Source: a virus
Virus genome (UHGV): UHGV-0125199
DNA length: 64,000 nucleotides
Direction: 5' to 3' (one strand)
In this document: piece by piece, positions 1 to 64,000 of the stretch
How the letters are laid out: each line of letters opens with the position of its first letter
Numbering within the stretch: the stretch's first letter is position 1
Position numbers and translations under genes: made by a program
The notes under the pieces: generated by a model
What the model was told of the DNA's origin: nothing
The model's input: the letters and a program-made list of their open reading frames with translations, nothing else
The model's database searches: none

Positions 1-102
1 GCATACACTACAAATTTGAGAACTCGCAAAGAATTTATCTACTTTAATAACCTCTCTACCATACCAATTAGATTTATATTCTAGTTGTCTGACAAACTCA
101 GA

Positions 103-1035
103 CTATGATACGTCCACAATAGATTGAGCAAGTTTATGATTTTTAATAATATTTTTTACTTGTAAATCTTCAATACATATCACATCATTACCCCTAACAA
201 TCTTAGTAGATAATTTCTGCAAGAAGTCTTTTCTCTGATTTGCGATATGTTCCTGAAGTCTTGCAACCTTAATTCTTGCTTTATTACGATTTGAACTACC
301 TTTTGATTTTCGAGATAATTCTCTTTGTAATTTTGCAAGTTTATCTAAAGACTTCTTTAAATACTTTGGGTTTGGAATTATTTCTCCTTCAGATGTTATA
401 CAAAATTCTTTTATTCCAAGATCAATACCAACTGCATTTTTTGTTTTAGGTAATGGTTGAATTTCAATATCAGTACAACAAAGCGACACAAAATATTTTC
501 CACTTGGTTCTTGTGATATAGTGGCATTAAGTATTCTACCTTGTGGTATTAGCTTATTTTTCGTTTTTACCATTCCCAACTTTGGAAGTTTAATGTATTT
601 ATTGCAATATTGAATATTACCGTTTACACATTTTGACTTATAGGAATATCTATGTGTTTTCTTTGATTTGAATTTTGGATAACCTGTGTGTTCTTTAAAG
701 AACTTCTGATATGCTGAATCTAAATCCCTAAGAGAAGATTGAAGAGCAGTGGAATCAACTTCTTTAAGCCATTCGAGTTCCAATTTCAGTGTCTTCATAT
801 CATTTGCACATTGTACATATGAAAATGTTTCTTTATTTTTCTCATACATTTCGATGCGTTTTGCAAGGTATTTATTATATACAAATCTACAAGAACCAAA
901 AGTTTTAGTAATTATTTCTTTTTGCTTCTTATTTGGATATATTCGATATTTATAAGCTTTTTCCACCGATTTCACCTCGCTTCCGCTTTTGATTTTTAAT
1001 ATACTTTCTAATTTGTTCTTCTGTGTTTTACACAC
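103..1035 (-). pseudogene. tnpB: IS200/IS605-family TnpB (OrfB) RNA-guided nuclease homolog, C-terminally truncated (310 aa, ends before Zn-finger/RuvC-III)
   Basis: N-terminal 'YKYRIYPNKKQ' signature, RuvC-I 'GIDLGI', 'IEDL' RuvC-II; stops at '...SIVDVS' where full-length TnpB continues. Confidence 0.7.
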
Positions 1036-1424
1036 AATACAATATGATATTGAATTGAATATACATAACCCCTACCATGTGTTACTTCCATGATTTGTCC
1101 CCTCATATGTATATTCTCCATTTGGCGATTCATCTCATCACTAAAGTGACGAGTGTTCTCGCCTAATCTAATAAAAAGTAAATTTCAATATTCAGTTTTC
1201 CAATATTTGGAATTTTTAGCTGATACGCTTGACTACTTTGGAAAAAATATGTATTATACTAGTAGGGATAGCGCAAGCTGTTCTTAGCACTCCCATTTTG
1301 GGAAATGCGTTTTTTGGTTTTAGAAGAGCCGGAACCGGAGGTGTTGGCGCACCTGTGATGGATCTCCGTCTCTTCTTTTTTATTATGTTTACAAAAGGTA
1401 TATTAACACGAACACTTGTTCTTG

Positions 1425-1763
1425 TCAATAGTTGCCAGAACGTTTGTTCGATTTTTTGTTCTTTTTCTGTTCTTCTGTATCCGGGAAAGGATCATGAACT
1501 AATATTGTACTCATAGTCCCGATAGGACGAATGTTTATTACGTCTTCTTGCTTTTCAGAAAAAACTCTTAATTGATTAAGAAAGTCATCACATATCTTTG
1601 CAATAGTTTCAGATCTTTCTATGATTTCCTTGCATTCCTGAAAAGTTTTTCTTTCAAATCCTATTACTTCATTTTCACTTTCTAAGTCCTGTTCCGCAAC
1701 TAAGACTTTTTTTCCTTTACAATATTTCACTGCTTCATCAATATCCATTAATACATATCTCAT
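1425..1763 (-). CDS. acidic hypothetical protein, translationally coupled (ATGA overlap) downstream of MazF-like toxin; candidate cognate antitoxin/partner
   Basis: 4-nt overlap with upstream toxin gene; Asp/Glu-rich 112 aa; no recognisable fold by eye. Confidence 0.4.
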   Translation of the reverse strand: MRYVLMDIDEAVKYCKGKKVLVAEQDLESENEVIGFERKTFQECKEIIERSETIAKICDDFLNQLRVFSEKQEDVINIRPIGTMSTILVHDPFPDTEEQKKNKKSNKRSGNY

Positions 1764-2125
1764 TTTAAATCATCTCCCCACATTGGATTTGCTTCATAAA
1801 CCCTTCTAATTTCTCGCTTGTCTTTTATATCTGTCAATTTGCCGAGGTATTTTATAATTCTTAACTCTGAAATTTGTTTTAAACATTCTGCCAAAACAAT
1901 AGAATCTTTTACCAAACCAGTTCCTCTACCTCTTTTTATCAGAGTATGCGTAGGCTGGTTTGGATTTTTTAATTTTGTACTTATTGGCATAACTAACGTA
2001 GTTGCTGCATGATGATTGCCAATATCATTCTGAATCACAACTGCTGGTCTTTTACCACCTTGCTCATGACCTATCGGATTATCTCCGAAGTCAACCATAA
2101 CAATATCAAACTGCTTTACATTCAT
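1760..2125 (-). CDS. MazF/PemK-family mRNA interferase toxin
   Basis: 'FDIVMVDFGDNPIGHEQGGKRPAVVIQND...TLVMPISTK' matches PemK/MazF fold signatures. Confidence 0.75.
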   Translation of the reverse strand: MNVKQFDIVMVDFGDNPIGHEQGGKRPAVVIQNDIGNHHAATTLVMPISTKLKNPNQPTHTLIKRGRGTGLVKDSIVLAECLKQISELRIIKYLGKLTDIKDKREIRRVYEANPMWGDDLK

Positions 2126-2188
2126 TACGCATCCTCCTTTCTTTTGAATCTATGTACTTCTCTCTTTCGTTGTTATAAGTATATACTC

Positions 2189-2268
2189 TTTACAGTATAT
2201 TGTCAAGAGTATATTCTATAAAATATATTTATTTTCTCAAGAATATATGCTAAACTATATACTGTAAA
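2189..2268. promoter_or_regulatory. 11-bp inverted repeat pair (TTTACAGTATA / TATACTGTAAA) in divergent intergenic region between MazF and XRE genes; probable operator
   Basis: perfect reverse-complement 11-mers at 2189-2199 and 2258-2268. Confidence 0.4.
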
Positions 2269-2296
2269 CAATATACGAAGGACAGGAGATGGATAC

Positions 2297-2563
2297 ATGC
2301 GCTTAGATATTAAAGATTTAGTGGATAAAAAATTCCAAAATAAAAATCAATTTGCAAAAGCAATCGGTGTTGGATATCCTGCTGCTTGTAAACTTTACGA
2401 TGGAGATACAAGCAAAATAAATTTTGACACACTAGAAAGAATATGTATCGCGCTAGAATGTACTCCAACTGATTTATTCAAATCTGACGATCCAGCGTTA
2501 AATAGACTTCTTTTATATTATTGCAAGTTACATGAATCTATTGAAAAAGACGATACCAAATAA
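2297..2563 (+). CDS. XRE-family helix-turn-helix transcriptional regulator
   Basis: 'QFAKAIGVGYPAACKLYDGDTSKINFDTLERICIALECTPTDLF' classic HTH_XRE. Confidence 0.7.
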   Translation: MRLDIKDLVDKKFQNKNQFAKAIGVGYPAACKLYDGDTSKINFDTLERICIALECTPTDLFKSDDPALNRLLLYYCKLHESIEKDDTK

Positions 2564-2588
2564 GTATCGTCTTTACATATATCTTCAA

Positions 2589-2981
2589 TTATTCATCTGT
2601 AAGATTTTCAAAGATTTTAATAAAATCCGGTTTACTCAACTCTTTGAGCTTCGCAACAAGTTTCTTATCAGCAAACTCATGAGTCCATGTTGATTCACCA
2701 AGTAATTTATTTGCATACTTCTGTGCGTAATCAAAATTGCAGCAAACCGTATCTGTATGTATAGTTATAACTGCTGCCTCTTCTGAGCTTAAATTATCAC
2801 ATGTCGCAACAAAATCTGGCTTAATGAATTCCTTCAATGACTCAATAATATTCTCGTTTTCATAATCTTGTTTCGTAATTTTTCTGCCGGTAACTTCATC
2901 CACGTACTTTTGTACATCCTTAAAATCACAGCATAATTCTCCTGTGTATGCGCTTATCACTACTGCATCTCTTTTCTTCAT
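2589..2981 (-). CDS. hypothetical protein with internal tandem duplication (two ~60-aa repeats each with CC-x-F-x-D...KY motif)
   Basis: repeat 'ISAYTGELCCDFKDVQKYVDEV...KPDF' vs 'ITIHTDTVCCNFDYAQKYANKL...KPDF'. Confidence 0.5.
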   Translation of the reverse strand: MKKRDAVVISAYTGELCCDFKDVQKYVDEVTGRKITKQDYENENIIESLKEFIKPDFVATCDNLSSEEAAVITIHTDTVCCNFDYAQKYANKLLGESTWTHEFADKKLVAKLKELSKPDFIKIFENLTDE

Positions 2982-3473
2982 ACATTACACCTCTTCTTTC
3001 TTTGAAATTATCTTTGAATTGTATCCTTTGCTTTTCTAACTGCTATGTCCCAACTTACTTCTATTCCGGAACCAATACTGTACCATGTATCTTGTTTTTC
3101 ACTGTATTGCAAAACGTTCCAGCACCATAAATTTGTCTTTTCTTTATGAGGTTCCAGGATAACTTTTCTTTGATTATACATAATTTTACACCTCTAAATT
3201 TAAAAATGAAAGTTAAATTTCATCTAAAATATCACTTTCAATATACCGAATCATCCCATAAATAGAAATATCCTTCAACTCTCCATTTTCAATAATTACT
3301 TCATCGGGATATTCTTTCTTGCAATACAGTGCCGCAGATACTCTAATTCCGTCTAAAAATCCTGCCATTTCTACAGCACTATCAATACTTTTAATTTCTT
3401 CCTTTATCTTTTCTATTACTTTCATTTTATCTCCTTATAAAATTCAGACTTTACTTTATTTTATATTTCCTGA

Positions 3474-3848
3474 TTATCCACTAATTGCAGATTTCAAACC
3501 TCTCAAAAGATTAGGGGTAACTGGTGTCAAATATGGATTGTCAATTCTATCTTTTACACCATCAATACTATCGTACCAATAATCACATTCAAGATACGGC
3601 ATATATTTTCCATCTACACAATAAATTTTGTTTCCTTTATATTCTTCCACAAAATATTGCTCTTCACTTTTTCTTTTACACTCTTCAGAACATACCGGAG
3701 CATTGACTCTTCTATTAAATGTTATGATGTTCCCATTGATATCTTTCTTTTTAAAATTTCCAAACAGTGTTGTCTTTGAACACATAGCAAAATCTTTAAG
3801 ACCAAATTGCTCATACTCTTTTCCACATACTGGACATTTCCATTTCAT
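3474..3848 (-). CDS. hypothetical Zn-ribbon protein
   Basis: N-terminal CPVCG...C and internal CSEEC pairs. Confidence 0.4.
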   Translation of the reverse strand: MKWKCPVCGKEYEQFGLKDFAMCSKTTLFGNFKKKDINGNIITFNRRVNAPVCSEECKRKSEEQYFVEEYKGNKIYCVDGKYMPYLECDYWYDSIDGVKDRIDNPYLTPVTPNLLRGLKSAISG

Positions 3849-3859
3849 AATACTCGCCC

Positions 3860-4165
3860 CTATTCTTCCATATACGGATTATCTTTCAGCCTGTAATCAC
3901 AACCCTTCGCCAAAAGAAACTGTCTCCATTTCAGCAGCTCTTTTTCATTCAATTCAAAATCATGAGTCTCTATTCCTTCTAGTGATAAATCCAATGTATC
4001 TGGAATATCCGGATATTCTTCCAATATATAAATACTACAAGACATTTGATTCGATTCTTTATCTCTTTGAATATCGTTTACACATCTTGTATAGGGAAAT
4101 ATATCTTTGATAATGAATTCAATTTCTTCATCCGTTAAATCTAGAAACTCTCTATATTTTAACAT
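3860..4165 (-). CDS. hypothetical protein
   Basis: ORF in co-directional early block. Confidence 0.35.
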   Translation of the reverse strand: MLKYREFLDLTDEEIEFIIKDIFPYTRCVNDIQRDKESNQMSCSIYILEEYPDIPDTLDLSLEGIETHDFELNEKELLKWRQFLLAKGCDYRLKDNPYMEE

Positions 4166-4194
4166 TATACCTGCCTCCTCAATTCACACTTTCA

Positions 4195-4437
4195 TTAACA
4201 AATCTGTCTTTTCCAACCTCTTTTCTTGAGTTCTGAATAATAGTCCACTTTTTCTAAGCATCTACATTTCTCATAGGATATCAAATCCATTGTTGGTTTA
4301 TTCAAACATCTTTTACATTTTACATCTTCTTTTGATAGCCATACCTGATGTAATCTACACCAATATTCCGGATCAATACATATTTTATTATCTATTCCCA
4401 TTCTAGGATTGTTGGCATCTGCTATTTTATACTGCAA
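4195..4437 (-). CDS. hypothetical Cys-rich small protein
   Basis: multiple CxxC-like pairs. Confidence 0.35.
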   Translation of the reverse strand: MQYKIADANNPRMGIDNKICIDPEYWCRLHQVWLSKEDVKCKRCLNKPTMDLISYEKCRCLEKVDYYSELKKRGWKRQIC

Positions 4438-4461
4438 TTATACACCTCCAAGAAAACATAA

Positions 4462-4731
4462 CTATTCTATGCTGCAATATCCAATACATTGAGGTATGTC
4501 ATATTTATTTTCTCCAAATCTATTAGTACATACATATCTTAGTTCTTTCCAATCGGTTCTATCATCTTTACCATAGTCTTTTGTAACAAACAAATCCGAT
4601 CTTTCAAAAATTGCACCCCAATAATTCCAGTATTCTAAAATATAATCGTACATCTGATCAATGGTGTCGAATTCCATTTCATCTTTTAATGATTCGCTCA
4701 ACATTCCTTTATCTGGTCTATATTTAACCAT
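4462..4731 (-). CDS. hypothetical protein
   Basis: ORF, co-directional. Confidence 0.35.
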   Translation of the reverse strand: MVKYRPDKGMLSESLKDEMEFDTIDQMYDYILEYWNYWGAIFERSDLFVTKDYGKDDRTDWKELRYVCTNRFGENKYDIPQCIGYCSIE

Positions 4732-4851
4732 ACATCCTCCTGAATGAAACTTAGATTTCTTCAGCTTCTCTGTTCATCTTCATCAGATATCTTACAAGTG
4801 TATACCTGAACACAATCAACTTCTATCTCAAACATATATTATTCCATTCAA

Positions 4852-5253
4852 TCAATCGTTTAAGCTAATTTGATAAATATCTTCTACCCAATCTGCTATT
4901 TTATTTCCATATCCAATTAATCCGTTCCATGTGCATACTGCGTTAAAAATTTCTTTTCTGCTCATCGAATAGATTTCCATATCTCTACTCACATCTATTT
5001 CGTCTAAGTCTAAATTCTTCCTCACACACCTCATAATATATTCAGGGTATTTCATGTTATTAGAATCAATATGCTCTTCATATCTCTTTATTTTTTTTAC
5101 AATATCCTTTGCACCTGCAATTAACTGTAACTCTGATACTTTGTCAAACTGTTTAATATTCAAAGTGCAAACAGGCAAATCGTTTTCTTCCAAAATCTGT
5201 TTTACAATATTAAATCTTTCTTGTGTAGTCATATTATCCTCACTTTCTGTCAT
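4852..5253 (-). CDS. hypothetical protein
   Basis: ORF, co-directional. Confidence 0.4.
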   Translation of the reverse strand: MTESEDNMTTQERFNIVKQILEENDLPVCTLNIKQFDKVSELQLIAGAKDIVKKIKRYEEHIDSNNMKYPEYIMRCVRKNLDLDEIDVSRDMEIYSMSRKEIFNAVCTWNGLIGYGNKIADWVEDIYQISLND

Positions 5254-5270
5254 CTAAACCGGCATGAAAC

Positions 5271-5507
5271 CTACATTTCTTTTACTTTAATAAACATCTT
5301 TTTCGGGAGTATTTTATTGCAGTTTATACACCTTCGTCTTCTACTACAAAATTCTGTAATATCTTCAGAAGCTCCACATGGCTCATCATTGTAATCAAAA
5401 AGCAAATCTCTAATTACTCTTTCTGTTATATAGTATCCTTTCCCTGAACCACAAAACGGGCATATTTTTTGTTCCTCCATAATTCCCCTTCGCTTGAAAT
5501 CAATCAT
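5271..5507 (-). CDS. hypothetical Zn-ribbon protein
   Basis: CPFCG...CINCN motifs. Confidence 0.4.
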   Translation of the reverse strand: MIDFKRRGIMEEQKICPFCGSGKGYYITERVIRDLLFDYNDEPCGASEDITEFCSRRRRCINCNKILPKKMFIKVKEM

Positions 5508-5553
5508 TCAATTTTCGCTGTTTACTATACTTCTTATCAATCCTTCATGACTT

Positions 5554-6339
5554 CTACGCATTTTTAATTTCCTCAATTTTCTTTTTGTATTCTTCTTTTA
5601 ATTCCAAATAATTTTTAATTTCTTCTGCTTGTTCATCCGTGATTGATGTTTTCTCTCCATTCAGATATATAGAATAATTCCCTGTTTTCCCGTAAATTTT
5701 TTGATTCCATTTGCAACCTTTCAAGACTTCCGGAACAATAGGTTTCTCTATTGCGTTAATTTTGTCTTTCTTTTCCATCCACTTCTTTTGCTGATCTAAG
5801 GCGATTTGATAATGAGCCATAGCAAACAATCCTTTGTCGGAAACTGTATGATCTGCTCCGATAGACACAGCTTTTGTAATTTCATCTTGCAAATCGTTTA
5901 ACTTTATAACCTTGTTCCAACACATCATAGGCGCAGATAAAGAATACCAGTCATTTGCTGATTCTCTTCCGCTCCAACTATAGCCTCCTAAAGACTTAAT
6001 ATCATCTTTATAAGGTTTTGTATTACCACTAAACCATACAGATAGCATAATGCTCCCGTCATCATCGTTAATATACGGTAAGACAGAAGCATTAAAAATA
6101 AATCCTTCTTTCTGAGCCGCTTCTTCCATTTTCTTTTTATAGCACTCTTTGCACAACCCGCTTGATTTAAAATATTCTATTTTTCTATCTCTTTCTTTTT
6201 CTTTACCAAATAACTCTACAGTATCTTCGTGCCCGCAGCCCATTGTTATTGTATATTTAGCCATAATATCACTCCTTATAAAGAACTCTTCTATCTTATT
6301 TTTTCCGGCGCTAAAATCGCCCATGCTATACATTTGCAA
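5554..6339 (-). CDS. hypothetical protein (261 aa)
   Basis: long ORF co-directional with neighbours. Confidence 0.45.
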   Translation of the reverse strand: MQMYSMGDFSAGKNKIEEFFIRSDIMAKYTITMGCGHEDTVELFGKEKERDRKIEYFKSSGLCKECYKKKMEEAAQKEGFIFNASVLPYINDDDGSIMLSVWFSGNTKPYKDDIKSLGGYSWSGRESANDWYSLSAPMMCWNKVIKLNDLQDEITKAVSIGADHTVSDKGLFAMAHYQIALDQQKKWMEKKDKINAIEKPIVPEVLKGCKWNQKIYGKTGNYSIYLNGEKTSITDEQAEEIKNYLELKEEYKKKIEEIKNA

Positions 6340-6743
6340 AAATCACCAGTCCAATATGATACTTCTGGATTAAAAATAGAAGACGGTAATAAAATATCAA
6401 CACAAAAAGGAGTAATCGGAACTACTTTAGATTCCTCCTTGTAAATAGTCTTATAAAAATTATTCGCTTCTTTTATTATTTTTGCTGCATCTTTCCCGTC
6501 TCTGCATCCAAATGTAATAAGCAACGGAATTTTTTCTTCTATATTATTAAATAATGTAATAACATATCCACTGTCTTCTATTGTTAATTTCATCACAGTT
6601 CCGTCCACAACATCTGCAAATTCGTGTTTCTTTGCATCCTGGATCATCCGTTTTAATATAAAGTACATATCTTTATTTACTTCTTCCGGATAACTTTTCC
6701 TGTTGTGTCCTGTGTTTAATGTATAATGGTTTAAATATTCCAT
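6291..6743 (-). CDS. hypothetical protein (150 aa)
   Basis: ORF. Confidence 0.4.
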   Translation of the reverse strand: MEYLNHYTLNTGHNRKSYPEEVNKDMYFILKRMIQDAKKHEFADVVDGTVMKLTIEDSGYVITLFNNIEEKIPLLITFGCRDGKDAAKIIKEANNFYKTIYKEESKVVPITPFCVDILLPSSIFNPEVSYWTGDFCKCIAWAILAPEKIR

Positions 6744-6759
6744 ATTTATCTCCCTATAT

Positions 6760-7290
6760 TTAATACCGTCTGTCTAAACTGTATTGTATCATTTTGATAT
6801 AATCTTCATCATATTTTTCTTCGTTGAATAAGATTTCGCCAATATTGTCTGATTGCCAAAAAATATGATAAACTCCTTCTTTATCATATCCATCTGATTC
6901 TATTCTTTCCAACACTCTTTCTTCCAGAATTTCGGAAACAATTTTTGCAACTCGTGGAATCGTTTTCTCATGAAGCTCTTCTACAGTGTAATCGGATTCC
7001 AGTTCATCGTCATCAACTTTATATAATTCCATTACACGCTCTCCATCTACTTTATCTCGCTCTGAATTAAAACATCCACGAATTCTGCTACCTTCTACGA
7101 CGCGCCATGTTGTACATGTCGCAACAGCATGTTTTATGCTATAAGTTGCATGGCTAAGATTATTTGCAATATACAGATTTATATCATTATTATTTGTAAT
7201 TTCCATGTATACAGCAATATCAATCTCCATATGTTGTATTTTATTTATTTTATCAACAAGTTCTTCAAATCTTTTGTTATACAAAATCAT
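6760..7290 (-). CDS. hypothetical protein (176 aa)
   Basis: ORF. Confidence 0.4.
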   Translation of the reverse strand: MILYNKRFEELVDKINKIQHMEIDIAVYMEITNNNDINLYIANNLSHATYSIKHAVATCTTWRVVEGSRIRGCFNSERDKVDGERVMELYKVDDDELESDYTVEELHEKTIPRVAKIVSEILEERVLERIESDGYDKEGVYHIFWQSDNIGEILFNEEKYDEDYIKMIQYSLDRRY

Positions 7291-7292
7291 AA

Positions 7293-7622
7293 TTATTCCT
7301 CACTTTCTTGATACTCTTTAACAACATCAGTCACTTTGGAGCGTCTGTCTGTAATAATATAGGCTTCTAAAAGATTGTCATAGTATCCGAGACTTCTTTC
7401 TGTTTTTAATTCTCGATTTTTGTATCTCCGGAACTTAAGATATGATCTGTCGTGCATAATATTTTCATTCTCATCTTTCTTAACCCAATTATTACATTTC
7501 CATCCTTCGTACCATCCGTTTCCATATGTGCTATCAGGATATAAAGTATCCAACATTTTTTCTAATTCATCCCACGGGATCTTATATCCTGTCCTATTGT
7601 CAAATTCCTCCAGATTGTACAT
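7293..7622 (-). CDS. hypothetical protein (109 aa)
   Basis: ORF, abuts upstream gene. Confidence 0.4.
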   Translation of the reverse strand: MYNLEEFDNRTGYKIPWDELEKMLDTLYPDSTYGNGWYEGWKCNNWVKKDENENIMHDRSYLKFRRYKNRELKTERSLGYYDNLLEAYIITDRRSKVTDVVKEYQESEE

Positions 7623-7998
7623 ACGATCATTTCCTTTTTAAAATTTCTGTTACCTGCTGCGTAGTAATTCCATATATTTTCGCAACTTTTTTCTTGTCTT
7701 TGTATTTTTCATATTCTTCTATAATGTCATTCTCTGTCCAGTTCTGTTCAACCGGCTCATTCATAAACTTTTCCATCATGGTTTCTCCAATTTCCAATCT
7801 TCCAAAATACTTTCTACGGAATCATACGGACAAAACAACTTCCCACTTCTCAACATAATTACATCAATTTTTTTCTTATTCTTATAGATCTTTGTAAGTT
7901 CTGTGTTTATTTCATATGTTTGTCCGGTTCTAAACCCCATACTTCCGTCTCTCCCTATATACACACCTCTCAATACTATCCCTCCATTATATACTATT

Positions 7999-9114
7999 TT
8001 ACCATGATAACCTTTTTTCTTCTACTTTTTGCATTAAATCACTCAAAATTTTCATACCTGTTTCTGTATTACATTCAGAATTAACTCTTCCTGTACTAAA
8101 TGCTTCAAGAATGATATCTCTTAAATCATTTGTTTTCAAGGCAATTACAGGAATGTTATCAATTACTGGAGAAATACCAGCGTCAATTTCTTCAATATAT
8201 TTTCCAACATCGTTGAACGCCTTTGCTCCTTTCTGTGCAAAAATTCCAGAGTACCGTTTTGTTGTTTCTTTATTAGCATGACCTAAGATTGTTTGAAGAA
8301 CATCCAAACAATCTGGATCAAATTGATTAATTTCATGCATAATATATCCAAACGTTTTTCTCATACTGTGTGTACTGATGTCTTTTAACCCATTGAAATC
8401 TGCTGCTTTCTTTAATTCATATCTGAATGACGCAGCTTGTTTTTTTATAGCCTTTTCATACTCTTCTTTTGTTCTAGCATCAATTTTCAAATCTGTATTC
8501 AAAATATCTTCTTTTAAGTGTTCCATAGGATTGATTTTTTCTGTATCACAATACCATTCCAAGTATTTCCAAACAGTCTGACTTACTGTGATTTTAATAA
8601 CTTTATCTGTCTTTTGCTCAATCAGGGTGTCCAAGATGTCCTTTTTCTTTCCATTTTCGTAATAGAAATCAGACCACTTTAAAGATAATGTGTCTCCAAT
8701 ACGTCTAGCCAACAAAATTCCAAGCATAAAGACAAGGAATTCTTTATTCTTGCTATTATCTCTAAAATAATCCATCATGTCCTTAATCTCAGATGTTTTA
8801 TAAAATGGTCTTACCAGTGTTGTTCCAGATTTTTTGGTACTACGAACCACCTTAAATGGAATGTAACATTCTCCATCAAAAATACTTTTAATCCAAATTT
8901 CTGACTTCCCGTTTGTAAATTTTAAAATATTTTCAGTAGAATCTGAATCTTTAATATCATTTTCGTCATCTTCTGTTTCAACAGGATAAAATTTTTCTTT
9001 TTCCATAATCTGATCAAGTTCTTCATTTGTATATACGTTTCCATTCATTTTCTTTTCTAATTTGTCTACTAATTTCATTATAATATACCTCCTAAAATCC
9101 CAATGCTTCTGCAA
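7999..9114 (-). CDS. tyrosine site-specific recombinase / phage integrase family
   Basis: 'ARRIGD' (Arg), 'HSMRKTFGY' (HxxR), 'LGHANKETTKRY' (catalytic Tyr) in C-terminal catalytic domain. Confidence 0.75.
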   Translation of the reverse strand: MQKHWDFRRYIIMKLVDKLEKKMNGNVYTNEELDQIMEKEKFYPVETEDDENDIKDSDSTENILKFTNGKSEIWIKSIFDGECYIPFKVVRSTKKSGTTLVRPFYKTSEIKDMMDYFRDNSKNKEFLVFMLGILLARRIGDTLSLKWSDFYYENGKKKDILDTLIEQKTDKVIKITVSQTVWKYLEWYCDTEKINPMEHLKEDILNTDLKIDARTKEEYEKAIKKQAASFRYELKKAADFNGLKDISTHSMRKTFGYIMHEINQFDPDCLDVLQTILGHANKETTKRYSGIFAQKGAKAFNDVGKYIEEIDAGISPVIDNIPVIALKTNDLRDIILEAFSTGRVNSECNTETGMKILSDLMQKVEEKRLSW

Positions 9115-9664
9115 TATCTATTTTCTTTTGTAAATATTCTAATGCAGACAATCGTTCTGCAAATTCTTTTGATTCTTTTCCATGAAAATAACTAATTTCC
9201 CATAACTCTCCATCCTCGGTTCTGTAATATTTCTGTTCCTGTGGCTTATTATTCCGTGTAAGATATTCATACACATTCCGACAATACAATTTTTCGTATT
9301 CTCCTAATGGGATATCTTCTTTTTCAAGTTCTTGCACTTTACAGCATCCTTTCATAATTTATATTCTTCGTCCATGTAACAGTCCATCTACCCTTGTTTC
9401 TGCGTAAAATTCAAAATCCATGCAGCAAATGTTATGACTATTATGCACAGAATTTTCTTCTCTTCTTATTCTCTCTTTGATTCCTCTACTTTGTTTCTTA
9501 AATAAATACTCCATGTTGTTCTTTTCTCTTCTCATAATATCCCTCCTATTTTTGCAATAAAAAAACAATCAGATATTTCCGATTGCTTTAATTGATTCAT
9601 ATTTTTTCTTATATACACTACAAAAGTCACCAGGATAATCTGATGACTTCTAACTATACACACA

Positions 9665-9802
9665 TTATCTTCCTTTTTTTGCTTTCTTCCATTCATATTC
9701 CCATCGTTCTTGATCTGACATTTTACTTGTCTTATGATCTTCTGCCAATGCAAACAAACCTCCAATAACAAGAACAATTGTTCCAAAAATAATTCCACCC
9801 AT
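9665..9802 (-). CDS. small hydrophobic peptide (45 aa, one TM) not in supplied ORF track
   Basis: strong RBS GGAGG 6 nt upstream of ATG; 'MGGIIFGTIVLVIGGLFALA...' TM helix. Confidence 0.35.
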   Translation of the reverse strand: MGGIIFGTIVLVIGGLFALAEDHKTSKMSDQERWEYEWKKAKKGR

Positions 9803-9920
9803 AATAATCCTCCAAATATTTTTTTTATTTTAAACTATCACTAAGATTTTCCAAAAAAGCACATAACATCAATAAGAAAATTCCTCCAATTAACGCTCCC
9901 ATATATATATCCCTCCTTCA

Positions 9921-10472
9921 TTATCCATTATATATGTAAGCACACTTATGTGCGACACCACTCTGTGTTCTTCCTAACTCTTTTGCAACTTCTCTATAAG
10001 ACATTCCTCTGCGTAACATGGATTTTGCATATTTTATTTCCATATCTGTCCAGTATTTTCCTTTGTTTGGTCTGTCATATGAGAATTTTTCACACCTTAC
10101 CCACGCCGGTTCCAAAGCCAATGTCGTACAATTATACCTAGACCAGTTGATAATATCCTTATGCTGTTCAGCCCATTTCCAAAAATTTTCAAGATCAATC
10201 ATATATTTTGTGCAGCACGAACATTTAAATTTACGACATGGAAGATCATATTGATTTATCCACTTCATGACTACCTTATGAGTAACATTGAAACACTCAG
10301 CAAGTTTATTCACGCTTAAAACATCATGCACCTTGCTCAAGCCTATATCCAAAGCCTTTTTAACAACTGCACGTTCTGTTCTATTAAGTCTTTTTGCTGT
10401 AATTGACACAGCCTGATTCAAATATTTCGATTCCAAATACCTAATCTCTCTGTCCGTCCATCTTTGAGCCAT
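9921..10472 (-). CDS. DNA-binding protein with two tandem HTH repeats (sigma-70 region-4/Myb-like)
   Basis: repeated 'W(T)D(R/M)EI(R/K)Y...S' followed by HTH-like 'VAKELGRTQSGVAHK' / 'ITAKRLNRTERAVVKK'. Confidence 0.45.
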   Translation of the reverse strand: MAQRWTDREIRYLESKYLNQAVSITAKRLNRTERAVVKKALDIGLSKVHDVLSVNKLAECFNVTHKVVMKWINQYDLPCRKFKCSCCTKYMIDLENFWKWAEQHKDIINWSRYNCTTLALEPAWVRCEKFSYDRPNKGKYWTDMEIKYAKSMLRRGMSYREVAKELGRTQSGVAHKCAYIYNG

Positions 10473-10474
10473 AC

Positions 10475-10783
10475 TTACACAATCTCCCTAGGAATATAAT
10501 CTGCAAGATAATCTTCTTGTCTCTCTTTGAAACGTATTTTTAAATATCCAACATAGTGGAATTTAATTCCATTCTCTTCGAGCAATCCCTTAAAAATATC
10601 TCCAATAGGTTCACATACATCTGTACATGAATTAAACTTTCTAGTTGCTTCTCCGGCAAGACTCTCCACCTCTCTCTGTCTATCTAATGGAATCTGATAT
10701 ACTTCTGGTCTTGCTCCGTAACCTTCTTTGTATTCATTGTTATAGGTTCCATCAAAATCCAATACAAATAATGTCCACATCAT
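10475..10783 (-). CDS. hypothetical protein
   Basis: ORF. Confidence 0.35.
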   Translation of the reverse strand: MMWTLFVLDFDGTYNNEYKEGYGARPEVYQIPLDRQREVESLAGEATRKFNSCTDVCEPIGDIFKGLLEENGIKFHYVGYLKIRFKERQEDYLADYIPREIV

Positions 10784-10863
10784 AATTTCTTACTCCTTTA
10801 TTTCCTGCTGCCAATTCTTTTAATATTGTCATTTCTCTCTCAAAAGAAATGATACTTTCATTG

Positions 10864-11232
10864 CTATTCGCACAACTCTTTTGCTAATGCCAACATCAAT
10901 TCTTCTGCGTTGTCAAAAGTAATAACAGTTCCGTTTCCAATACCTGTGTAAATTTCCTTTGATGCATCATAATCTTCTAAATGTTTTACATCATATCCTT
11001 CTAACCAAGGTCTTTCTTCTTCCTCTGTTAAGTCAATCATTTCTTTTGTAGGCACTTGCAACTCAATCATTACACAGTTTCCATTTTCATCATCATAGAA
11101 TAATCTAGCTGCTTGTTCATAATTCACACCAGTTTCTTCATTTTTCATATCCTCAACAAACTGTTCAAAACTTTTTCCGTCATTAATTCCTTCAAAATTC
11201 CATTCAAATCTATACATAATATCTACCATCAT
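10864..11232 (-). CDS. acidic hypothetical protein (122 aa)
   Basis: high Asp/Glu content. Confidence 0.4.
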   Translation of the reverse strand: MMVDIMYRFEWNFEGINDGKSFEQFVEDMKNEETGVNYEQAARLFYDDENGNCVMIELQVPTKEMIDLTEEEERPWLEGYDVKHLEDYDASKEIYTGIGNGTVITFDNAEELMLALAKELCE

Positions 11233-11914
11233 TTCTTTAAAATACGAGTTTCAACTTAATCTTCTAAAAATTTGAAACTAAACGGTTTTGAATGACTAAT
11301 AAAAATTTTATCACCTATTTTGTATGAACTATTATAGTCTTCTTGCATATCTGTTATTCTAATTGTCCATCCTAAATCATCTACATTTTCAATGATTCCC
11401 CATTTTTTATACGAATCTCCGGGATACAACTGAATTTCTTTTCCAATATAAATTTCTCTGTTATATTTCATAATTTCCACGCCCCTTTACACAATCAAAT
11501 TCCGACTTCATCTCATTTTATATCCCGATGATGATATGTGTTTCCATCATCACATTCAACTAAAATAACCTTCCTGACAATATCATTTAGCGGTCTTGGT
11601 TGATAAGCTCGCAACACCGTTAGTATTTCATTTGTTTCCTTGATGACTATCTCGTCTCCATTATGTAATTTTTTTGCATCATTATATTTCATAATCTTTA
11701 TTTTTCCTATCAATGTTTTCGCTTAACAAAATCCTGATTTCAATTACTCAAAATCATCATCTACAATTTGTGCATCATCGAAATCTGACCAGTCAAAATC
11801 TCCGTCATCCATATCATTTATTAATTCAATTGCTTCACTTTCTGTATCAGCTTCTAAAACTGCATAACCATATTTAACTACCATAACTCTCATTTTTGCC
11901 ATAATCATTTCCTC

Positions 11915-12310
11915 CTATAATCCCATCAAATCTTTTGCAACACTAACACCATAAGTTTCTTCAAACCACGACCAAATTTCCTCTCTGTGTGTTCCTGCTG
12001 CAAATTCGCTCCATTCCTCTTCAATACATTCTGTATCAGGATTCATGGGAATATCTCCAAATTCTAACCACAAATCCTCGATATATTCTGCACGTCTATA
12101 TTCAAAGCTATCGTTCAGACCACGATTAACGATACATGCTAAATCATCATCTGTGATTAAGAATTTCCGTTCTTTACAATAGTTCATGATCACATCATAT
12201 TCCTTGCCACAAAATTCTGTATCATCTTCAATTTGATCAATTTTCAGTTCTTTTAGATATTCTCTTAATGACATACTATTTTCCCTCTTTCCAATGTTCC
12301 ATATCTTCAT
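11915..12310 (-). CDS. acidic hypothetical protein (131 aa)
   Basis: high Asp/Glu/Trp content. Confidence 0.4.
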   Translation of the reverse strand: MKIWNIGKRENSMSLREYLKELKIDQIEDDTEFCGKEYDVIMNYCKERKFLITDDDLACIVNRGLNDSFEYRRAEYIEDLWLEFGDIPMNPDTECIEEEWSEFAAGTHREEIWSWFEETYGVSVAKDLMGL

Positions 12311-12754
12311 TTTTCAATGCGATCATTTCCAACATTTGCAGCGTACTGAAACATTCATTTTGTTTTAAAATTTCCAGTTCTTCTGTGATACACTTTACTT
12401 CTTCATCTTTGTATTCTAAAGAGTCCGCATAATCCATATCTAAAGACAGATTATATAATATTTTCGCAATTTTCTGTGTGTCCATGTTATTTCCTTCTCT
12501 AAAAATCTGTATTTCAATTAGAATCGCTTATTGCACACGAATCAGCTATGAAAAGTTTCCCATTATATATACTTACATTTGTATCACTGTCTTGATACAT
12601 TCTTTCATTTTGAAAATCGTAATTGCTATATCCCTGACAACAAACAAAAACTTGCGTATCGTCTGAAATATCTTTAATAAATTCTCTTAATTCCCCCTGC
12701 TGTCACTATTTTCTTATTTTCGTTCATAACCTTTCCATCCTATCATGTAAATTT

Positions 12755-13318
12755 TTATAAAAATTCATTCCCGGTAATCACAAGCAGCACATTATACAAC
12801 ACTCTGAAGCAATCCTTATTATATTCTTTCTGTGCCATTACTTGTAAAAGACATAAACCATCTTCCAATTCTTGTTTCAATTCTTCTGATCGTTCCAGAT
12901 TAGATAGTTCAATCAACTGTTCTGCAATATCTTCAGTGTTATAACAAGAATTCTCCTTGTACTGTTTTAGTTCTTCCAGATTTTCTTTATTATTTTCATC
13001 TTTTGCCAATGTATCCGCTAATTCATTAAGCATTTCTTGTATTTCTTCCGCATCTTCTATGAGTTCTCTAATACTATCAGGGACTCCATTTACCTTTTCT
13101 CTTGCCTCAATCCACATTTCCGCATGTTCATTTGCATCAAAATCATTTGCGTATTCTCTTACTGATTCAGGGAAATTTTCCACTTCTACAATAATAGAAA
13201 AATCTTCTCCTGCTGGCGAATACGTTTCAAGCTCCACTCTCCCATCTTCTGTATAAGAAGAAACATTCCAATCATTTTCTTTTAAAATGTCTATGTATCT
13301 TTGTTCTAACTCTTTCAT
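12755..13318 (-). CDS. highly acidic protein (187 aa), candidate DNA-mimic/host-takeover protein
   Basis: long runs of E/D; coiled-coil like. Confidence 0.4.
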   Translation of the reverse strand: MKELEQRYIDILKENDWNVSSYTEDGRVELETYSPAGEDFSIIVEVENFPESVREYANDFDANEHAEMWIEAREKVNGVPDSIRELIEDAEEIQEMLNELADTLAKDENNKENLEELKQYKENSCYNTEDIAEQLIELSNLERSEELKQELEDGLCLLQVMAQKEYNKDCFRVLYNVLLVITGNEFL

Positions 13319-13611
13319 ATTTACTTCTTCTCCTTACAAAAAATTTTCTATTCAACTTCAATGATTAACCAACTTTCTCCATTTTCTTCGACAGAGTATA
13401 TATATTTAATTTCCATATCCATAAAATCTCCATAATGTTTTTGGCTAAAACATGTAGTACTATGTAATATTTTGTGTATATCTGATTTATAGTCATATTG
13501 TCTAACTGTAACTTTTCCTTCAATTTCAATACCATTTTCTAATAATTGTTTAATTGTCATGTTTTCCTCCTATGAAAGCGTTCTTTTATTAAATAAACGA
13601 TAAAGCAGCCG

Positions 13612-14781
13612 TTAAGCTGCTCTATCAAGTTGTGTTCTAAAATTTATAATATAATTTTCTCCGGCAATATTGATCGGAAGAATCAAGAAATTGTACTCGT
13701 TTCCATCAATGTACATTGGAGCATTTCTTTGGCTTCCTCTGAATACCGGATTCTCTGAATCAATAACTGATAATGCATCCACAAGATAATGTGAATTGAA
13801 TCCAATAAATAAGTCCTCGTCCATTACAAGATTTTTCGTTTCAATCTCGTCAAAAGTTTGATATCTGGAAGTCTGCAAATATGTGTAAAGTTTTCCGTTC
13901 TCACTATGAAAGATAGTAGGCTCCTTTTCTTCTTTTACCATATCTGCATTATACTTCATAATTTTTAACATTTCTTCTCTATCAGCATTGAATACAAAAT
14001 CTCTGCTATCGCACAACATCTGTTCAATATTGAAATATTGTCCATCAATTCTTCTGATAACGTATGTAAAATCTTTTCCGGAAATTCTGATATATTTCTG
14101 ATCCTGATATACTTTGACTCCCGCATCTGATCTTTTATCCATGATTTTCTTGAATACTGGCAAGCATTTCACATGGAGTTTTACAGTGTCAAATGGATTT
14201 TCCGTCACTGTTATAATCTCCTGGCTATCAAGTGATCTTAATGCAATTCTGTGATTGTCCAACGCCTCTATACGTTTCCGCTTTGTGTTAAAGTTAAATA
14301 CATTCAGCATTTTATTAACGTCATCTCCTGCCACAAATAAAGAAAGATTAGCGATTGTTTTCAATAACCAACTCTCCGTTGTTGTAATAATATGTGCTTC
14401 TGTATCATCCATTGCTGGAAGAAAAATATCTGTATTCGCATACCGTGGAATAGTAACAATCTTTTTTCCGCACTTTATGTTTATTCTCTGCTGCGTTTTC
14501 GTACTGACATCTTCCAGTGTTACTTCTCCGCTCATTTTGGAAATGATCTTGATATCGTCAATGTCAATCCCCAAAACGCCTGGACTTGTGTCAAATGCAT
14601 TATTTGTTCTTATTTCTGCAAAATGTTCCATATCGGTACCCCACATTTTCACCGTTCCATCTTCTTCGACCTGCATATATAACTTTTTCAAGCTGTCAAG
14701 TGTTACTTTCTTATCAATGGCTGCCAATCCTTTTCTCATAATTTCTTTTAAATCTTTTGCATTCATTGTAAATTTTAACAT
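13612..14781 (-). CDS. DNA polymerase III beta sliding-clamp (DnaN-like) homolog
   Basis: N-term 'MLKFTMNAKDLKEIMRKGLAAIDKK' and C-term 'GFNSHYLVDALSVIDSENPVF' clamp signatures, ~370-390 aa three-domain length. Confidence 0.7.
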   Translation of the reverse strand: MLKFTMNAKDLKEIMRKGLAAIDKKVTLDSLKKLYMQVEEDGTVKMWGTDMEHFAEIRTNNAFDTSPGVLGIDIDDIKIISKMSGEVTLEDVSTKTQQRINIKCGKKIVTIPRYANTDIFLPAMDDTEAHIITTTESWLLKTIANLSLFVAGDDVNKMLNVFNFNTKRKRIEALDNHRIALRSLDSQEIITVTENPFDTVKLHVKCLPVFKKIMDKRSDAGVKVYQDQKYIRISGKDFTYVIRRIDGQYFNIEQMLCDSRDFVFNADREEMLKIMKYNADMVKEEKEPTIFHSENGKLYTYLQTSRYQTFDEIETKNLVMDEDLFIGFNSHYLVDALSVIDSENPVFRGSQRNAPMYIDGNEYNFLILPINIAGENYIINFRTQLDRAA

Positions 14782-14820
14782 TATTACCTCTCCTGTTCCT
14801 TATATAAAACATCACTTTCC

Positions 14821-15108
14821 TTATTGCACGAATTCGATTTCCCACACATTAGACTGTTTGCAAACACCATCTTCAAATTTCCAGTCGGATGCTTTTCCAT
14901 ATTCAATCCAACTTCCTTTCCCATTGTTGGCTAATGTAATTTTGCTATCTGGTTTTTCATCTTCGATACTGTAAAACCCGTTTGTCTGTACTACATTCGG
15001 CTTTCTAATCTGTCCCTCATATTCTGATCTGATATAGTGTTTTCTAATAATAAATTTACGTCCCTCTTTGATTACTCTTTTTAACTGTGCTAAATTTTTA
15101 ATTTCCAT
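14821..15108 (-). CDS. hypothetical protein
   Basis: ORF. Confidence 0.35.
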   Translation of the reverse strand: MEIKNLAQLKRVIKEGRKFIIRKHYIRSEYEGQIRKPNVVQTNGFYSIEDEKPDSKITLANNGKGSWIEYGKASDWKFEDGVCKQSNVWEIEFVQ

Positions 15109-15343
15109 GTTTATTTCCTCCCAATAACTAATCCCTGTTACAATAATCTAAAAAAGCGCCTATTGTTTCTTCTGCTTCGCACCTAGTCAAATATCTTCGC
15201 TTTTTACTTTTCTTTCTATGTAATGGTAACCCACACATCTTGCGTTCATTATTTCTTAATAACATTTTGTCCGTTTTTTGTTTCTTCCTGGTATTTATGT
15301 CCATACTTATTTCACCTCACAAAATCGTGCTTTCGTCTGTTCT

Positions 15344-15610
15344 TTAAATTTTTTCTACTTCTTTAAAATCATTGTCTTTTAAATATTTTATGTAATCTAC
15401 AATATCAGATTTTCTTTTAACTTCTATATCATCTGCTTTATAATACCCATAAAAGGGATCGACAAACTGTTTATATGTTTTATTTTCCATATCAATAATA
15501 AGGTTATAGTTATTTGCCGCTCCTCCTGTTTTTCTCCAATTATTATCAATCCAAAACAAATGAATTTTCATATCTACACCTCTTCTTCTATAATTTCCAC
15601 CACACCACAA
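15344..15610 (-). CDS. hypothetical protein
   Basis: ORF. Confidence 0.35.
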   Translation of the reverse strand: MWCGGNYRRRGVDMKIHLFWIDNNWRKTGGAANNYNLIIDMENKTYKQFVDPFYGYYKADDIEVKRKSDIVDYIKYLKDNDFKEVEKI

Positions 15611-15915
15611 GGCTTATCTGCATTGCTGTGATATTTCCCGCCGGCGAAATAAGCATAACAATCATTCAAAACTACACCTTTTTCATATCCGTTTAAATCG
15701 TTGATACTGATTCTATTTCCGTCATAGTCTGTCAATTCGTATCTATTCACATTATTACCTTCTCCGTATAATGTGTAAATCGATTTAAAACTCTTTACAG
15801 AATTTAGAATTTCTTCTTTTATATCATTCGGCACATTTTCTTTTTCAAGTTCTCTTCTGAAATATTCTTTATCATCAATTTTAAAAATTACTTTTCTCAT
15901 ACCTATTTCCTCCAC
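15574..15915 (-). CDS. hypothetical protein
   Basis: ORF. Confidence 0.35.
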   Translation of the reverse strand: MEEIGMRKVIFKIDDKEYFRRELEKENVPNDIKEEILNSVKSFKSIYTLYGEGNNVNRYELTDYDGNRISINDLNGYEKGVVLNDCYAYFAGGKYHSNADKPCGVVEIIEEEV

Positions 15916-15937
15916 TTGAAATTATCTTTTCATGTAA

Positions 15938-16192
15938 TTATTTTAAAGAAATTTTCCACCCTATTCCATTTTCTTCAATCTTAAATCCATGTTTTTCAAA
16001 GATATTCTTGACATCACCACAAATTGATACTGTGCTATGTGTAATATCTCTAATAATAGAGTTGTAACAATGTACTAATTCCTCTGCCGAATATGGTACG
16101 AGATTATATTTTCTTAATTTTCCATTGTCATAAACTTCTTCCAATATTCTTCTTATTTTTAATAATTTATTCTGTTCTGTTTTAGTAAACAT
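15938..16192 (-). CDS. hypothetical protein
   Basis: ORF. Confidence 0.35.
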   Translation of the reverse strand: MFTKTEQNKLLKIRRILEEVYDNGKLRKYNLVPYSAEELVHCYNSIIRDITHSTVSICGDVKNIFEKHGFKIEENGIGWKISLK

Positions 16193-16669
16193 AACTATTT
16201 CCTTCCGATAAAATCATTTCATATTTCATGTGTTTTCTCTACACATAATATCTATCATATCCGCATGTTCATAATTCCATTGTTCCTGTTCTTGTGTTCT
16301 GTCTTGATATTCACAATCAAATTTATAATAATCAAGTTCACAAGTAGGTTTATCGCTCCAACCATCATTTCCTTGATGTTCACAATGTTCTTTTTTATTA
16401 CATAGCATTTTTATTTCTCCACAATTTCATCATATACTTGTTTTGCATATCTAATAGCTTCACCAATAGTAACAAAAGCTATCAAATACTCTGCTCTAAT
16501 ATTTCCATCATAAGATACCTTACGATATACTTTGTATTTCGCTCCCATATCAAATTGATTATAAAAAACAAACACATTTTCCTTTTCGCTTTTCCACATT
16601 TCCTTATAGTCTTTTACTTTCATTTCTATTTCCTCCCGATAAAATCATTATTCAATTCAATTCCATACA

Positions 16670-16918
16670 CTACTTACAAAACGGTTTCCAGTATGCGATC
16701 AGTGCCACACCTAATACAGTAATATATACTTTTGCATCCGTTTCTGTCATAAACAACGCGATCAGAAGCAAAATCAATCCAGAAAACTTTTGAAAGTTCA
16801 GTCTACGCTTCCACCGTTTAAACTTCTGGCTCGTAGCAGCTATAACATATCCTTCTAACCATTCTTTATTATGTTTCTTCCATTCTTTTTCCGTCGTAAC
16901 AGTTTCAATCACGTTCAT
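16670..16918 (-). CDS. small membrane protein
   Basis: hydrophobic segment 'LILLLIALFMTETDAKVYITVLGVALIAYW'. Confidence 0.35.
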   Translation of the reverse strand: MNVIETVTTEKEWKKHNKEWLEGYVIAATSQKFKRWKRRLNFQKFSGLILLLIALFMTETDAKVYITVLGVALIAYWKPFCK

Positions 16919-17161
16919 TTCATTCTACCTCCGTTCTTCATATACCTGTTCACTGCGTTGTTATACTCCCATTTTTCCACCACTGATACACCGCCTTTTG
17001 TTCTGACTGTACAATATTTCTTTCCATCAATTGTAAATTCGTTTAAAAGTTTCATTATTTTATTCTCCCTTTTGTTGTTGTGTTTATTTGTTGTATTTTT
17101 TATTTCCCTGAAATCATTCTGCAAGCTGTGATACTCACAGAACGTAATATGTAAGTTTTTC

Positions 17162-18106
17162 TTATGCAGTCTTTGCTACTGCTTTTCTTGATGTTCTTTT
17201 TCGTGTTGTCTTAGACTCAATTGCCGGAATATCAATATTCCTTTCGATCACACCGGAAAGGAAATCGAATAATGAATCTTGCCACTTCTCTGATAAATTA
17301 TCATTAAAATATTTACTTCCTTTACAGTTATTCAACAGAACCCTTTCCATGTCTGTCTCTCTTCCAGCATAATAAGAATATAGTTTCCTAAACACTCTTA
17401 ATGTTTTCGCACTAAACGCCTTTCCTTCTCTATAACTTTTCCCACCGTTCCATTGAAGTTTTACAATAAGTTTCAAAATTCTATCTAATAAATCCGGACA
17501 AAATTTAGACATTTTTACACCATCAGAGATAGGAGTTAAAACACCAATAGGATTTTCTACCGGGTTTCTATCTCCTTTAACAGCTACATGGTTTCTATCA
17601 CAGATAGCTTTTAATCTAATGTATTCCTCTTTCTTTGCCACAAGTGCAGCACTATAAGTATCAACTGGCGTCATATTTTTCCTATCGTCTTGTTGAGATA
17701 AGAACAGATCAACTGCTTCCGCTTCTGTGATTCCTATTAGCACTTCAACCTGAATCAATTTCATATTACCAAAATAAGCACCTATAACACGATGCATTCC
17801 GTCAACGACATAGAATTTATTATCTTTGTACATGATTTTTGGTAAATCCCATTTATATGGACTAAATTCGGAACCGATTTTCTTCGCTGTATTAACTGTT
17901 AAATCTCTTTGCCAATCTGGAACATGAATAAGCAACGGATTGATGCTGATAATTGCCTTTTCTCTTCCGTCATGTTTCGATCTTGCCTCTTCCATCTTGT
18001 CAGATACAACCATTCTTTCTCCAGCTTCAATAATGTTATTTAACATTCTTGCCTCATCCATCATTGTTTCCACTTCCATAGGTTCAAGTTTTCCGTTTCT
18101 ACTCAT
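17162..18106 (-). CDS. ParB/sulfiredoxin-fold nuclease-domain protein (DGQHR-like 'DGMHR' motif)
   Basis: 'FYVVDGMHRVIGAYF' ParB N-terminal/DGQHR-type motif. Confidence 0.55.
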   Translation of the reverse strand: MSRNGKLEPMEVETMMDEARMLNNIIEAGERMVVSDKMEEARSKHDGREKAIISINPLLIHVPDWQRDLTVNTAKKIGSEFSPYKWDLPKIMYKDNKFYVVDGMHRVIGAYFGNMKLIQVEVLIGITEAEAVDLFLSQQDDRKNMTPVDTYSAALVAKKEEYIRLKAICDRNHVAVKGDRNPVENPIGVLTPISDGVKMSKFCPDLLDRILKLIVKLQWNGGKSYREGKAFSAKTLRVFRKLYSYYAGRETDMERVLLNNCKGSKYFNDNLSEKWQDSLFDFLSGVIERNIDIPAIESKTTRKRTSRKAVAKTA

Positions 18107-18524
18107 TTTTCTAATCTCCTTTAATATGTAAAATTTTCTATAATAAAAGCACCTGTATAATTACAAGTGCTTTCTATACGTATACATCTATGTTACATTG
18201 TCTTTCTTCATTTTCGATATGAACATCTATCCATGTTCTACCGCGCCTATATGAACTGCTTCCCAAAATATCCAGTGTTACGAGAGGATTTTCCCGAATC
18301 TGCTCATACTCTTCATTCGTTAGTATATTCTTATCCAAGGCTTCCAATTCATCAAACGTATAATCTGCTAAAGATTTTCCTACTGTTATCATAATCATGG
18401 CTCCTTTCCTTCTGCTTCGTTCCACTTCTTTCAACCGAGATCAGCTCAATCTGGCGTTTTCTCTGTGTAATATTGATTAACTGTATCTGATGTTTGTTAT
18501 AAAAATTTTCCATCATGTCTCTTC

Positions 18525-18899
18525 CTATTCCATTCTTTCCGCTTTCGTATTTGTTGTATATGGCTCTTTGCTGATTATCCAATCACCTACAGATAGATAT
18601 ACTTTTTCATTATCGTTCCAGGTTTCCCAACCTTTTATATCATTTACATTGATATATCCGCTATCCGGTGTAACGTCTGTTTCGATATAATAGCCAGTTC
18701 CGTCCGAAAAGTTTAACTCAAGCCCCTCTGTTCCTATAGTAACGCTTTCGATTTCTTCTGTATCGACATATGTTTCCGGCATTTCTGCGACTGTTCCCTG
18801 AGCTTGTTTCGGTACGGTTTCAACCGTGTTTCTTCCTATTATAAATATGGTAAAAGAAATAATTGCAACAACACCGATATATAATATTTTCCGCTTCAT
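18525..18899 (-). CDS. secreted/membrane-anchored protein with N-terminal signal/TM
   Basis: 'MKRKILYIGVVAIISFTIFIIG' then hydrophilic domain. Confidence 0.4.
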   Translation of the reverse strand: MKRKILYIGVVAIISFTIFIIGRNTVETVPKQAQGTVAEMPETYVDTEEIESVTIGTEGLELNFSDGTGYYIETDVTPDSGYINVNDIKGWETWNDNEKVYLSVGDWIISKEPYTTNTKAERME

Positions 18900-19101
18900 A
18901 ATTCAAACCTCTTTCTATAAATCCCTTACGTTTCCGACTATTTCCCAATCTGTTAAAGCATAAGTTGTATTTAGCTTTTCCAGTGGTAAACGTTCAATAT
19001 TTCCATTTCCTGTATTGTATATGTATCTGTGCATCTTTGTATCAACGATCGATTCAGTGATAACACGTTTTAAAAACTGTTTTGTCATGGTTTATTTCTC
19101 C

Positions 19102-19467
19102 TTATTTGCACAAGATCAATCCACTTTTTAACATATCCGAAAACCATTCATGGAAGTCGTGATACTCTGTCTTGTCAATAATATCCCGATAAATTTCTTT
19201 TAGCTGATTTTTTGAAAATGTTTTATCCATAGCGTCTGGGAGTGATTCTCGATTATCTTCTGAAAAGTAATATCTGTTTTCAGCTTCTTCATAATTTTCA
19301 ACAAATTCTTTCAGTTCCTCCAGCGTGTCAAAACGTTTATAAAAATCTGTTTCAATCCATTTACCATTTTTATTGATATATTTTGTAGCTGTCCATTTGT
19401 GTTTACAACAGTCACAATATACAGCAGAAAATGCAATGTTTTCATTTAATGTTTTAAAAGTATACAT
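19102..19467 (-). CDS. hypothetical protein, first gene of leftward block
   Basis: ORF; 'CDCCKHKW' Cys cluster. Confidence 0.4.
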   Translation of the reverse strand: MYTFKTLNENIAFSAVYCDCCKHKWTATKYINKNGKWIETDFYKRFDTLEELKEFVENYEEAENRYYFSEDNRESLPDAMDKTFSKNQLKEIYRDIIDKTEYHDFHEWFSDMLKSGLILCK

Positions 19468-20595
19468 TTTTACTACCTCTCTTTCTTAATATCCAAAAAC
19501 TACCCAGTAACCAACCATGCTGACTGTTAATACAATCGGCATTAACAGAGTCGTGATCTCGTTAATTCTGTTTTTCAGATTTCTTTTCTTTCTTCTCATT
19601 TTGATTACCTCTCATTCTTATCTGATTGTTTATTCTCTCTTTTATTCTCAGCTACGCAAGCCATCTGCGGAAACATTAGAAGTAAAGTCGTTTCTACTAC
19701 TCACTGCCACGGGTCTTATGCTTTTGCCCGAAACGTATCTTTCTTTGCTTGTTTTCTATGCCTTGCATAGTCAAAATAAAATAAAAACAGATTCACAAGT
19801 GATTCACAGCCTCGTTATCTAAACCTTGCTTTTCAGATTCTAAAATCCTATCTGTGATTGACTCCGCTTTTCTGCTAGTTGTTTCTGTCGTGGTATCCTC
19901 TACACGTCTGAATTATTGTTATCCTGTATTCTTCAGCCTTTTTCAGCCTTACATAAAGCCACTTCGATTCTTTATGCGGATAGTTTTATTATACGGTGTC
20001 TACCTTTTCACCCGTCCGTTGTACTCATATTTCTGGCAACGTCAACGCTCATTCTTTTTTTATATCCTTTACGAGTCGGATATATTTTTTTGTTATTCCG
20101 TATTATTATTTAAAGGACTTGCCGACTTGACAAGTCCTGATTTACAAGTTACAATAATTTATGAGTTGTCGTGTATATATTCTTTTGCTTCTTGTTCCGT
20201 TGGACACTTTACAAGTTGCATATGGTCTGAATTGTACACGACTGTTTCATTGTCGTATGTTATATAGTACATACGTTTTCACCTCCCTTCTGTTGGAAGT
20301 GAAAGTTATACGTGCTTATTTCTTTTTAGTTCCACCGCATTGCACAATTTAAAAATGTGTTGTATAACATTTTTTAGCGGTTTTTATGTGTCTACTCTGT
20401 TTTTTTCGCCTATCATCTTATCTCATGTCCTTTACATCCAATTAACAAGCTAGATGCTATATGCTCAAGTTTATACAGATACGGCTTGTTATTGTAATGC
20501 TATCCCGAATTATCGTCAGCGATACTTAACTTTTCGATTTTTCAATGTACAAAATTTTTAAAAGGAATTTTTCACAAGAACTTGTGAAACACGAC

Positions 20596-20624
20596 TTGAA
20601 AAGCGAATACTAAAATGTTAGAAT
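20596..20624 (+). promoter_or_regulatory. sigma-A-type promoter TTGAAA-17 nt-TAGAAT
   Basis: -35 TTGAAA (20596-20601), 17-nt spacer, -10 TAGAAT (20619-20624). Confidence 0.5.
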
Positions 20625-20630
20625 ATATAT

Positions 20631-20705
20631 AATCACTTTTCAAGAAGTGTTTGGAAAGAGCAGTCATTGTTTGGTTGGTAGCCTTGCGACTGCTCTTTTG
20701 TTTTC
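20631..20705 (+). ncRNA. candidate ~75-nt small RNA (two hairpins, second is intrinsic terminator)
   Basis: promoter upstream; hairpin CACTT-TTCAAG-AAGTG; terminator stem AAGAGCAGTC/GACTGCTCTT + TTTTGTTTT. Confidence 0.45.
20657..20705 (+). terminator. rho-independent terminator
   Basis: 10-bp GC-containing stem followed by T-run. Confidence 0.6.
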
Positions 20706-20718
20706 CTTTTGTGATTAT

Positions 20719-20748
20719 ATAATATCATATGTTTTTATGTTTGTCAAT
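20719..20748 (-). promoter_or_regulatory. sigma-A-type promoter on minus strand TTGACA-17-TATTAT, convergent with plus-strand promoter across the terminator hairpin
   Basis: reverse complement of 20743-20748 = TTGACA; of 20719-20724 = TATTAT; 17-nt spacer. Confidence 0.5.
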
Positions 20749-20765
20749 CATTTTTGATTATTTTT

Positions 20766-20987
20766 TTAATCTTTTTCGATTATTATTTTTGCTTTATATC
20801 CTAATGGGTTTATAATCTCATTTGTTTCATCGAGTGATAAATTCTTTTTATTTATTTTACGATTCAAATTTTGATTTACAATTCCCATTTTTTCAGCAAG
20901 TACTATTTTTTTTATGCCCGACTCTTTTATAATGTTATTGATCGTACTTGATAATTCAGCGTTGTTATTTATGTCCACTCTGATCAC
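20766..20987 (-). CDS. small HTH (Cro/XRE-like) DNA-binding protein
   Basis: 'KKIVLAEKMGIVNQNLNRKINKK' HTH-like. Confidence 0.5.
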   Translation of the reverse strand: MIRVDINNNAELSSTINNIIKESGIKKIVLAEKMGIVNQNLNRKINKKNLSLDETNEIINPLGYKAKIIIEKD

Positions 20988-21398
20988 CTCCTATTATAAT
21001 AAGGAAAGTATACCATAAAAACAGAAGTTAGTCTAACATTTCACTATTCACTTTTCAAGGTGCATTCCTTTTGTAATTGGGTATCGCTTAGCCAGAATTG
21101 ACTTTGCTTTTCAGATATGCTACACTTTAGTTGTTTAATTATTATGTATCGTGCAGTAAATCTGTACACCCTATAACAAAAACTTAGTAACCCGTGTAGA
21201 CTTATTGACTCTGCTTTACGGTGTGCATCATGGACTTATTGACTCTGCCGTGATTGCGTTGCTTTGTTTTGATGTACTTATGGTATCATAGGTTCAACCT
21301 ATAGTCAATAGGTTTTACCTATTTTGCCACTTTTACTAAATAATGAGTGTTTTTTGTTTATTGTTGTTGTGTATTTTAAATAAGAAAGTGGTGATATT

Positions 21399-21590
21399 TT
21401 GGCATATAATGCAAAAGCAGATGAGAACTATAGAAAAAAATGTAAAACAATCGGGCTCAAATTTACTTTGAATGAATTAGCTTTTTATGAAAATATTGTT
21501 AAACATTGCGAAAGCAACAACTTATCTTTACAAGGATATATAAAAGACCTGGTGCGAAAAGATCTTAATAATGATAAGGGTATAAAATGA
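21399..21590 (+). CDS. ribbon-helix-helix (CopG/Arc-like) DNA-binding protein
   Basis: 'IGLKFTLNELAFYENIVKHCESNNLSLQGYIKDLVRKDL' beta-strand + two helices pattern. Confidence 0.5.
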   Translation: MAYNAKADENYRKKCKTIGLKFTLNELAFYENIVKHCESNNLSLQGYIKDLVRKDLNNDKGIK

Positions 21591-21853
21591 AAAATAAACA
21601 CAAGAAAAATAATAATAACCCTATAGATATACCTGTACAATCTGGCATCCATGATATTTATAAAAGTGGGTTGAGTCGTAATATAGGGACTGCTGTACAC
21701 GTTGGATATTTACACTCGAATGACGACAGGCGGCACAAGTCACGTTGTATTTATTATGATAAATCAGATAAATTATGTCATTGCGGGAAAAGTGGCTGCT
21801 ATATGATGCGATGCTGTGGCAGCTCTCATTGCACAGGTTATCGAGAGTATTAG
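21587..21853 (+). CDS. Cys/His-rich small protein, translationally coupled (ATGA) to RHH gene
   Basis: 'RCIYYDKSDKLCHCGKSGCYMMRCCGSSHCTGY'. Confidence 0.4.
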   Translation: MKNKHKKNNNNPIDIPVQSGIHDIYKSGLSRNIGTAVHVGYLHSNDDRRHKSRCIYYDKSDKLCHCGKSGCYMMRCCGSSHCTGYREY

Positions 21854-21859
21854 CTGTAT

Positions 21860-22510
21860 ATAATAAGTAGTAATGCGTTTTATGAGTGCGTAACTATAGA
21901 TTACGTGTAGTGACATGTATTGTAGGTAATATGTGTGTATGGTAGTTTTTTGATAAGTAGATATGATTGTGTTTAGTGTGATATGATGTGATTTATTGCA
22001 TGATTTATGCATGGCTGCCAGGGCATATTTTAATAAATTAGGAATCATTACTGTTATTAGTGTGGTATTGTTTTTTTGTGATGTATATTTATGTATATTG
22101 TTGATAAGTTTACACGTAGTATTAAAAACTACGTGTAGTTATATGTAATACTATATCATATAGTCGTACGAGCTATATCATGTAATTTGAACATTGTTGT
22201 TGTTAGTAATAATTACTATTTTTTATTATTAAAATTTTTCACTAAAATTCCGAACTCTATAGAATCTCTTAGAAGTCCATAGATTTTACCGCTAAAATCC
22301 CGCCCGCAAAAGAGCTGTCGTTGCTACGCAAAAAAACGTCTTTTCAAAACTTATATTGTCCATAAAATCCCTATATACCGCCCCCTGTTTTCAGATCTTT
22401 ACAATCAAAACTTTTGCACTTTTCATCAATGTGTAAAAGTCCATAAAATAGCATAATAGTGTAGTATTACACCAGTCCATAATAGGGGCGGTATTAAACA
22501 TTTTTAGCGT
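21860..22510. repeat. AT-rich repeat/inverted-repeat region (possible replication origin or regulatory hub)
   Basis: ACGTGTAGT x3 (21904, 22113/22131 as 10-bp palindrome arms TACACGTAGT...ACTACGTGTA); GTCCATA(A) x4 (22275, 22358, 22439, 22485); TATACCGCCCC (22374) inverted with GGGGCGGTAT (22495). Confidence 0.45.
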
Positions 22511-22539
22511 CTGTTGTACATCAAATATAGCAGGTATGG

Positions 22540-23026
22540 GTTCTATCCACACCTCACTACCAAAATTTCGACCTCCGATTTCAACACCAAAATTTTCATC
22601 TTCCACTTCAAAAATCCCCAAAATTACCCAAAAATACTTCGGGAACTCTCTCGACCAACAAAGCATAAACACTGCGTTTCTACCATTCTAAACAGTCCAA
22701 AAATAACCAAAATCCACCACAATATCCATTCAAACCCCAAGCAAACTCTTACCGTTACTGCATTTTCCCGAACTCAACTTATATTCCAAAAAATTACATA
22801 TAAAACACACTATCAAAATCCATAAAACCACGCCACCTTATCCCTCAGTGTGCCCACATAAATACTGGCATCTCCCGGTATAAAAACATCACACAAAATT
22901 ACCTCTCTACCGAAGTACCATATTTTCAAATTTATTAACGCAAAAAAATAAGCAGCCAATTCCTAAGATAAGTCCTTAAGAACCAACTGCTATTATTTAT
23001 AATCACCCTATAATCATAAAATACCT
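22540..23026. other. ~490-nt strongly G-depleted (C/A-rich) tract on plus strand, no convincing ORF
   Basis: long stretches lacking G: 'ccaaaatttcgacctccgatttcaacaccaaaattttcatcttccacttcaaaaatccccaaaattacccaaaaatac...'. Confidence 0.5.
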
Positions 23027-23455
23027 TCAATAATATTTATTAAATATATCCCCATCTATATCACTAATATCATGAACCGGTACCTCAGTTCCATTTTCAA
23101 ATATTACAACATTTCTGTATTCGTGTACCTTCTTCACTCTCCCACTCATTGTAATATACTTTCCACCATCTTTCTTTAAATCTTTTTCAAAATATGTGAT
23201 TCTGACATCCGGATCAACATCACCGTCATCTAAACATTTTCTTAAAATACTCAATCTCTCATTCAGCCTATCCAAAACATCCTCATCAAATTCAATCCTT
23301 TTATCTGTTAATCTTGCAGTCTCTTTAATTTCTGCATCATAACCTGTCAATGCAGCAAATGGAGAAAATTGAGCAGCTCTATCTCGCATACTCATTTGAG
23401 GATATTTTTTAGAGACAAAATGTGGCAGATCAATAATATCATCGTATTTACCCAT
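23027..23455 (-). CDS. YolD-like protein (UmuD-functional-analog family found with Firmicute Y-family polymerases)
   Basis: immediately downstream of Y-family polymerase; 'MSMRDRAAQFSPFAALTGYDAEI' YolD-like N-terminus. Confidence 0.55.
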   Translation of the reverse strand: MGKYDDIIDLPHFVSKKYPQMSMRDRAAQFSPFAALTGYDAEIKETARLTDKRIEFDEDVLDRLNERLSILRKCLDDGDVDPDVRITYFEKDLKKDGGKYITMSGRVKKVHEYRNVVIFENGTEVPVHDISDIDGDIFNKYY

Positions 23456-23464
23456 AACACACCC

Positions 23465-24988
23465 CTATGCTTTATGTCCACCAATTTGATTATTCCTATC
23501 TATTGCAGTAGCTCCTTCTTGTAGACTCATGCCTTTTAAAATTGCATTTTTCCCAAATTTTTTCTTGATATCCAAGACAGCTTTCTGAATATCTTTTTCT
23601 TTTTTAAGTTGTTCCTGGTCTACTGCATTTTCCTTTTCAGCAATCATATCAAATAAATTAAGCTGTTCATATCTATCCTTTTTCGCTTCCTTTTCGCTGA
23701 TCACATGATTTGCAGACATATTGATTCTTCTGACAAGTAAATTTTCGTCTACAATTCTACTGAATAAATCAAGCACAGCTCTTACAATCACGCTAGTAGA
23801 AGACGTATAACTATCTAAATTTACTGTTCCATGAGCATGTTTTGGAATCTTTCTCCCATATTGATCAAAAGAGAACTCACCTTTATACTTACTCATTCTG
23901 GAAGAATCTAATAGATTTTCTCTATCGTAGCCAATCGTTAATACAATCTGATCCGTTACAAGATTCTTACTAACCAAATCTAAGACCAGCATCTCAGTCA
24001 TTTCACGTACAATAATTTTCGTTTTATCAAAATCAGTTCCACAGTGTAAAACCTGTCCGCTTCCAATACTATTGCTCTCCGGCTTATATGCTTTTATATC
24101 TGAAATTGTAACCGGTTCATAACCCCATGCATGGTCAATCAAAAGCTCTGTATTTTTACCAAACATTCTACGCAGCAAGTCTTCATTATAATAATCTGAC
24201 TCTTTTCCAAGAGAACATCTTGCGATATCGCCCATTGTATATAGTCCTACAGATTCTAATTTTTTAATATACCCTCTACCTACTCGCCAAAAATCAGTCA
24301 ATGGTTTATGTTCCCATAGCTTCTCTCGATATGACTTTTCATCCAATTCTGCAATTCTCACACCATTTTCATCTGCAGGTATATGTTTGGCAACAATATC
24401 CATTGCTATTTTACAAAGATACAAATTAGTTCCTATTCCTGCGGTTGCAGTAATTCCAGTTGTATTCAAGACATCCAATATCATCTTCTGTGCAAGTTCT
24501 TTTGCGGATAATCCATACGTATTCAAATAAGAAGTCACATCCATAAATACTTCATCAATAGAATATACATGGATATCTTCAGGAGCAACATATTTCAAAT
24601 AGATATTATAAATCCTTGTGCTATATTTCATATAAAAAGCCATACGTGGTGGAGCCACAATATAATCAACTTTTAAATCCGGATTTGTATCAAGAATTTT
24701 TTTACTATATGACTGTCCGGGAAACTCATTCTTTTTCAATCGATATAATCTTGTTGCATTAATTTCTTGCACCCGCTGCACAACCTCAAATAATCTTGGT
24801 CTTCCAGATATACCATATGATTTCAAAGACGGCGTTACTGCAAGACAAATTGTTTTCTCTGTACGACTGTTGTCTGCAACAACTAAATTCGTATCCATTG
24901 GATCCAAGCCACGTTCTATACACTCTACTGATGCGTAAAAACTTTTTAGATCAATCGCAATATATGACTTATTATTCATGCAGCACAC
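23465..24988 (-). CDS. Y-family DNA polymerase (UmuC/DinB/UvrX-like translesion polymerase)
   Basis: 'YIAIDLKSFYASVE' catalytic Asp motif region; palm/finger 'SIDEVFMDVT'. Confidence 0.75.
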   Translation of the reverse strand: MCCMNNKSYIAIDLKSFYASVECIERGLDPMDTNLVVADNSRTEKTICLAVTPSLKSYGISGRPRLFEVVQRVQEINATRLYRLKKNEFPGQSYSKKILDTNPDLKVDYIVAPPRMAFYMKYSTRIYNIYLKYVAPEDIHVYSIDEVFMDVTSYLNTYGLSAKELAQKMILDVLNTTGITATAGIGTNLYLCKIAMDIVAKHIPADENGVRIAELDEKSYREKLWEHKPLTDFWRVGRGYIKKLESVGLYTMGDIARCSLGKESDYYNEDLLRRMFGKNTELLIDHAWGYEPVTISDIKAYKPESNSIGSGQVLHCGTDFDKTKIIVREMTEMLVLDLVSKNLVTDQIVLTIGYDRENLLDSSRMSKYKGEFSFDQYGRKIPKHAHGTVNLDSYTSSTSVIVRAVLDLFSRIVDENLLVRRINMSANHVISEKEAKKDRYEQLNLFDMIAEKENAVDQEQLKKEKDIQKAVLDIKKKFGKNAILKGMSLQEGATAIDRNNQIGGHKA

Positions 24989-25039
24989 CTCCTACTATAT
25001 GTATCATAACAAAAAATTTAAAATTTATCCATATAAAAT

Positions 25040-25053
25040 CGAAAGTATGTTTG
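25040..25053. promoter_or_regulatory. possible degenerate LexA/Cheo-like box (CGAAAGTATGTTTG) upstream of Y-polymerase operon
   Basis: 11/14 match to Firmicute CGAACATATGTTCG consensus; located 52-65 nt upstream of start codon. Confidence 0.3.
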
Positions 25054-25086
25054 CTTTGTTATGTGTCTGTATCAAATAAAACAAAA

Positions 25087-25131
25087 AGAGCAGATTAGAA
25101 TTCTAATGAACTCTTCTGCTCTTTCTGTTTT
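25087..25131. terminator. bidirectional intrinsic terminator
   Basis: AGAGCAGA...TCTGCTCT stem flanked by A-run upstream and T-run downstream. Confidence 0.55.
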
Positions 25132-25305
25132 TAGCAACTATAAAATAAATTATAATTACTATTTATTACTACTCTAAAACACCTACAATTTACAATTATA
25201 ATACTATACTTTCATATTTTTATCAAGATATTTTTACATATTTCGACAAAATCCCCTTTTTTTCTAAAAACACATCAAATTAATTAGATTGTACTACCGC
25301 TATAT

Positions 25306-25803
25306 TTAAAACTCAATTCTACAATGCAACATTATCTTTAATGGTTTATACATTTTTGAATGAAAAATTTGCGGATCAGGAAGATCAAATTCTTGATCCA
25401 CTCCTAAATCTGTTTCTCTAAGTACAGTCCCTACAACCTTCATTGACATTCCATTTTCTTCAGCTAATTTATTTATATGATGAACATAGCCATCATAATA
25501 TCCGATTCCTTCAAATTTAAATTGTACTTTTGTTTCTATCATTCTGTTTTCAGAAAATGACAAATCCTCTACAATAGGACGAGAAAATTTATTTAAATAA
25601 CATTCCTCATAGAAAGAAATAATCCTTTTGCCATCTTCTGTAATATACTTACCCTCTTTTGCCTTTTCTTTTATATCGCTTTTAACTTCCATGAAATCAT
25701 ATTCAGCAAACTTCATACCATATTGATAATCATCTTGATACTTTTCTGTAGCAGCTTCCTCCGGTGTTTTTGATATTTCATTTAATTCATCCAAAAAACT
25801 CAT
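25306..25803 (-). CDS. hypothetical protein (165 aa)
   Basis: ORF; terminator downstream. Confidence 0.45.
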   Translation of the reverse strand: MSFLDELNEISKTPEEAATEKYQDDYQYGMKFAEYDFMEVKSDIKEKAKEGKYITEDGKRIISFYEECYLNKFSRPIVEDLSFSENRMIETKVQFKFEGIGYYDGYVHHINKLAEENGMSMKVVGTVLRETDLGVDQEFDLPDPQIFHSKMYKPLKIMLHCRIEF

Positions 25804-26360
25804 AGTACTACTCTCCTATTCCTTTTGATATTTACATAGTAGCACAATACTATGAATTTTTATAGAAATTTTTAAATCGTTAAGAGAATTAAAGTATGAA
25901 ACAAAGAAACCGTTCAAATATTTTTAATAATAAAGGGAGAAATGATATGAGCAAATTGTAAATAATGATTTAAGAAAATAAGGATTTAATGAAGAAGCAT
26001 AAAAGAAATTATAAAAAATTTTTCTATTTCAATTTAAATTGTATCTTTGCGTCAGCAAAGACTTTGCGAAGCAAAGTGAAACGGAGACACGAAGAAAGGG
26101 TCGCCTGCGGCTCTTTCTGAAGTGGATCCAACATTACCTAGATCTCTCTATATATAAGGAATTACGAATTTATATCAAAAAAATTATTTATAAAGAGAGA
26201 ATTATTAACTGGGGGAAGGAAGACCAAATTCATAAGTCTTACTACGCACCTTGTTCGCCAAGGCTCACAATCTGCTAGTGCGACTAAATGAATTATGCTC
26301 TTTTTTGCACTTCCCCCAGACCCCCTTCGCGCACTATAAAATGGATAAAAAATTCAATTA

Positions 26361-26390
26361 AAATCTCTCTAAACCCTTATAAACACTGGG
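26361..26390 (+). repeat. 30-bp direct repeat copy 1 (AAATCTCTCTAAACCCTTATAAACACTGGG)
   Basis: identical copy at 26461-26490; degenerate copy at 33025-33047. Confidence 0.8.
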
Positions 26391-26416
26391 TTTTTGTCGA
26401 AAAACATCCTTTAAAG

Positions 26417-26446
26417 TCTCCCTATATTATATATATATTAGGGAGA
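26417..26446. repeat. perfect 30-bp palindrome TCTCCCTATATTATATATATATTAGGGAGA between the direct repeats
   Basis: self-complementary 8-bp arms around (TA)n core. Confidence 0.8.
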
Positions 26447-26460
26447 AATGAAAGGATGCG

Positions 26461-26490
26461 AAATCTCTCTAAACCCTTATAAACACTGGG
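26461..26490 (+). repeat. 30-bp direct repeat copy 2
   Basis: identical to 26361-26390. Confidence 0.8.
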
Positions 26491-26548
26491 AAAATTGGCA
26501 TTTTAGGTGTGCAAAAAACGATAAAAAACTAATTTAAGGAGAAAACAC

Positions 26549-27652
26549 GTGAACAAATTAAATATCAAAAAAGGGAAAATTACAGAAAAAAAATTAGTAG
26601 AGCTATATGGGAGTGATGCGCAGAAAAAATCATATAAAGAAAATGGACGTTTTATAAGTAACTATAAAAAGACTTTACTTACAAAAATGTCTCGATATTG
26701 TAACATTGAAGATTTAGGTGGCAGAACATATAGAATCAAAAAAGTATATGACTATCCTCTTCCATCAAATTTCAATAAGATGACAAAATCATTATATCAA
26801 TATATTGTTCCTCTTCTACTTACTAACTTAATTAATGGTCACGACGAAAATAACAAAATAGATATAACAGTTGGAAAATGGGCGAGAGAAATTAATATGG
26901 TAAATAAAAATTATAATCTTGTTAAATACAACAGAGAAGATACGAGTAAAGAAACGCAGTGTTCTTTAGATACTATAAATGAATTTTATGACAAAGCTGA
27001 TGACATGATTGAATGGTACATAACAAATGCACTTGATTATTTAAAATCTGCAGGATTAGTTATCTGGAGAGAGGTTTATAGAGTAAACGAAGAAATATCA
27101 AGCGGCAAAAATATTATTGATGAAAACGGGAATATACACGTTGATATTTCTATTGATAGTCATCAAGCATCTGAAGATGAAATGAACTACTACTCTCATT
27201 GTGTTTCAATTGCTGATAAAGCAGCAAAAATAGAAAATGCTGGAGAACGATATTATAGTAAAAAATCAAAATTATTTGGAGAAGTATTAAAGAAAGAACT
27301 ATATAAAAAGAAAATCAAATGTGTTTTCAAAACATATGAAGCATATTATGTAGATCTTGACAAATGCAATTTTATATTAAAACAGTTTGGTAAATTCAAA
27401 ATGAATAATTTAATAAGTGAATTCAATAAAGAGTTTACAGATTTATTGGTTGGAAATGCGGAAAAAAGGTTTGATAAAAATCCGGATAAATATTTTTCTT
27501 ATGCAGAAAAGGATGATTACAGCTTATGTTTTCAAAATTTATGCGAAATAACAATTGATAAAAATACAGAATATCTTGGAAACAGAATAAGAGAAAAAAC
27601 AATTAATGATGATTATACTCTAAAAATCACATCATCAAGGAAAGGAAAATAG
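26549..27652 (+). CDS. hypothetical protein (367 aa), GTG start, translationally coupled to downstream UvrD-like helicase
   Basis: stop 5 nt before helicase ATG; no recognisable motif by eye. Confidence 0.5.
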   Translation: MNKLNIKKGKITEKKLVELYGSDAQKKSYKENGRFISNYKKTLLTKMSRYCNIEDLGGRTYRIKKVYDYPLPSNFNKMTKSLYQYIVPLLLTNLINGHDENNKIDITVGKWAREINMVNKNYNLVKYNREDTSKETQCSLDTINEFYDKADDMIEWYITNALDYLKSAGLVIWREVYRVNEEISSGKNIIDENGNIHVDISIDSHQASEDEMNYYSHCVSIADKAAKIENAGERYYSKKSKLFGEVLKKELYKKKIKCVFKTYEAYYVDLDKCNFILKQFGKFKMNNLISEFNKEFTDLLVGNAEKRFDKNPDKYFSYAEKDDYSLCFQNLCEITIDKNTEYLGNRIREKTINDDYTLKITSSRKGK

Positions 27653-27656
27653 ACAT

Positions 27657-29534
27657 ATGAATTTTAATAAACAACAAGAAGAAACTATTAATACAATAGA
27701 AGGAAACGTGGCGGTTATTGCCACAGCAGGTTCCGGTAAAACAACTGTTCTTACCCATAGAATTAAAAAAATGGTTGAAGAACATAATATATTACCATCT
27801 TCTATCCTGGCAATTACTTTTAGCAAAAAAGCAAAAGAAAATATAAACGAAAAACTAATGGAACTTAATATATCGAATGTATCTGTAGAGACTTTTCATT
27901 CATTTGCTTTGAAGATTATCTCCTCTGTGTATGGAATCAAAAAATTTAAAATATGGACAACACCATGGGAAAAAGAAAAAACAATAAAATGGATTTGTAG
28001 TGACTCTTTATTACTTTGCGATTCTGATAATGTCCCATACAACGAAATTACATCGTTTATTGCGTTGCAGAAAAATAACATGAAAACCCCAAATGATGAT
28101 TTAATTTACACTCCGGATCCCCCATTTAAAGAAGAGGATATGAAACAAATATATAAAACTTATGAAGAGTATAAAGAAATCAATTCACTTATTGAGTTTG
28201 ATGATTTTTTGAACATGGCAAATAAAATTTTTGATACTGATTATTATACTTTAGAAAAGTATCGAAATATTTTTCAGTATATATTAGTTGATGAATTTCA
28301 GGATATTTCAATTTCTCAAGCATTACTTTTAAGAAAATTAAACACAAAAAACACAATGATCGTCGGAGATCCTCTTCAGGCTATTTATTCATTTAGAGGT
28401 GGTGATAGCAGATTTATTCTAAATTTTGATACTGATTATAAAGATGTAAAAGTTATTAATCTAAATACAAATTATAGATGTAGCAAAGATATTGTATTTA
28501 CAGCAAATAAACTTGCGTTAAGTATTCCTGATTCTCAACACAAAAATTATGTAGAGAGTATTTCAAATAAAGAAAATTTTCAAATTCCTGAGTTAAGACA
28601 TTTCCCTGATGATTATGAAGAATGTTTATGGGTTGCATCAAAAATAGGAGAATTAAAATTTAAAGGATACGATTACAACGACATTGCCATCCTCGCCAGA
28701 ACAAATGCTCAATTACAAAAACTAGAGTCAACGCTGCATGATGAAGATATAGCATTTGAAATTGTTGATGGTAAAACTTTTACAGAATTACCAGAGATCA
28801 AATTGATAATTTCTTACTTTAAACTTGCGTTAAACACAAATGATAATGAATCGTTTTCTTATCTATACAATAAACCAAATCGATGGTTAGATAAAAAATT
28901 TTTAAAAGAAGTAACAGATAACAGTTTTAAAAGAAATATATCATTATACAATTCAATGTTCACGATTGACAGGAGAAATTGGAGATTCAAAAAAGGTATC
29001 GATGAAATCATTGAAGTAATAAATTATTTACAAAACAATCAGAATTCCAACATTTCAGATTTGGTAAGATTTTTGAGAAACAGATTAGACATTGATAAAT
29101 TTGTTACAAAAGGAAAGCAATCAGATGATGGAAGTTATATTGAACAAATCGACAACCTTAACAGTTTTGAAAATATTTGTTCCAAATACTCTTCCATTAA
29201 AGAATTTGTTTCATACATAGATGAGTTAAATACAGAAATGGAGAATAAAGATAATGATAAAGTCAAATTACTTACAATTCATAAGTCAAAAGGTATGGAA
29301 TATCCTGTCGTGTTTATCATTGGATGCAATGAAGAAATCCTGCCACACTATAAGAATGAAAATGTTGATGATGAACGTAGGTTATTCTATGTCGCAATTA
29401 CAAGAGCCGAAAAAGAATTATATCTATCATATGTTGATTTATATAATGGTCAAACAAAATTGATAAGCTCTTTTATTAAAGATGTTGAAAATACAATTAA
29501 AATTATAAAAAACGAAAAAATAAGTGGTGAATAA
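27657..29534 (+). CDS. UvrD/PcrA/Rep-like superfamily-1 DNA helicase
   Basis: Walker A 'ATAGSGKTTVL', 'ILAITFS', 'VDEFQD' (motif II), 'GDPLQAIYSFRGG', 'TNYRC', 'LTIHKSKGMEYPVVFIIG'. Confidence 0.8.
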   Translation: MNFNKQQEETINTIEGNVAVIATAGSGKTTVLTHRIKKMVEEHNILPSSILAITFSKKAKENINEKLMELNISNVSVETFHSFALKIISSVYGIKKFKIWTTPWEKEKTIKWICSDSLLLCDSDNVPYNEITSFIALQKNNMKTPNDDLIYTPDPPFKEEDMKQIYKTYEEYKEINSLIEFDDFLNMANKIFDTDYYTLEKYRNIFQYILVDEFQDISISQALLLRKLNTKNTMIVGDPLQAIYSFRGGDSRFILNFDTDYKDVKVINLNTNYRCSKDIVFTANKLALSIPDSQHKNYVESISNKENFQIPELRHFPDDYEECLWVASKIGELKFKGYDYNDIAILARTNAQLQKLESTLHDEDIAFEIVDGKTFTELPEIKLIISYFKLALNTNDNESFSYLYNKPNRWLDKKFLKEVTDNSFKRNISLYNSMFTIDRRNWRFKKGIDEIIEVINYLQNNQNSNISDLVRFLRNRLDIDKFVTKGKQSDDGSYIEQIDNLNSFENICSKYSSIKEFVSYIDELNTEMENKDNDKVKLLTIHKSKGMEYPVVFIIGCNEEILPHYKNENVDDERRLFYVAITRAEKELYLSYVDLYNGQTKLISSFIKDVENTIKIIKNEKISGE

Positions 29535-29961
29535 TAAGTAATCCTACTTTATGTATTTTGTTTCTAAATGGTGAATTAAAATATGTCCCACATTCAATAA
29601 ACATCATTTAGGAATTTGTAACTTGAAAATCAAATTTCATTTCATTTAAAGAAAGGAGTTATGTGAATGAAAACATAATTATATTTTCTATCACATTAGA
29701 ATTGCAGCGAAGATATCCCTAGAAAATATCTTCCATCGCACAAGTTTTTGTGGATGTTTCATCCACGGTTGGTTTGGATTATTGCGGTAAGTCAGAATCT
29801 AACGTTCCAGACTGCTGCTCTGATCCAAAAGAAATGATGCAATTAGTTAATAGTCAAATTTAAATAAAGAGAATAAATATATGAAACTTATAGTCATCAC
29901 TCAATTAAAGGAGCGAGTCCAATGACAAACAAAAATTATGAAAACAGAGGAGATTTAATTT

Positions 29962-30189
29962 ATGAAAACAAGTACATATGTAACACCAGGAAGCCATAAT
30001 CTTCAGATTCCAAATCGGAGCGAATTTCACAAGTATCTAATTGAAAACATTACAGTTGGTGATTTTAGTACAGGTGGTTGTGCAGATGGTGGAACAAAAA
30101 TTAAGAAAATTGCACACGCAATCAATTGGTCAAAGGCTATGCATAATAAATACTATATTAAGAAATTTTCAGAAGAAAATAGAAAATAA
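29962..30189 (+). CDS. hypothetical small protein (75 aa)
   Basis: good RBS AGAGGAG; ORF. Confidence 0.4.
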   Translation: MKTSTYVTPGSHNLQIPNRSEFHKYLIENITVGDFSTGGCADGGTKIKKIAHAINWSKAMHNKYYIKKFSEENRK

Positions 30190-30210
30190 GTTTAACTACA
30201 TAAGAATGAG

Positions 30211-32982
30211 GTGAGTAAAATTAGTAAATACGGAATTAAGATTAAAAATATAAAAGCAGGTATGATTTATGATGTAAATATTGGAGTGAGAGACTATTTC
30301 ACTTACACTGAAGCGATGTTAAATAATAGTTTGTTTAGCTATCACCTTAAGAAAAATGGTATAAAAATTTATAAAAAACCAAAGTCTGATAAAGAATCTA
30401 CGCGTGATATAATATGTTTAGACTTTGATTTTGGAAGTCGTTCTTACGAAGAAGAGAAAAAAAGACTCGAAAAATTAGAAAACAATGCAACGACAATAGA
30501 TGATAAAAATAAAATAAAATATTTACTAAAAGAAATAGGGAAAAAAGAAAAACTATACAATGGTAAAAATAGAGATAAAATCAGAGAAGATTTTTATCAG
30601 AATGGAGTAGATATTTCATATAGACACACCGATAAAAAAACAAAAAAAGAAGTTGTTGAAACAATACATTATCTTATGCTATTTAGAACGAGTGCAAAAG
30701 CTAAAGTTGGACAAGTTATTTTTATAAATGAAAACTTATATGATGATGCATACGATTGGCTTACAATCGGATTAGGAAAAAAAATGTCTTATGATAACGC
30801 AAAAATAGTTGAGATGTCTGCTTATGCACCACTTACCACATCTACTATTGTTGGAACATTAAAAATTCCGGTAGAAGACATTTTAATATTAAAAGATCAG
30901 GATTCATTTTTTTCTACATTTACGAGTGTAGTAAAAGCTGAAGAGTATATTGATAGTTCTGGAAACAAAAAGAAAAAATGTATTGTTGAATCAGAAGAAA
31001 GAGAAGTTAAAAACACACTATGGGATGGTATGGGTATTATTGAATCATCAATTTTGCCGGGATGGATAAATGGGATGGCTTTATTACGAAATCATTTATT
31101 TAAGATGTGCGGTTTTAAAGGACATGTACAATTATTCTTTAAAGATTGGTGCAAAAAAAATAATCATGACTATAATACATATCAAGTTGAAGATATGTTT
31201 GGATGTAAACATTATTTAAAAGACATCAAGATTATCACAACAGATAATTCTATAAAGTGGAAAAAATTTATTGATATTATGGGCGGAACATTATCTTCTG
31301 CTTATGAATATTGGTGTGATAAAATTCGCGAAGATGGCAACATATGGGGAGTTGTAAAAACAGATCATCAAAGTAAATTTGAAAACTCGCAGCAGTTAAG
31401 TTATCAAATGATAAACACTCTTCCGTGCACTAAAGAAGACGTGTATGACATCGCATCAGATACAGTTAAATATATCGAAACATTGAAAACAGATAATGTT
31501 GAATTTGAAAAGTTTTTACGAAAATATGCAAATGAAATAAACCATTATCAAATGTTGGCTGATTTATACAGACATAATCCTGATTTCGCCAATTGTGGAT
31601 GGTTCAGAAATGAAAAGAAAAAAATTATTTTTGAATATGTTAACAGAATGAGAAAAGGCAAAATATTAGTAAATGGAGATAATTTGACTGTCTGTGGAAA
31701 TCCTTATGCTCTTCTACTCTATTCAGTAGGTGAAAATTGGGAAGAAGATCCTACATTTTCAAAAGAAGAAAATAGTATTCAATGTTATACAAGAAGATTT
31801 AGTAACGATGAATATCTATGCGGTTTTAGGAATCCACATAATTCACCGAATAATGTATGTCACTTTCATAATGTATATAGTCAGGAAATGTCTAGATATT
31901 TTGATTTTAGCAAAAATATTATGGCTGTAAATTGTATAGGAACTGATGTCCAAGATAGAATGAACGGGGAAGATTTCGATTCAGATTTTAATCTAGTCAC
32001 TAATAATCCAGTGATGGTTAAATATGCCGAAATTTGTTATAGAGATTTTCCAACCATTGTTAATGATCTCAAAGAAAGCGGAATCACATACAAGAATACA
32101 TTATTAGAATATGCACGTATGGATAATAAATTTTCTAAATCCAGAATTGGCATTGGCTATTCCAGTAATCTTGCACAATTAGCCTTGACTTATTATTGGA
32201 CAGAGTTGCAAAAGGATAATCCTAATGAAGAACGATTGCATGAGTTATATGATAATTTTGTGATTTTATCTGTTCTTGCTCAAGTTATAATTGATGGATG
32301 TAAAAGGGAATACGAAATTGATGGAATGAAAGAAATCGACAGGATCAGCAAAATGCCATGTATGAAATTAACAAAGCAAGTAGTTGATGAAAACGGTAGA
32401 ATTAAAAGTGTTAAATTTGATTTTCCGAAGTTTATGAAATATACAAGAGCTATAAAAACAACAAAAAACGGGAAAGAAATTCCACAAAAGGAAATACACG
32501 AAAAAAAAGTGAAATTGAAAAATAGAATCAACCCATCTCTTGTTTGCCCTATGAATTGGTTAGAGGAATGCTTAGACACTATCAAACCTGCGGCAAATTC
32601 ACACTCAACCCCTATTAGTGATTTTTTTATAAAAATGCCTGGCAAACCTAATAACAGACAAATGACAAAAATTAGGAGTCTTATTGAAGAATATGACTTA
32701 TTTGTTAAAAATTTACATATAACAAATGACGATGACGATATAATAATCGAAGAAATGATTTCTAAATCCGAAAAATTATTAGACAGCCTATGCAAAATTA
32801 AAGTTGGAAATATAGTAACTATAAATAGAATGATAGAGGTGGCTCTAGGTCTCGATAAAGGAATCGGAAATGGATCCAAAACGAAGAACATAAACTTAAA
32901 ATATTCAAGAAAAATTTTAAATTATTTACACAAAATGGACAAAGATAAATTTTTATTGAATTTTAAACCAAAACAAATTTAG
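30211..32982 (+). CDS. large hypothetical protein (923 aa); candidate divergent two-double-psi-beta-barrel RNA polymerase (YonO/QDE-1-like) - inference only
   Basis: 'NRMRKGKILVNGD' (aa ~478-490, resembles beta-subunit 'RHGNKG' Lys motif), 'GFRNPHNSP' (aa ~538, cf. beta-prime 'NRAPTLH'), 'GEDFDSDFN' (aa ~586-594, cf. 'NADFDGD'). Confidence 0.35.
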   Translation: MSKISKYGIKIKNIKAGMIYDVNIGVRDYFTYTEAMLNNSLFSYHLKKNGIKIYKKPKSDKESTRDIICLDFDFGSRSYEEEKKRLEKLENNATTIDDKNKIKYLLKEIGKKEKLYNGKNRDKIREDFYQNGVDISYRHTDKKTKKEVVETIHYLMLFRTSAKAKVGQVIFINENLYDDAYDWLTIGLGKKMSYDNAKIVEMSAYAPLTTSTIVGTLKIPVEDILILKDQDSFFSTFTSVVKAEEYIDSSGNKKKKCIVESEEREVKNTLWDGMGIIESSILPGWINGMALLRNHLFKMCGFKGHVQLFFKDWCKKNNHDYNTYQVEDMFGCKHYLKDIKIITTDNSIKWKKFIDIMGGTLSSAYEYWCDKIREDGNIWGVVKTDHQSKFENSQQLSYQMINTLPCTKEDVYDIASDTVKYIETLKTDNVEFEKFLRKYANEINHYQMLADLYRHNPDFANCGWFRNEKKKIIFEYVNRMRKGKILVNGDNLTVCGNPYALLLYSVGENWEEDPTFSKEENSIQCYTRRFSNDEYLCGFRNPHNSPNNVCHFHNVYSQEMSRYFDFSKNIMAVNCIGTDVQDRMNGEDFDSDFNLVTNNPVMVKYAEICYRDFPTIVNDLKESGITYKNTLLEYARMDNKFSKSRIGIGYSSNLAQLALTYYWTELQKDNPNEERLHELYDNFVILSVLAQVIIDGCKREYEIDGMKEIDRISKMPCMKLTKQVVDENGRIKSVKFDFPKFMKYTRAIKTTKNGKEIPQKEIHEKKVKLKNRINPSLVCPMNWLEECLDTIKPAANSHSTPISDFFIKMPGKPNNRQMTKIRSLIEEYDLFVKNLHITNDDDDIIIEEMISKSEKLLDSLCKIKVGNIVTINRMIEVALGLDKGIGNGSKTKNINLKYSRKILNYLHKMDKDKFLLNFKPKQI

Positions 32983-33024
32983 TGTTTATGCACAAAAATT
33001 GCCGAATTATTTTGTCAAAAGTTA

Positions 33025-33047
33025 CTAAACCCCTTGTAAATAGTGGG
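33025..33047 (+). repeat. degenerate third copy of the 26.36-kb direct repeat (CTAAACCCCTTGTAAATAGTGGG)
   Basis: 18/23 identity to core of DR; followed by GTTTT as in DR1. Confidence 0.5.
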
Positions 33048-33925
33048 TTTTCAAGAAATCAACTTCGTCCGTAATATGGAAGGATGAGAGTTTTGCTTAT
33101 ATTCAAAATTCTTGAGATGAAATCAAGACTCTTAAGACGACAAACGCTATTGCCAAAGCGTTTAATAAATATGGAGATATATCTATAATAAAGCCCCTAT
33201 TGAAAGGGGCTTGGGCTTTGCCCAATATAAGCACTTGCTTATAAATACAAATAACTCAGTGCAGATTGGCTTGTCACCATGCTGAGAATATATGAATAGT
33301 GAGTTGCGGTATAATACGATAGTTTTATACTGCAGCTTCTGGAATGATGTGAATCATAAACAGAAAGACGGAAACCGTCAAAACTAAATATATGTACAAT
33401 AATATATTGCCGTAAAACGCAATTGCCAGATCGCTGACATAATAGACGACTCCAGTGGAGTAATAATCGTGATGCCTGTATCGGTGGAATGTTACAGAGA
33501 GATAAGTAGCGAAAATCCAAATAAGTCAGTTGCGTCGTTGATCGGAAGAAATTCCAGTATAAGATCTGTCGAATGTACGAGTAGCCCAAAGTGACGTGAG
33601 ATTAATACATAAAGAACAAAAAAATTAAATCTTATTATGAATTTTCTTAATACGCTGAATGACATGGGTGAAAGTTTCTCGTAATCAGTCGAGGCTACAA
33701 TTGCTGTTTATCAGATGTAAAGGAAGTCTAAGGGTAGCTCCCTTATTCTCAGCCCTTTACAAGTAGTGGCGGAATATTATGACGATATATTTGAGTAGGA
33801 AGAAGTTCCATTTGTATTTATAATCAAGTGCTTATGCGCGCACTTGACGATTTCTAATCTCCTTTTCAGTTAGTAATAGCATTGCTGTTCTGGTAGTGCT
33901 GTTGCTAACATCTTAGGAGTATTTT

Positions 33926-33997
33926 AGCCCCATCGCCAAGCGGTAAGGCACAGGACTTTGACTCCTGCATTCAGTAGTTCGAATCTACTTGGGGCTG
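33926..33997 (+). tRNA. tRNA-Gln (anticodon TTG)
   Basis: acceptor AGCCCCA/TGGGGCT, D-arm, anticodon stem CAGGA/TCCTG loop CTTTGAC, T-arm AGTAG-TTCGAAT-CTACT, discriminator G. Confidence 0.75.
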
Positions 33998-34181
33998 CTA
34001 TCATCCGAAGTGTTGCGCTGACCGTCAATCAGTGGCGCATAAAAACCTATCCCAGTATAAATCCAGGTGACACTGGCTTATATGAAGATACGCTCTAGGT
34101 TTACTACGTTTTATATAACTATTCACATAACAATTATTTTGTCGTCCTTGTGGATGGGTGTTTTGGACGAGCAAACAATAA

Positions 34182-34272
34182 GCTGCATTAATCCTCTGTG
34201 GTAAGGGGTCGATCTTGAAAAATCGATAGTAGCCACTTATGCGGTGTCTAAGTTCAAATCTTAGGTGCAGCG
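34182..34272 (+). tRNA. tRNA-like element with long variable arm, possibly degenerate tRNA-Ser(TGA)-like; anticodon region forms 5-bp stem with 8-nt loop CTTGAAAA
   Basis: acceptor GCTGCAT/GTGCAGC, U8A9, T-arm CTAAG-TTCAAAT-CTTAG, discriminator G; anticodon arm non-canonical. Confidence 0.35.
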
Positions 34273-34277
34273 TTATA

Positions 34278-34351
34278 TGCAGGCGAGTGGAACGGATTAC
34301 TACGTCAGACCCATAATCTGAAAATACTGGGTTCGACTCCCAGGCTCTGCA
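34278..34351 (+). tRNA. tRNA-Met(CAT)-like element, probably degenerate (C33, imperfect acceptor stem)
   Basis: D-arm GTGG/CTAC, anticodon stem TCAGA/TCTGA loop CCCATAA, T-arm CTGGG-TTCGACT-CCCAG; acceptor pairs only 6/7 with a bulged G. Confidence 0.35.
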
Positions 34352-34628
34352 ATACTCTCCCACTGTGGAGAAATATACAACGAAAGGAATGTTTTATCAT
34401 AGTTCTTATTACAGACAAAGAATGTAAATTTTTGTTAATCAAAGGATGGAAATGGAGAGATCATATTCATCGCACTGTATCCGGAGCAAACAAAAAATAT
34501 GCAACAGAAAATTATCGATTGATGCAAGATTTAGAAAATTTTAGATCACAGTCGATTAAAGAAACAATTCAGATTAAAAAACGTAAAAAATAACTAGAAT
34601 TAAACTAGAGGAAAGGTGGTTCACCTTA

Positions 34629-35876
34629 TTGGAATGCACATTATTCCTTGATACGAATGCATTACTTAGTCTCGGCGAAAATGCATTTAAAGAAAAATTT
34701 ATTATTGCACAAAAGACACTTGAAGAGATCGAGAATATCAAAGTGTCTAATTCTAAAGATGGAGAAGTAAAATACAAAGCCAGACAAATTTCAAGACTAT
34801 TGGATAAACATGATGGCGAATATGATGTGGTTTTATACTCTCCAAAAATTAAAGAAATAATTGATAGTTATTTCTTATCTGAAACGCCAGACAACATTAT
34901 CTTGGCTTCTGCTTATTATTACAATTCAAATGTATCGGAAGTACTTGTATGTTCTGATGATTTAAATTGCAAATTCATATCTCGTAATATTTTTGGACTT
35001 CCTACAAAGGGAGTTTCGGATATTAACCTTGTCAAAAATCTTGACGAATATCTTGGATATAAAGAATTAACATTGTCTGATGAAGAAATGAGTTACTTCT
35101 ATTGTCATACAAATGAAAACATTTATGATTGTATTTTGAACGAATATCTCATTATTAAAAAATCAGATGGAGAAGTTGTTGATTATAGAAAGTGGGACGG
35201 TTTTGAATATAAAGCTGTATGTGAAAAAACAGTTCGCTCTACTATTTTTGGAGATAAAATTAGACCGAAAGATTCATATCAAGCCTGTGCTATTGATTCA
35301 ATTTTTTCAAATACAATGACAGCTATTACCGGACATGCAGGTAGCGGGAAATCATTGATATCACTAATATCTATGATGAGTCTTATTGAAAATGGAGAAT
35401 ATGATAGAGTGATCATTATGTTTAACCCTAATAAAGCAAAGGGTGCTGCAGATATGGGTTTCTATTGTGGTAATGCTACTGAAAAGGCACTTCAAAATTC
35501 TATAGGTTCCATGTTAACTACAAAATTTGGTGATAGATTTGCTGTTGAAATGTTGTTGCAGCAAGATAAAATTCGATTAGTATCTATGGCAGATGTACGA
35601 GGAATGGAAGTAAGGGATAATGAAATTTTATACATTAGTGAAGCGCAGAATACATCAATCGAATTATTAAAGTTGTGTTTATCAAGAGCAAGTAGCGGAT
35701 GTAAAATTGTTATCGAAGGTGATTATGATAGCCAGGTTGATTCTTATTTATTTGAAGGAAATTCAAATGGTTTTAAACGCGCAATTGATGTGCTTCAAGG
35801 TGAATCAGAATTTGGATATGTACATCTTCCGAATGTTTGGAGAAGTAAAATTGCAATGTTAGTGGATAAATTATAG
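34629..35876 (+). CDS. PIN-domain + PhoH-like ATPase fusion protein
   Basis: N-term 'LFLDTNALLSL' PIN start; Walker A 'GHAGSGKS'; PhoH-like C-terminus. Confidence 0.7.
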   Translation: MECTLFLDTNALLSLGENAFKEKFIIAQKTLEEIENIKVSNSKDGEVKYKARQISRLLDKHDGEYDVVLYSPKIKEIIDSYFLSETPDNIILASAYYYNSNVSEVLVCSDDLNCKFISRNIFGLPTKGVSDINLVKNLDEYLGYKELTLSDEEMSYFYCHTNENIYDCILNEYLIIKKSDGEVVDYRKWDGFEYKAVCEKTVRSTIFGDKIRPKDSYQACAIDSIFSNTMTAITGHAGSGKSLISLISMMSLIENGEYDRVIIMFNPNKAKGAADMGFYCGNATEKALQNSIGSMLTTKFGDRFAVEMLLQQDKIRLVSMADVRGMEVRDNEILYISEAQNTSIELLKLCLSRASSGCKIVIEGDYDSQVDSYLFEGNSNGFKRAIDVLQGESEFGYVHLPNVWRSKIAMLVDKL

Positions 35877-35881
35877 AGAGG

Positions 35882-36097
35882 ATGTTTGTTATAAAAGCTA
35901 AACCTATTTTTAATAGTTTTAATATAAATAACAAAACATTAAACCTTGGAACGTTTGCTAAAATTGAAGATGCAATTGAAGCGAGAAAATCAGCAGAAGT
36001 AAAATATTTTGGTGAATTTAGATTTGATATGTCCAACAAAGATATTATAAATGAAGCTAATCTGGAAGATCATTTAATTTATAAAAAATGCAGTTAA
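35882..36097 (+). CDS. hypothetical small protein
   Basis: ORF immediately after PhoH gene. Confidence 0.35.
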   Translation: MFVIKAKPIFNSFNINNKTLNLGTFAKIEDAIEARKSAEVKYFGEFRFDMSNKDIINEANLEDHLIYKKCS

Positions 36098-36457
36098 TTG
36101 CAAATTCGAGTCTAAAAATTACAATTTAAATTTTATATTGCAGGTAACGCATATGAAAAAAATAAAACATTATTATCATATATATTAGGTGCATGTACAA
36201 TCGTAATATTTCTTCCAATTGTAGAAGAAATAGTTAATGTAATTCTGTCTTGGATTGAATATCTGAAAATTCTTCCGGGAAAACTTGTTATAAAAGGCAA
36301 TGCAGAATTACAAGAGTTGCAGTCGGATTTTGAGGTTGAATCGACAGATACATGCGCTATCGGGTTTCATTATGAACCAGAAACTGAAGAATATTATGAC
36401 GAGGAAGAGTAGTCTAATACTGCTCTTCTATTTTTAGTTTAAAGGAGATAATTAGAA

Positions 36458-36661
36458 ATGATTAAAATTACAAAAACAAAAGAAAAATTAACGCCGGCAA
36501 AACAGAATATCCAATTAGATGGTATTTATGTAAAAGATCTAAAATTTGTAGATGAAACAGGTGATATTACACAGCAAGTTATTGAAGCTCTTCCGGAAGG
36601 AACGGAACAGGTTGGATTTAAAATCACTGTGGAATTACCACTGGACTCTGAAGAAGAATAG
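36458..36661 (+). CDS. hypothetical small protein
   Basis: ORF with RBS AAAGGAG. Confidence 0.4.
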   Translation: MIKITKTKEKLTPAKQNIQLDGIYVKDLKFVDETGDITQQVIEALPEGTEQVGFKITVELPLDSEEE

Positions 36662-36668
36662 AGAGTAG

Positions 36669-37868
36669 GTGGACGATATAGTACATAACTATAAAAGATT
36701 TGATGGTGAAAGTGATGATGAACTCATCCTGAGAATCTGTAATGATAAAGAAAATATCGGTACATGGAATGATGTTGCTGCAGTTCTAAACTCTCTTCTT
36801 GACTGTAACTACACTGAATCGGCATATAGAAAGAAAGTACAGTATTTCCGAAAGGTTCTTGATGCTAATCAGTCTAAATTCACAGACGGTGCAGCACAAT
36901 TAAAAGAACTAAAGGAAGAGCGTATTCTTTTAGAGAAAGAACGTGTCAAAACTCGTGATGAACGAAATGAGTATCGTAGATTGATTCGTGAAGAAGCACG
37001 TAAGGAATCTTATAAAGAACAGATTTTAAGATCCATTTCAGAATATCACGGACAACCATTAGATTATGATAAAAGAAAACAGTTTAATGGAATTTTAAAA
37101 TCAGATAATGATTTAGTAATTTCTGTAACAGATATTCATGCAGGAATTGAAATTGATAACTGGTTTAATAAATACAATACAGAAGTTATGTATGATAGAT
37201 TTAGACAGTACCTGGATAAAATTTTTGAAGTCTATTTACGGCACGGTTCTGAAAATATCTATGTAATTATAAGTGAGTTGGTCTCAGGATTGATTCACAA
37301 CTCACTTCGGATTGAAAGTAATCAAAATCTAATTGAGCAATTCTTATCCGTATCGGATTGTATTTCACAATTTTTATCTGAACTTAGTTATAAATTTAAT
37401 GAAGTTCATGTTTATGTTTGTCCTGGAAATCATTCTAGGTTACATGCAAAAAAGGAAGAATCTTTAAAAGGTGAAAATATGGACTGTCTTGCTATTCCAT
37501 TTTTGCAAGCCAAATTGCAGAACTTTAAGAATATCGAATTTCACGAAAATAAAATTGATGAATCAATTGCAATGTTTTCTGTTAGAGGAACGAAAATTTT
37601 TGGAGTCCATGGAGACAAAGATGACCCTAAAACGGTTGTGCAGAAACTATCGCTTATGACACAAATACGTCCAAATATTTTATATATGGGTCATCGTCAT
37701 GTAAATGCGATGTCTACTGTTTATAATGTGAAAATTTTACAATCAGGTTGTATTTCTGGAACAGATAACTATTGCTTGGATAACCGATTGCAAAATAAAC
37801 CAGAACAATTAATTTCAGTTATTAATAATGATGGATTAGATTGTGTGTACGATGTTAGGTTTCACTAG
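36669..37868 (+). CDS. calcineurin-like metallophosphoesterase (phosphatase/SbcD-like nuclease fold) with N-terminal coiled-coil
   Basis: 'VTDIHAG' (motif I), 'GNHSR' (motif III), 'GVHGDKDD', 'MGHRHV' (motif V/VI). Confidence 0.65.
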   Translation: MDDIVHNYKRFDGESDDELILRICNDKENIGTWNDVAAVLNSLLDCNYTESAYRKKVQYFRKVLDANQSKFTDGAAQLKELKEERILLEKERVKTRDERNEYRRLIREEARKESYKEQILRSISEYHGQPLDYDKRKQFNGILKSDNDLVISVTDIHAGIEIDNWFNKYNTEVMYDRFRQYLDKIFEVYLRHGSENIYVIISELVSGLIHNSLRIESNQNLIEQFLSVSDCISQFLSELSYKFNEVHVYVCPGNHSRLHAKKEESLKGENMDCLAIPFLQAKLQNFKNIEFHENKIDESIAMFSVRGTKIFGVHGDKDDPKTVVQKLSLMTQIRPNILYMGHRHVNAMSTVYNVKILQSGCISGTDNYCLDNRLQNKPEQLISVINNDGLDCVYDVRFH

Positions 37869-37879
37869 AGGAGATTGTT

Positions 37880-38023
37880 ATGGAATATAAAGACGGATTA
37901 CCAGTATTAAACTTTGAAGAACTGGTTTCTTATATCATGGAGGAAAGTCAATATCCCAAAACAGATATTGAGAGAATTCTGGATTTAGAAACAGAATATA
38001 TGGAAAAAATTGGAATTATTTAG
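37880..38023 (+). CDS. small hypothetical protein (47 aa) not in ORF track
   Basis: RBS GAGGAGATTGTT-ATG; open to TAG at 38021. Confidence 0.35.
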   Translation: MEYKDGLPVLNFEELVSYIMEESQYPKTDIERILDLETEYMEKIGII

Positions 38024-38351
38024 AAAGAAGGATATCGGCTATCTGAAGTGTAGAAAGAACTTTTAACGAGAGAGTTCAATCCGCGGCTCAGGATAAGCAG
38101 ATTTACAGATTACCTATGTGGCAATCTACGCCAGTGCTCACGTACATGTTCCCACTTATTAAAGCGGAATCTGTCGTATGCACTAACATGTACAGGAGTT
38201 TCTATAGAATAAAAACTTGCCATACGTATCACCTGCCTTCCAAAATAAACTGCATCATCTTGGAGAACCGATATCCTAGAATGTGGAGAAATCCACGAAA
38301 TAAATTATAAAAATTTACAAATTAGTTGATAGAAAAGGAGACATTTTAAAA

Positions 38352-38630
38352 ATGACAAGATCAGATTTAATTAAAACAATTGCAGAAAAAGTAGACGGAG
38401 TAACACAGGAAAAAGCAAAAGAGATTGTTGCTGTAACTCTTGATTCAATTGCAGATGCGCTTACCGCTGGAGATAAAGTACAGTTCGTCGGATTTGGAAG
38501 TTTTGAAGTAAGAGAAAGAGCTGGAAGAACTGGACGAAATCCACAGGATGGAAGCGAAATTTATATTGAGCCATCTAAAAATGTAAAATTCAAAGCAGGA
38601 AAAGAATTAAAAGATAAAGTAAACGCTTAA
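38352..38630 (+). CDS. HU/IHF-family histone-like DNA-binding protein
   Basis: 'GFGSFEVRERAGRTGRNPQDGSEIYI' HU arm signature. Confidence 0.8.
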   Translation: MTRSDLIKTIAEKVDGVTQEKAKEIVAVTLDSIADALTAGDKVQFVGFGSFEVRERAGRTGRNPQDGSEIYIEPSKNVKFKAGKELKDKVNA

Positions 38631-38648
38631 GATTGGCGGTGTGTCTAT

Positions 38649-39272
38649 TTGAAAAAAGAAATGATTAAGAAAACATATGATAATATCTATGAATTATGTG
38701 AAGATGTTGTGGATACATATGACGTACTAGAATCAAATTATGACAATAATATTGTTTCTATTATTGCTAAATACGATGAGGCAAGTCTCATTGTTTCGGA
38801 ATTATGTACAATGGACTTCTCCATTTTTTCATGCGAATTACACGATCCGGAGTTTGCTGGATATACTGATGAATATTTGATTGAGATTATTGAAGATAAA
38901 ATCTTTTGTGAGCCAGCAAAACGTAACGGTGATTACATTGGTTCTGGCAGTTCTATTGTATATGTATTAGACGACTGCAATTCGAAAGTCATCTCTAAAT
39001 TTGAAGCAGACTATGCATATGAAGTACATTTGTATGATGAGAATGATGAAGATAATATGGAATATGATTGTGATGGATGTATCTTCTGTGATGAGTGCGA
39101 CGAGTATGATGAGTATGGTTTTTTGTTGGATGATTGTGTAGATAACAAAGACATGCATGGATTTTCTGCCAGCAAGAGTGATGATTATGGTTATCACTCC
39201 GTATCATTTTATTCAACAGAGCGAGTTAATCATGATGATATGATGGATTTACTTCGTATTTTTGGATTATAA
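38649..39272 (+). CDS. hypothetical acidic Cys-rich protein (207 aa)
   Basis: 'DCDGCIFCDECDEYDEYG' region. Confidence 0.45.
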   Translation: MKKEMIKKTYDNIYELCEDVVDTYDVLESNYDNNIVSIIAKYDEASLIVSELCTMDFSIFSCELHDPEFAGYTDEYLIEIIEDKIFCEPAKRNGDYIGSGSSIVYVLDDCNSKVISKFEADYAYEVHLYDENDEDNMEYDCDGCIFCDECDEYDEYGFLLDDCVDNKDMHGFSASKSDDYGYHSVSFYSTERVNHDDMMDLLRIFGL

Positions 39273-39303
39273 ATTTTCTGTTATATATGTACATTTCAAA
39301 GAT

Positions 39304-39336
39304 CCGTAGGTGTCAAAACTTACGGGTCTATTTTTG
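39304..39336 (+). terminator. intrinsic terminator
   Basis: CCGTAGG-loop-CTTACGG stem then TCTATTTTTGTG. Confidence 0.55.
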
Positions 39337-39344
39337 TGTTCTCA

Positions 39345-39535
39345 GTTAGGAGAATAAGAATTAGAAACATCAGCGAAAGGAATGTGTCGGGTAAGCTCCG
39401 ACCGCGCTGCATGTTCCAATGCAACATTGGATTTTCAGGAGAGATACGGTGGATTAGCTACCTACCGGATAAGTGTAACCTCATTCGCACTTCTCTCCTA
39501 TTTCTATGGAGTGAGGAGAAATAAAATATTTGAAT
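39345..39535 (+). ncRNA. candidate structured 5' leader / ncRNA upstream of integrase-2 (relatively GC-rich, multiple hairpins)
   Basis: hairpins GTCGG..CCGAC, CCAATG-CAAC-ATTGG, long-range GGAGAGA...TCTCTCC. Confidence 0.3.
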
Positions 39536-39543
39536 AAAAGGAA

Positions 39544-40578
39544 GTGAGATTATTGAGTGAAGAAATTGCAAAGCGTTCAGAGGACATAACTGATGAGATT
39601 TGGAATCAGGTTAATGAATTCAATAGAGAAATGGTTCAGGATTATCTTGATAATCAAACTGACCTTTCACTAAAGACTCGTCCGGCGTATCGCTCTGGAT
39701 TAAGAGTCTTTTTTGTATATGTAAAAGATCACTTGAACAATAAAGATTTTACACAAATAAAGAAAAAAGAATTTCAAAAATATCTTAATTGGTTGACTAA
39801 TAGAGGTTTATCTGATTCAGCAATTAAATTTAAAAAATCATGTGTAAGTGCATTTTGTAATTATATAATGTTAATGTATGAAGAAGAATATCCTACATTC
39901 AGAAATTTTACTGTTGGATTAAAAGTAGTACAAACAGGATATGTTCATGAGAAAAACCCGCTGACACCGGAAGAATATTTAATGCTATGTAAAGAATTAG
40001 AAAAACGTGAAGAATGGCAAAAATTAGCATATTTAGTTTTTTCTTATAGCACAGGATGTAGACGAGCTGAGGCACGTCAACTTTTGAAAGAAGTTGTTGA
40101 GTATAAACCAAAAGAGAAAGAAACAAAAATTAAAGGTGAAGATGGTGTAGAGCATGTTGCAATTTCTCGCCAATACTTAACACATACAATTAGATGTAAA
40201 GGCGCATCGTTGGTTGGAAAACAACGTAAACTAAAATTCGGAGAAGATGCTATGTATTGGTTAAAAAAATGGATTGAAGCGCGAGGAGAAGATGAATGTC
40301 CTTATATGTTTGTTGTAAAACAAAGAAATGGAGAAACTCGTCAAGTTGGCGAGAATACGTTTAATGATTGGTGTAGTGGACTATTTACAGAAATAGTAGG
40401 TAGACGCGTACATCCGCACCTGTTTCGAGAAAGTCGCGCAACTAATCTAGTAGTTTACGAAAATAAATCTCCAGAAGTTGCTCAAAAACTTTTAGGACAT
40501 AACGATGTTAGTACAACTACAAATCATTACATAATCAGAAATGATGATTTTGACGAGTCTGATGAAGCATTCATCTAA
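39544..40578 (+). CDS. tyrosine recombinase (XerC/D / phage integrase family), GTG start
   Basis: 'CRRAEARQL' (Arg), 'HPHLFRESRAT' (HxxR), 'LGHNDVSTTTNHYI' (Tyr). Confidence 0.7.
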   Translation: MRLLSEEIAKRSEDITDEIWNQVNEFNREMVQDYLDNQTDLSLKTRPAYRSGLRVFFVYVKDHLNNKDFTQIKKKEFQKYLNWLTNRGLSDSAIKFKKSCVSAFCNYIMLMYEEEYPTFRNFTVGLKVVQTGYVHEKNPLTPEEYLMLCKELEKREEWQKLAYLVFSYSTGCRRAEARQLLKEVVEYKPKEKETKIKGEDGVEHVAISRQYLTHTIRCKGASLVGKQRKLKFGEDAMYWLKKWIEARGEDECPYMFVVKQRNGETRQVGENTFNDWCSGLFTEIVGRRVHPHLFRESRATNLVVYENKSPEVAQKLLGHNDVSTTTNHYIIRNDDFDESDEAFI

Positions 40579-40669
40579 CCATCTTTAATTTCCCATAATT
40601 TACCAGATCAATACTCTTCTATTCTGTGTTATACTGTTTCCGAGAATCATAGCACCGGAGGTTTATAGA

Positions 40670-41020
40670 ATGGAAAGACTGGTAAAAACAGGATACGTCA
40701 AAATGATTGCAATTGATGTTCATGATTTGGAGTCAAAAATCTTAGATGAACGGAATACAAATTTTCTGTGTGATATAGAAAATTTTCAGAATAAGTATTC
40801 TAATATATCTACAGTAAAATGTGTGTACATACATATGGACGATAATTATGATATCACTTTCTTAGATTATAAGAAAGTCCATCCACATATACATCCATTT
40901 GATTATATGAGAGACATCGTCAAAAAGCATGATGGAAAGTTAATCAAGGGAAGTGATTATTTGCGGATCACACACGAAGATGATTATGTAGAATTAATCG
41001 AAATAGATTTGAGAGATTAA
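40670..41020 (+). CDS. hypothetical protein (116 aa)
   Basis: ORF with RBS. Confidence 0.4.
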   Translation: MERLVKTGYVKMIAIDVHDLESKILDERNTNFLCDIENFQNKYSNISTVKCVYIHMDDNYDITFLDYKKVHPHIHPFDYMRDIVKKHDGKLIKGSDYLRITHEDDYVELIEIDLRD

Positions 41021-41044
41021 TGGAGAGCTGTGCTGCTCTCCTAT

Positions 41045-41116
41045 TTTTGTATTTGGCTCCATGGTCAAGAGGCTAAGACATCGCCCCTTCACGGAGGTAA
41101 CACTGGTTCAATTCCA
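41045..41116 (+). tRNA. tRNA-Glu (anticodon TTC)-like, with G29-A41 mismatch and C33
   Basis: acceptor GGCTCCA/TGGAGTC, loop CCTTCAC, 'GGAGGTAACACTGGTTCAATTCCAGT' closely parallels bacterial tRNA-Glu. Confidence 0.55.
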
Positions 41117-41203
41117 GTTGGAGTCATTATTATATTCCGGCTTTCAAAAGAAATGCCGGTTTCATATCGGCAGAAAATAGAAAAAAGAAAGCGAGGGAAA
41201 ATA

Positions 41204-42121
41204 ATGGTAACATTACAGAAAATTGGTGGTGACATGAATCGTAATGTATTAGAGATTACTGGATTATCTACAGACGAAAAACCTGTTGAATTTATCGAAA
41301 CAACATACATTACCAATGGAAGCACATATGAAGAAATTGATACTGGTACAGTGTATAAATATAACGAATCTGGCAAGAAATGGATAGAGCAACCTGCAAT
41401 TGGTGGTTCAGGCGGAAATATTTCTCTTGATTATACTGCATTAACAAATAAGCCACAAATTTCCGGAATTGAATTAACTGGAAATAAAACCTTGGATGAT
41501 CTTGGTATTCAGAAAAAAGGTACTTATATTACAAAAGAAACTGATCCAACTGTACCGGCATGGGCGAAAACTGAAGCAAAACCGACATATACCGCAGACG
41601 AAGTTGGAGCCTTACCAAAAACTACGACTACACTTCCAAATCCTAAAAAGATTAAATTTACAGGTGCAGTAACAGATGAGTATGACGGTTCTGTCGAAAA
41701 AACAATTAACATTCCGACAGGAAGTTCTTATACTCTTCCACAGGCAACTGATCAGGTTCTTGGTGGTGTGAAAGCAAAAGCAAAGACAAACGAAACCGTA
41801 GAAGTTGCAATTGATACTACAACAGGCAAATTATTCGTCCCGGCTTATCCAACTGGTGCAGGAGCTGAACTTGACAAAACACTTGCTGTGGAAGGAAAAG
41901 CTGCGGATGCAAAAGCTGTTGGAGATGCATTGAAAACTAAGATTGGATCCGATGCTCTTGCACCATATATGAAGACAGTTGATGCAGATAAAAAGTATGC
42001 ATTAAAAACTGAATTACCACAAAAGGGAGTTGCTGTCGCAGACGCTGGAGATGCAGATGTCAAAGATAAATTAAATGCTTTGTTGGCAAGTCTCAGAACT
42101 GCTGGGATTATTGCTCAGTAA
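41204..42121 (+). CDS. tail-fiber-like structural protein (306 aa from ATG at 41204; track ORF 41030 start is an artefactual extension across the tRNA)
   Basis: RBS GCGAGGGAAAATA-ATG; C-terminal 'YTLPQATDQVLGGVK...LNALLASLRTAGIIAQ' shared with 55411..55818. Confidence 0.5.
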   Translation: MVTLQKIGGDMNRNVLEITGLSTDEKPVEFIETTYITNGSTYEEIDTGTVYKYNESGKKWIEQPAIGGSGGNISLDYTALTNKPQISGIELTGNKTLDDLGIQKKGTYITKETDPTVPAWAKTEAKPTYTADEVGALPKTTTTLPNPKKIKFTGAVTDEYDGSVEKTINIPTGSSYTLPQATDQVLGGVKAKAKTNETVEVAIDTTTGKLFVPAYPTGAGAELDKTLAVEGKAADAKAVGDALKTKIGSDALAPYMKTVDADKKYALKTELPQKGVAVADAGDADVKDKLNALLASLRTAGIIAQ

Positions 42122-42135
42122 ATATGTATAAAACA

Positions 42136-42162
42136 GGACGGTGCTACTGCCGTCCTATTATG
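42136..42162 (+). terminator. hairpin terminator (GGACGG-TGCTACT-GCCGTCC) after fiber-like gene
   Basis: 6-7 bp GC stem followed by TATTAT. Confidence 0.4.
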
Positions 42163-42231
42163 CTTGGATAGTTTAATGGAAAACGATTGACTTGTAATCA
42201 ATTGTTCCCAGTTCAAATCTGGGTCTGAGCT
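42162..42231 (+). tRNA. tRNA-Thr (anticodon TGT)
   Basis: acceptor GCTTGGA/TCTGAGC (two G-U), U8A9, D GTTT/AAAC, anticodon stem ATTGA/TCAAT loop CTTGTAA, T-arm CCCAG-TTCAAAT-CTGGG. Confidence 0.55.
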
Positions 42232-42272
42232 TTTATTGATATATAAATTAGTTGAGAAAGAAGGGATAAATT

Positions 42273-43313
42273 TTGTCAGAAGAAAAATCAACAAGAAGTC
42301 TAACGATAACAACACCAAAAGACACGACCTCTGTTAAAAAAATACGATATTCCAAAACAGATGAACCAGATTTTTATAAATGTACAGTTTGTGGGACACC
42401 GTATAAAAACTTAGATGGCAATTTTCCTGCATCTCAAAGCGAATTATACTCTGGATGGGATTATCATATTTCAACATGTAGAAAATGTCTTGACAGATTG
42501 TTTGAACATTATACCGAAGCTTATGGTGGAGATGAAGATATGGCAATACGTATAATTTGTCAAAAATATGATATTTATTACGATGTAAGCCTATTAAACG
42601 CAAGTAGAAAAATTACAAAAACAAGATCTCGAATCCATAATTACATTTCGAAATCTAACTTACGACAGTATGCGGGAAAAACTTTTGATACAACATTAGA
42701 TGAAGAAAGAAAGGGCAATGTAATTGAAAACATTGATGATTTAAAAGAAAATAAATCAAAAATAAGAATAAAGACTGTAAAATTTTGGGGAACAGGTTTT
42801 ACAGATGATGACTATGATTATTTGCAAGAGCAATATGACGATTGGACAAGTCGTCATGAGTGTAAAACTAAAACACAAGAAGAAGTATTTAAAAGAATTT
42901 GTTTCAAACAGCTAGAGATACTAAAAACCACTCGTGCAGGAAAAGATACAAAAGAACTTGATAAAACATTTCAAAATTATCTTGATACAGCTAATCTAAA
43001 ACCATGTCAGAACACGAATGCATTATCAGATGCACAAACTCTTGGAACGTTAATCCAAAAATGGGAAAATGAAAAACCTCTTCCGGATATTGATCCAGAA
43101 TTAGAAGACGTAGATAAAATTGGATTATATATCGATGTATTTTTCAAAGGTCATTTAGCAAAAATGATGGGATTAAAAAATGGATTATCTAATTTGTATA
43201 ATAAATTTATGAAAAAATATACCGTTGAAAAACCAGAATATAAAGATGACGAAAATAATGAAGCACTTTTTGATGCTATTTTCGGAAATGATGAGAAATT
43301 TGAGGATTTTTAA
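42273..43313 (+). CDS. putative terminase small subunit / DNA-binding packaging protein (by position; Zn-ribbon 'CTVCG...CRKC')
   Basis: immediately precedes terminase large subunit exon 1, stop adjacent to its ATG. Confidence 0.35.
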   Translation: MSEEKSTRSLTITTPKDTTSVKKIRYSKTDEPDFYKCTVCGTPYKNLDGNFPASQSELYSGWDYHISTCRKCLDRLFEHYTEAYGGDEDMAIRIICQKYDIYYDVSLLNASRKITKTRSRIHNYISKSNLRQYAGKTFDTTLDEERKGNVIENIDDLKENKSKIRIKTVKFWGTGFTDDDYDYLQEQYDDWTSRHECKTKTQEEVFKRICFKQLEILKTTRAGKDTKELDKTFQNYLDTANLKPCQNTNALSDAQTLGTLIQKWENEKPLPDIDPELEDVDKIGLYIDVFFKGHLAKMMGLKNGLSNLYNKFMKKYTVEKPEYKDDENNEALFDAIFGNDEKFEDF

Positions 43314-43538
43314 ATGGCTACATTGAGAAAAATGACAGAACAAGAAGTTGCAAATGAGAAAGCAGAAAGGTTAATGAACGGTATTGCTTATTGGGCAGCT
43401 TTTTACAGAAAAAACCCACAACGTTTTTGTAAAGATTATTTAAATATAACTCTCAAATTATTCCAAAAGATATTGCTATATGCAATGATGTGCAATAATT
43501 ATTTTATGTATATTGCCTCTCGTGGACAGGGTTTGTAA
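43314..43538 (+). CDS. terminase large subunit, exon 1 (N-terminus up to Walker A 'ASRGQG')
   Basis: '[35 protein letters not shown]...IASRGQG' typical TerL N-terminus; ORF stops right inside the expected G-K-S/T of Walker A. Confidence 0.6.
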
Positions 43539-44530
43539 AAATATCACGAGTGGAGGAAATAACAAATGAGTAAATATGTTTACAATAAAGATTATTTCGA
43601 AAAAATTAACACATCAGAAAAAGCATATTGGCTAGGTTTTTTATATGCAGATGGATGTATTACAAGATTTTATAAGGGAGAAGTATTAAAATCTATGTCT
43701 TTAGAAATTACTTTAAAAGACGCAGATTGTGAACATCTTATTAAATTTAAAAACGCTTTAGAAAGTAATATTCCTATTCAACATAGAATTATTACCGGGA
43801 AATATAAAGCAGATAGAATAGTTGTTAATTGCACAAAAATATGTAATGATTTAATCAAATTAGGTTGTACTCCGACTAAAAGTCTAACATTAGAATTTCC
43901 TATAAAAGATATAATACCTCAAGATTTTATAAGAGACTTTATTAGAGGTTATTTTGATGGAGATGGTGGTGTATCTTATACTGAAGGTAAATATTATAAT
44001 AATGCTAGAAAAAAATATTACAAACAGCATCACTATCGATGCTATTTTTGTGGAAACATACAATTTTTAACTGAATTAAAAAAAATATTGAATTCTAATG
44101 GAATTAAAACATCTGATCTAAAAAAAGACAATAGAAGTAATGCAATTAATATTTATATATATGGAAGAGAAAATATAGAGAAATTTAAAAATTATATATA
44201 TACAGAGGGGTGTGTGAACTTATCAAGAAAATTTGATAAGTTCTTTTTTATTTCCCACAATAGCGATCTTCATATAAATAGATAACGCCATGTTTAGCCC
44301 TGTCTAAATTGGGGAAAATCGGTGAAGACTAAATTTATTTAAAATATAAAATAAATATGTTAATACCGAGATAACTTAATAGATTTCGTAAGGCTATTAA
44401 GCATTGTAGAGAGTAGAGATTGAATAAATATAATATCTCCAAGAGTCCCCAACTACATTATTGTAGAAAATGTACTCCAAGCTGAGTTGGAAATGACCAA
44501 CTGATGAAAATGAAGGAAACTTCCAGAGCA
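43536..44530 (+). mobile_element. ~1-kb intervening sequence in terminase large subunit gene carrying a LAGLIDADG homing endonuclease ORF (probable group I intron)
   Basis: TerL reading frame resumes at ~44531 (in-frame '...DKKPMVNNILKTWLTALF...'); HE ORF free-standing with own RBS. Confidence 0.55.
43566..44285 (+). CDS. LAGLIDADG-family homing endonuclease (two-motif, single-chain)
   Basis: 'AYWLGFLYADGCI' and 'FIRGYFDGDGGV' LAGLIDADG motifs. Confidence 0.75.
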   Translation: MSKYVYNKDYFEKINTSEKAYWLGFLYADGCITRFYKGEVLKSMSLEITLKDADCEHLIKFKNALESNIPIQHRIITGKYKADRIVVNCTKICNDLIKLGCTPTKSLTLEFPIKDIIPQDFIRDFIRGYFDGDGGVSYTEGKYYNNARKKYYKQHHYRCYFCGNIQFLTELKKILNSNGIKTSDLKKDNRSNAINIYIYGRENIEKFKNYIYTEGCVNLSRKFDKFFFISHNSDLHINR

Positions 44531-46096
44531 TAGGATAAAAAACCTATGGTTAATAACATACTGAAAACATGGCTTACTGCTCTATTCTGCGTCGTTCGTT
44601 GCATATTATTCCCAGGAAGCAAGATATGCATTGCTTCTTCAACAAGACCACAAGCGAATCAAGTCCTTTTGAAAATAACCGATGATTTTTGTAAAAACTA
44701 TGGATGGGGTTCAGATAATTTGAATAATGAAATAGGGTACAAATCAGTTGGTGCGAATAATGCGGTGATTGAATTTAAAAATGGGTCATGGATAAGAGTT
44801 GTAACTGCATCTGACAGTGGACGAGGCGCACGTGCAAATATTCTAATTGTAGACGAATTTCGTATGGTTGATTTAAATGTTATTAATACTGTTCTTAGAA
44901 AATTCTTAACAGCTCCGCGCACCCCAGGATATTTAAATATAAAAAAATATTCTCATCTAACTGAGCGTAATAAAGAAATATTTATGTCCAGCGCATGGTA
45001 TAAATCTCATTGGTCATTTGAAAAAGCGAAAGCATATGTCGTGAATTTTTTAGATAATAGTAAAAAATATTTTATTTGCGGACTACCGTATCAAATAGCA
45101 ATCAAAGAAAATTTATTATCAAAAGAACAGGTTGAAGATGAATTTTCTGAGCAAGACTTTGATCAAACATCTTTTGATATGGAGATGGGATGTTTATGGT
45201 TTGGTGATACGGACGGTTCGTTTTTTACATTTGATGATTTATCTAAATGTAGAAAAATAAAAACACCGATGGAGACACATTTTTTCAAAAATAAAAAAAT
45301 ACCAGACTTAGCCCTTAATGAAAAAAGAATTATGTCTGTAGATATTGCATTAATGGGTTCTAGTAAATCAAAGAATAATGATGCAAGTTCAATTTTAATT
45401 AATAGTGCTCTTCCAACAGAAAGCAATGAGTACATTTCAAATATTGTATTCTTAGAAAATCATGAAGGACTTACAACTGACGAATTAGGAATTATTGTCA
45501 TGAGATTGTTCTATAGGTATAAATGTACAGATTTGGTAATCGATACAAATGGAGCCGGTTTAGGTGTATATGATTTTATTATAAAGAATCAGTTAGATCA
45601 AGAAACAGGTGATGTGTATAAAGCTCTTACTTGTTGTAATGATAAAGACATGGCAGAAAGATGTAAAGTCGAATCGGCAAATCCATGTATATGGTCGATA
45701 AAAGCCAATGCTGCTTTTAATAACGAGATGTGTGTTATGCTTCGTGCAGGAATACAAAATGGGAAGATCAATCTTCTTGTATCAGAATTTGAAGCAGAGG
45801 AAATATTAAGAGACAAGATTAAGTCATATTCAAAGATGCAATCTTTTGAACAATTAAAATATAAAACACCATATATTCAAACAACATTGCTGATATATGA
45901 ACTCATAAATTTACAGCATAAGATAGAAGGAACAAACATTAAAATAAAGGAAAAATCTGGTATGAGAAAAGATAGATATAGTTCTTTGGGATATAATTAT
46001 CACATATTAAGAACATTAGAAAAAAATCTTAACACAGATTCTTATTCTTCAGATTTTTCAAATTTTACCCCATGTATTTCTTCTATATCATTTTAG
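44531..46096 (+). CDS. terminase large subunit, exon 2 (Walker B + nuclease domain)
   Basis: 'ANILIVDEFRMV' Walker B; length and position; follows exon 1. Confidence 0.6.
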
Positions 46097-46111
46097 AAAG
46101 GACGGTGAATA

Positions 46112-47797
46112 ATGTCAGATAATATTAACGAATCACAAGTTGATGACATTAAAAACTATAAAATATCTTTCGCATCAGATATTAAAGACAGCATCAGTTC
46201 TGACGATGAAACCGTCATTGTATCAGGATTTGATGTTCAGCTATCAGAACAAGAGACAAATTGGATGCGCGACGCATTGCAGAGATTTGACAAAGGTGGA
46301 AGTCAATATTCTGTTGTGTTAAACGAAGAATCATCATCCGGAACAGCAAAAACCACAACATTAGATGATATTGATGATTTAGCTTTTAACGCGCAAAGTG
46401 ATATTTCAAAAATACAAAAAATAAATGCATTAGTACGGCAAGCATCAAATGAAGATGATATAATTGGAAAAGTTCATGAGGCTGTTGAATCAAACCTTAA
46501 TTCTAACGTAAGAATATCTTTTGATACACTCCCATCAGACTATGACGAAGGAATAAAACTCGAAGCAGAATCAGAAATTGAACGTTTTCACAAAGAGATA
46601 AATGTAAATGACATCGTAACTATTGCAATTACTACAACATATGATGAAGGTAATTGTATACAATACTTGAGATCAAAAAAATCTAAAGGTATTTATCATC
46701 ATGTTGTTGATAGATATCCATTAGGAGTTGCTTTAATAAGCGACTATTCTATGAACACAATTCCTTACGTGTTGATTGACACATCCGAGCTAACAAACAG
46801 ACTGCAGAAAACAATGCTAAAAAGCAAAAAGAATAAACCTTTATTTTTCAAAAATACTGCAGAAGAGATCAAAAATAATTATCCAAAAGAAGTTACGAAA
46901 GCTTACACATCGAAAGAAAAATACGCCATTCTTGATGTTCAAAGGACTGGAGTAAATCGATTTGGCAATATGAATCGTAAATATGGAATTTCGCCAGTTT
47001 TTAAAGCGTTGAAGCCTAAAATTATGCTTGATACATTTGATAAAACAGACAATGTTAATGCTAAAGCAAAGGCAAAAAAAATAATTGCCCAATATCTAAA
47101 AAAAGAAGTTTTAGGACAGCGTGGCGAAAAAAAAGGACTTGAGGATATGGCATATGCCCATGATTGCCTTGTACAGGCTTTTAAAAATAAAACTGTGCTG
47201 TATACTCCACCAGGCAGCGTTGAAAAGATTGAGTATGTAGAACCAAAAGTAGAAATGACTAATACAGAAACGATTACACAATATAGGTCTAGGGTTACAT
47301 CTGCATTAGGCATATCATTTTTGAACACTGACGGAAAACAAACTGTAAGCACAGCAAATATTTCTATTAAACAACTCATGAAAACAATTAACAAAATTGC
47401 AGAAAGACAGGAAAAAATTTTGCAACGTTGGTATGAAGTTGTCTTATCTGAAGCAGGTATACCAATAGAGTATTGCCCTACTCCACATATTTTAGATTCA
47501 GAAATGTTAGAGTTTGAAATCAAAAAGGATCTTGTAGAATTCCTATTTTCAAAACTCAATTGCTCATATCAAACAGCGTATGAATTTCTTGGCATGGATT
47601 TTGATAATGAGGTTGTTCGTAGAAAATCCGAAAAAGAGAATGGTTATGATTTAATACTGACTCCTCATCCAACTTCTTACAATACATCTGGCTCAGATGA
47701 AATTGGTGCAGGTCGACCAATGGGAGGAACAAACGAGGATAATGATGTGAATGAGAAAAAACAGGAATATGATAAAAATTATCGAGAATCTAAATAG
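46112..47797 (+). CDS. putative portal protein (561 aa) by synteny
   Basis: directly downstream of terminase large subunit; size typical. Confidence 0.45.
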   Translation: MSDNINESQVDDIKNYKISFASDIKDSISSDDETVIVSGFDVQLSEQETNWMRDALQRFDKGGSQYSVVLNEESSSGTAKTTTLDDIDDLAFNAQSDISKIQKINALVRQASNEDDIIGKVHEAVESNLNSNVRISFDTLPSDYDEGIKLEAESEIERFHKEINVNDIVTIAITTTYDEGNCIQYLRSKKSKGIYHHVVDRYPLGVALISDYSMNTIPYVLIDTSELTNRLQKTMLKSKKNKPLFFKNTAEEIKNNYPKEVTKAYTSKEKYAILDVQRTGVNRFGNMNRKYGISPVFKALKPKIMLDTFDKTDNVNAKAKAKKIIAQYLKKEVLGQRGEKKGLEDMAYAHDCLVQAFKNKTVLYTPPGSVEKIEYVEPKVEMTNTETITQYRSRVTSALGISFLNTDGKQTVSTANISIKQLMKTINKIAERQEKILQRWYEVVLSEAGIPIEYCPTPHILDSEMLEFEIKKDLVEFLFSKLNCSYQTAYEFLGMDFDNEVVRRKSEKENGYDLILTPHPTSYNTSGSDEIGAGRPMGGTNEDNDVNEKKQEYDKNYRESK

Positions 47798-47836
47798 TCA
47801 AATCTAACTTATATTTAAATATATGAAGGTGAAAAA

Positions 47837-49420
47837 ATGGTTAATAAAACAGAAATATTTTCTAGTTCACCTATTTCTATTGCAAGTCATGACAATTATA
47901 AAGAGGCAGTTTTTTTAATTAGCGTCTTAGACCAGCCAGACAGGATAAATCGTATTATACCTGTCGAATCAGGTAAAAAATACCATAAAACAATAATTGG
48001 ATATCCGCTTGTTGCAAAACTAAAAAAAGCAACTTCTGATTTTGGCGGTCATGAAATGAAAATAACAAAAACAAAAAAAGGAAAAAAGTTTTCTTTTGAT
48101 ACATTCCCTATTGGAAGCATCACAGATTCGTGGATTGAAGAACGTGAAGTTGATGGATATGACGGAAAACAAAAATGCATCCTAGCAAAAACCAAATTAT
48201 GGACAAGTAGATTTCCTGAATATTTTAAAGTGTTCGATAAATTATGGGATGATGGAGAATTGTCTTCTTCTTGGGAGATGACGGTAACTGACTCAGAAAA
48301 AGATGGTGACTGCACAATTCTTAAAGTGTTTGAATTTATTGGAAATGCATGTTTGGGAAGACTTAAAACTCCATGCGTTCCAGGCGCTGGTGTCATAGAA
48401 TATGCTGAACTAGAAAAAGATATTGATACAGAATTAGCCGAGGCTTTAGAAAAGGACTTGGTTAATTTAGATATAGAAGAAAATGATGTAAAGGAGGATA
48501 TAGGCTTGGCAGAAAATACAAAAAAGAAAATAGAAAACGAAGAGACAGAAGATACAAAAACTTCTGTCAAAGAGACAGATGATAAAGAAAAAAAGACAGA
48601 AGAAACTGCCTCTTGTGGATCAGATTCTACAAAGAAAAAGACAAAAGTTGCAGAAGAAACAAAAGAGATCTCAGAAGAAAATGCTGAAGTAACAGAAATT
48701 GCATCTCTGACTCAATGGGATCTTGAAAGTAAAATCAGGAAAGCTTGTGACGAAAAAATTGGGAAAAGAGTTTATGGATATGTCGCATTTTGGTTCCCAG
48801 AAGATAATACTGTTTGGTATAAAACAGATGATAGCGAAAACCAACTTGATTACAAATTATTTACATATAAAGTTTCTGGAGATGAAGTTTTTGTTTCTGA
48901 ACCAGTAGACGTTAAGCTTACAGTTGCAGTAAAAGATGTAAATATGGAAATTGCAAGTAAAGATGAAGAGATTGGAAATCTAAAAGCTGAATTAGATATT
49001 AAAAATGATGCTGTGATCAACGCAGGTAAAACAATTAATACCTTAAAAACCAAAATTGCTGAATTGGAACCTTTTAAAGAAAAGGTAGAAAAGGCAGAAC
49101 AAGAAAAAATTGAAGCAGAAATTGCTGAAGAAAAAGATGCTCTTAGATGCAAGATGTTAAAAGGTAATTTGTTTACAGAATCTGAAATTGCCGAAACAGA
49201 AATTGCTGAATTAATTGAATCAAGAAATGTTTCAGAAATCAATAATTTAATTGCTGAAAGATATATTGAGCGCATTGATAATGCTGCAGCAGAAGTCGCA
49301 GAATTCGAGGAAACATCAAATGAAGAGTCTGTCGCAACAGCTAGTTTAGAAACTGATGACATTGCAGATGATTCTGTGTCATTTATGAGCAAATTTTTAA
49401 ATGGTAGAAAACATAATTAA
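47837..49420 (+). CDS. putative head morphogenesis/scaffold protein (N-terminal globular domain + long acidic coiled-coil C-terminus)
   Basis: C-terminal heptad-rich 'EIGNLKAELDIKNDAVINAGKTINTLKTKIAELEPFKEKVEKAEQEKIEAEIAEEK'. Confidence 0.4.
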   Translation: MVNKTEIFSSSPISIASHDNYKEAVFLISVLDQPDRINRIIPVESGKKYHKTIIGYPLVAKLKKATSDFGGHEMKITKTKKGKKFSFDTFPIGSITDSWIEEREVDGYDGKQKCILAKTKLWTSRFPEYFKVFDKLWDDGELSSSWEMTVTDSEKDGDCTILKVFEFIGNACLGRLKTPCVPGAGVIEYAELEKDIDTELAEALEKDLVNLDIEENDVKEDIGLAENTKKKIENEETEDTKTSVKETDDKEKKTEETASCGSDSTKKKTKVAEETKEISEENAEVTEIASLTQWDLESKIRKACDEKIGKRVYGYVAFWFPEDNTVWYKTDDSENQLDYKLFTYKVSGDEVFVSEPVDVKLTVAVKDVNMEIASKDEEIGNLKAELDIKNDAVINAGKTINTLKTKIAELEPFKEKVEKAEQEKIEAEIAEEKDALRCKMLKGNLFTESEIAETEIAELIESRNVSEINNLIAERYIERIDNAAAEVAEFEETSNEESVATASLETDDIADDSVSFMSKFLNGRKHN

Positions 49421-49434
49421 GGAGGATTGGCTAC

Positions 49435-49920
49435 ATGTTAAGAGATATTCGTAGAAATGGCGCACAGCCAAAAGACACAATGCACAAAGCAAAAGTTGCA
49501 ATGGTAACTGGGATGGGTGTAGTAAAAGAAGATACAAAAAATACAAAAGAGGTAAAGTTGCCTACTGCTGAGACAACAACAAATATCTACCTTGTAACAA
49601 AAGAAAGAATTCCTACAGGAATTAATGCAGCAAGACAGGAAATGTCTGATTACGATGATGATTTTACATCAGTAAAAATCGGAGAGTTTGTTGGTCTGGA
49701 AGTCTATACAGATGGAGAAAAATTTGGAACAGACCAGTTTAAGGCTGCTGATTTTGGAGACGAAGCGGAACCAGGATTCGCAATGTCTGTTGGAGCAGAT
49801 GGAAAATGGCAAAAAGCAACAAAAGGAACTTCAAGATATGTATTTGCAGGAACAATGAAAGATAACGGTCATAAACTTGTGCTCGTAGAAGTTGTTGCTG
49901 ATGCAGTATCTGTTGCGTAA
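49435..49920 (+). CDS. hypothetical head protein (161 aa)
   Basis: RBS AGGAGG; between scaffold and capsid genes. Confidence 0.4.
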   Translation: MLRDIRRNGAQPKDTMHKAKVAMVTGMGVVKEDTKNTKEVKLPTAETTTNIYLVTKERIPTGINAARQEMSDYDDDFTSVKIGEFVGLEVYTDGEKFGTDQFKAADFGDEAEPGFAMSVGADGKWQKATKGTSRYVFAGTMKDNGHKLVLVEVVADAVSVA

Positions 49921-49944
49921 ATAAAATAAGGAGGACTTGATAAG

Positions 49945-50937
49945 ATGGCTATTAGAACAGAAATCGCAGAACTCATGGATAAAGATGGTGTTCTGTTTGA
50001 AGTTGCTGAAAAGGTAAATTATAAAAGAGAGCTTAACTCTGAAGAAAAAGAAATTGCTGAAATTTCCGATGCATGGGCAAGAGAAATCGGTAAAACAGGA
50101 AAGGATCCTAATTGCGAAATCGCAGAGTTTGTAACTAGAACTGTACAGGAAGAAGTGTACAACGCACCGGACGAACTTCTTGATCAGATTTTTGAAAGAG
50201 GTTCTGTTGGAGAGTTTGATGATTTAGAAGGAACAAAGGAGCCAAAAAATACACTTGTAGCACATGAAGCTGCAAAAGGCGGTAATGTAGATCGTTCTTA
50301 CATTGATATTGAAACTGTAAAACCTACATGGAAAAATCGTCAGGTTGAAACTGATATCTCATATGTAGATTTAAGAAAAAATGGTTTTAAATCCATCGCA
50401 ACCTTAACTACATTTATGAAAGAAGCTTGTCAGAATGCGTTATTTTACGATGCACTTTCTATGGCGGATAACGCGGTTACAGGGGGAGAAGCTCTTATTG
50501 AAGTTACAGGAGCAACACCTACTCTTGAGGCTATGGATAAATTATCTCTTTATCTGAATGATAGGGGTGATGATAATGTTATTGTTACTTTGAATAAATA
50601 TGCTCAGGCAATTAGACGTATGCCTAATTTTGCTCAGTATTTGTCAGGAGCTATGAAAGACGATTTTAACAGATATGGTTTAGTAAAAACATATGATGGA
50701 ATTGGCATTGCAGGTATTTCAGGAGCAAAGAAAACTGGAACTGGACAGCTTCTCCTGCCAGACAAGAGGATCTATGGTATCGCAGATAAAATCGGAACAC
50801 TGGATATGAAAGGTGAAATTCACGTATATCAGGATATGAATAATCAAGGTGAAAAAGTTCATATTATGTTGAAAGATTTTACATACGGCTTTATGCTCAC
50901 ACATATCGAAAACTTTGCAAAGGTTACTTTGAAATAA
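49945..50937 (+). CDS. putative major capsid protein (330 aa)
   Basis: position after scaffold; size; strong RBS AAGGAGG. Confidence 0.5.
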   Translation: MAIRTEIAELMDKDGVLFEVAEKVNYKRELNSEEKEIAEISDAWAREIGKTGKDPNCEIAEFVTRTVQEEVYNAPDELLDQIFERGSVGEFDDLEGTKEPKNTLVAHEAAKGGNVDRSYIDIETVKPTWKNRQVETDISYVDLRKNGFKSIATLTTFMKEACQNALFYDALSMADNAVTGGEALIEVTGATPTLEAMDKLSLYLNDRGDDNVIVTLNKYAQAIRRMPNFAQYLSGAMKDDFNRYGLVKTYDGIGIAGISGAKKTGTGQLLLPDKRIYGIADKIGTLDMKGEIHVYQDMNNQGEKVHIMLKDFTYGFMLTHIENFAKVTLK

Positions 50938-51012
50938 GGTAGTCTTTTTTTATTGTTTAAATTTCTATCGGAGGGATTCCTTCGATAGAAATTATGAAGA
51001 GGAGGAGATTTT

Positions 51013-51663
51013 ATTAGTAGTAAATTTGGAATCACAAAACATTTTCAGGTTTTAAATTATAATGAACATTCTGTATGCATTACAATTGCGCCAGGTAAAA
51101 CATGTGTAATTGAATCCGCAGTAGATGGATCACCAACTACTCTTCCGCTTACGTGGGATGAAATTGTATACGCAAATAACAGTAACGTATTTAAAAGCGG
51201 ATCACTTGAATTCCAAGGAGATGTCGAAAATGATATCTATAACGAATTAGGAATTGTAAAAGAAAATGTTTTAAAATATGAAGAAATAAAAGAAATTTTA
51301 CTTCATCCAGACAAGGATGGACTGAAAAAAATTTTAAAAATAAAAACGCTATCAGATTTTGATAGAGTTCGTGAAATTTTTCAAAAATTAAAATTTGAAG
51401 GTTATTCAATTACTCTTGATGTAAATAATCTTGTAAAAAAAAGAACAGAAGAATTGTTTATGGGAAAATCATCTTCTTCCATTTTTGTTGATGACCCAGA
51501 AAATACATCTTCAGATTCTAAGAAGGTTAAAGACTTGGAAAAACAGCTTGAGGAAATGAAGGCAATGATGGAATCTTTGCTTAAATCAAATGACACGGTG
51601 AAAACTGATTCTGTCGAAAATACTCAGGTTAAAAAAACAGGAAGACCGAAAAAGTCTGATTAG
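51013..51663 (+). CDS. 216-codon ORF with no in-frame ATG/GTG/TTG until codon 148; probable ATT-initiated (or +1 frameshift-expressed) late protein
   Basis: frame open from 50998 to TAG 51661-51663; SD AGAGGAGGAG ends 7 nt before ATT(51013); track only lists C-terminal 69 aa (51454..51663). Confidence 0.4.
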   Translation: MSSKFGITKHFQVLNYNEHSVCITIAPGKTCVIESAVDGSPTTLPLTWDEIVYANNSNVFKSGSLEFQGDVENDIYNELGIVKENVLKYEEIKEILLHPDKDGLKKILKIKTLSDFDRVREIFQKLKFEGYSITLDVNNLVKKRTEELFMGKSSSSIFVDDPENTSSDSKKVKDLEKQLEEMKAMMESLLKSNDTVKTDSVENTQVKKTGRPKKSD

Positions 51664-51684
51664 ATAACAGGGAGGTAATTTGGC

Positions 51685-52188
51685 ATGAAGTCAAATTCTT
51701 ATACTCCATTTAGTGAAATTTGTGATAGATTCTATGATCGATTAGAAAAGGATGATAAATTTTTTAATTATTATAACGTAGATGAATTAGAAGCAATTCA
51801 AATTGCACATGAAAGGTCTAAAAGATATCTTATTGAATCATTAGATGACTTAACATCTCTTGGAAATATGCAAGTAGATTTTTCTGATTATGACACAGAA
51901 ATTGAACGTATAAACTTCGAACTATTACCAAAAGAAATTAAAATCATTGTTGATATGATGTTTATTAAATACATGGAAAGAGATTTAGCATTGTTACACG
52001 CTATGGAAATAAATTTTGCACCATCTGATTTAACTGTGTTTTCTCCAGCAAATGAAAGAACAAGTTATCGCAATTTTATTGAAACACTAAAATTAAATTT
52101 GCAAGATGAATTGGCTAATTATCAAGACAGGGATAGAAAAACAGGCAAATTAAAAGCGGTACTTGATTATTCTTTATATGACGAGTGA
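51685..52188 (+). CDS. hypothetical head-tail joining region protein (167 aa)
   Basis: ORF in late operon. Confidence 0.4.
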   Translation: MKSNSYTPFSEICDRFYDRLEKDDKFFNYYNVDELEAIQIAHERSKRYLIESLDDLTSLGNMQVDFSDYDTEIERINFELLPKEIKIIVDMMFIKYMERDLALLHAMEINFAPSDLTVFSPANERTSYRNFIETLKLNLQDELANYQDRDRKTGKLKAVLDYSLYDE

Positions 52189-53212
52189 GGTGATAAAAAT
52201 GAATTTGAATTATTTCAGAAAAATTCAGAATAGTTATCGTGTATCGTCAAAGAAAGAACAACAACTTAATATAATCAACAAGGAATCTGAAAAGCATTGG
52301 AATAATATTGATTGCGAAGATGTTGTTATAAATGGTGAAAATAGAAAATTAATGGTGGTAAAAGACACCGATAATAATGCCTCAAAAAAGAAAATTAAAT
52401 CAATACATAGTGAGCCATTTAATCTTGGAGATTATATATACTGGAATAACCAAGTATGGATTGTAACAGTATTAGATCCTAATGAAAAGGCGTGGCATTC
52501 TGGATATATGTATTTATGTACACTATTGCTAAATACAATAGATGAAAATGGAAGGCTTGTTCAAAAATGGTGCTATTCAGAAGATTTTACTAAGTATTCT
52601 TCTGGCGAAACAGGGAATACAAGTATCAAAGTCGGGGATTATCAATATGGATTGACATTGCCTGTTGATAATGACACCAAACGTTGGCGGCGCGACAAAA
52701 GATTTTGCATTGATTTTGATGATTCGATTGAGCCAGACACATATCGATTAACAAATAGAAAATTGTTTTTATCAGATAATTCATATTTTAATCGAGGTGG
52801 TCTTATTCAACTTACACTTTCTCTCTCGTCATTTAACAAAGAAACAGATGCGCTTGTTGACTTTGATGGAAAAAAGTATTGGATAGCGGATTATATTAAA
52901 TCAGATGTTTCTCAAGAAAAAAATAACACGTGCAAGATTTCTTATAATGGCAAAAACCAAGTTGGTGTTGGCGATATTGAAAAGAAATTTTTGGGCGAGT
53001 TTTATTCTGGAAATGAAAAGATAGAGAACAAAGTTGGAAAATGGTATTTGAGCGATAACGTAAAAGATAAGGTGCATTTAAAAACAGAAAACAACACTGC
53101 GTTTATATGGATAGAAACAGAACAATTTGATCTAATTGGTGAAAAATTTAATTTATTTTTCGGTGACGATTTAGTTACAACAAATATAGAGCTTGAAATA
53201 GTTTACTTATAA
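52163..53212 (+). CDS. hypothetical structural protein (349 aa)
   Basis: ORF overlapping upstream stop. Confidence 0.4.
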   Translation: MIILYMTSEVIKMNLNYFRKIQNSYRVSSKKEQQLNIINKESEKHWNNIDCEDVVINGENRKLMVVKDTDNNASKKKIKSIHSEPFNLGDYIYWNNQVWIVTVLDPNEKAWHSGYMYLCTLLLNTIDENGRLVQKWCYSEDFTKYSSGETGNTSIKVGDYQYGLTLPVDNDTKRWRRDKRFCIDFDDSIEPDTYRLTNRKLFLSDNSYFNRGGLIQLTLSLSSFNKETDALVDFDGKKYWIADYIKSDVSQEKNNTCKISYNGKNQVGVGDIEKKFLGEFYSGNEKIENKVGKWYLSDNVKDKVHLKTENNTAFIWIETEQFDLIGEKFNLFFGDDLVTTNIELEIVYL

Positions 53213-53224
53213 TGAGGTGTCATT

Positions 53225-53710
53225 TTGTGGGATAAAAATATAAAAGATCTTGGGACAGTATTATCAAAAGTTATTTCAGCATTCAAGCATTCTGATGAAA
53301 TCCGAGATGTACTGTTTGGCAGTCAAATTAATGAAAATGATTTTGATTTACAAAAGGCTTATGAGGATTGTATATGGGATTGTCTTTATATAAAAGGAAT
53401 TCAAACAGAAGCAAAAACATATATTTGTGCAGATACAACAGTCTCACGAATAAATTCTAGCACAAAAAATGTTAAGCTCATTATACAGGTTTTTTGTGAA
53501 AAGTCGTTACTTAAGTATTCCAAAAAGGGATATGTTGGGAACAGACCTACTATCCTGGCAGAAATAATTGAGGAAATATTAATTAAAGACGAAGAATTTT
53601 CGAGAAATTTTGGCATAGGAAAATTAGAATTGAATAATGTAAACATTTTTACAAATGGCGAAAACCATTATGGTAAAACATTGGAATTTACCATTACAAC
53701 TTTTAGATAA
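53225..53710 (+). CDS. hypothetical structural protein (161 aa)
   Basis: ORF. Confidence 0.4.
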   Translation: MWDKNIKDLGTVLSKVISAFKHSDEIRDVLFGSQINENDFDLQKAYEDCIWDCLYIKGIQTEAKTYICADTTVSRINSSTKNVKLIIQVFCEKSLLKYSKKGYVGNRPTILAEIIEEILIKDEEFSRNFGIGKLELNNVNIFTNGENHYGKTLEFTITTFR

Positions 53711-53721
53711 GGATTTTAATT

Positions 53722-54501
53722 ATGAAATTAGATTATTTTGATCTAATCTCCCCTCTCCCACTTGATCTTGTTGGAATTGGAAGAATTAAATCTCCAAAGC
53801 TCATTGAGATTGCTGACATATCTTATTACGTCTATGCACAATATGTGTCGTGTCTAAGAATGACTCCAAGTGATTATATTGAAGATTTTAAAATAGAAGA
53901 TCCAGATATTAATTTGTATACAAAATTTGACCTTATTTTGTATGATTCAAATTTTAGAAATATGATTAAAAATGCTCTCAATTTTTTCTTTGTAGAGGAT
54001 TTCGAATGGTTTGATGAATATAAATCATTTCTATACACAGAGGAAATTGTTAGAGAAAATGACGATACTGAACTTCTAGCAAAAGGAATTATAAATTCTA
54101 AAAATTATTATGATGTGTTGGATATAATTCTTCAACGAGTGCATATTACACCGGACAATACAGAAGTGACTGATATTACAAAGATCAAAAATAAACGTGG
54201 ATTAAAAATATACAAGAGGTTGCAAAAGGTAAAACGTGAATTCAAAAAAACTTCTGGCGGAAATCCAGATATGTCTTTACCTAACATCATATCGTCCGTT
54301 GCTGTAAGAAGTTTATCATTAAACTGGATAAATATATGGGATATTACAATTTATCAATTATTCAATGAATTTGAAAGGCTTCAGATAATTGATCAATATG
54401 ACATTGCTTCTACACAGGTGTCTGTATGGGGAGATAAAGAAAAGAAATTCAAGTTTGGTGCTTGGAGTTCAAATATATATAACAAAAATGACGCTGAGTA
54501 A
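53722..54501 (+). CDS. hypothetical structural protein (259 aa)
   Basis: ORF. Confidence 0.4.
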   Translation: MKLDYFDLISPLPLDLVGIGRIKSPKLIEIADISYYVYAQYVSCLRMTPSDYIEDFKIEDPDINLYTKFDLILYDSNFRNMIKNALNFFFVEDFEWFDEYKSFLYTEEIVRENDDTELLAKGIINSKNYYDVLDIILQRVHITPDNTEVTDITKIKNKRGLKIYKRLQKVKREFKKTSGGNPDMSLPNIISSVAVRSLSLNWINIWDITIYQLFNEFERLQIIDQYDIASTQVSVWGDKEKKFKFGAWSSNIYNKNDAE

Positions 54502-54554
54502 TTCAGTGTCTTTTTTATTGCAAAAAAAACAAATCTTATATAGGAGGAATTAAA

Positions 54555-55322
54555 ATGGCAAATCAATTTGGAAAACAGATGGCAAACCGAGAAGTCTGTG
54601 ACATGGTGTTTGTAGATTATAAAACAAAAGAACCATTTCTTTTCTGTGATTACGCAAATACATCAAGTCAGGAATTGACAGGTGAAAACGTATTTGCGTA
54701 CGGTGGGAAAGGTCATCCAAAGAAAATTACATTCTCTGGAGAACGTGCTGGTACTCTTACGATTGAAACGCAGATTCAGACACCTAAGCTTTGGGAGCTG
54801 ATGACTGGAGGTAAGAGTTCTAAAACAGCAGAAATTATGAAGAGAGTCAAGGTAAAAGTTGGCGAAAGCAATAAAGTTAGTATTACTGACACAAAAGTTA
54901 CTCTCACAAAAGAAAATGTATGGGTTTATGACGGAGCAGATTCTAACATGGAAACAAAACTTGGGGTAACTACTGTTTCTGGTCAGGACATTACATTGAA
55001 AGATTCAAAGGCAGAAGGAACAGAAGTTGTTGTATTCTACCTTGCTACTAGAAATGATGTATACAATATCAGTATTAGATCTACTGACTTCCCGAAAGCG
55101 TTTACTGTTTACGGCGATACATATATGAAAACAACAGATGAGGATGTGCTTCCATATCTGTTCAAGGCATATAAAGTAGTTCCGCAGGCTAATATGTCTC
55201 TGTCTTTTGCAAGTTCCGGAGATCCGGGTACTGTAACACTTACTTGTGACATGATGGTTGACGATGATGGAAACATGCTTGACCTGACTCTGTTACCGGA
55301 CGAGGACGAACCGGGGGAATAG
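54555..55322 (+). CDS. putative major tail/tube-like protein (255 aa)
   Basis: strong RBS AGGAGG; position. Confidence 0.35.
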   Translation: MANQFGKQMANREVCDMVFVDYKTKEPFLFCDYANTSSQELTGENVFAYGGKGHPKKITFSGERAGTLTIETQIQTPKLWELMTGGKSSKTAEIMKRVKVKVGESNKVSITDTKVTLTKENVWVYDGADSNMETKLGVTTVSGQDITLKDSKAEGTEVVVFYLATRNDVYNISIRSTDFPKAFTVYGDTYMKTTDEDVLPYLFKAYKVVPQANMSLSFASSGDPGTVTLTCDMMVDDDGNMLDLTLLPDEDEPGE

Positions 55323-55410
55323 AACCCCCTGAAGATCTCGCCTTGATAGGCAGGGGGAAAATCGGAAAGGCAAAAGTCGGAAAATCAGAATGAATAAGGA
55401 GTGAGTAAAA

Positions 55411-55818
55411 ATGGCATATACACCAACGACATGGAGCGATGGAGATGTTATTACTGCTGAAAAGATGAACAAGCTGGAGCAAGGTGTAAAAAATGAACAG
55501 GTTGGCGCACCTGGAGCAGCCGCAGGATTCGGAACACCAACTGCAACGGTTGACGCAAATACTGGAGTTCCATCTGTAACTGTAACAGCAAGTGGAGCAA
55601 ACACAGCAAAGGTATTTAATTTTGCATTCAAAAATTTAAAAGGAGCAAAAGGAGATCCTGGTGCGACATACACTCTTCCGGCTGCGAATAAAACAACACT
55701 TGGAGGCGTAAAACAGTCTACTTTGGTTCCTGAAGCTGCAGGAGAAAATGTCACAAAGGCTGAGTTCAAAGCTTTGCTGGACGCTTTGAAAGCAGCCGGT
55801 ATTATGGCTACATCTTAA
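55411..55818 (+). CDS. tail-fiber-like small protein, paralogous C-terminal module to 41204..42121
   Basis: 'YTLPAANKTTLGGVK...EFKALLDALKAAGIMATS' vs 'YTLPQATDQVLGGVK...LNALLASLRTAGIIAQ'. Confidence 0.5.
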   Translation: MAYTPTTWSDGDVITAEKMNKLEQGVKNEQVGAPGAAAGFGTPTATVDANTGVPSVTVTASGANTAKVFNFAFKNLKGAKGDPGATYTLPAANKTTLGGVKQSTLVPEAAGENVTKAEFKALLDALKAAGIMATS

Positions 55819-55851
55819 AATAACGAGTGATAGATATTTAGTGTGAAGAAA

Positions 55852-55890
55852 GGGGTAAATATCTATTATCGGTATTTACCCCATTTTTTT
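55852..55890 (+). terminator. strong intrinsic terminator
   Basis: GGGGTAAATA-loop-TATTTACCCC then ATTTTTTT. Confidence 0.7.
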
Positions 55891-56222
55891 ACTCTGCTCC
55901 GAATAAGTGAGGAGTGAACTCGAAATTAGAAAGTTAGACAATGAATACCGTACAGAATCTTCTCACGAAGTCTGTTATTTATCAGAATACGGAATTAAAT
56001 ATACATTTGTAAAAAAAGAAGATGGTGTGACGGTATGGAAGTACAAAAAGAGTAAAGAACTTGGACTTGCTTTAGCTAAGTTCTGGGAACAAAAATAAAA
56101 TAGGTTGTTCAAGATGATGAATATAAAGGTGGGTGTCATATTTTTGAGCGTAGTGTCACGCAGTACACAGGCAATAGTATTAAAGGACTACCACTCTCCT
56201 ATTTGTATGAAAGGAAAAAATT

Positions 56223-56492
56223 ATGGAATTTTTGAATGAATTTATGATGCCGGTCGTACTTGGCATTTGCCTTTGCGTCGGATATATTATCAAGAAATGG
56301 ATTAAAGATGTCGATAACAAGTACATCCCAACAATCTGTGGAGTATTGGGCATTGTGATAGCTGCATGGATTAATGGTTTTGCATTTAGCCCAGAAATTG
56401 TTTTAAGCGGTTTGATTAGTGGTCTTGCATCTACAGGTTTGCACCAGGCACTTACACAATTTATCGAAAAGAAAGAACAGAAAACTGAATAA
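56223..56492 (+). CDS. small two-TM membrane protein, holin-like
   Basis: two hydrophobic helices 'MMPVVLGICLCVGYII' and 'ICGVLGIVIAAWINGFAF', charged C-terminus. Confidence 0.35.
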   Translation: MEFLNEFMMPVVLGICLCVGYIIKKWIKDVDNKYIPTICGVLGIVIAAWINGFAFSPEIVLSGLISGLASTGLHQALTQFIEKKEQKTE

Positions 56493-56494
56493 AT

Positions 56495-57196
56495 ATGGAA
56501 TATTTAGAAATGTTTTTTGAGCTAGATTTTGTTTCTATTATTCTCGCAATTGTTACCATACTTCTTGCATGGCAGTTTTTAGACAAATTGCTTGTATGGT
56601 TTTGGGAGAAAACAGGAATTGAATTTAGACATATCAGAAAAAGACGAGAAGAGCATGAGCTTCTTGTAAAAACCGCTGAAAATTTATCAAAACTACAAGA
56701 ACAACATCAAGAAGACGTGGAACGTGTTACTCAAAATGATAGGAAAATGCAACAGGAATTTTCAGAATTTGTCGAAGAGTTAAAGTCTGCTCTTACTGCT
56801 CAACGAGAACAGATGGATATTTATGCTAAAAATAGAATTAACGATAGAGAAAAATCACGAGAAATTCAGAGAGATTTTAATGAATCTCAAAAAAAATTAT
56901 CCGAATCCGTTGCTGTTATTTCAAAAAAATTGGATGATATGAAGGCTGAAACAGATATGCGTTTCCACGCCAATGAAGAAAAACAAAATAAAAAAGAGCA
57001 AGCAAAAATAAAGGCTGAAATTAGTAATCGGTACAGTATCTATCACGAAAGAAAGTGTATTACTGATATTGAGTTTGAAGCATTAGAAGGGCTTATAGCT
57101 ACCTATGAATCGTTCGGGGGGCTGAATAGCTTTGTACATAGTGTTGTCCAAAAAGAAATGTTTACATGGAAAAAAGTTAACGAAAAAGAAGATTAA
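56495..57196 (+). CDS. coiled-coil protein with N-terminal TM segment (233 aa)
   Basis: 'FVSIILAIVTILLAWQFL' then charged coiled-coil. Confidence 0.4.
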   Translation: MEYLEMFFELDFVSIILAIVTILLAWQFLDKLLVWFWEKTGIEFRHIRKRREEHELLVKTAENLSKLQEQHQEDVERVTQNDRKMQQEFSEFVEELKSALTAQREQMDIYAKNRINDREKSREIQRDFNESQKKLSESVAVISKKLDDMKAETDMRFHANEEKQNKKEQAKIKAEISNRYSIYHERKCITDIEFEALEGLIATYESFGGLNSFVHSVVQKEMFTWKKVNEKED

Positions 57197-57243
57197 TAAA
57201 TGGAGAAGTTACTAGTTGGTGACTTCTCTTCTTATTTAAAGAG

Positions 57244-57693
57244 GTGATAAAAATTACAAGATCAAAATTTAATGTAGATAAAGACAAAAGTAAACGAACA
57301 CATAATGGAATCGTATTTGATTCTGTATTAGAAATGAAATACTATCGCGACGTTCTTTGCCCTGCAGTGGAGAGTGGTGATGTGGTTAGTTATGAATTAC
57401 AAAAACCATATGAATTACAACCAAAGTTTCGTCATGATGGAAAATCAGTTCAGCCAATTAAGTATGTGGCTGACTTTTTTATTGTTTATAAAGATGGGCA
57501 TGAAGAAGTTGTTGATACTAAAGGATGTCCAGATTCAGTCGCACTATTAAAAAGAAAATTGTTTTGGCACAAGTTTCCAGAAGTTGATTATAAATGGGTT
57601 ACTTGGGTGGAAAAATTTGGAGGCTGGATCGAATATGAAGAATATAAACGACTCAAACGAGAAGAAAAGGAAAATAAAGTTTCTGATATTTAA
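57244..57693 (+). CDS. putative PD-(D/E)xK-fold nuclease-like protein (149 aa)
   Basis: 'YVADFFIVYKDGHEEVVDTKG' D...E-V-V-D-T-K pattern. Confidence 0.3.
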   Translation: MIKITRSKFNVDKDKSKRTHNGIVFDSVLEMKYYRDVLCPAVESGDVVSYELQKPYELQPKFRHDGKSVQPIKYVADFFIVYKDGHEEVVDTKGCPDSVALLKRKLFWHKFPEVDYKWVTWVEKFGGWIEYEEYKRLKREEKENKVSDI

Positions 57694-57788
57694 TTATTAA
57701 TTTTGTCAAAATATGCGTAACAAAATATCTTTACTACTCTTCTATTCAGTGATATGCTTGTATTATATAATATAAGGAGGCACAAGTC

Positions 57789-58082
57789 ATGGAAGAAAAA
57801 AGAAGAGGAAGACGTAAAAAAGTTGTAGAAAAGAATTACGATGTTTTGATTCAGCAGTGCAACCAAGAAATTTTAACCATCCAAAATAAAATGGATGAAT
57901 TAAAAGTTCAGATGAAAGAAAAGAAAATTGAAATCAAGAAACTTGAAAAAGAAAAAGCTATCTATGATGAGATGAAAGCTGAACAAGAAAAATCTGAACG
58001 TATTCGTGAACTCGCGGAAATGATTGATAAATCAGAATACACTTTGGATGAAATTAAGGAATTATTAAATCATAAAAACTAG
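57789..58082 (+). CDS. coiled-coil small protein (97 aa)
   Basis: K/E-rich heptads. Confidence 0.4.
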   Translation: MEEKRRGRRKKVVEKNYDVLIQQCNQEILTIQNKMDELKVQMKEKKIEIKKLEKEKAIYDEMKAEQEKSERIRELAEMIDKSEYTLDEIKELLNHKN

Positions 58083-58121
58083 AATTATAAATTACATCTA
58101 AATCATAAAATGTTAATTAAT

Positions 58122-58147
58122 AGAGTCGGTTAACCGGCTCTTTTTTG
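58122..58147 (+). terminator. intrinsic terminator
   Basis: AGAGTCGG-TTAA-CCGGCTCT then TTTTTTG. Confidence 0.7.
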
Positions 58148-58288
58148 ATGCAAAAATTCAAATCAAATTTCGCTTTCATTTAGAAATGAAAAGAGAATAA
58201 GAGATATGGTGCTACTAAAATAGTAACATCATAATGGAAATGAGTTGATGATTTGATAAGCATCGCCAACATTATTGTACCAATCTTA

Positions 58289-58480
58289 TCACTTGGTACT
58301 GTTCTCACTTGCAAATTCGCAATTAACTTCTACAAAACCTTCCTTAAAGTTAGTAATAGCATGAAGTGAAGTCGGATTGTTTTGCAGAACCATCCATACT
58401 ATTCCAAGAACAGTCATGGACAAAAAGGTAAAGATGATTGCGAGTTTTGCAAGTCTGAACGAATTTTTGCTGTCTGTCAT
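58289..58480 (-). CDS. small single-TM membrane protein on opposite strand within late region
   Basis: RBS GGGAGGTG 5 nt upstream of ATG; 'LAKLAIIFTFLSMTVLGIVWMVL' TM. Confidence 0.45.
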   Translation of the reverse strand: MTDSKNSFRLAKLAIIFTFLSMTVLGIVWMVLQNNPTSLHAITNFKEGFVEVNCEFASENSTK

Positions 58481-58743
58481 TTTTCACCTCCCTTCCGATT
58501 GTATAGTAATCAACTATCATGGGGAGATCAGAATGAGCAGATCGCTCAGAATTGTATAAACTTCTGATGACTTTCACCTATCTTTCTGACTTATTATATA
58601 GTCGTGGTGATTGGTTTGTAGGTTCCTTGTATGTAGGAGCGTAACAGCCGTGGTTACGCACACGCCTTCCTGCATATAGATATTATACTACTCATAGAAA
58701 ATAAAAACATCCAGAACATTTGTTTTAAAGGAGATAGAAAATC

Positions 58744-59445
58744 ATGAAAAAAGAAAATATGAAAATTAAAGAAATTATTACATTCGAAGATAAAGCAAAC
58801 GCTATTGAATATATTTGTAACAGTTTATTTGATTTTGGAGAAAATGGTGAAATTACCGACTACTCCCCTTATTATATTGAGCCAGCGCAGGTTTGTGCTA
58901 TTATGAATTACTTTGTAGATGGAATTGAATTTGAAGATGGAGAATCTGTTTACGATGTTGCAATTGCAGACAAAGAAGTTAATGATATTGTAAATCAGTT
59001 TTTCATCAAGAATACTACAACAGCAAAAAATCCAAAATTAACATATCCACAGGAGATTATGAAATTCGTCATGTCTCATGTTGTAGAAAAAGTTGAATAT
59101 ATGAAACAGAAAGCTATTCATGCTCCATCATATAGAAAAGATATGGTTGGAGAAGCTCTTGTTGATTTGATCAACGTATTGTCTTCAAAGGCAGAAGAAT
59201 TAAATGTATCCGAGGCGAATAAATTTATCGAGAAGTATAACTCACCAGACAAATCTATGGAAGATATTGCGAAGCAGTTTATGAAAGAGGAATTTGAAAA
59301 ACGTACTGCTGAACTCGAAAATGCAAATACACAACCAATTTATAAGCCGGATAATGAAGAAAAGGCTACTAAAAATGAAAAGATGAGAGAGATGCTTAAA
59401 CGCGCAATGGAGATTCATGAAACAGCCGAAAATCTTCCTTATTAG
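58744..59445 (+). CDS. hypothetical protein (233 aa)
   Basis: RBS AAGGAG; ORF. Confidence 0.45.
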   Translation: MKKENMKIKEIITFEDKANAIEYICNSLFDFGENGEITDYSPYYIEPAQVCAIMNYFVDGIEFEDGESVYDVAIADKEVNDIVNQFFIKNTTTAKNPKLTYPQEIMKFVMSHVVEKVEYMKQKAIHAPSYRKDMVGEALVDLINVLSSKAEELNVSEANKFIEKYNSPDKSMEDIAKQFMKEEFEKRTAELENANTQPIYKPDNEEKATKNEKMREMLKRAMEIHETAENLPY

Positions 59446-59456
59446 AAGGTGTTGCT

Positions 59457-59858
59457 ATGGCAAAAAAAGTTGTTTCCAGTTTTTTGGAAGTTAAAGGATT
59501 GGTTGAAAAAGATGTGCACTCTGGTATGAATGATGCAAGGGATGAAGTTGAAATAAAATTAGAAGATAATGTAATGGGATATTATGACATTGGAAATCCG
59601 GTAAAATACGAAAGAACAGGAACATTATTGGAATCTCCTAACACTACTCCTGTTTCTGGTGGAGGAAATCATTTTGAATTTAAAGCAGAAATGCAAGACA
59701 ATATTTCTTATCATACTGGAACTTACACTGGGGCACAAGTAATTGATGCAACAGAGCAAGGACATTCTGGAACTCTTGGTAAACATGGATATTTTGCAAA
59801 GACAGAAGCGGAAATTCCTGAAATTGTGGATAGGAATATGTCGAAGTATTTGAAGTGA
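59457..59858 (+). CDS. hypothetical protein (133 aa)
   Basis: ORF. Confidence 0.45.
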   Translation: MAKKVVSSFLEVKGLVEKDVHSGMNDARDEVEIKLEDNVMGYYDIGNPVKYERTGTLLESPNTTPVSGGGNHFEFKAEMQDNISYHTGTYTGAQVIDATEQGHSGTLGKHGYFAKTEAEIPEIVDRNMSKYLK

Positions 59859-59893
59859 AAATAATTACCCAGGATGCGGCTAACATCCTGGGG
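59855..59893 (-). terminator. intrinsic terminator oriented for minus strand
   Basis: CCCAGGATG-loop-CATCCTGGG stem; T-run on minus strand (plus AAAATAATTA). Confidence 0.45.
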
Positions 59894-59948
59894 TCGTAAA
59901 AAGGAAACTATTTAAATGACATATATGCAGAATTAATTAAATGATTTT

Positions 59949-60122
59949 TTACCTACGGTTCTTACGTAATGACAATGAGTATTCAAATTTTATATATTTG
60001 GAGAATTGAATTTTACATTTCGCGTTTTTAACATCCTTAGAAAATGTATTAAACGTAAAAACAAGAATAATTAAAAGAACTAATGCAATAACAATAAGAC
60101 TTAAAATTATAATTGTTGTCAT
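59949..60122 (-). CDS. small single-TM membrane protein (57 aa) not in ORF track
   Basis: RBS GGGTGGTG before ATG; 'TTIIILSLIVIALVLLIILVF' TM; terminator downstream. Confidence 0.4.
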   Translation of the reverse strand: MTTIIILSLIVIALVLLIILVFTFNTFSKDVKNAKCKIQFSKYIKFEYSLSLRKNRR

Positions 60123-60443
60123 TTTTCACCACCCTTCTGTACTTTGATATACAGAACGGGAGTGTTTGCGAAAGAAATCCGCAGAGATATGATGTATAGA
60201 AATGATACATATAATAATTAATCACCTTTCTGCCATATGTACTGTTTTCATTTCGTATACAAGATGTATACTTCCACAGACGCTTCTGCCAGATACATAC
60301 CCGTGGCAACGGATTGGTTGTGGTAGATCCAATCGATATGTATCCAATTTCATTATAACAGAATTTCACTGGAATTAAATATAGATTTTCTCCGTTTCGT
60401 ATAGTATGATAATAACAAACTATTATGAAACGGAGAAATTATT

Positions 60444-60584
60444 ATGTGTGAAAATTCAAGAAACCGTGAACCTATTAGATGGGAAATATCAAGTAAGAAT
60501 CCGTCGAGAGGTGATGCTCCATCTCCTATCGATATTTTCAATCAAGATATTTCTATGAATCAGGAAGGGGAAAACGAAGATTAA
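60444..60584 (+). CDS. small hydrophilic protein (46 aa) preceded by RBS-sequestering inverted repeat
   Basis: RBS ACGGAGAAA; 12-bp inverted repeat TTTCTCCGTTTC (60387) / GAAACGGAGAAA (60421). Confidence 0.3.
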   Translation: MCENSRNREPIRWEISSKNPSRGDAPSPIDIFNQDISMNQEGENED

Positions 60585-60612
60585 TATAAATATCAATGAG
60601 TTATTATACCAA

Positions 60613-61164
60613 ATGCCGCTCCTACTGGAATTCTTAGTTCCTGGTTTTATATTTATGACAATGTTTAATTATTTCACATCGTCAAAAATAGAACATTCAA
60701 TTCTATGGAGCGTTGCAATAAGCTACATATTAAAAGCATTATGTAGTTTTTTACACGAGTTCATTTTTAAAGATGTTATTTTCAAATGGAATGAACGTGT
60801 TATAATTCTTGTTTTAATATCAATTATTTTAACGATAATTCTAATTCGATTTTACGAGTCAGAATGGTTGCATAAAATATTCAAATTTATCAATTTCAAA
60901 ACCCAACATGATTGTATTTGGAATGATGTAATTGATATGAAAAGAGGAACAACATTAAAAGTTATTTGTAATGACACAACTTATATAGGAATATTGTATA
61001 TGTTTGAAGAACATGGAAAAGATTCTTGGTTTGTGTTATCAGATTATATTATAGAAGAAAATGGGAATGCTTATGATTCAAGTAAATCAAATTTTCCATG
61101 CAAAATTGCAATTAATTTGAATGATGCAAAAAGAATAGAATTATATTATGGAAACACAGAGTAG
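60613..61164 (+). CDS. membrane protein (183 aa, N-terminal TM helices)
   Basis: 'MPLLLEFLVPGFIFMTMFNYF' etc. Confidence 0.45.
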   Translation: MPLLLEFLVPGFIFMTMFNYFTSSKIEHSILWSVAISYILKALCSFLHEFIFKDVIFKWNERVIILVLISIILTIILIRFYESEWLHKIFKFINFKTQHDCIWNDVIDMKRGTTLKVICNDTTYIGILYMFEEHGKDSWFVLSDYIIEENGNAYDSSKSNFPCKIAINLNDAKRIELYYGNTE

Positions 61165-61256
61165 ATTTATTTCTCTCTGTGTTTATTTATTTACTACTGC
61201 TCTCCTTTCGTGAGGGCTTTTTTGATGTCCAAATTTGAGAGGAGTGATTTTTAAAA

Positions 61257-62471
61257 ATGAGTGAATATGAAGTACGCGTTGACACGAATGTAGACACAAG
61301 TGAACTCGATTCCGCACAGAAAAAATTAGATAGTTTAGTTAAAAATGGAAAACATATTAAAGTTGATTTTGATATTCAGGGAATGAAGAACCTGAATAAG
61401 ATCAATGGTGTCTTAAAAGGAATCGAAAAAAATAATAAGATCAGTGTAAAAGCTGATATGGATACATCCGGAATTAAAAAAGGATTATCTGATATTGAAA
61501 AAGCGAAACGAAGTGTTTCTACTTTAAAGATTGATGCAGATGTTTCAAAAGCGAATGCAGATTTTAAAAAGTTTGAATCTCTTACGACAAAATCCGCGGA
61601 AAAGGCTCGAAAGTTATTATCTGACATCAATAAAGATATTAATAATGTGAAATTGGCTCCAAATGATTCCATTATGGAAATTAATTTTAAAAAACTTACC
61701 AGTGATTTAGAAAAGTACAGGAATCAGATTAAGGTTGTACAAAATGAGCAAAAAGCTCTTGGTAATTCTATTACATCTGTATCAAAATCATTTAGTAAAA
61801 TTGATGCAGTAACTGCCTCTAACAAGACCTTAACGTGGTTAAAAAACAATAGTCGCGCTGCAAAAGTATATGGCGATCAACTAAAAGAAATTGCAGAATC
61901 TCAGAGAAAAGCAACATCAGATTCAGAGCTAACTTCACTAAATAAAGATTTCAACAAAACTGTATCTGAGGCAAAATTACTTGGACTTACTGGTAAAAGT
62001 TTTACAGCGGAATTTAAACGTGCATTTTCTCAAATTGCACAGTTTACGCAAATTTATGGTGGAATTGAAAATGTAATTCAGACTATTCAAAACTCTGTTA
62101 TTGAATTAAAAAATGTTGATTCTATTTTAACAGAAATTTCTAAAACATCTGATATGACAACAGATCAACTTACAAAACTTGGAGAAACATCTTTTGATTC
62201 CGCAAGCAAGTGGGGAAAGAAAGCAAGTGATTACCTACTTGGTATCCAAGAAATGAGTAGATCTGGCTATTATGGCAAACAGGCTGAACAAATGGCTGAA
62301 ACAAGTATTCTTGCTCAGGCAGCCGGTGATTTAAATTCAGATGTTGCAAATAGTTATCTTTTGGCATCGAATGCCGCATATCAATATTCTGGAAATGTTC
62401 AAAAACTTAATGCATTGCTTGATGGACAAAATATGATTAATATAGTGGTCATGCTATATAGAAATATATAG
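61257..62471 (+). CDS. tail tape-measure protein, exon 1 (N-terminal part)
   Basis: coiled-coil/alpha-rich TMP-like N-terminus; reading frame resumes after ~1.2-kb insertion with TMP core-like sequence. Confidence 0.5.
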   Translation: MSEYEVRVDTNVDTSELDSAQKKLDSLVKNGKHIKVDFDIQGMKNLNKINGVLKGIEKNNKISVKADMDTSGIKKGLSDIEKAKRSVSTLKIDADVSKANADFKKFESLTTKSAEKARKLLSDINKDINNVKLAPNDSIMEINFKKLTSDLEKYRNQIKVVQNEQKALGNSITSVSKSFSKIDAVTASNKTLTWLKNNSRAAKVYGDQLKEIAESQRKATSDSELTSLNKDFNKTVSEAKLLGLTGKSFTAEFKRAFSQIAQFTQIYGGIENVIQTIQNSVIELKNVDSILTEISKTSDMTTDQLTKLGETSFDSASKWGKKASDYLLGIQEMSRSGYYGKQAEQMAETSILAQAAGDLNSDVANSYLLASNAAYQYSGNVQKLNALLDGQNMINIVVMLYRNI

Positions 62472-63676
62472 CTTCATAGTTGGCTTTTATCCCGGAAACT
62501 CCAGAGATGGACAATCGGGAGGATAAGTTAAATAAAATACGGTAGAAAGAGGATATTATAGAAATAAAATTAAAATCATGGCAAACTCTCGCAAACTGTA
62601 AATTTTGTAATAAAGAGTTTGTAACTACTAAATATAAGGTTAATAATAATAAAAATGGTGTTTTTTGTAGTAGAAGTTGTTATGCTGACTACAAAAAAGA
62701 AACGATGACAGGTTCACAAAATATAAATTATAAAGAAAAGGTAAAGGTTCATTGCGATAATTGTGGTAAGGAAATTGAAAAAATACCATCTTTAACACAT
62801 AATATAAACAAACAAGGAGAAAACCATAACTTTTGTTCTTATGAATGTTATTGGGAATTTCGTAAAAAATATTATGTCGGGGATAAATTATATAATACTG
62901 GAAAAAAGATGGACGAAATTTTTTGCAATAAGGTAAGAGAAGCAACATTAAAACAATATCAAGATGGTATACTTGATAGACAAACAATACCACAAAAGAT
63001 AGTTAATAGTATATTAGAAAAAAATAATATTAATTATATCAATGAAAAAACTTTTAAATATTATTCTGTCGATAATTATTTAATAGAACATAATTTAATT
63101 ATTGAAGTTATGGGTGATTATTTTCATGTGAACCCTTTAATTTATACAGATTCAAATGAGATGAATAATATGCAGAAAAAGGATATTGATAGAGACAAAA
63201 GTAAACATACATATATAAAAAAATATCAGGATGTTGAAATTTTATACCTATGGGAATCCGATATAAAAAATAATCCTTTATTATGTGAAGAATTAATAAA
63301 AAAATATATAGAATCAAATGGCAAGTTGGAAGAATATAATTCTTTTAACTTTTCTTTTTGTGATAACAATTTAAAATTAAATAACAATATTATTAAACCG
63401 TATTTTATTTAACCCCCTAACGACTAAGTTGTAATATGGTAACATATTGCACACGCCGACTTCGATAGATATAGTCTATCCGTTACCTATAAGTCCGTAG
63501 GAACGCCTAACGTAAAACGAGGGAAAAGATATAGTCTAGTCTCACGCTATAATCTAAAAATGAAACGTGAGAGGTAGGATTAACGTCCTATCCGCTTTAT
63601 TGTTATTTAACAATAAAGTCCAATGCTTTGTCCTGGAAGCATAGTAATAGAACAAACTAACAGGAACAGTGTATCC
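62472..63676 (+). mobile_element. ~1.2-kb intervening sequence in tape-measure gene encoding a Zn-ribbon + Vsr/DUF559-like endonuclease (probable group I intron)
   Basis: structured GC-richer segments flanking HE ORF (e.g. 63421-63600); TMP frame re-opens at 63617. Confidence 0.5.
62705..63412 (+). CDS. homing-endonuclease-like protein: tandem C4 Zn-ribbons + PD-(D/E)xK Vsr/DUF559-like domain; ORF open upstream to 62546 without canonical start
   Basis: 'HCDNCGKE...CSYEC' ribbons; 'IIEVMGDYFH...DIDRDKSKHTYIKKYQDVEILYLWE' E-x-x-G-D-x-x-H ... D-R-D pattern. Confidence 0.5.
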   Translation: MTGSQNINYKEKVKVHCDNCGKEIEKIPSLTHNINKQGENHNFCSYECYWEFRKKYYVGDKLYNTGKKMDEIFCNKVREATLKQYQDGILDRQTIPQKIVNSILEKNNINYINEKTFKYYSVDNYLIEHNLIIEVMGDYFHVNPLIYTDSNEMNNMQKKDIDRDKSKHTYIKKYQDVEILYLWESDIKNNPLLCEELIKKYIESNGKLEEYNSFNFSFCDNNLKLNNNIIKPYFI

Positions 63677-64000
63677 ATGCAGGATATGGCAGAAGCCACA
63701 ACTCAAGCAGCTTCAATGGCATCAGAATTGGGGGTTCAAGAAAATCAACTTTCTGCGATGATTGGAACAATTGAGTCCAGAACAAAAGCAGGTGGCAATG
63801 AGGTTGGTAATGCGATCAAATCATTGTTGATAAACGTTCAGAATGTAAATAACTCAAAAATTGCAGAAACGTTTAAAAAAGCTGGCGTTGCTCAGACAGA
63901 GTTTGTAAACGGTGTAGAAAAAATGCGTAATCCAATTGAAGTATTGGAGGATCTTGCGAAAGTATTTAATCAATTAGAAGAGTCAGATCCACTGCGTACA
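63617..64000 (+). CDS. tail tape-measure protein, exon 2 (continues past window end)
   Basis: 'AEATTQAASMASELGVQENQLSAMIGTIESRTKAGGNEVGNAIKSLLINV' typical TMP core region. Confidence 0.55.

Follow-up and report, generated by a model that had tools for sequence, protein, structure and literature searches.

What might a phage gain from an apparently gene-free stretch in which one strand contains so little guanine? The stretch in question lies at positions 22540-23026 of a 64,000-nt piece of the virus genome UHGV-0125199, and this whole piece is referred to here as the window. A first, sequence-only reading had described the stretch as G-depleted on the plus strand, extreme in strand asymmetry, rich in CCAAAA units and free of any convincing ORF, and had offered as explanations a non-coding RNA, a transcription-insulating region, a tract associated with packaging (pac), or an array of protein-binding sites.

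Composition and layout of the zone

The 487 nt comprise 189 A, 142 C, 124 T and 32 G on the plus strand, which corresponds to 6.6% G relative to a window mean of 15.7%. Three runs in or beside the stretch contain no G at all (63 nt at 22578-22640, 61 nt at 22771-22831, and 84 nt at 22990-23073). Low G content by itself is not unique to this position, since only 29 of the 487 nt in the coding stretch 9446-9932 are G; the genes on the left side of the window are encoded on the minus strand and have C-poor sense strands. The strand asymmetry claimed for the stretch is indeed extreme. Positions 22542-22941 hold the highest C count per 400 nt (124, with a window-wide runner-up of 108). A base-skew scan across the window also places both minima there, GC skew at -0.664 and keto skew at -0.39, the latter far below the next value of -0.20. 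The opposite extreme adjoins at 21743-22234 (GC skew +0.505, keto skew +0.275), where the mirror arm forms the window maximum of both measures.

The tract carries CCAAAAT-type repeats that run in one direction and read RATTTT(A)KGG on the minus strand. Seven copies of CCAAAA fall in the bin 22501-23000, compared with two or fewer in every other 500-nt bin, in agreement with the repeats noticed in the sequence-only reading, and TTTTG occurs 11 times on the minus strand of the tract versus 2.6 ± 1.5 times in shuffled sequences. A/T-tracts (T-tracts) are found in local clusters with a spacing of 9-13 nt, and no single period dominates across the whole tract.

Read along the minus strand, the features listed in Table 1 follow one another as terminator T1, tract (~390 nt), boundary element H2, core, oriented ATTTTATGGAC-type repeats, hairpin, and mirror arm. 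Together they make up an ORF-free island between convergent operons, here called the zone, which measures ~1.2 kb in the window and 1.3-2 kb in divergent relatives. The tract had been placed downstream of the leftward YolD/Y-pol operon, and correctly so: the operon ends at T1, a terminator conserved in relatives, and the tract lies beyond it. H2 is kept as GTGTGGAT[AG]GAAC in nearly all relatives and includes a DnaA-box-like CTATCCACA with one mismatch (22543-22551, plus strand). The core, the best-conserved part between divergent groups, has an inverted repeat formed by CCGCCC (22378-22383) and GGGCGG (22486-22491). One arm of the palindrome bears a -10-like CATAAT that faces the tract, TAAAAT(T/C)CC units accompany the oriented repeats, and the hairpin at the skew switch also occurs in two relatives (L015 and L021). 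The G-rich strands of both arms run 5′ to 3′ toward the centre. Neither arm is AT-rich, for GC contents of 36-38% exceed the mean of the window.

Table 1 Features of the zone and its flanking operon in the window
Feature	Position	Strand	Description
Y-family polymerase (Y-pol) gene	23465-24988	-	Pfam IMS
YolD-like gene	23027-23455	-	
Intrinsic terminator T1 of the YolD/Y-pol operon	22941-22991	-	18-pair stem 22991-22951, then T-run
Tract proper, ORF-free	22532-22941		plus strand A 37, C 30, G 7, T 25 (%)
Boundary element H2	22554-22532	-	AGGTGTGGATAGAACCCATACCT / GGTGTGGATAGAACCCATACC; terminator-like hairpin
Conserved core	22338-22531		ATGTTTAATACCGCCCC, GC-rich inverted repeat, ATTTTATGGAC motifs
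Palindrome	22451-22472		GTGTAATA-CTACAC-TATTATGC; 12-bp arms in relatives
Oriented AGTCCATAAAAT-type repeats	22240-22500	+	at 22274, 22357, 22438, 22474
11-pair hairpin at skew switch	22110-22138		TTACACGTAGT-ATTAAAA-ACTACGTGTAG
Mirror arm	21854-22110		plus strand C 5%, G 23%, T 44%

The tract is non-coding, as had been supposed. Across 11 close relatives, variable columns of a 103-aa plus-strand ORF are spread over the three codon positions as 11:7:11, and small minus-strand ORFs in the tract have an equally flat distribution. No ORF of at least 70 aa is common to the zone and its divergent relatives (group B), and a PHROG search of the zone returned no match. A protein-coding gene or pseudogene is rejected on these grounds.

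Conservation and base substitutions among relatives

The zone was recovered from 19 IMG/VR contigs, most of them 90-166 kb long, and from 38 of 43 pattern-matched metagenome stretches, mostly human-gut assemblies; the remaining five have no H2 and appear to be chance matches. The tract is present in all true relatives whose upstream flank is long enough for measurement, about 50 independent assemblies in total, so the concern that it might be an assembly artefact or be absent from close relatives no longer stands. In the relatives, the minus strand of the tract has 5-9% C and 24-31% G. The observation of a G-poor, non-coding stretch is thus confirmed for every relative found. When the zone was compared with 50,697 phage records by nucleotide BLAST, neither the near nor the distant mode gave a match, and scanning GTDB genomes for the palindrome pattern yielded a single one, in a Chloroflexota MAG, that we judged to be due to chance.

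The presence, length and composition of the tract are conserved while its sequence diverges faster than synonymous sites. Outside the surroundings of the core, no DNA identity can be detected between divergent groups. The tract changes at least as fast as the Y-pol gene does at third codon positions (0.75 vs. 0.88 identity, for example, in L010-L013), but the spacing from T1 to H2 stays at 371-394 nt. Members of an AATTTT/TTTTGG/TTATGG family are enriched over dinucleotide shuffles in five of five divergent tracts, giving the minus-strand consensus above, while exact CCAAAA/TTTTGG hexamers fall to one or two in some relatives. Islands that contain C are conserved as well (ACTTCGG, CGAAGT and GTCGAAATTTTGG). 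The mirror arm of the relatives is at least 400 nt long and ends at a second, inward-facing terminator. In more distant Y-pol/YolD loci (L038-L043, 55-68% identity), YolD is followed immediately by genes and the tract is missing, which indicates that the tract is not a feature of the Y-pol cassette. Enterocloster phages that encode YonO have an AT-only intergenic region without a skewed tract.

The composition of the tract was compared with four-fold degenerate sites on the sense strand of 44 window genes (A 44, C 8, G 11, T 37%). The minus strand of the tract has A 25, C 7, G 30 and T 37%. Since its C content is close to that of the four-fold sites, the poverty in C on the minus strand, and hence in G on the plus strand, is neutral background. 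What departs from it is the minus strand's surplus of G, which replaces A there and appears on the plus strand as an excess of C. The emphasis of the sequence-only reading on G depletion was therefore misplaced, although the depletion itself is real.

Substitutions among 25 distinct close relatives, with low-frequency alleles presumed to be derived, bear on how this excess persists. Derived alleles in the tract include 26 G>A versus 8 A>G, and the other transitions are 7 C>T and 12 T>C. The neighboring Y-pol and YolD genes, counted at third codon positions, are in balance, with 13 changes of each kind, G>A and A>G. This difference suggests that the G excess on the minus strand (C on the plus strand) is held by selection against mutation pressure, which argues against a purely mutational origin. 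If C excess rather than G poverty is the selected property, candidate mechanisms narrow to a binding motif that contains G/C or to a C-rich RNA.

Comparison with the SPβ packaging region

Several genes mark the phage as SPβ-like: its terminase shares 44% identity with the terminases of SPβ, phi3T and Goe11-14, an exonuclease (36669-37868) matches YonJ (E 7e-20), and a 923-aa protein (30211-32982) aligns collinearly with the YonO RNA polymerase (E 0.001). The order of zone, YonO-like gene, exonuclease and terminase parallels the SPβ order of yonP-yonR intergenic region, yonO, yonJ and yonF. A three-gene Y-pol cassette and two further genes stand between the zone and the late genes here, and a divergent region at 25804-26548 is an alternative positional equivalent of the yonP-yonR region.

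The genome opening point and the pac site of SPβ have been located in the yonP-yonR intergenic region, with packaging toward yonP (bioRxiv 10.1101/2021.11.22.469490; PMC8270828); the pac region is attributed to Fink & Zahler 1982, as cited, and is treated by Kohm et al. (bioRxiv 10.1101/2021.11.22.469490). The published supplement gives a 251-bp pac fragment, with packaging starting from its position 251 (bioRxiv 10.1101/2021.11.22.469490), and this fragment corresponds to L044 24531-24781. Adjoining fragment position 1, in the direction of packaging, we found a 341-nt tract (L044 24190-24530, positions 64190-64530 of the SPβ record) with 7.3% C and 27.6% G that constitutes the GC-skew maximum of the 50 kb examined. 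A mirror arm extends beyond the SPβ-type cut, with plus-strand G at 8.9% in SPβ and 2.5% in BUCT083. Two independent records agree with this: that of BUCT082 has its first base exactly at the opening point and closes with a 300-nt arm of 5% C that runs 5′ to 3′ into the cut, and that of BUCT083 is opened exactly at the junction of tract and block. SPβ, BUCT082 and BUCT083 thus have in common the layout of C-poor tract, 251-nt block, cut, and mirror arm. SPβ and phi3T can be aligned over tract and block (78%), and the alignment ends at the cut. The repressor site of SPβ, SPBRE, is found 30-50 nt in front of yonP, which puts the SPβ tract upstream of the yonP promoter rather than in its leader.

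The resemblance to the window extends over several levels. In both phages the regulatory genes are flanked, on the side of YonO and the late genes, by a long region without ORFs, in which a C-poor (7%), G-rich tract of 340-410 nt is followed by an inverted-repeat block of 215-250 nt and a mirror arm. G-rich strands run 5′ to 3′ toward the centre or cut in both, and the combination of tract, block and mirror arm with inward G-rich strands was found in the window, SPβ, BUCT082 and BUCT083 alike. At a finer scale, the SPβ junction of tract and pac block, GGGTGTGGAAATGGAAGT/GCTATGGG (the slash marking the junction), resembles H2 of the window; SPβ GGGTGTGGAAATGGAAGT/GCTATGGGTACAT can be set beside GAGGTGTGGATAGAACCCATACCT/GCTATATTTGATGTACA in the window, and ATGTAAATATACCCCC beside ATGTAAAATACCCCC in group B. 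The junctions share the motifs GTGTGGA... / GCTAT..GTACA and ATGT-N4-5-TACCCCC, and a palindrome with arms of 12-13 bp follows a few nucleotides further on.

Smith-Waterman comparison of the window with the SPβ pac region scored 46 relative to 35.4 ± 4.3 for shuffled sequences (z ~2.5), and an nhmmer profile of the clade's core had no match in SPβ. With the SPβ region as the query against the 64-kb window (E values 2.7-3.1), the best match, 22609-22506 on the minus strand, is collinear across the junction of tract and block at an E value of only 2.7. Sequence homology to the SPβ pac region is suggestive and not statistically established. There are also differences in arrangement. The SPβ region is divergent, between yonP and yonR, whereas the zone sits between convergent terminators and is separated from the late genes by the Y-pol/YolD cassette. 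The SPβ tract is A/G-rich and that of the window T/G-rich, and the centre is longer and mosaic here, with DnaA boxes in relatives. Finally, the cut is a mapped one in SPβ and a predicted one in the clade of the window.

We tentatively propose, with a probability of about 0.4, that the tract acts as DNA and represents the late-gene-side arm of a pac or genome-opening region, the counterpart of the C-poor tract of SPβ. Among the explanations listed at the outset, a pac-associated tract and a protein-binding array are best supported because Bacillus SPβ-like phages carry an equivalent tract beside a mapped opening point; the shared layout, the polarity, the mirror arm and the oriented repeats favor them, and the initial interpretation is in this part supported. 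The oriented CCAAAAT-type repeats and locally phased A-tracts would form a polar platform beside the cut, on which the terminase, probably its small subunit, for which the ORF at 43566-44285 is a candidate (YonG in SPβ), would assemble, and this assembly would fix the direction of packaging. Packaging might then proceed from the centre, through core and tract, toward the late genes. We infer a cut at ~22220-22380 in the window phage only by analogy with SPβ, and terminase is the presumed binding partner of the tract.

Short oriented repeats or bent DNA flank the cleavage region in known pac sites such as the hexamers of P1 and pacL/pacR of SPP1, where they bind the small terminase, and the zone resembles these in its short oriented repeats and clusters of A-tracts. 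The P1 and SPP1 sites span ~160-270 bp in or beside the small-terminase gene, whereas 21.6 kb separate the zone from the large-terminase gene. The SPβ region itself has been reported to have no similarity to the SPP1 pac (PMC8270828). An independent analogue is the SRL array of T7, compared in detail below, which has the polarity of the tract relative to a DNA end.

Several observations run against the packaging proposal. DnaA-box triplets at the centre of most relatives suggest an origin, Enterocloster phages with YonO do without the skewed tract, and the hexamer count is low in some relatives. To these are added the lack of significant homology to SPβ, the position between convergent terminators, and the alternative equivalent region at 25804-26548. 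Ends of metagenome contigs, taken as a proxy for DNA termini, fall 79, 134, 339, 443, 495 and more nucleotides past the palindrome and do not cluster near the core; they were set aside.

Pac regions and repeat arrays next to DNA ends are already known. The mirror-image pair of skewed arms around an SPβ-type opening point and its conservation in uncultured gut phages are not described in the papers cited here; the published SPβ work covers the 251-bp pac fragment and not the skewed arms (bioRxiv 10.1101/2021.11.22.469490). The arms would thus be an undescribed part of the SPβ pac region and can be tested directly in SPβ, a tractable phage. If the packaging proposal is true, strong local strand asymmetry would show where packaging begins in SPβ-like phages ranging from those of Bacillus to uncultured phages of gut Firmicutes, and pac sites of large prophages could be predicted from sequence alone where virion data are not available.

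Competing explanations

A transcriptional role, though unlikely, is the main rival. The tract would serve as a Rho-loading (rut-like) leader or insulator, in which Rho stops transcripts that leave the core before they enter the flanking operons in antisense (in SPβ, yonP-yonO). Plus-strand RNA of the tract would be long, C-rich (30% C, 7% G) and nearly unstructured, with a minimum free energy of -37.7 kcal/mol over 426 nt and a folding z-score of -2.1, and it contains the 80 nt or more expected of a rut site. Both arms are C-rich when read outward, C on the plus strand is apparently maintained by selection, and the -10-like hexamer in the palindrome arm (CATAAT here, TATAAT in SPβ) faces the tract. 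In group B, the opposite strand of T1 would contain C·A mismatches, which makes the terminator unidirectional. In addition, ncr1052, a 183-nt RNA of B. subtilis 168, comes from between yonR and yonP and is directed toward yonP, so that it corresponds to the C-rich strand (PMC2965217), but it is of low abundance (2 cDNA reads), and its coordinates do not fix its exact position relative to the SPβ tract. A scan of seven loci found no sigma-A-type promoter at a conserved position on either strand, and one candidate -10 is lost in L001-type relatives. Moreover, ~400 nt is several times what a rut site requires, and mirrored arms on either side of a probable DNA end are not a property of rut sites.

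The DnaA boxes raise the distinctly less probable idea that the tract flanks a DnaA-dependent replication origin at the centre, where skewed arms would aid unwinding, R-loop formation or helicase loading. Perfect box triplets (TTATCCACA-N3-TGTGGATAA-N12-TGTGGATAA) stand exactly at the skew switch in most relatives; the cluster is found in L001/3/4/5/6/7/9/15/16, and some relatives have two modules. A one-mismatch box (TTATCCACT) occurs 14 nt past the SPβ cut, and terminators insulate the zone on both sides. However, the window has no box modules and only two one-mismatch boxes near the zone, from a window-wide count of 34 that does not differ significantly from expectation (24 ± 5), and L010-L014 are likewise without the modules. 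The polarity of the skew is reversed relative to a bidirectional origin, as the G-rich strands point to the centre, and the GC content of the arms is not that of an AT-rich element.

We regard as highly improbable a C-poor, GU-rich non-coding RNA of ~400 nt on the minus strand, running between T1 and H2. The tract is framed by T1 and the terminator-like hairpin of H2, ACTTCGG and CGAAGT are conserved, and the palindrome varies on the minus strand through G·U-type intermediates (23 G·U cells vs. 5 mismatches). This last pattern is expected from the G/T composition bias alone and was set aside as evidence of RNA covariation. A search of 19000-27000 against Rfam 15 (E ≤ 1) returned two weak, irrelevant matches and nothing relevant, and the zone contains no tRNA or tmRNA. 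Minus-strand RNA folds no better than shuffled sequences (z-score -1.4), and the AT-rich palindrome is the sole helix in the consensus fold across relatives, with none inside the tract. H2 and a UUCG-like hairpin are conserved as sequence without compensatory base-pair changes, no promoter follows T1, and the sequence evolves faster than synonymous sites. The non-coding RNA entertained by the sequence-only reading is accordingly unsupported as a structured RNA. GGA motifs, considered for a CsrA sponge, are by hand count only about as frequent as composition predicts, and the idea was dropped.

It is no more credible that the tract is a functionless, non-adaptive footprint of deamination, accumulated while strands are single-stranded because their 3′ ends fall at a recurrent DNA end or because transcription displaces them, for although the skew is mirror-symmetric around a probable DNA end, the tract outpaces third codon positions and its minus-strand C equals that of four-fold sites, its G>A to A>G ratio is out of the mutational equilibrium seen in the neighboring genes, the distance from T1 to H2 is kept, the motif family is enriched in all divergent tracts, and the SPβ and phi3T tracts can be aligned where the surrounding intergenic sequence cannot.

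A wider form of the packaging proposal, which we think quite improbable, holds that phages with defined packaging ends share mirror arms as a polar device for end processing. Resection after terminase cutting or injection would leave G/T-rich, C-poor, unfoldable 3′ tails; these may favor loading of RecA or a phage recombinase, or may control a host end-processing nuclease in a Chi-like manner, and would drive circularisation through terminal redundancy. The SRL short-repeat array of T7, reportedly described by Dunn and Studier in 1983 and lying beside the terminal repeat, could be a diverged example of the same principle. Its function is to our knowledge unsettled, and a search of the literature available here on that function yielded nothing useful. 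T7 belongs to a phage family with packaging machinery unrelated to that of the window phage, and the repeats at its right end (SRR) are in direct rather than mirror orientation and unskewed, unlike the mirror arm. We checked the SRL sequence itself (T7 170-345), which is A/C-rich and G-poor (A 39, C 31, G 11, T 19), lies just internal to the genome end, and has its C-rich strand reading away from that end. Oriented repeats and G poverty are common to both phages, with units of CCTAAAG in T7 and CC(C)AAAA(T) in the window, present as 8 exact heptamers in 176 nt and as 7 exact plus degenerate units in 410 nt, respectively.

Composition of the zone centre

In relatives of this SPβ-like phage, the centre of the ORF-free zone carries modules built of three DnaA boxes; the relative L003 has two copies, in which the boxes are perfect (see table). 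The triplet modules in L003, and likewise those in L001, L004, and L007, are located exactly at the skew switch, as is the one DnaA-box module that L009 and L015 each contain. No such module is present in the window or in L010–L014, so that the zone centre is mosaic. The 9–11-bp hairpin at window 22110–22138 recurs in L015 (relative position ~2785–2815), where its loop is inverted relative to the Y-pol side (TTTTAAT against ATTAAAA), suggesting an inversion or template switching at this hairpin.

Features in and around the zone palindrome

One arm of the zone palindrome (window 22451–22472) contains a −10-like hexamer facing the tract, which reads CATAAT in the window and TATAAT in the relative L014, and the SPβ counterpart (L044, ~24592–24636) carries a perfect TATAAT on the yonP-directed strand. 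This hexamer could belong to a promoter that points outward and is controlled by a palindromic operator. Five metagenome matches to the palindrome pattern, including one from a TARA marine sample, lack the conserved boundary element H2 82–83 nt upstream (L065, L086, L088, L090, and L093), and are probably chance matches.

In the alignment of loci from relatives (A1, columns 36–82), the five L001-type sequences (L001, L003, L008, L012, and L017) share an insertion of 47 nt that contains C, AAAATTAGGCTCGCAATCCCATTAGCTTTAGCTCGTGGGTAGTTCAC; it immediately follows the stop codon of YolD and precedes the terminator T1. In another relative, L021, the C-terminal end of a putative transposase gene and the element's terminus are inserted just before T1 and replace the YolD-side sequence; read in the direction of the palindrome, they lie ~500–650 nt upstream of it. 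By eye, the gene end looks like an IS66-type transposase. The tract itself is intact in L021.

Other features of the window

Few ORFs occur in the gap 3′ of the YonO-like gene, which contains a second palindrome and a tRNA gene. In SPβ, an ORF-free 1.7-kb gap between yonN and yonK contains the site where YonO transcription starts, as well as an ncRNA that is not annotated (PMC5467207).

The direct repeat in the divergent intergenic region lies upstream of the late (+) gene cluster and may have a regulatory role or form part of a promoter. Two IMG/VR contigs start near this region. The true start of the head-fibre-like ORF is probably further downstream. One SPβ protein with the tyrosine-recombinase fold, MrpR/YopR, is the phage's master repressor and not a recombinase.

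Coordinates of features in the window and in the relative L003
Feature	Location	Remark
Three-DnaA-box module TTATCCACA-N3-TGTGGATAA-N12-TGTGGATAA	L003 8808–8857 and ~9000–9042	Perfect boxes
IS605-type OrfB/TnpB-like gene; two genes with a tyrosine-recombinase fold	Window 103–1035 (−), 7999–9114 (−), 39544–40578 (+)	
Direct repeat AATCTCTCTAAACCCTTATAAACACTGGG	Window 26362–26390 and 26464–26492	In divergent intergenic region 25804–26548
Second palindrome GTATAATACGATAGTTTTATAC	Window 33309–33330	In gap 33000–34600
tRNA-Gln	Window 33926–33998	In gap 33000–34600
Predicted tRNA-Glu	Window 41054–41127	Overlaps 5′ end of ORF 41030–42121 (head-fibre-like)

Follow-up and report, generated by a model that had tools for sequence, protein, structure and literature searches.

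In SPbeta, a prophage of Bacillus subtilis, YonO-dependent transcription starts 3′ of yonO and 5′ of a non-coding RNA that lacks annotation (Forrest et al. 2017, PMC5467207). The segment delimited by the primers of the published primer extension contains an inverted repeat, N18, and TATGAGGG, in this order; the unit is conserved in Goe11 and phi3T, where the inverted repeat shows a compensatory change. Promoters of other phage RNA polymerases offer an analogy: those of the T7 type are conserved over 23 bp, while a TATG motif characterizes the late promoters of the phiKZ non-virion RNA polymerase. The ROOL RNA family was described from phages, beside tRNAs (PMC5737381). Here we compare with these systems the interval 26361-33047 of a 64,000-nucleotide stretch of phage DNA, analysed as a whole (the window).

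Organization of the interval and its variants

Four ORFs follow each other in the interval (26549-27652, 27657-29534, 29962-30189, and 30211-32982) and code for proteins of 367, 625, 75, and 923 aa. They are co-directional, as the earlier note had described, and lie on the + strand like all features presented below. The interval probably opens the rightward arm of an SPbeta-like gut phage of Lachnospiraceae and comprises three independent units instead of one cassette. The first one (25958-29560), which is optional, would comprise a structured control region of ~590 nt followed by the gene of the 367-aa protein (p367) and a translationally coupled gene of a PcrA-like helicase. The second would be a backbone pair in which the small conserved protein p75 adjoins p923, a single-subunit RNA polymerase of the YonO family. 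The third is a putative late control region with box 0, U-box 3, and motif A (TCGTCCGTAATATGG) as its elements, where the late transcript would begin and from which it would extend over a structured leader, the ROOL RNA, and tRNAs and on into the genes of structural proteins.

The limits of the first unit are given by natural variants. In a blastn comparison of the window with phages L019 and L008, whose flanks are 95–99% identical, homology ends at 25957 and restarts at 29561. An optional module of 3.6 kb (25958-29560), made up of the control region and the genes of p367 and the helicase, is all that the two phages lack; the genes of p75 and p923 are kept, as is the third of the repeats described below. 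The breakpoints (25957/58 and 29560/61) correspond to the start codon of a Bro-N gene on the left and to a position 26 nt past the helicase stop codon on the right; neither coincides with the repeats at 26361 or 33047, where the earlier note had placed the borders. The left junction preserves a remnant of the Bro-N gene start (ATG AGC AAA TTG TAA; 25947-25961), and in L019 and L008 a complete Bro-N gene has the same RBS and ATG. In near-identical phages the module is replaced by Bro-N and Rha/Ant genes together with an unrelated 358-aa protein. The region from 29561 on, including a tentative terminator-like hairpin between the helicase and p75 genes (29748-29768), is retained in phages without the module, and yonO-like genes are found without p367 or helicase in many loci. 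Three relatives with 80% identity, L001 among them, carry the four genes in the same order with repeats that are only degenerate, an arrangement at odds with a block defined by exact repeats and among those that the earlier note had itself named as refuting its proposal. The accessory character proposed earlier thus holds for the first two genes, which form an optional unit, and not for a repeat-bounded block of 6.7 kb.

The YonO-like RNA polymerase and its upstream gene

The 923-aa protein, noted previously as RNA polymerase-like, is recognizable by hhalign, BLASTP, and synteny as a distant YonO-family homologue. Its hhalign match to SPbeta YonO extends over 382 columns (probability 92.7%, E 4e-7) and the BLASTP alignment is collinear with 22% identity (E 0.001). 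The DFDSD sequence of p923 (residues 588-592) is aligned to DNDGD of YonO, and its three aspartates (D588, D590, D592) are unchanged in each of 17 homologues; more than 1300 homologues were found. The AF2 model is poor (pLDDT 56.7, core regions below 50) and leaves the two-barrel (double-psi beta-barrel) fold unconfirmed. The neighbors downstream of the yonO-like genes in relatives belong to the Pfam families YonJ, YonG, YomV, and YomU, and to HU.

In at least 13 of 30 diverse loci, the gene immediately 5′ of the yonO-like gene codes for a homologue of p75, which is characterized by the motif IPxRSEFHKY..DFxT. The p75 gene has the position of SPbeta yonP, whose product shows no sequence similarity to p75. 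The 75-aa gene, the polymerase gene, and the third repeat, which had been counted as parts of a cassette, are conserved backbone positioned like yonP-yonO of SPbeta.

The predicted late promoter and its transcript

Motif A (TCGTCCGTAATATGGAAGGATGAG; 33065-33088), defined with a position weight matrix (PWM) and by comparison among phages, is the predicted core promoter and start of a YonO-type late transcript. It is unique in the window (PWM score of 29.9, the runner-up reaching 11.4), and TCGTCCGTAATATGG occurs once per genome. Motif A is found 60–110 nt past the stop codon of every yonO-like gene examined (34 distinct contexts), 5′ of ROOL or tRNAs, a placement that holds across relatives of 38–100% identity. 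Its 16-mer has 63 exact matches in 2.9 million viral contigs, 40 of which lie directly after a yonO-like gene. A U-box is located 17 nt 5′ of motif A, at a position constant in 25 aligned phages, and is preceded by box 0 (GCCGAATTATTTT; 33001-33013), a block conserved also in seven other phages. We infer that motif A and the U-box form a YonO-type late promoter whose transcript would start at the G of TATGG. In 18 of 20 loci the purine tract that follows TATG is base-paired in a 5′ hairpin whose other strand varies. This predicted promoter parallels the placement of the SPbeta start site; note that the likeness provided by TATGAGGG is short, that the SPbeta coordinate 2225998 is not placed to the base, and that the motif A PWM fails to single out the SPbeta site at a significant level.

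It is possible, but rather unlikely, that motif A and the U-box are instead a promoter of host σA, aided by an activator or UP site upstream, or a conserved processing site in the RNA of a read-through transcript from the polymerase gene. TAATAT (TATAAT in two phages) is like a −10 hexamer and has a T-rich block 18 nt 5′ of it, the element and what comes after it show clear signs of transcription and structure, and no strong terminator is present between the polymerase gene and the element, the U-box hairpins folding at −3 to −7 kcal/mol. However, the A at the second position of the hexamer is variable among phages (TTATAT, GTATAT, CTATAT, CCTTAT) whereas TATG is near-invariant, and no σ70 −35 element similar to TTGACA is conserved in the aligned phages. 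A stretch of ~24 conserved bases that each genome has only once, where the late operon begins and by the phage polymerase gene, is unlike σA promoters, and the SPbeta precedent puts a YonO-dependent start at the equivalent site.

The predicted YonO-type late transcript would open with a structured leader (33089-33230) in which the 5′ hairpin is followed by a hairpin ACGC-TATTGCCAAA-GCGT at 33144-33161, where compensatory changes are seen, by a second AAATATGGAG at 33164-33180, and by GC hairpins at 33192-33223. The leader is found also in phages without ROOL. The ROOL RNA itself (33231-33828) matches Rfam model RF03087 over its full length (model positions 1-574) with 340.9 bits, the gathering threshold being 99.1, and is present in the same place in three related phages. 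A tRNA-Gln gene (33926-33998) and a second tRNA-like gene (34279-34351) come next.

The direct repeats as copies of a putative promoter-associated element

The two 30-nt direct repeats reported at 26361 and 26461 are exact: AAATCTCTCTAAACCCTTATAAACACTGGG is identical at 26361-26390 and 26461-26490, with 0 matches in shuffled sequences. The degenerate third copy reported at 33025 is also present (33025/6-33047), with 19 of 22 core bases and a 1-nt insertion (chance expectation 0.00). Their description as brackets around the four genes is misleading: copies 1 and 2 are both 5′ of the first gene, in a divergent intergenic region of 750 nt, and copy 3 is part of the transcription unit that follows.

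The three repeats are versions of the U-box, a conserved and putatively promoter-associated element, and do not mark the borders of a cassette. The U-box is an imperfect palindrome of ~27 bp (AAACCC-N11-GGGTTT), and its family adjoins yonO-like genes in many phages. Copy 1 is a complete U-box (AAACCC-TTATAAACACT-GGGTTT; 26361-26396). Copy 2 (26461-26490), which falls inside a doubtful 29-codon uORF (26448-26537), has the left part followed by GGGAAAAYYGG and misses the right half, GGGTTT. Copy 3 is U-box 3 of the predicted late promoter region (33025-33052), where its spacing to motif A is fixed. The pattern AAACCN{10,14}GGGTTT is found in the window only at copy 1 (26.37 kb) and at 33027 (0.15 expected). 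A PWM built from the U-boxes of 17 other phages has its best window matches at 26366 and 33023, copy 1 giving the highest score (20.2, compared to a maximum of 16.6 in shuffles). The U-box was rejected as an intrinsic terminator (folds of −3.2 to −7.1 kcal/mol, 11-nt loop, z of −0.4 to −2.4); the absence of its right arm in several phages also counts against a conserved terminator hairpin. From its conservation and position, it may be an upstream promoter element bound by a protein.

The twin arrangement of copies 1 and 2, with 100–120 nt between boxes, is found in three other phages, and twin boxes around a covarying hairpin recur in three p367 clades. The twin copies are identical within a genome and differ between genomes, and the spacing from U-box to hairpin varies among clades from 25 to 42 nt. 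No motif A is present downstream of copies 1 and 2. U-boxes of the late promoter occur in phages that have no p367, which indicates that p367 is not the general U-box binder. Within one genome, marked likeness between the U-boxes upstream of p367 and that of the late promoter is limited to the clade of the window.

The p367-helicase module

The control region of the module would be composed, in order, of the long hairpin E1, U-box 1, a bipartite hairpin with an AT-rich top, and U-box 2. E1 is an imperfect hairpin (GGGGGAAGG...CTTCCCCC; 26209-26320) with an RNA fold of −45.4 kcal/mol (z −4.9). It is 87% identical in L001 and has no Rfam match; its motif CTACG..TTCGC..GCTCA is seen again 5′ of p367 genes in other clades. 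The bipartite hairpin or cruciform (26405-26458), flanked by repeat copies 1 and 2, has an outer stem CATCCTTT/AAAGGATG and an inner stem TCTCCCTA/TAGGGAGA, a DNA fold of −12.3 kcal/mol (z −5.3), and compensatory changes at 10 of 16 pairs among 14 phage versions. The 30-bp palindrome at 26417-26446, earlier called perfect, is its inner part and has 24 of 30 positions self-complementary.

The p367 protein (26549-27652) is a multi-winged-helix DNA-binding protein of the uncharacterised family phrog_36702, which is confined to uncultured gut phages. It has no match in PADLOC, Pfam, or NCBIfam. The earlier remark that it lacks ATPase and TOPRIM features is borne out, its fold showing winged-helix domains and no ATPase, TOPRIM, or nuclease. 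The second gene (27657-29534) codes for an SF1A helicase of the PcrA/Rep/UvrD type, in line with the UvrD-like assignment made previously (Pfam UvrD-helicase 1e-56, UvrD_C 6e-52). It matches PcrA (PDB 1pjr, E 5e-74) over residues 11-620 of 724 and misses the C-terminal ~100 aa that form the RNAP-binding domain of PcrA. With this domain missing and a score of 364 bits for NCBIfam pcrA, below the equivalog cutoff of 911, it was rejected as a PcrA ortholog. Only 4 nt separate the p367 stop codon from the helicase AUG, which agrees with the proposed translational coupling, and the helicase gene follows p367 in 38 of 40 loci. The pair holds a fixed place by the RNA polymerase gene in relatives of 55–100% identity.

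This module would either be co-regulated via the U-box, in which case its U-boxes may put p367 and the helicase under the regulator that also acts at the predicted late promoter, or be a portable set of origin, initiator, and helicase. The replication alternative, which we consider doubtful, takes the twin U-boxes as iteron-like initiator sites, the AT-topped hairpin as an unwinding element or cruciform, p367 as an origin-binding initiator loading the PcrA-like helicase, and E1 as a priming or single-strand-origin-like structure. Iteron-binding Rep proteins are built of winged-helix domains, as is p367, whose gene is tightly coupled to that of the PcrA-type helicase. Identical repeats surround a structure-conserved AT-rich hairpin in several clades, and the module travels together with its 590-nt non-coding region and is located at a strand-switch point and at the cumulative GC-skew minimum. 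However, GC skew tracks gene orientation, the repeats are just two and far apart, and near-identical phages dispense with the module. Furthermore, p367 has no sequence match to the Rep, DnaD, or lambda-O families and no homologue on plasmids, and the same U-box family is found at the late promoter of phages without p367.

That p367 and the helicase are an accessory defence or anti-defence pair, Gabija-like or of a new helicase-based type, is improbable. PADLOC GajB models give the helicase a score of 274 bits, the p367 family is known only from uncultured gut phages, and the pair is optional in near-identical phages, at a variable spot that also hosts Bro-N and Ant genes. Nevertheless, the GajB match reflects general UvrD homology, PcrA scoring higher, and the PADLOC search prompted by the earlier suggestion of a Gabija echo found no defence-system partner: GajA, an OLD-family ATPase with a TOPRIM nuclease, is not adjacent to the helicase and p367 has another fold. 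The fixed position beside the polymerase gene and the elaborate conserved control region make the pair look like an accessory of a core process and not like a shuffled defence island. Lastly, a 6.7-kb mobile cassette delimited by direct repeats, suggested by three related repeats near the ends of the four-gene block, can practically be discarded: the natural variants break elsewhere, none of the four proteins has a recombinase or transposase domain, the polymerase end is syntenic backbone, and copy 3 belongs to a promoter region conserved in phages without copies 1 or 2.

Comparison with known systems

The module shares with Gabija (the OLD-family nuclease GajA and the UvrD-like helicase GajB) a UvrD-family helicase beside a partner gene. 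It differs in that the partner has winged helices and no ATPase or TOPRIM, that the partner gene comes first with the helicase gene second and translationally coupled, that the helicase is nearer to PcrA than to the GajB models, and that the pair is phage-borne, beside a phage RNA polymerase gene. Likeness to iteron-type and rolling-circle modules, which have winged-helix Rep proteins or plasmid initiators that recruit PcrA, is found in the winged-helix protein, the PcrA-type helicase, the direct repeats, the AT-rich palindrome, and the exchange of the module along with its non-coding region. In contrast to those modules, the repeats number only two and lie 100 nt apart, homology to any Rep family and an HUH or Rep_trans nuclease are absent, and near-identical phages do without the module.

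The full-length ROOL match in a phage, next to tRNAs, is as described for the family (PMC5737381), whereas here and in relatives ROOL is the first gene past a predicted YonO-type promoter, an association of which we found no description in the literature examined. The predicted late promoter resembles T7-type and phiKZ promoters by its long, highly conserved, and rare sequence with a purine-rich start (TATG|GAGGG), by its location beside the polymerase gene, where the late genes begin, and by a 5′ stem-loop in the predicted transcript. It differs by the polymerase family, by its predicted status, and by having one site per genome instead of many.

The last comparison is with the SPbeta YonO system. 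The differences are the host (Lachnospiraceae here, Bacillus there), the identity of just 22% between p923 and YonO, an upstream small protein unrelated to YonP, a non-coding RNA that is ROOL plus tRNAs, a U-box with TCGTCCGTAATATGG where SPbeta has the inverted repeat, N18, and TCATTTATGAGGG, and the optional winged-helix/PcrA-like module upstream. The two systems have in common a single-subunit RNA polymerase of homologous sequence, whose DxDxD motifs align, a small ORF immediately 5′ of its gene, the position of this gene at the head of the late arm, the YonJ, YonG, YomV, YomU, and HU families downstream, and a promoter-like unit 3′ of the polymerase gene that is followed by a non-coding RNA and then by the late genes.

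Organization of the locus and its repeats

The window is AT-rich (GC ~32%) and its genes diverge at ~26 kb, where leftward genes end at 25803 and rightward genes begin at 26549. The divergent intergenic region carries two exact copies of a 30-nt direct repeat, at 26361 (copy 1) and 26461 (copy 2). A degenerate copy 3 is found at 33025–33047, after the gene of a 923-aa protein, with 19 of 22 core bases matching and one base inserted. These repeats and the four plus-strand ORFs were described correctly in the earlier note: p367 (26549–27652), a helicase (27657–29534), p75 (29962–30189) and p923 (30211–32982), the first two closely coupled by a spacing of 4 nt. The “perfect” 30-bp palindrome reported between copies 1 and 2 has a self-complementarity of 24/30 and is part of a longer bipartite hairpin (26405–26458), of which it forms the inner stem and the top; the whole hairpin folds far better than shuffled sequence. 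The cumulative GC skew reaches its minimum (window 24000–26000) where the strands switch, at ~26 kb, as an origin nearby would allow, but the signal is confounded by gene orientation. Selfish elements are present elsewhere in the phage, namely a TnpB/IS605 OrfB-like gene (103–1035, minus strand) and a LAGLIDADG endonuclease gene (43566–44285, plus strand).

The optional unit

The block of ~6.7 kb bracketed by the repeats had been proposed to be a mobile cassette. Natural variants give a different picture. Two viral contigs (L019 and L008; L-numbers designate related loci or phage contigs) are 95–99% identical to the window on both flanks and lack only 25958–29560: the block is not missing at the repeat boundaries and the junctions lie elsewhere. 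On the left, the junction falls at the start codon of a Bro-N gene, of which the window retains a 4-codon remnant; on the right, it is found 26 nt past the helicase stop. The replacement segment of L019/L008 carries Bro-N and Rha/Ant genes together with an unrelated 358-aa gene, whose product in L019 is not homologous to p367. The 75-aa gene, the RNA polymerase (RNAP) gene, the third repeat and the ROOL RNA are retained in place. A role of the repeats as cassette borders is also unsupported by L001, L017 and L024 (80% identity), which hold all four genes with weakly recognizable repeats. No match to the block was obtained by megablast against deposited phages.

The helicase directly follows a p367 homologue (55–100% identity) in 38 of 40 loci, and a yonO-like gene usually lies 1–5 kb downstream of such pairs. 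The pair is absent at many yonO-like loci, and a p367-family HMM detected no member near many yonO-like genes. The L019/L008 junctions, together with the loci with or without the pair, define the real optional unit as p367 and the helicase with their 590-nt control region. The locus is composite. A second variable spot is the PIN-PhoH fusion gene (34629–35876, within 34621–36095), missing or swapped in the otherwise 99% identical L007 and L009.

No family assignment was obtained for p367, with no match by tblastn against phages and plasmids or in a PDB profile search. Its predicted model is confident (pLDDT 83.6) and matches winged-helix DNA-binding domains only; the structural relatives found among viral proteins are all uncharacterized. 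L013 encodes a distant homologue (397 aa) without a helicase, behind a 1.3-kb non-coding stretch that contains, around 3500–3760, a TTATAG-type short-repeat array followed by the U-box-like TTAAACCCTTGTAAATACTGGA. The helicase is a PcrA/Rep/UvrD-type SF1A enzyme without the C-terminal domain of PcrA.

p923 and its genomic context

Work published in 2017 established YonO of phage SPbeta as a minimal relative of the cellular RNA polymerases but left its promoter undefined (PMC5467207). Profile comparison with YonO (probability 92.7%, E 4e-7, 382 columns) identifies p923 as a distant homologue; its invariant DFDSD aligns with the catalytic DNDGD of YonO. A PDB profile search with p923 yielded only noise and its AF2 model was too poor for use. 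Downstream of the yonO-like gene, relatives encode the Pfam families YonJ, YonG, YomV and YomU and an HU-like protein, in the same gene order as SPbeta. This layout is also found in one cultured Enterocloster phage, and an alignment-based search of genome contigs revealed prophage copies in Lachnospiraceae and Eubacteriales. The 75-aa ORF is a real gene: in at least 13 of 30 diverse loci, a member of its family immediately precedes the yonO-like gene. The SPbeta gene yonP occupies the position of p75 but has no sequence similarity to it. The backbone thus described belongs to the SPbeta/YonO kind, as a new and distant member. Some yonO-like genes are split by insertions of ~0.3–1.3 kb (L026, 8001–11658; L027, 606–3649; L022, 8001–11907), which suggests an intron, intein or homing element; the breaks in L026 and L027 are at residues 586/588, beside the catalytic DFDSD motif.

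A candidate late promoter

A conserved promoter-like region precedes the ROOL RNA. Its core, motif A (TCGTCCGTAATATGGAAGG; 33065–33088), is found between the RNAP stop codon and ROOL. Related sequences occur 60–110 nt past the stop of every yonO-like gene examined, in 34 distinct contexts that take in prophages of bacterial genomes and relatives with identity as low as 38–40%. Motif A is unique in the 64-kb window (score 29.9, against 11.4 at the next best site). Across 2.9 million viral contigs, an exact 16-mer of it is matched 63 times, 40 of them directly behind a yonO-like gene and about a dozen more sharing the upstream context; the rest look like chance occurrences within genes. Alignment of the loci on motif A puts the third repeat on a positionally fixed upstream element, the U-box (AAAMCC-N10-13-GGNTTTT), which ends ~17 nt ahead of the motif and is itself preceded by a further conserved block, GCCGAATTAWTT (box 0). 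No −35 hexamer is conserved among the aligned loci, and the second position of the would-be −10 hexamer varies but TATG does not. The U-box was rejected as an intrinsic terminator, its hairpin being weak and not conserved.

The position, uniqueness and conservation of the motif, together with the SPbeta precedent, lead us to infer that motif A and the U-box form the late promoter of the YonO-type polymerase. The U-box would be a protein-bound palindromic upstream element that, at 33.03 kb, helps this polymerase to start a late transcript covering the leader, ROOL, the tRNAs and the late genes, in that order. The boxes at 26.37 and 26.47 kb would make p367 and the helicase subject to the factor that acts at 33.03 kb. 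p367 cannot be a general U-box binder, because the box is present in phages without p367; it may still use these sites in phages carrying it. A more elaborate proposal is that box 0, the U-box palindrome and TCGTCCGTAATATGG after 17 nt constitute the YonO-family promoter, that p75 helps to recognize this composite, that the phage-polymerase late transcript yields ROOL first and probably in the largest amount, and that the two U-box copies of the optional module plug into the same phage-specific regulatory code; we consider it somewhat less likely than not as it stands. A limited literature search gave no relevant report of a YonO promoter, nor a description of the promoter-like composite, its link to ROOL, the p75 family or the p367/PcrA-like module with twin boxes and covarying hairpin. 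For the large family of YonO homologues encoded by gut phages, the comparative data provide a concrete candidate promoter sequence.

Leader, ROOL RNA and tRNAs

Motif A is followed by a structured leader of ~140 nt (33089–33230) featuring a hairpin whose loop, TATTGCCAAA, is conserved, as well as a second AAATATGGAG and GC hairpins. In 18 of 20 loci, the purine tract GGAGGGAAG after TATG and a sequence-variable partner pair to form a 5′ hairpin, and a second hairpin displays compensatory changes. Such pairing and covariation argue that the region after TATG is transcribed. The leader is also found in phages lacking ROOL (L002, L018, L020, L021, L026, L030) and may thus represent an unannotated RNA family.

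The ROOL RNA (33231–33828; full-length Rfam match, 340.9 bits) lies directly behind the RNAP gene and promoter-like region and is followed by tRNAs. It has the same position in L001, L010, L011 and L025, while other relatives have tRNAs there instead. Nanocage structures of ROOL RNAs have been solved; we know of no established biological role. Its location immediately behind the promoter-like element suggests that it is a late product of the phage polymerase. A tRNA-like sequence at 34279–34351 has an Rfam match of 33.2 bits and none with ARAGORN. The tRNA-Glu at 41054–41127 falls within a mechanically called 363-aa ORF (41030–42121), whose real start is therefore probably further downstream.

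The control region of the optional unit

A U-box weight matrix built only from 17 other phages and scanned across the window had its top matches at 26366 (copy 1) and 33023 (copy 3), both exceeding every shuffle. The pattern AAACCN{10,14}GGGTTT is found only at these two sites (0.15 expected). Copy 2 has only the left part of the U-box followed by GGGAAAAYYGG, a variant also present in L053 and the L001 clade. The layout of twin boxes and hairpin recurs upstream of p367 genes in other clades, with boxes 100–120 nt apart and identical within each genome. In the hairpin between them the outer stem changes in sequence and keeps its pairing, with compensatory changes in 10 of 16 pairs. Motif A is absent behind copies 1 and 2; these are therefore not duplicates of the late promoter, and the common feature is the upstream element only. 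Copy 1 was rejected on the same ground as a full promoter of the type found at copy 3. A 29-codon uORF over copy 2 is unlikely to be a gene: its start sits in the hairpin arm, L001 has it as an in-frame fusion, and other clades lack it. The control region also has a long imperfect hairpin, E1 (26209–26320), with a folding energy of −45.4 kcal/mol (z −4.9). Relatives at 80% identity, the L001 clade, conserve E1 at 87% identity, and a CTACG..TTCGC..GCTCA motif is found again ahead of the p367 genes of other clades. E1 has no Rfam match; it may be either a DNA structure or a small RNA.

The main rival interpretation of the unit is a portable set of origin, initiator and helicase. The winged-helix protein, the PcrA-type motor, the AT-rich hairpin and the strand-switch position all fit such a set, as does the transfer of the non-coding region together with the genes, but the module is dispensable and has no Rep homology. 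A defence role of p367 and the helicase is possible; the defence module suggested earlier finds no support in PADLOC, which shows no GajA at the locus and GajB matches of the helicase that reflect generic similarity. The locus is best read as neither a defence island nor a mobile cassette, and p367 with its PcrA-like helicase, the conserved hairpin and the twin boxes as a widespread uncharacterized phage module.

Comparison with SPbeta

The mapped YonO-dependent start of SPbeta is located past yonO and precedes a non-coding RNA (PMC5467207). In SPbeta (L032, AF020713), a 1.7-kb unannotated gap from yonN to yonK (19153–20835 of the L032 locus, minus strand) contains two tandem units made of an inverted repeat, N18 and TATGA(A/G)GG. 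An Rfam DUF3800-VIII match (47.5 bits) is found in this gap just upstream of yonK. The published primer-extension primers bracket an inverted repeat followed after 18 nt by TCATTTATGAGGG (PMC5467207). Both phi3T and Goe11 keep this unit, and its inverted repeat shows a compensatory change. The SPbeta site was not recovered with the motif-A PWM, and the putative link consists only of the short TATGAGGG unit, on the minus strand at about AF020713 60436, and the primer positions. The comparative data place a matching candidate promoter inside the SPbeta region of the mapped start site, which has the coordinate 2225998 in B. subtilis 168.

Follow-up and report, generated by a model that had tools for sequence, protein, structure and literature searches.

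Does the open reading frame at 30211–32982 (plus strand) of the virus genome UHGV-0125199 encode a single-chain RNA polymerase (RNAP), and what would such an enzyme do for its phage? An earlier note on the window (the whole stretch of 64,000 nucleotides analysed here) had seen in the 923-aa product three motifs reminiscent of two-barrel RNAPs. The reading frame is present as that note stated, all three motif strings were found, and the numbering of D588, D590 and D592 matches; the spacings of the motifs are 60 and 48 residues and not "about 55" and "about 45". The three motifs are more than a chance likeness, since composition-preserving shuffling of the protein gave a loose form of the three-motif pattern in 13 of 20000 cases, and in 1 of 20000 the eight-residue two-barrel signature described below. 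The product is 100% identical to EDN79577.1 of M. gnavus, a record labelled 'hypothetical protein'. As the sole Shine-Dalgarno-like sequence, GAGG, directly touches the GTG start, the true start may lie a few codons away. Residues 4–17 are conserved among homologues and confidently folded in the AlphaFold2 model, indicating that translation begins near 30211 and ruling out Met18, the start of a 906-aa version found in some GenBank records.

Membership of the YonO family

In a PHROG profile search, residues 27–915 of the protein matched phrog_8308 (E 4e-88), a family of which YonO is a core member, itself scoring 1220 bits across the whole profile. Compared pairwise, the protein and YonO are only weakly similar (23% identity, BLASTP E about 1e-3 to 3e-5), and membership of the YonO family rests on profiles. 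When a profile of 63 homologues (26–81% identity), the set aligned for conservation, was compared with YonO by hhalign, the match had a probability of 98.9% (E 2.1e-17, 504 columns), with KSGK, RSPH, DNDGD, IGEYSN and IDFAK all in register; the homologue from PMBT24 was matched at 98.5% by profile comparison. YonO (Forrest et al. 2017, PMC5467207) and the protein studied here are of similar size (839 and 923 aa) and share the motif order D-G, R-x4-K, G-K, R-x-P, DxDxD, IG..SN, ID.AK, but the N-terminal ~150 and C-terminal ~190 residues have no alignment, and YonO carries DNDGD where our protein has DxDSD. Pfam and NCBIfam models matched neither the 923-aa protein nor YonO, and the Pfam RdRP model (PF05183) did not match the former even at E<=10. 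Matches to PDB profiles (isopropylmalate isomerase, designed coiled coils) were confined to low-complexity C-terminal helices and were discarded. At 50% identity the YonO-type family comprises 1458 clusters, with 524 loci in IMG/VR.

Profile comparison with YonO, among the checks proposed in the earlier note, matched YonO's family, and the motif residues are conserved in homologues. The protein is very probably a YonO-type single-subunit DNA-dependent RNAP, encoded by an SPbeta-like prophage found in the gut bacterium Mediterraneibacter gnavus. It is a real polymerase, yet of an already known kind, which databases still label "hypothetical".

Catalytic residues and predicted fold

Two-barrel RNAPs share eight invariant residues, which in QDE-1 are D709, R738, K743, R962, P964, D1007, D1009 and D1011 (PMC2919709). 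Their counterparts here are D272, R293, K298, R540, P542, D588, D590 and D592, all invariant among the 63 homologues; only 24 columns of that alignment are invariant, these eight among them, and of the 123 cluster representatives that are full length, 122 keep the signature. D272, R293 and K298, equivalent to QDE-1 D709, R738 and K743, lie in a predicted beta-like double-psi barrel (DPBB-B, residues ~199–305, 30805–31125, plus strand), placed by conserved residues and the strand pattern of the model, with boundaries that are inferred and approximate. Its motifs are WDGMG (271–275, with D272 and the likewise invariant G273) and LRNHLFKMCGFKG (292–304, with R293 and K298); they align with tDGcG and RLPWVKG of YonO, and the model shows their strand pattern with confidence. 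The beta-like barrel motif expected by the earlier note is present, but it is WDGMG...LRNHLFKMCGF (271–302) and not the note's first motif, NRMRKGKILVNGD (residues 478–490, 31642–31680, plus strand).

That first motif, whose RKGKILVNGD had been read as a beta-type lysine motif, opens the second, beta'-like predicted barrel instead (DPBB-A, about residues 484–598, 31660–32004, plus strand). It aligns with KSGKLLVS of YonO, G483 and K484 are conserved in 61/63 and 58/63 homologues, and in the model the barrel is opened by strand E486–495. We take this motif to resemble the beta' 'LLGKRVDYSGRS'. Further along on the plus strand, GFRNPHNSP (538–546, 31822–31848) aligns with RSPH of YonO and supplies the invariant R540 and P542, the equivalents of QDE-1 R962 and P964, which bears out its reading as the counterpart of beta' N-R-A-P. 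The third motif, GEDFDSDFN (residues 586–594, 31966–31992, plus strand), contains the predicted metal-binding loop D588-F-D590-S-D592 (31972–31986), and its reading as the catalytic loop with Gly replaced by Ser also stands: the three Asp are invariant and the loop aligns with DNDGD of YonO and DFDGD of PMBT24. It is DFDSD and not the canonical DxDGD, but fits the looser DxDxD used in the literature as the signature of two-barrel RNAPs. Position 591 is Ser in 52/63 homologues and in 112/131 cluster representatives. Past the second barrel come long helices (residues 631–701, 32101–32313, plus strand; H631–666 and H673–695 in the model) with invariant D638, G649, D695 and K698, aligning with IGEYSN and IDFAK of YonO. 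They sit where two-barrel RNAPs carry bridge-helix-type elements, and may function as such.

The AlphaFold2 model, made with 63 diverse sequences, reached a pLDDT of 91.5 and a pTM of 0.88; a model from 23 close homologues (pLDDT 64.5) was set aside. As the earlier note had suggested, we searched the model with Foldseek. At E<=1e-3 the PDB returned 22 matches, all of them single-chain two-barrel RNAPs, the best being the eukaryotic RNA-dependent RNA polymerases RDR2 and QDE-1; beta' subunits came next. The match extends over the whole chain for QDE-1, RDR2, gp62, gp66 and gp96, and the strand patterns agree with it. In BFVD the best match was to a phage protein named 'RNA dependent RNA polymerase' (E 8e-51, TM 0.78). 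Altogether, phrog_8308, the YonO profile match, the catalytic residues and the fold support the reading as a single-chain two-barrel RNAP.

The structural relatives differ from this protein in several respects. QDE-1 and RDR2 (Pfam RdRP, PF05183) are 10–13% identical to it; they act in RNA silencing and have DYDGD, whereas the phage enzyme, with DFDSD, would act in phage transcription. The non-virion RNAPs of Thermus phages P23-45 (gp64) and P74-26 (gp62) are ~10% identical without detectable sequence homology, are shorter (about 590–616 aa) and belong to another phage lineage. Compared with the beta/beta' subunits of multisubunit RNAPs (bacterial, archaeal, eukaryotic and jumbo-phage), there is one chain here, without alpha or omega, at ~1/4 the size of the multisubunit core enzyme and with the Gly of NADFDGD replaced by Ser.

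Genomic neighbourhood

The polymerase gene is located close to the divergent switch region, with the replication arm on one side and the late arm on the other. It is flanked by a UvrD-like helicase gene and the PhoH/exonuclease genes, outside the head-tail module. The polymerase is not embedded in a giant virion or tape-measure protein: it is a stand-alone ORF, and the tape-measure-like gene is separate (61257–62471).

In its right arm the window shares synteny with the part of SPbeta whose late genes depend on YonO (yonJ, yonN, yonG, yonF, yonD), and homologues of yonJ, yonN, yomM, yonG, yonF and yonD lie downstream of the polymerase gene on its own strand. A YonJ-like gene (36669–37868; BLASTP against SPbeta YonJ E 4e-18; Pfam YonJ_N) is the counterpart of the second gene of the late operon that YonO transcribes in SPbeta. 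It is followed by a gene for an HU-family DNA-binding protein (38352–38630; PF00216 E 2e-32) that is 49% identical to YonN; in SPbeta and PMBT24, too, an HU gene follows the polymerase gene. Next comes the late packaging module (42273–49420), with BLASTP matches to yonG (2e-47), yonF (5e-141; N-terminal piece 3e-25) and yonD (3e-6) and PHROG terminase matches. The large terminase gene (the yonF homologue) is split, and Rfam detected no group I intron in it at E<=1. Thus a polymerase gene upstream of HU and yonJ/yonG/yonF/yonD-type late genes on one strand is common to both elements, but the host here is a gut anaerobe of the Lachnospiraceae, unlike the Bacillus of SPbeta.

Directly downstream of the polymerase gene lie a conserved structured element, a ROOL RNA and tRNAs, all on the plus strand, where SPbeta has yonN and then the region of the DUF3800-VIII RNA motif. 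The structured element (33067–33175), defined by covariation and a covariance model, has three helices that are 90.3% paired, with compensatory changes in 10/14 pairs; 0/500 shuffles were as good. The covariance model found it in 40/82 sources, always on the plus strand, 60–130 nt past the polymerase stop and once per locus. No Rfam family matches it, and a small ORF within it was ruled out (the window copy reads ATG GAA GGA TGA). It might act as a leader or as a promoter region. The ROOL RNA (RF03087; 33231–33828) is full length, scores 340.9 bits (gathering score 99.1), and is found at this position in loci L070, L009 and L018 as well. It is followed by a tRNA-Gln (UUG; 33926–33998); most related phages likewise have tRNAs after the polymerase gene. 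Behind the structured element, the cluster of non-coding RNAs includes the ROOL nanocage RNA, a skipping-rope RNA and tRNAs. A search of the SPbeta yonN–yonK gap for ROOL or the new element returned only the DUF3800-VIII motif, which does not resemble them.

Role of the polymerase

Experiments have shown YonO to be a processive, primer-independent DNA-dependent RNAP that transcribes the late genes of SPbeta and loses activity when its Asp triad is changed to Asn; it is made after induction and required only for late genes (PMC5467207). By analogy, the polymerase studied here most likely switches on the late genes of its phage. Its two predicted barrels (~199–305 and ~484–598) would lie in a single chain, D272, R293 and K298 of the first holding the second metal, the incoming NTP and the RNA 3' end, and the second contributing R540/P542 and the D588-x-D590-S-D592 loop that would bind the catalytic Mg2+. 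The gene would probably be expressed after induction by the host polymerase, from a rightward early/middle transcript, and its product would then transcribe the late genes downstream (YonJ-like, HU, YonG-like, terminase, portal, head, tail) without the host RNAP, in the way that YonO acts in SPbeta. For the enzyme we infer a DNA template, late-gene specificity, a promoter and a non-virion status.

Searches of the window revealed no repeated polymerase-specific promoter motif, and neither generic direct repeats nor the box CGTWATATGGAR or TAATAAATATGGAG was enriched over shuffles. A three-copy repeat, TACTCTTCTATTC..., was rejected as a polymerase-specific promoter; it resembles a standard sigma-A promoter whose -10 is TG-extended. 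A sigma-70 scan of 25.5–35 kb stayed at chance level. Since some downstream genes carry ordinary sigma-A-like promoters with a TG-extended -10, host RNAP may share in late transcription.

Could the protein instead be an RNA-dependent RNA polymerase, copying or amplifying RNA (ROOL or the leader, for instance) or making dsRNA? RDR2 and QDE-1 are its closest structures, homologues bear that name in PMBT24, TR-TP1/2 and MAG viral records, and the non-coding RNA cluster follows immediately. We nevertheless consider this improbable: YonO, the sole characterised member of the sequence family, is DNA-dependent, we are dealing with a dsDNA prophage in which the SPbeta-like synteny of the late operon is conserved, and the names in GenBank seem to stem from remote RdRP/QDE-1 profile similarity and not from experiment. 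Moreover, QDE-1 uses DNA templates too (PMC9508822).

Still less probable is a polymerase packaged in the virion and injected for early genes, like P23-45 gp96 or gp66 of crAss-like phage phi14:2. The latter is part of a 2166-residue virion protein injected for early transcription, and there is no such sign here: the 923-aa chain stands alone, with no giant virion or tape-measure fusion, its gene is placed between the helicase and PhoH/exonuclease genes, and the expression of YonO, its closest sequence relative, is post-induction and for late genes only. Finally, the Gly-to-Ser change in the catalytic loop and the 'hypothetical' annotation of the gene everywhere might suggest a relic without catalytic activity, or a structural protein keeping only the polymerase fold. 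This we find hardly credible, as the eight catalytic residues are invariant across >120 clusters at 50% identity in a family of 1458, the general signature of the field is DxDxD, and the conservation of Ser591 itself points to selection rather than decay.

The reading as a YonO-type late-gene polymerase matters beyond this phage. No smaller relatives of cellular RNA polymerase are known than the YonO-type enzymes, which serve as models for its ancestor. To our knowledge YonO is the only one characterised. The family has very many members among gut Firmicutes phages, and with no Pfam, NCBIfam or named PHROG model for it, its genes are left "hypothetical" or misnamed "RNA-dependent". The copy studied here resides in the culturable type strain of M. 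gnavus, a species tied in the literature to inflammatory bowel disease. DxDSD in most of the clade, against the near-universal DxDGD, is a natural experiment on the catalytic loop. Furthermore, the fixed neighbourhood (structured leader, ROOL/tRNAs, SPbeta-like late genes) offers targets for locating the promoter of this polymerase class. That the structured element is the polymerase's own promoter or leader, with ROOL, the skipping-rope RNA and the tRNAs as a dedicated product of the DxDSD YonO-type clade, is a rather unlikely proposal; if true, ROOL would gain a defined expression system and a phage polymerase would be tied to large structured RNAs.

Family membership and predicted fold

The polymerase ORF (30211-32982, plus strand) has a GTG start and encodes 923 aa. 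Where translation starts is certain only to within a few codons; since residues 4-17 are conserved and confidently folded, we prefer the 923-aa form over the 906-aa GenBank variant. An antisense ORF at 32280-32891 arises only from the AT-richness of the DNA. The protein gave no match in Pfam, in NCBIfam or in a direct sequence search of the PDB, and by sequence it falls outside the Pfam RdRP family. A PHROGs search placed residues 27-915 in phrog_8308 (E = 4e-88), which bears the label "unknown function". The core of this group is YonO of phage SPbeta (1220 bits, profile 2-847 of 847), whose gene lies at 21356-23875 (minus strand) of L002, the comparison locus from AF020713. Pairwise, YonO and the polymerase are weakly similar (23% identity, E about 1e-3, BLASTP). 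When the profile of A2, an alignment of 63 homologues 26-81% identical to the query, was compared with YonO, the match had 98.9% probability (E = 2.1e-17, 504 columns), and KSGK, RSPH, DNDGD, IGEYSN and IDFAK of YonO were aligned with RKGK, RNPH, DFDSD, IGYSSN and IDGCK here. The homologue in Enterocloster phage PMBT24, annotated as "RNA-dependent RNA polymerase", gave a 98.5% profile match and carries DFDGD. By sequence, the polymerase belongs to the YonO family. The family yielded >1316 matches in 90% clusters, 1458 clusters at 50% identity (E<=1e-3) and 524 loci in IMG/VR, on contigs of about 80-220 kb. Most genomic copies are from Lachnospiraceae or further Clostridia, and remoter ones from Bacillaceae.

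AlphaFold gave a pLDDT of 64.5 with 23 close homologues, and 91.5 with a pTM of 0.88 with the 63-sequence alignment. In the PDB, Foldseek returned 22 matches at E<=1e-3, all to RDR2, QDE-1 or gp62, with beta' subunits ranking next; in BFVD the best match was a phage "RNA dependent RNA polymerase" (E = 8e-51, TM 0.78), and P23-45 gp64 was also found. In its core fold, the polymerase works like QDE-1, RDR2 and gp62, all two-barrel RNA polymerases. Judged by the strand and helix pattern of the model, the first barrel would span about residues 199-305 and the second about 484-598. Long helices (631-695) follow the second barrel, and D638, G649, D695 and K698 are further invariant residues of this region. 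The earlier note had proposed a single-chain two-barrel RNA polymerase, and this is supported by the YonO profile match, with motif residues conserved in homologues, by the fold matches and by the eight signature residues described below. The enzyme is of a known kind, to which the analysis adds the scale of its clade among gut phages, the lack of curated models and the DxDSD loop.

Catalytic residues

Eight residues are invariant in every two-barrel RNA polymerase (Ruprich-Robert and Thuriaux, PMC2919709); in QDE-1 they are D709, R738, K743, R962, P964, D1007, D1009 and D1011 (PMC2919709). Their counterparts here are D272, R293, K298, R540, P542, D588, D590 and D592, with the same R-x4-K spacing as in QDE-1. 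Only 24 columns of A2 are invariant and all eight residues are among them; 122 of the 123 full-length cluster representatives carry the signature. The three strings picked out in the earlier note are found at residues 478-490, 538-546 and 586-594, and its numbering of D588, D590 and D592 is correct. When the protein was shuffled 20000 times, the loose three-motif pattern arose 13 times and the full eight-residue signature once; with the residues also conserved in homologues, the motifs are not due to chance.

One assignment had to be changed: RKGKILVNGD, originally read as the beta-type lysine motif, is actually the first strand predicted for the second barrel, the beta'-like one, in which RNPH and DFDSD also lie. 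It resembles beta' LLGKRVDYSGRS. The lysine-bearing motif of the beta-like barrel is WDGMG...LRNHLFKMCGFKG (residues 271-304). The glycine-to-serine replacement seen in the catalytic loop (DFDSD) holds across most of the clade: Ser591 is present in 52 of 63 A2 sequences and in 112 of 131 representatives, where Gly occurs in only 6. As serine dominates, DxDSD is a signature of the clade. The looser DxDxD is also used in the literature, and a literature search found no mention of the DxDSD variant.

Non-coding features around the polymerase gene

Directly after the polymerase gene lies a conserved element of ~110 nt (33067-33175, plus strand) with three covarying helices. Paired cells make up 90.3%, compensatory changes occur in 10 of 14 pairs, none of 500 shuffles equalled it, and a hairpin loop, UAUUGCC, is kept. 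A covariance model found the element in 40 of 82 sources, always once per locus, on the polymerase strand and 60-130 nt 3' of the stop (for example L010 5289-5369, L097 5902-6047 and L105 5815-5888), including loci whose polymerase is only 40-53% identical. It had no match in Rfam. Loci without it keep the first box, GTWATATGGAG, which looks like the ribosome-binding site of a downstream ORF.

A full-length ROOL RNA (RF03087, 340.9 bits) follows at 33231-33828 (plus strand), 249 nt after the polymerase stop. ROOL has the same position and orientation in 3 of 19 other related viral loci scanned (L070, L009 and L018), and was found at the polymerase in none of 17 genome loci scanned; in most other related viral loci its slot is taken by tRNAs, which lie within 2.4 kb downstream of the gene in 15 of the 19. 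The ROOL-context literature found mentions prophages and tRNAs, not a polymerase gene. In L020, sequence at ~5450-5540 resembles the ROOL 5' end (AACTCAGTGCAGATCGGTTAGTCACC), with a tRNA about 90 nt further on; it gave no ROOL match from Rfam and may be a ROOL remnant. L100, from an uncultured Clostridium genome, has another phage-associated structured RNA in the ROOL slot, 3' of the polymerase gene and conserved element: a skipping-rope RNA (RF02924, 6330-6410, plus strand, 61.5 bits). In SPbeta, a DUF3800-VIII RNA motif (47.5 bits, minus strand) lies just upstream of yonK, at L002 19409-19474 (AF020713 59409-59474). The window also carries, on the plus strand, tRNA-Gln (33926-33998), tRNA-Glu (41055-41126), tRNA-Thr (42162-42231) and a weak tRNA-like match (34279-34351, 33 bits) not called by ARAGORN. 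As the mechanical ORF 41030-42121 overlaps tRNA-Glu, its real start must be later. Based on the fixed arrangement of gene, element and RNAs, it is possible that the polymerase drives the downstream RNA cluster.

An exact 30-nt direct repeat, its copies 100 nt apart (26361-26390 and 26461-26490), lies in the divergent intergenic region and includes CTAAACCC-N11-GGG. A hairpin like it (AAACCCCTTGTAAATAGTGGGTT with a T run) lies at 33027-33049, after the polymerase stop and before the conserved element. AAACCC-N7-15-GGGTT has 2 sites, against 0.06 matches expected with both strands counted, and may act as a terminator or operator, or belong to a promoter. Another repeat, TACTCTTCTATTC.GTG.TATRCT, precedes GGAGG-ATG starts at 40612-40635 and 57735-57758, and more weakly at 25809-25832; it resembles a promoter for host sigma-A, with a TG-extended -10, inside the late arm.

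Prophage setting and proposed role

The polymerase shows 100% identity to several proteins of Mediterraneibacter (Ruminococcus) gnavus, including ATCC 29149, among them "hypothetical protein" EDN79577.1; its gene lies on contigs >1 Mb and is therefore that of a prophage. Two arms make up the phage genome in the window. The left (minus) carries replication genes, including a DNA polymerase and sliding clamp; the right (plus) carries, in order, a UvrD-like helicase, the polymerase, the non-coding RNAs, PhoH, a YonJ-like protein, HU, a tyrosine recombinase, a YonG-like protein, the large terminase and more head and tail genes. A transposase (103-1035) and a second tyrosine-recombinase-like gene (7999-9114), both on the minus strand, also lie in the phage region. 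A BLASTP comparison of SPbeta proteins with every ORF of the window identified plus-strand homologues of yonJ (36669-37868, E = 4e-18), yonN (HU; 38352-38630, E = 1e-25, 49% identical; PF00216, E = 2e-32), yomM (tyrosine-recombinase-like; 39544-40578, E = 7e-57, 34% identical), yonG (42273-43313, E = 2e-47), yonF (large terminase; 43314-43538 and 44546-46096, E = 3e-25 and 5e-141) and yonD (47837-49420, E = 3e-6). The right arm is thus syntenic with the YonO-dependent late region of SPbeta. An HU gene accompanies a YonO-like gene in SPbeta, PMBT24 and the window. About 1 kb with an endonuclease ORF (43566-44285, plus strand, phrog_4645) interrupts the terminase gene at the exact boundary of YonF residues 89 and 90, leaving a 74-aa and a 516-aa ORF. 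The split resembles an intron or homing-endonuclease insertion; Rfam gave no group I intron there at E<=1.

YonO is a processive DNA-dependent RNA polymerase, and its deletion in SPbeta silences 37 late genes (PMC5467207). An RNA-dependent polymerase would agree with the GenBank label and with the best structural matches, but we disfavour it because of the biochemistry of YonO and the synteny with a dsDNA late operon. An early polymerase packaged in the virion is disfavoured because the protein stands alone and is encoded outside the structural module. The invariant catalytic residues, and the conservation of Ser591 as well, speak against an inactive relic. [quoted passage not shown] Host RNA polymerase would probably make it from the rightward transcript after induction, and it would then transcribe the late genes. 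No repeated promoter candidate for the polymerase was found in the window. Given the sigma-A-like promoters at some downstream genes, host and phage polymerases may share the late region.

Follow-up and report, generated by a model that had tools for sequence, protein, structure and literature searches.

A probable mobile td-type group I intron with a terminal A and a Vsr-like homing endonuclease gene in a phage tape measure gene

The tape measure gene (TMP) at the 3' end of the window, that is, the whole stretch of 64,000 nucleotides of the virus genome UHGV-0125199 that was analysed, is interrupted by an element of 1,217 nt (62438-63654; all features described here are on the + strand). Taken as a whole, this element is most convincingly explained as a mobile td-type (IA2-like) group I intron with a homing endonuclease gene, and the narrower assignment, a group I intron carrying an endonuclease similar to the EDxHD enzymes, can be made with great confidence. 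That group I introns in the TMP genes of phages can carry homing endonucleases is already documented; what is unusual here is a clade, denoted type A, with a terminal A where nearly all group I introns have a G.

The ends of the two TMP exons, 62437 and 63655, follow from the comparison with intron-less homologues, which fix the junction. Exon 1 (61257..62437) ends after the second position of the Ile394 codon and belongs to an open reading frame that matches the tape measure family phrog_4211 at positions 372-710 of that family (E 1.9e-18). The first base of exon 2 (63655..64000, truncated where the window ends) completes the Ile codon and is followed by TNRNSVSMQ; the frame of this exon matches PF10145 (E 3.8e-15) and positions 722-827 of phrog_4211. 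The insertion is located between the second and third base of an Ile codon within the invariant TMP motif LDGQNxI↓TN (here and below, the arrow marks the junction). In particular, the junction ...GQNMI↓TNRN... is placed by the uninterrupted homologues P0121-P0127 and by the DNA of locus L001: at least six uninterrupted proteins (from P0121, 95% identical, through P0127) read LDGQN(M/E/S)ITN(R/K)NSVSM across the break, and the intron-less DNA of L001 reads ...GGACAAAATATGAT↓AACC..., with the entire 62438-63654 stretch absent. A junction at QNMI↓NSVSMQ was rejected because the homologues retain TNR. The initial sequence-only reading correctly noted that the exon 1 frame runs to a stop at 62471 (the open reading frame 61257..62471 ends with TAG 62469-71) and that TMP-like sequence is open from about 63617, but the last 11 codons before this TAG and the first 13 after 63617 belong to the intron; its proposal of an intron-like insert stands, with the boundaries moved from 62471/63617 to 62438-63654. 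A blastn search of 61257-64000 against 50,697 deposited phage records gave no match, and no junction-spanning protein at least 99% identical to the source phage was detected among 5.8 billion proteins.

No intron family was detected by Rfam in the whole window at gathering scores, and no RF00028 match was found in 62300-63800 at E<=10. When the intron halves were searched separately, the 63405-63660 segment produced only a 5'-truncated RF00028 match of 9.7 bits (E 4.6), where the gathering score is 50, and the search with intron models that had been suggested as a check failed to recover the intron. This failure is probably due to the 870-nt ORF insert and the IA2 peripheral elements, and the identity of the intron therefore rests on comparative structure. 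To this end, 10 related introns were aligned with the ORF removed, and the 114 base pairs of the P1-P9 fold were compared with slid pairing partners and 500 shuffles. The pairs are 88.1% paired (37.7-46.7% with slid partners), and 60 of them are changed on both sides, compared to 10-19 in the slid controls, a number that none of the 500 shuffles reaches. Across the 10 relatives, P3 is 100% paired (with compensatory changes in 3 of its 6 pairs), as are P6, P7, where C-G is replaced by G-C in two sequences, and P7.1, which likewise shows compensatory changes; the values for P4, P5 and P8a are 98%, 97.5% and 98%, respectively, and the peripheral P9.2, which was scored with its register off by one, is 48.6% paired. 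Compensatory changes are found even within type A, namely in P2, P6a, P9.3 and P9.4.

P1 (62433..62452, 95% paired) joins the exon end AUGAU (62433-37) to GUCAU (62448-52) of the internal guide. At the 5' splice site, the wobble U62437-G62448 is U-G in all 10 sequences, and changes in the exon are matched by changes in the guide (GAGAU/GUUUC in L014 and GGAU/GUCC in L283). The P10 part of the guide is UAGU (62443-46), and the ACUA/UAGU pairing is fully complementary only in the four type A rows of the alignment. The P2 hairpin with its GAAA loop (62453..62472) is 96% paired, with 6 of 8 pairs altered on both sides, and contains the in-frame TAG that stops ribosomes arriving from exon 1. According to the covariation alignment, the 5' core (62479..62543) consists of the P3 5' strand (62479-84), P4 (62490-95/62515-20), P5 (62500-03/62508-11), P6 (62521-22) and the P6a 5' strand (62527-43). 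The 3' core (63397..63654) begins with the P6a 3' strand (63397-413), which overlaps the last codons and the stop of the ORF, and includes P7 (63422-26/63532-36), P3' (63455-60), P9 (63540-72) and the P9.0 3' strand (63648-49), in addition to P7.1, P8a, P8b, P9.2 and two further hairpins. The G-binding G-C pair in P7 (G63422-C63536) is invariant in all 10 sequences. The 63413-63654 segment folds at -66 kcal/mol (z = -4.74, with none of 200 shuffles as stable), and the GC content of 63421-63600 is 39.4%, compared to 22.8% in the ORF and 32.1% in the window, in agreement with the initial impression of a structured and GC-richer 3' part. Our own covariance model, CM R1, matches 63414-63573 by construction; a core matching this model also follows more than 19 other endonuclease homologues, directly on their 3' side.

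Judged from its sequence and that of its relatives, the insert belongs to the group I introns, as a T4-td-like (IA2-type) member, and not to group II; the covariation-supported P1-P9 fold and the internal guide that pairs with both exon ends bear out the proposal that the insert is an intron. Group II was ruled out given the lack of both a reverse transcriptase and GUGYG...AY ends, and an intein was ruled out by the stop codons in the TMP frame. More generally, a free-standing endonuclease gene or another insertion (a group II intron or an intein) without a ribozyme of its own would fit the lack of any Rfam intron family at gathering score, but the sequences on either side of the ORF fold as a group I intron, with covariation support and a guide that serves both exons, and such an insertion can be given next to no credence. 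The group I intron is predicted to be self-splicing in a GTP-dependent manner: the RNA would fold into P1-P9, an exogenous G would attack after U62437 in the U-G wobble of P1, and the freed exon 1 would then attack the 3' splice site to yield ...GQNMI-TNRNSV....

The T4 td intron (IA2, encoding I-TevI) shares with the present intron the helix order, the location of P7.1 between P7 and P3', and the ORF in the loop of P6. The J6/7-P7 sequence CCUAACGACUA is identical, the J8/7-P7' sequence GAUAUAGUCU is common to both introns, and the 5' core has the same layout (GACAAUCCCG in td and GACAAUCGGG here). The P9.2 hairpins are similar as well (GGUAAGAUUAACGACCUUAUC in td and GGUAGGAUUAACGUCCUAUCC here), and the Shine-Dalgarno sequence AAAGAGG precedes the endonuclease in both cases, with td having AAAGAGG-N7-AUG for I-TevI. 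Conversely, the host gene is td in T4 and TMP here, P8 is branched and two extra 3' hairpins are present here, the endonuclease is of the GIY-YIG family there and Vsr-like here, the start codon is AUG there and AUA, as we propose, here, and the last base is G there and A here. The best match of CM R1 on the td locus with filters off is td P7-P9, in register but weak (E 0.18); there was no match with default filters, the similarity to T4 td is too low for blastn, and a pairwise MAFFT alignment of td with the window intron was misaligned and uninformative.

The homing endonuclease gene (62558..63412) is inserted in the P6a loop and encodes a protein of about 284 amino acids if counted from AUA. 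The first ATG is found only at 62705, which would give a protein of 235 amino acids, but the frame is open for 53 codons further upstream, to 62546, as had been noticed initially, and this extension encodes the first zinc ribbon, which is under purifying selection. The sequence-only reading had reported no canonical start, and indeed there is no ATG before 62705; we offer as an explanation the strong and conserved Shine-Dalgarno sequence AAAGAGG (62546-52) followed by in-frame AUU AUA (62555-60; the whole element spans 62546..62560). The Shine-Dalgarno sequence and the in-frame AUA are kept in 8 related introns, and relatives have ATG or GTG at this position, suggesting that translation of the endonuclease probably starts at the non-canonical AUA 62558. 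Such a weak start would hold the expression of the endonuclease low, which would be relevant because the last codons of the ORF form the 3' strand of P6a.

The protein consists of two N-terminal zinc ribbons of the zf-FCS family (PF06467, two stretches, E 3.5e-10), which correspond to the two CxxC...CxxxC ribbons recognized at the outset and are presumably involved in DNA binding, and a C-terminal Vsr-like nuclease domain; no NUMOD or HTH match was found in the N-terminal part. The sole significant PDB match of the C-terminal domain profile is 3R3P, the catalytic domain of I-Bth0305I (E 2e-5), and among 19 family members, 6 match DUF559 and 3 match Vsr. Foldseek comparison of an AF2 model identified Vsr (1CW0, E 2e-4) and 3R3P (E 3.9e-4) as the best PDB matches. 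These observations agree with the initial suggestion of a Vsr/DUF559-like nuclease and refine it, in that, among characterised families, the EDxHD homing endonucleases are closest; a Vsr-fold nuclease related to I-Bth0305I is supported. I-Bth0305I, the prototype of the EDxHD family, comes from the recA intron of Bacillus phage 0305phi8-36 (PDB 3R3P; PMC3239194) and has the composite catalytic motif E170, D196, N208, H213, D222. The invariant D176, H194 and D217 align with D196, H213 and D222 of this motif, the D217-D222 match having been set by eye across a 14-residue length difference, and E187 aligns with the extra conserved acid E206 of I-Bth0305I. Both enzymes are encoded by phage group I introns and share the C-terminal Vsr-fold domain (for the predicted model, Foldseek TM 0.83-0.84 normalised to the target). 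In contrast, the motif glutamate E170 is replaced by an invariant Gln150, identity in the structural alignment is about 22%, the N-terminal NUMOD/HTH repeats of I-Bth0305I are replaced by zf-FCS ribbons (two here and more in homologues of 370-400 amino acids), and the ORF is located in P6a here and in P5 there. This joining of a Vsr-like nuclease to zinc-ribbon modules characterizes a family of more than 500 members that lack a Pfam nuclease annotation and are often mislabelled as HNH or 'hypothetical'.

The enzyme is expected to be specific for the intron-less TMP site: it would cleave TMP alleles that lack the intron, close to the insertion site, and repair of the break would then introduce a copy of the intron (homing). 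The intron has spread horizontally in recent times, being 96.1% identical between the window and locus L012, where the flanking exons are only 66.3% and 62.9% identical. The intron-less allele of L001 shows 13 differences in the 60 positions just 3' of the site versus none in the 60 positions on the 5' side. We also observe that the intron is spreading in abundant phages. A metagenome scan with the 14-mer CTAACGACTAAGTT was too unspecific: 2 of the 120 loci it returned proved to be true introns.

The last nucleotide of the intron (omega position, 63654) is A, as opposed to G in the sister introns. All 29 retrieved type A loci read ...AUAGU(A/C)AUAG(A/C)ACA↓AACU, whereas the relatives outside type A have GAAAGUAACAG-N3-5-G↓, and all sister clades that were examined have G. 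We considered the G conserved in GUAAYAG as the terminal G and rejected it since it would result in a stop codon or wrong residues in every sister intron. The intron-less cognates have x-Ile at the junction; for example, L014 encodes EI, matching P0125. The terminal G binds the P7 pocket in the second splicing step, and model ribozymes in which it is replaced by A are strongly impaired in exon ligation; a search of the literature for natural group I introns without a terminal G yielded nothing usable. In type A, the G-binding pair in P7 is unchanged despite the terminal A, a P9.0 pair change is compensated (U-A/A-U replacing U-A/G-C), and a new 4-bp P10 is present. Splicing at the canonical junction despite the missing terminal G is, on balance, the favoured outcome, and A63654 would be the 3' splice-site nucleotide. 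More tentatively, and with somewhat less than even confidence, an actively homing natural clade might have swapped the conserved terminal G for A and still yield the essential protein; the re-paired P9.0 and the newly acquired P10 would then define the 3' splice site, with the G-binding pocket unchanged. The terminal A may be tolerable because a virion requires very few tape measure molecules.

If the loss of the terminal G instead shifted exon ligation of the same intron to a nearby G, the candidate junctions would be AUGAU↓GAACAG or AUGAU↓AACAAACU, compared to the canonical AUGAU↓AACUAAC. The absence of G from the omega position in the 29 retrieved type A loci is compatible with such a shift. 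So is the presence of G63650 directly after the P9.0 strand, the usual geometry of a 3' splice site, but use of G63650 would add 4 nt, translation would stop at ...ITN, and this truncation of an essential protein is at odds with the spread of the intron in abundant phages. The other candidate, G63663/63664, lies exactly 9 nt downstream and would give an in-frame product shorter by 9 nt, GQNM(I/M)-NSVSMQ without TNR, yet T156 and N157 are invariant in the TMP homologues and the TNR codons are intact and in frame in all type A copies. Moreover, the guide UAGU-G-GUCAU brings exon 1 into register with ACUA (63656-59) and with neither alternative site. A shifted junction appears unlikely. We consider it highly improbable that the intron no longer splices in the type A clade and that TMP is made as two polypeptides, the first ending at TAG 62469-71 and the second restarting, at AUG 63623 for instance, within the 3' part of the insert. 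A phage gene can keep its function when an endonuclease insertion splits it (Aeh1 nrdA is one example), the terminal G is missing, and AUG 63623 is in frame with exon 2 in the window; however, this in-frame AUG is absent from the type A relatives L097 and L100, and no Shine-Dalgarno sequence precedes it. In addition, the entire ribozyme core is under structural constraint, with compensatory changes within type A too, and P9.0 and P10, which are used solely for the selection of the 3' splice site, have changed in a compensated fashion. Canonical splicing with a terminal A remains the preferred reading. The second step has been regarded as always requiring the terminal G, and the type A clade lacks this G in at least four divergent TMP backgrounds while still spreading, so that it provides either a natural test of the extent to which P9.0 and P10 can replace the terminal G or a case of phages that tolerate a mis-spliced or split TMP.

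Similar arrangements in TMP genes include TMP-IVS1-3 in prophages of the B. cereus group (PMC2504315) and the TMP intron of Vibrio phage ICP1, the splicing of which has been shown by RNA-seq (PMC10448857). These are likewise IA1/IA2 introns in conserved parts of TMP, with related introns at neighbouring sites and an endonuclease content that differs among copies; in contrast, the endonucleases there are HNH, GIY-YIG or none, and the host phages here are human-gut contigs of about 110-166 kb. With gene callers, the endonuclease is cut short at the internal ATG and TMP is split, and Rfam misses the intron; therefore, annotations of gut phages are systematically wrong at such loci. Finally, a sister intron is located 12 nt upstream in TMP, at LD↓SQNY.

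The tape measure protein (TMP) gene is closed by TAG 62469-71 (ORF 61257..62471), and TMP-like sequence resumes in a second frame, open from 63617. The exon 1 piece matches profile positions 372-710 of phrog_4211 (tape-measure), and the exon-2 piece matches positions 722-827 of the same profile and Pfam PF10145 (E 3.8e-15); the two pieces thus belong to one gene that is interrupted within a conserved domain. The sequence-only reading had likewise proposed a single interrupted gene, resuming in frame at about 63617. In uninterrupted homologues (P0121, with 95% identity, P0122, P0123, P0125, P0126, P0127 and others), LDGQN(M/E/S)ITN(R/K)NSVSM reads straight across the break, and in the intron-less allele L001 the DNA at the junction is GGACAAAATATGAT followed directly by AACCAATAGG. 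These comparisons delimit the insert to 62438-63654 (1,217 nt) and place the junction, AU/A, inside the Ile394 codon. The 5' splice site lies after AUGAU, the U-G wobble position being fixed by the sister introns L017, L277 and L290, which have an A beside the guide.

The only Rfam match in the insert is a 5'-truncated RF00028 on its 3' half (9.7 bits, E 4.6), so that checking against group I models, as proposed earlier, fell short; since the curated models failed, relatives for a comparative structure were collected among homologues of the insert ORF, TMP homologues and a metagenome pattern scan. The resulting alignment contains 10 distinct introns with the ORF removed, on which a structure hand-built on the window sequence, with T4 td as the guide, was scored. 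For its 114 pairs, 88.1% of the cells are paired, compared to 37.7-46.7% with partners slid, and both sides change in 60 pairs, against 10-19 in slid controls and 26.4 +/- 3.3 in shuffled ones, a count reached by 0 of 500 shuffles. The core helices are almost uniformly paired across the 10 introns (P3, P7 and P7.1, 100%; P9, 98.6%; P4 and P8a, 98%; P5, 97.5%), with compensatory switches in L283 and L290 in P7 (GACUA/UAGUC to GAGUA/UACUC) and P3 (GUUGGC/GCCGAC to GUCUGC/GCAGAC). Judged by this covariation, the intron-like element is a group I intron. Its 3' part is structured and GC-richer, as noticed previously: the 3' segment has a folding z of -4.74, and the GC content is 38-39% in 63413-63654 vs 22.8% in the ORF and 32.1% in the window. 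R1, a covariance model representing the 3' core, has no other match in the window; for more than 19 further homologues of the insert ORF, it detects the core immediately downstream, and the endonuclease and the intron type thus travel together. Additional R1-type group I cores, beyond the endonuclease-linked one, occur in the related loci L034 (2193-2304), L053 (2420-2552) and L041 (5657-5781); in some gut phages, several introns of this subfamily thus lie near one another.

The helices are arranged as in T4 td and other IA2 introns: P7.1 follows P7 and precedes P3', and the P6a loop houses the ORF. Several core strings are identical to those of td. When R1 is run on the T4 td locus with filters off, its top match falls on td P7-P9; the register is correct, but the match is weak (E 0.18).

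The intron is 96.1% identical between the window and the related locus L012, whereas the flanking exons are only 66.3% (600 nt) and 62.9% (340 nt) identical, and the same intron type is present in at least four TMP backgrounds with 56-60% protein identity; in these sequence comparisons, this combination is a signature of recent homing. The exon-1 protein cluster, P0128, includes 149 member sequences indexed in 126 collection blocks. A second TMP site, 12 nt upstream at LD/SQNY, is occupied by sister introns. The guide of L283-L289 fits this site (GGAU/GUCC), with a normal terminal G, and these introns encode a longer (~370 aa) relative of the window endonuclease (e.g., L283 3123-4583). When L001 3271-3400 is compared to window 62378-62437 plus 63655-63714, 60 of 60 positions are identical directly 5' of the insertion site and 13 of 60 differ directly 3' of it; the differences in the first ~45 nt of exon 2 are synonymous (read by eye), and farther downstream the difference drops to 5-11 per 60 nt. 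The 3' differences may mean that the target resists cleavage, or they may mark where a co-conversion tract ends.

Inside the insert, an ORF of 235 aa starts at ATG 62705. The 288-aa conceptual product contains two zf-FCS-type ribbons (PF06467, E 3.5e-10) and a C-terminal domain that has no Pfam match of its own. The 548 homologues fall into length classes of ~235, ~285 and ~370-400 aa, and among 19 family members Pfam detects DUF559 in six and Vsr in three. The single significant PDB match of the C-terminal domain profile is 3R3P, the I-Bth0305I catalytic domain (E 2e-5), and the AF2 model (pLDDT 79.7) is structurally closest to Vsr 1CW0, 3R3P (TM 0.83 on target) and 1VSR, in agreement with the Vsr/DUF559-like nuclease recognized from the sequence. 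Profile alignment to 3R3P, with residue roles from Taylor et al., 2011 (PMC3239194), equates D176 with I-Bth0305I D196 (Vsr D51, Mg2+ ligand), H194 with H213 (Vsr H69, general base), E187 with the extra conserved acid E206 and, probably, D217 with D222 (Vsr D97). The fold match and the aligned residues suggest that the protein is related to the EDxHD family and putatively acts like an EDxHD homing endonuclease. However, an invariant Gln150 aligns with the motif Glu170, and zinc ribbons replace the N-terminal NUMOD/HTH repeats of EDxHD enzymes; by sequence, the product is a distinct sub-architecture relative to that family.

The endonuclease frame is indeed open for 53 codons upstream of its first ATG (from 62546), with no canonical start. 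The ribbon encoded upstream of ATG 62705 (C..C...TTKY...FC.R.CY) is kept in seven diverged sequences, and substitutions there favor third codon positions (e.g., 11/9/27 vs the related locus L098), both of which indicate that this stretch is translated. In eight introns, an in-frame AUA follows a Shine-Dalgarno sequence (AAAGAGG or GAAAGGA) by ~4-7 nt, and the equivalent position is ATG in L277 and L290 and GTG in L283, so AUA 62558 is the likely initiator; T4 td has AAAGAGG-N7-AUG ahead of its ORF. The P6a 3' strand (63397-63413) consists of the five final codons of the ORF plus its stop codon. By analogy with I-TevI, weak translation of the endonuclease would protect intron folding, given the overlap of the ORF end with P6a.

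In every sister clade, the intron ends in GAAAGUAACAG-N3-5-G, and the last G gives precisely the junction that the coding sequence needs (AU/A or AU/C, Ile). The type A clade, to which the window intron belongs (with L012, L097 and L100; 29 retrieved loci in total), ends in AUAGUAAUAG-(A/C)ACA/AACU, the second slash marking the junction. The omega position, the last intron nucleotide (63654), lacks G in all 29 loci, which rules out an assembly error. The chemistry of splicing disfavors an A there, and a cryptic G might be used as the 3' splice site instead: use of G 63663/4 would lose 9 nt, in frame, whereas use of G 63650 would add 4 nt and a stop. Two further determinants of 3' splice-site choice differ in the type A lineage. 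In J7/9, GUCU is followed by A rather than G, and AAYAG has U rather than C as its Y; together, these bases make a compensated P9.0 pair (paired in 10 of 10 sequences, but a single evolutionary event). The P1 loop has gained UAGU, the complement of ACUA in the first bases of exon 2 (P10); L097 has UGGU, which is still compatible via a G-U pair. The G-C pair of the P7 binding pocket is unaltered.

The coordinated P9.0 and P10 changes, along with the ongoing spread, speak for a 3' splice site that works and against decay, and we favor, with some reservation, splicing of type A at the canonical junction with the terminal A. The lesser part of the probability is shared by a cryptic G and by the absence of splicing, with TMP made in two pieces; for the latter, an in-frame AUG 63623 could serve as the exon-2 restart but is not retained by L097 or L100. 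The element is of moderate interest, which would become high for ribozyme specialists should splicing with a terminal A be confirmed.

The sequence-only identification was correct, and such elements are already familiar: group I introns occupy three TMP sites in B. cereus-group prophages (PMC2504315), splicing of the ICP1 TMP was verified by RNA-seq (PMC10448857), and intron-borne Vsr-like endonucleases are already known (PMC3239194). Three variant features stand out: the lack of a terminal G, accompanied by compensated P9.0 and P10; a conserved AUA as the likely start; and an endonuclease that combines zinc ribbons with a Vsr-like domain and has Gln for the motif Glu.

Several other features were observed in the window and its relatives. 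In L002 and L003 (locus 9137-11700, approximately window 64393 onward, past the window end), the TMP exon-2 ORF is 238-256 aa long, and variable small ORFs, an acetyltransferase among them, come next; L003 also has an additional 486-aa ORF. TMP is probably interrupted again there, and the R1 search found no R1-type core in this region. A LAGLIDADG endonuclease ORF (43566-44285, +; PF14528 E 9.4e-12, phrog_4645 E 1.6e-49) lies with 42273-43313 and 44546-46096, and the ORF just downstream of it matches only positions 290-560 of the 807 of the terminase large subunit phrog_2. The R1 search found no td-type core and the Rfam search no intron at this locus, which resembles another essential gene with an interruption and probably corresponds to the 'first' intron-like element implied previously. 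The window also encodes a full-length ROOL RNA (33231-33828, +; 340.9 bits, E 6.4e-78) adjoining tRNA genes, four tRNAs (33926-33997, 34279-34351, 41055-41126 and 42162-42231), a PIN-PhoH protein (34629-35876, +) and a tyrosine integrase (39544-40578, +; PF00589 E 4.3e-17). The contig is phage-like, and related contigs are ~110-166 kb long.
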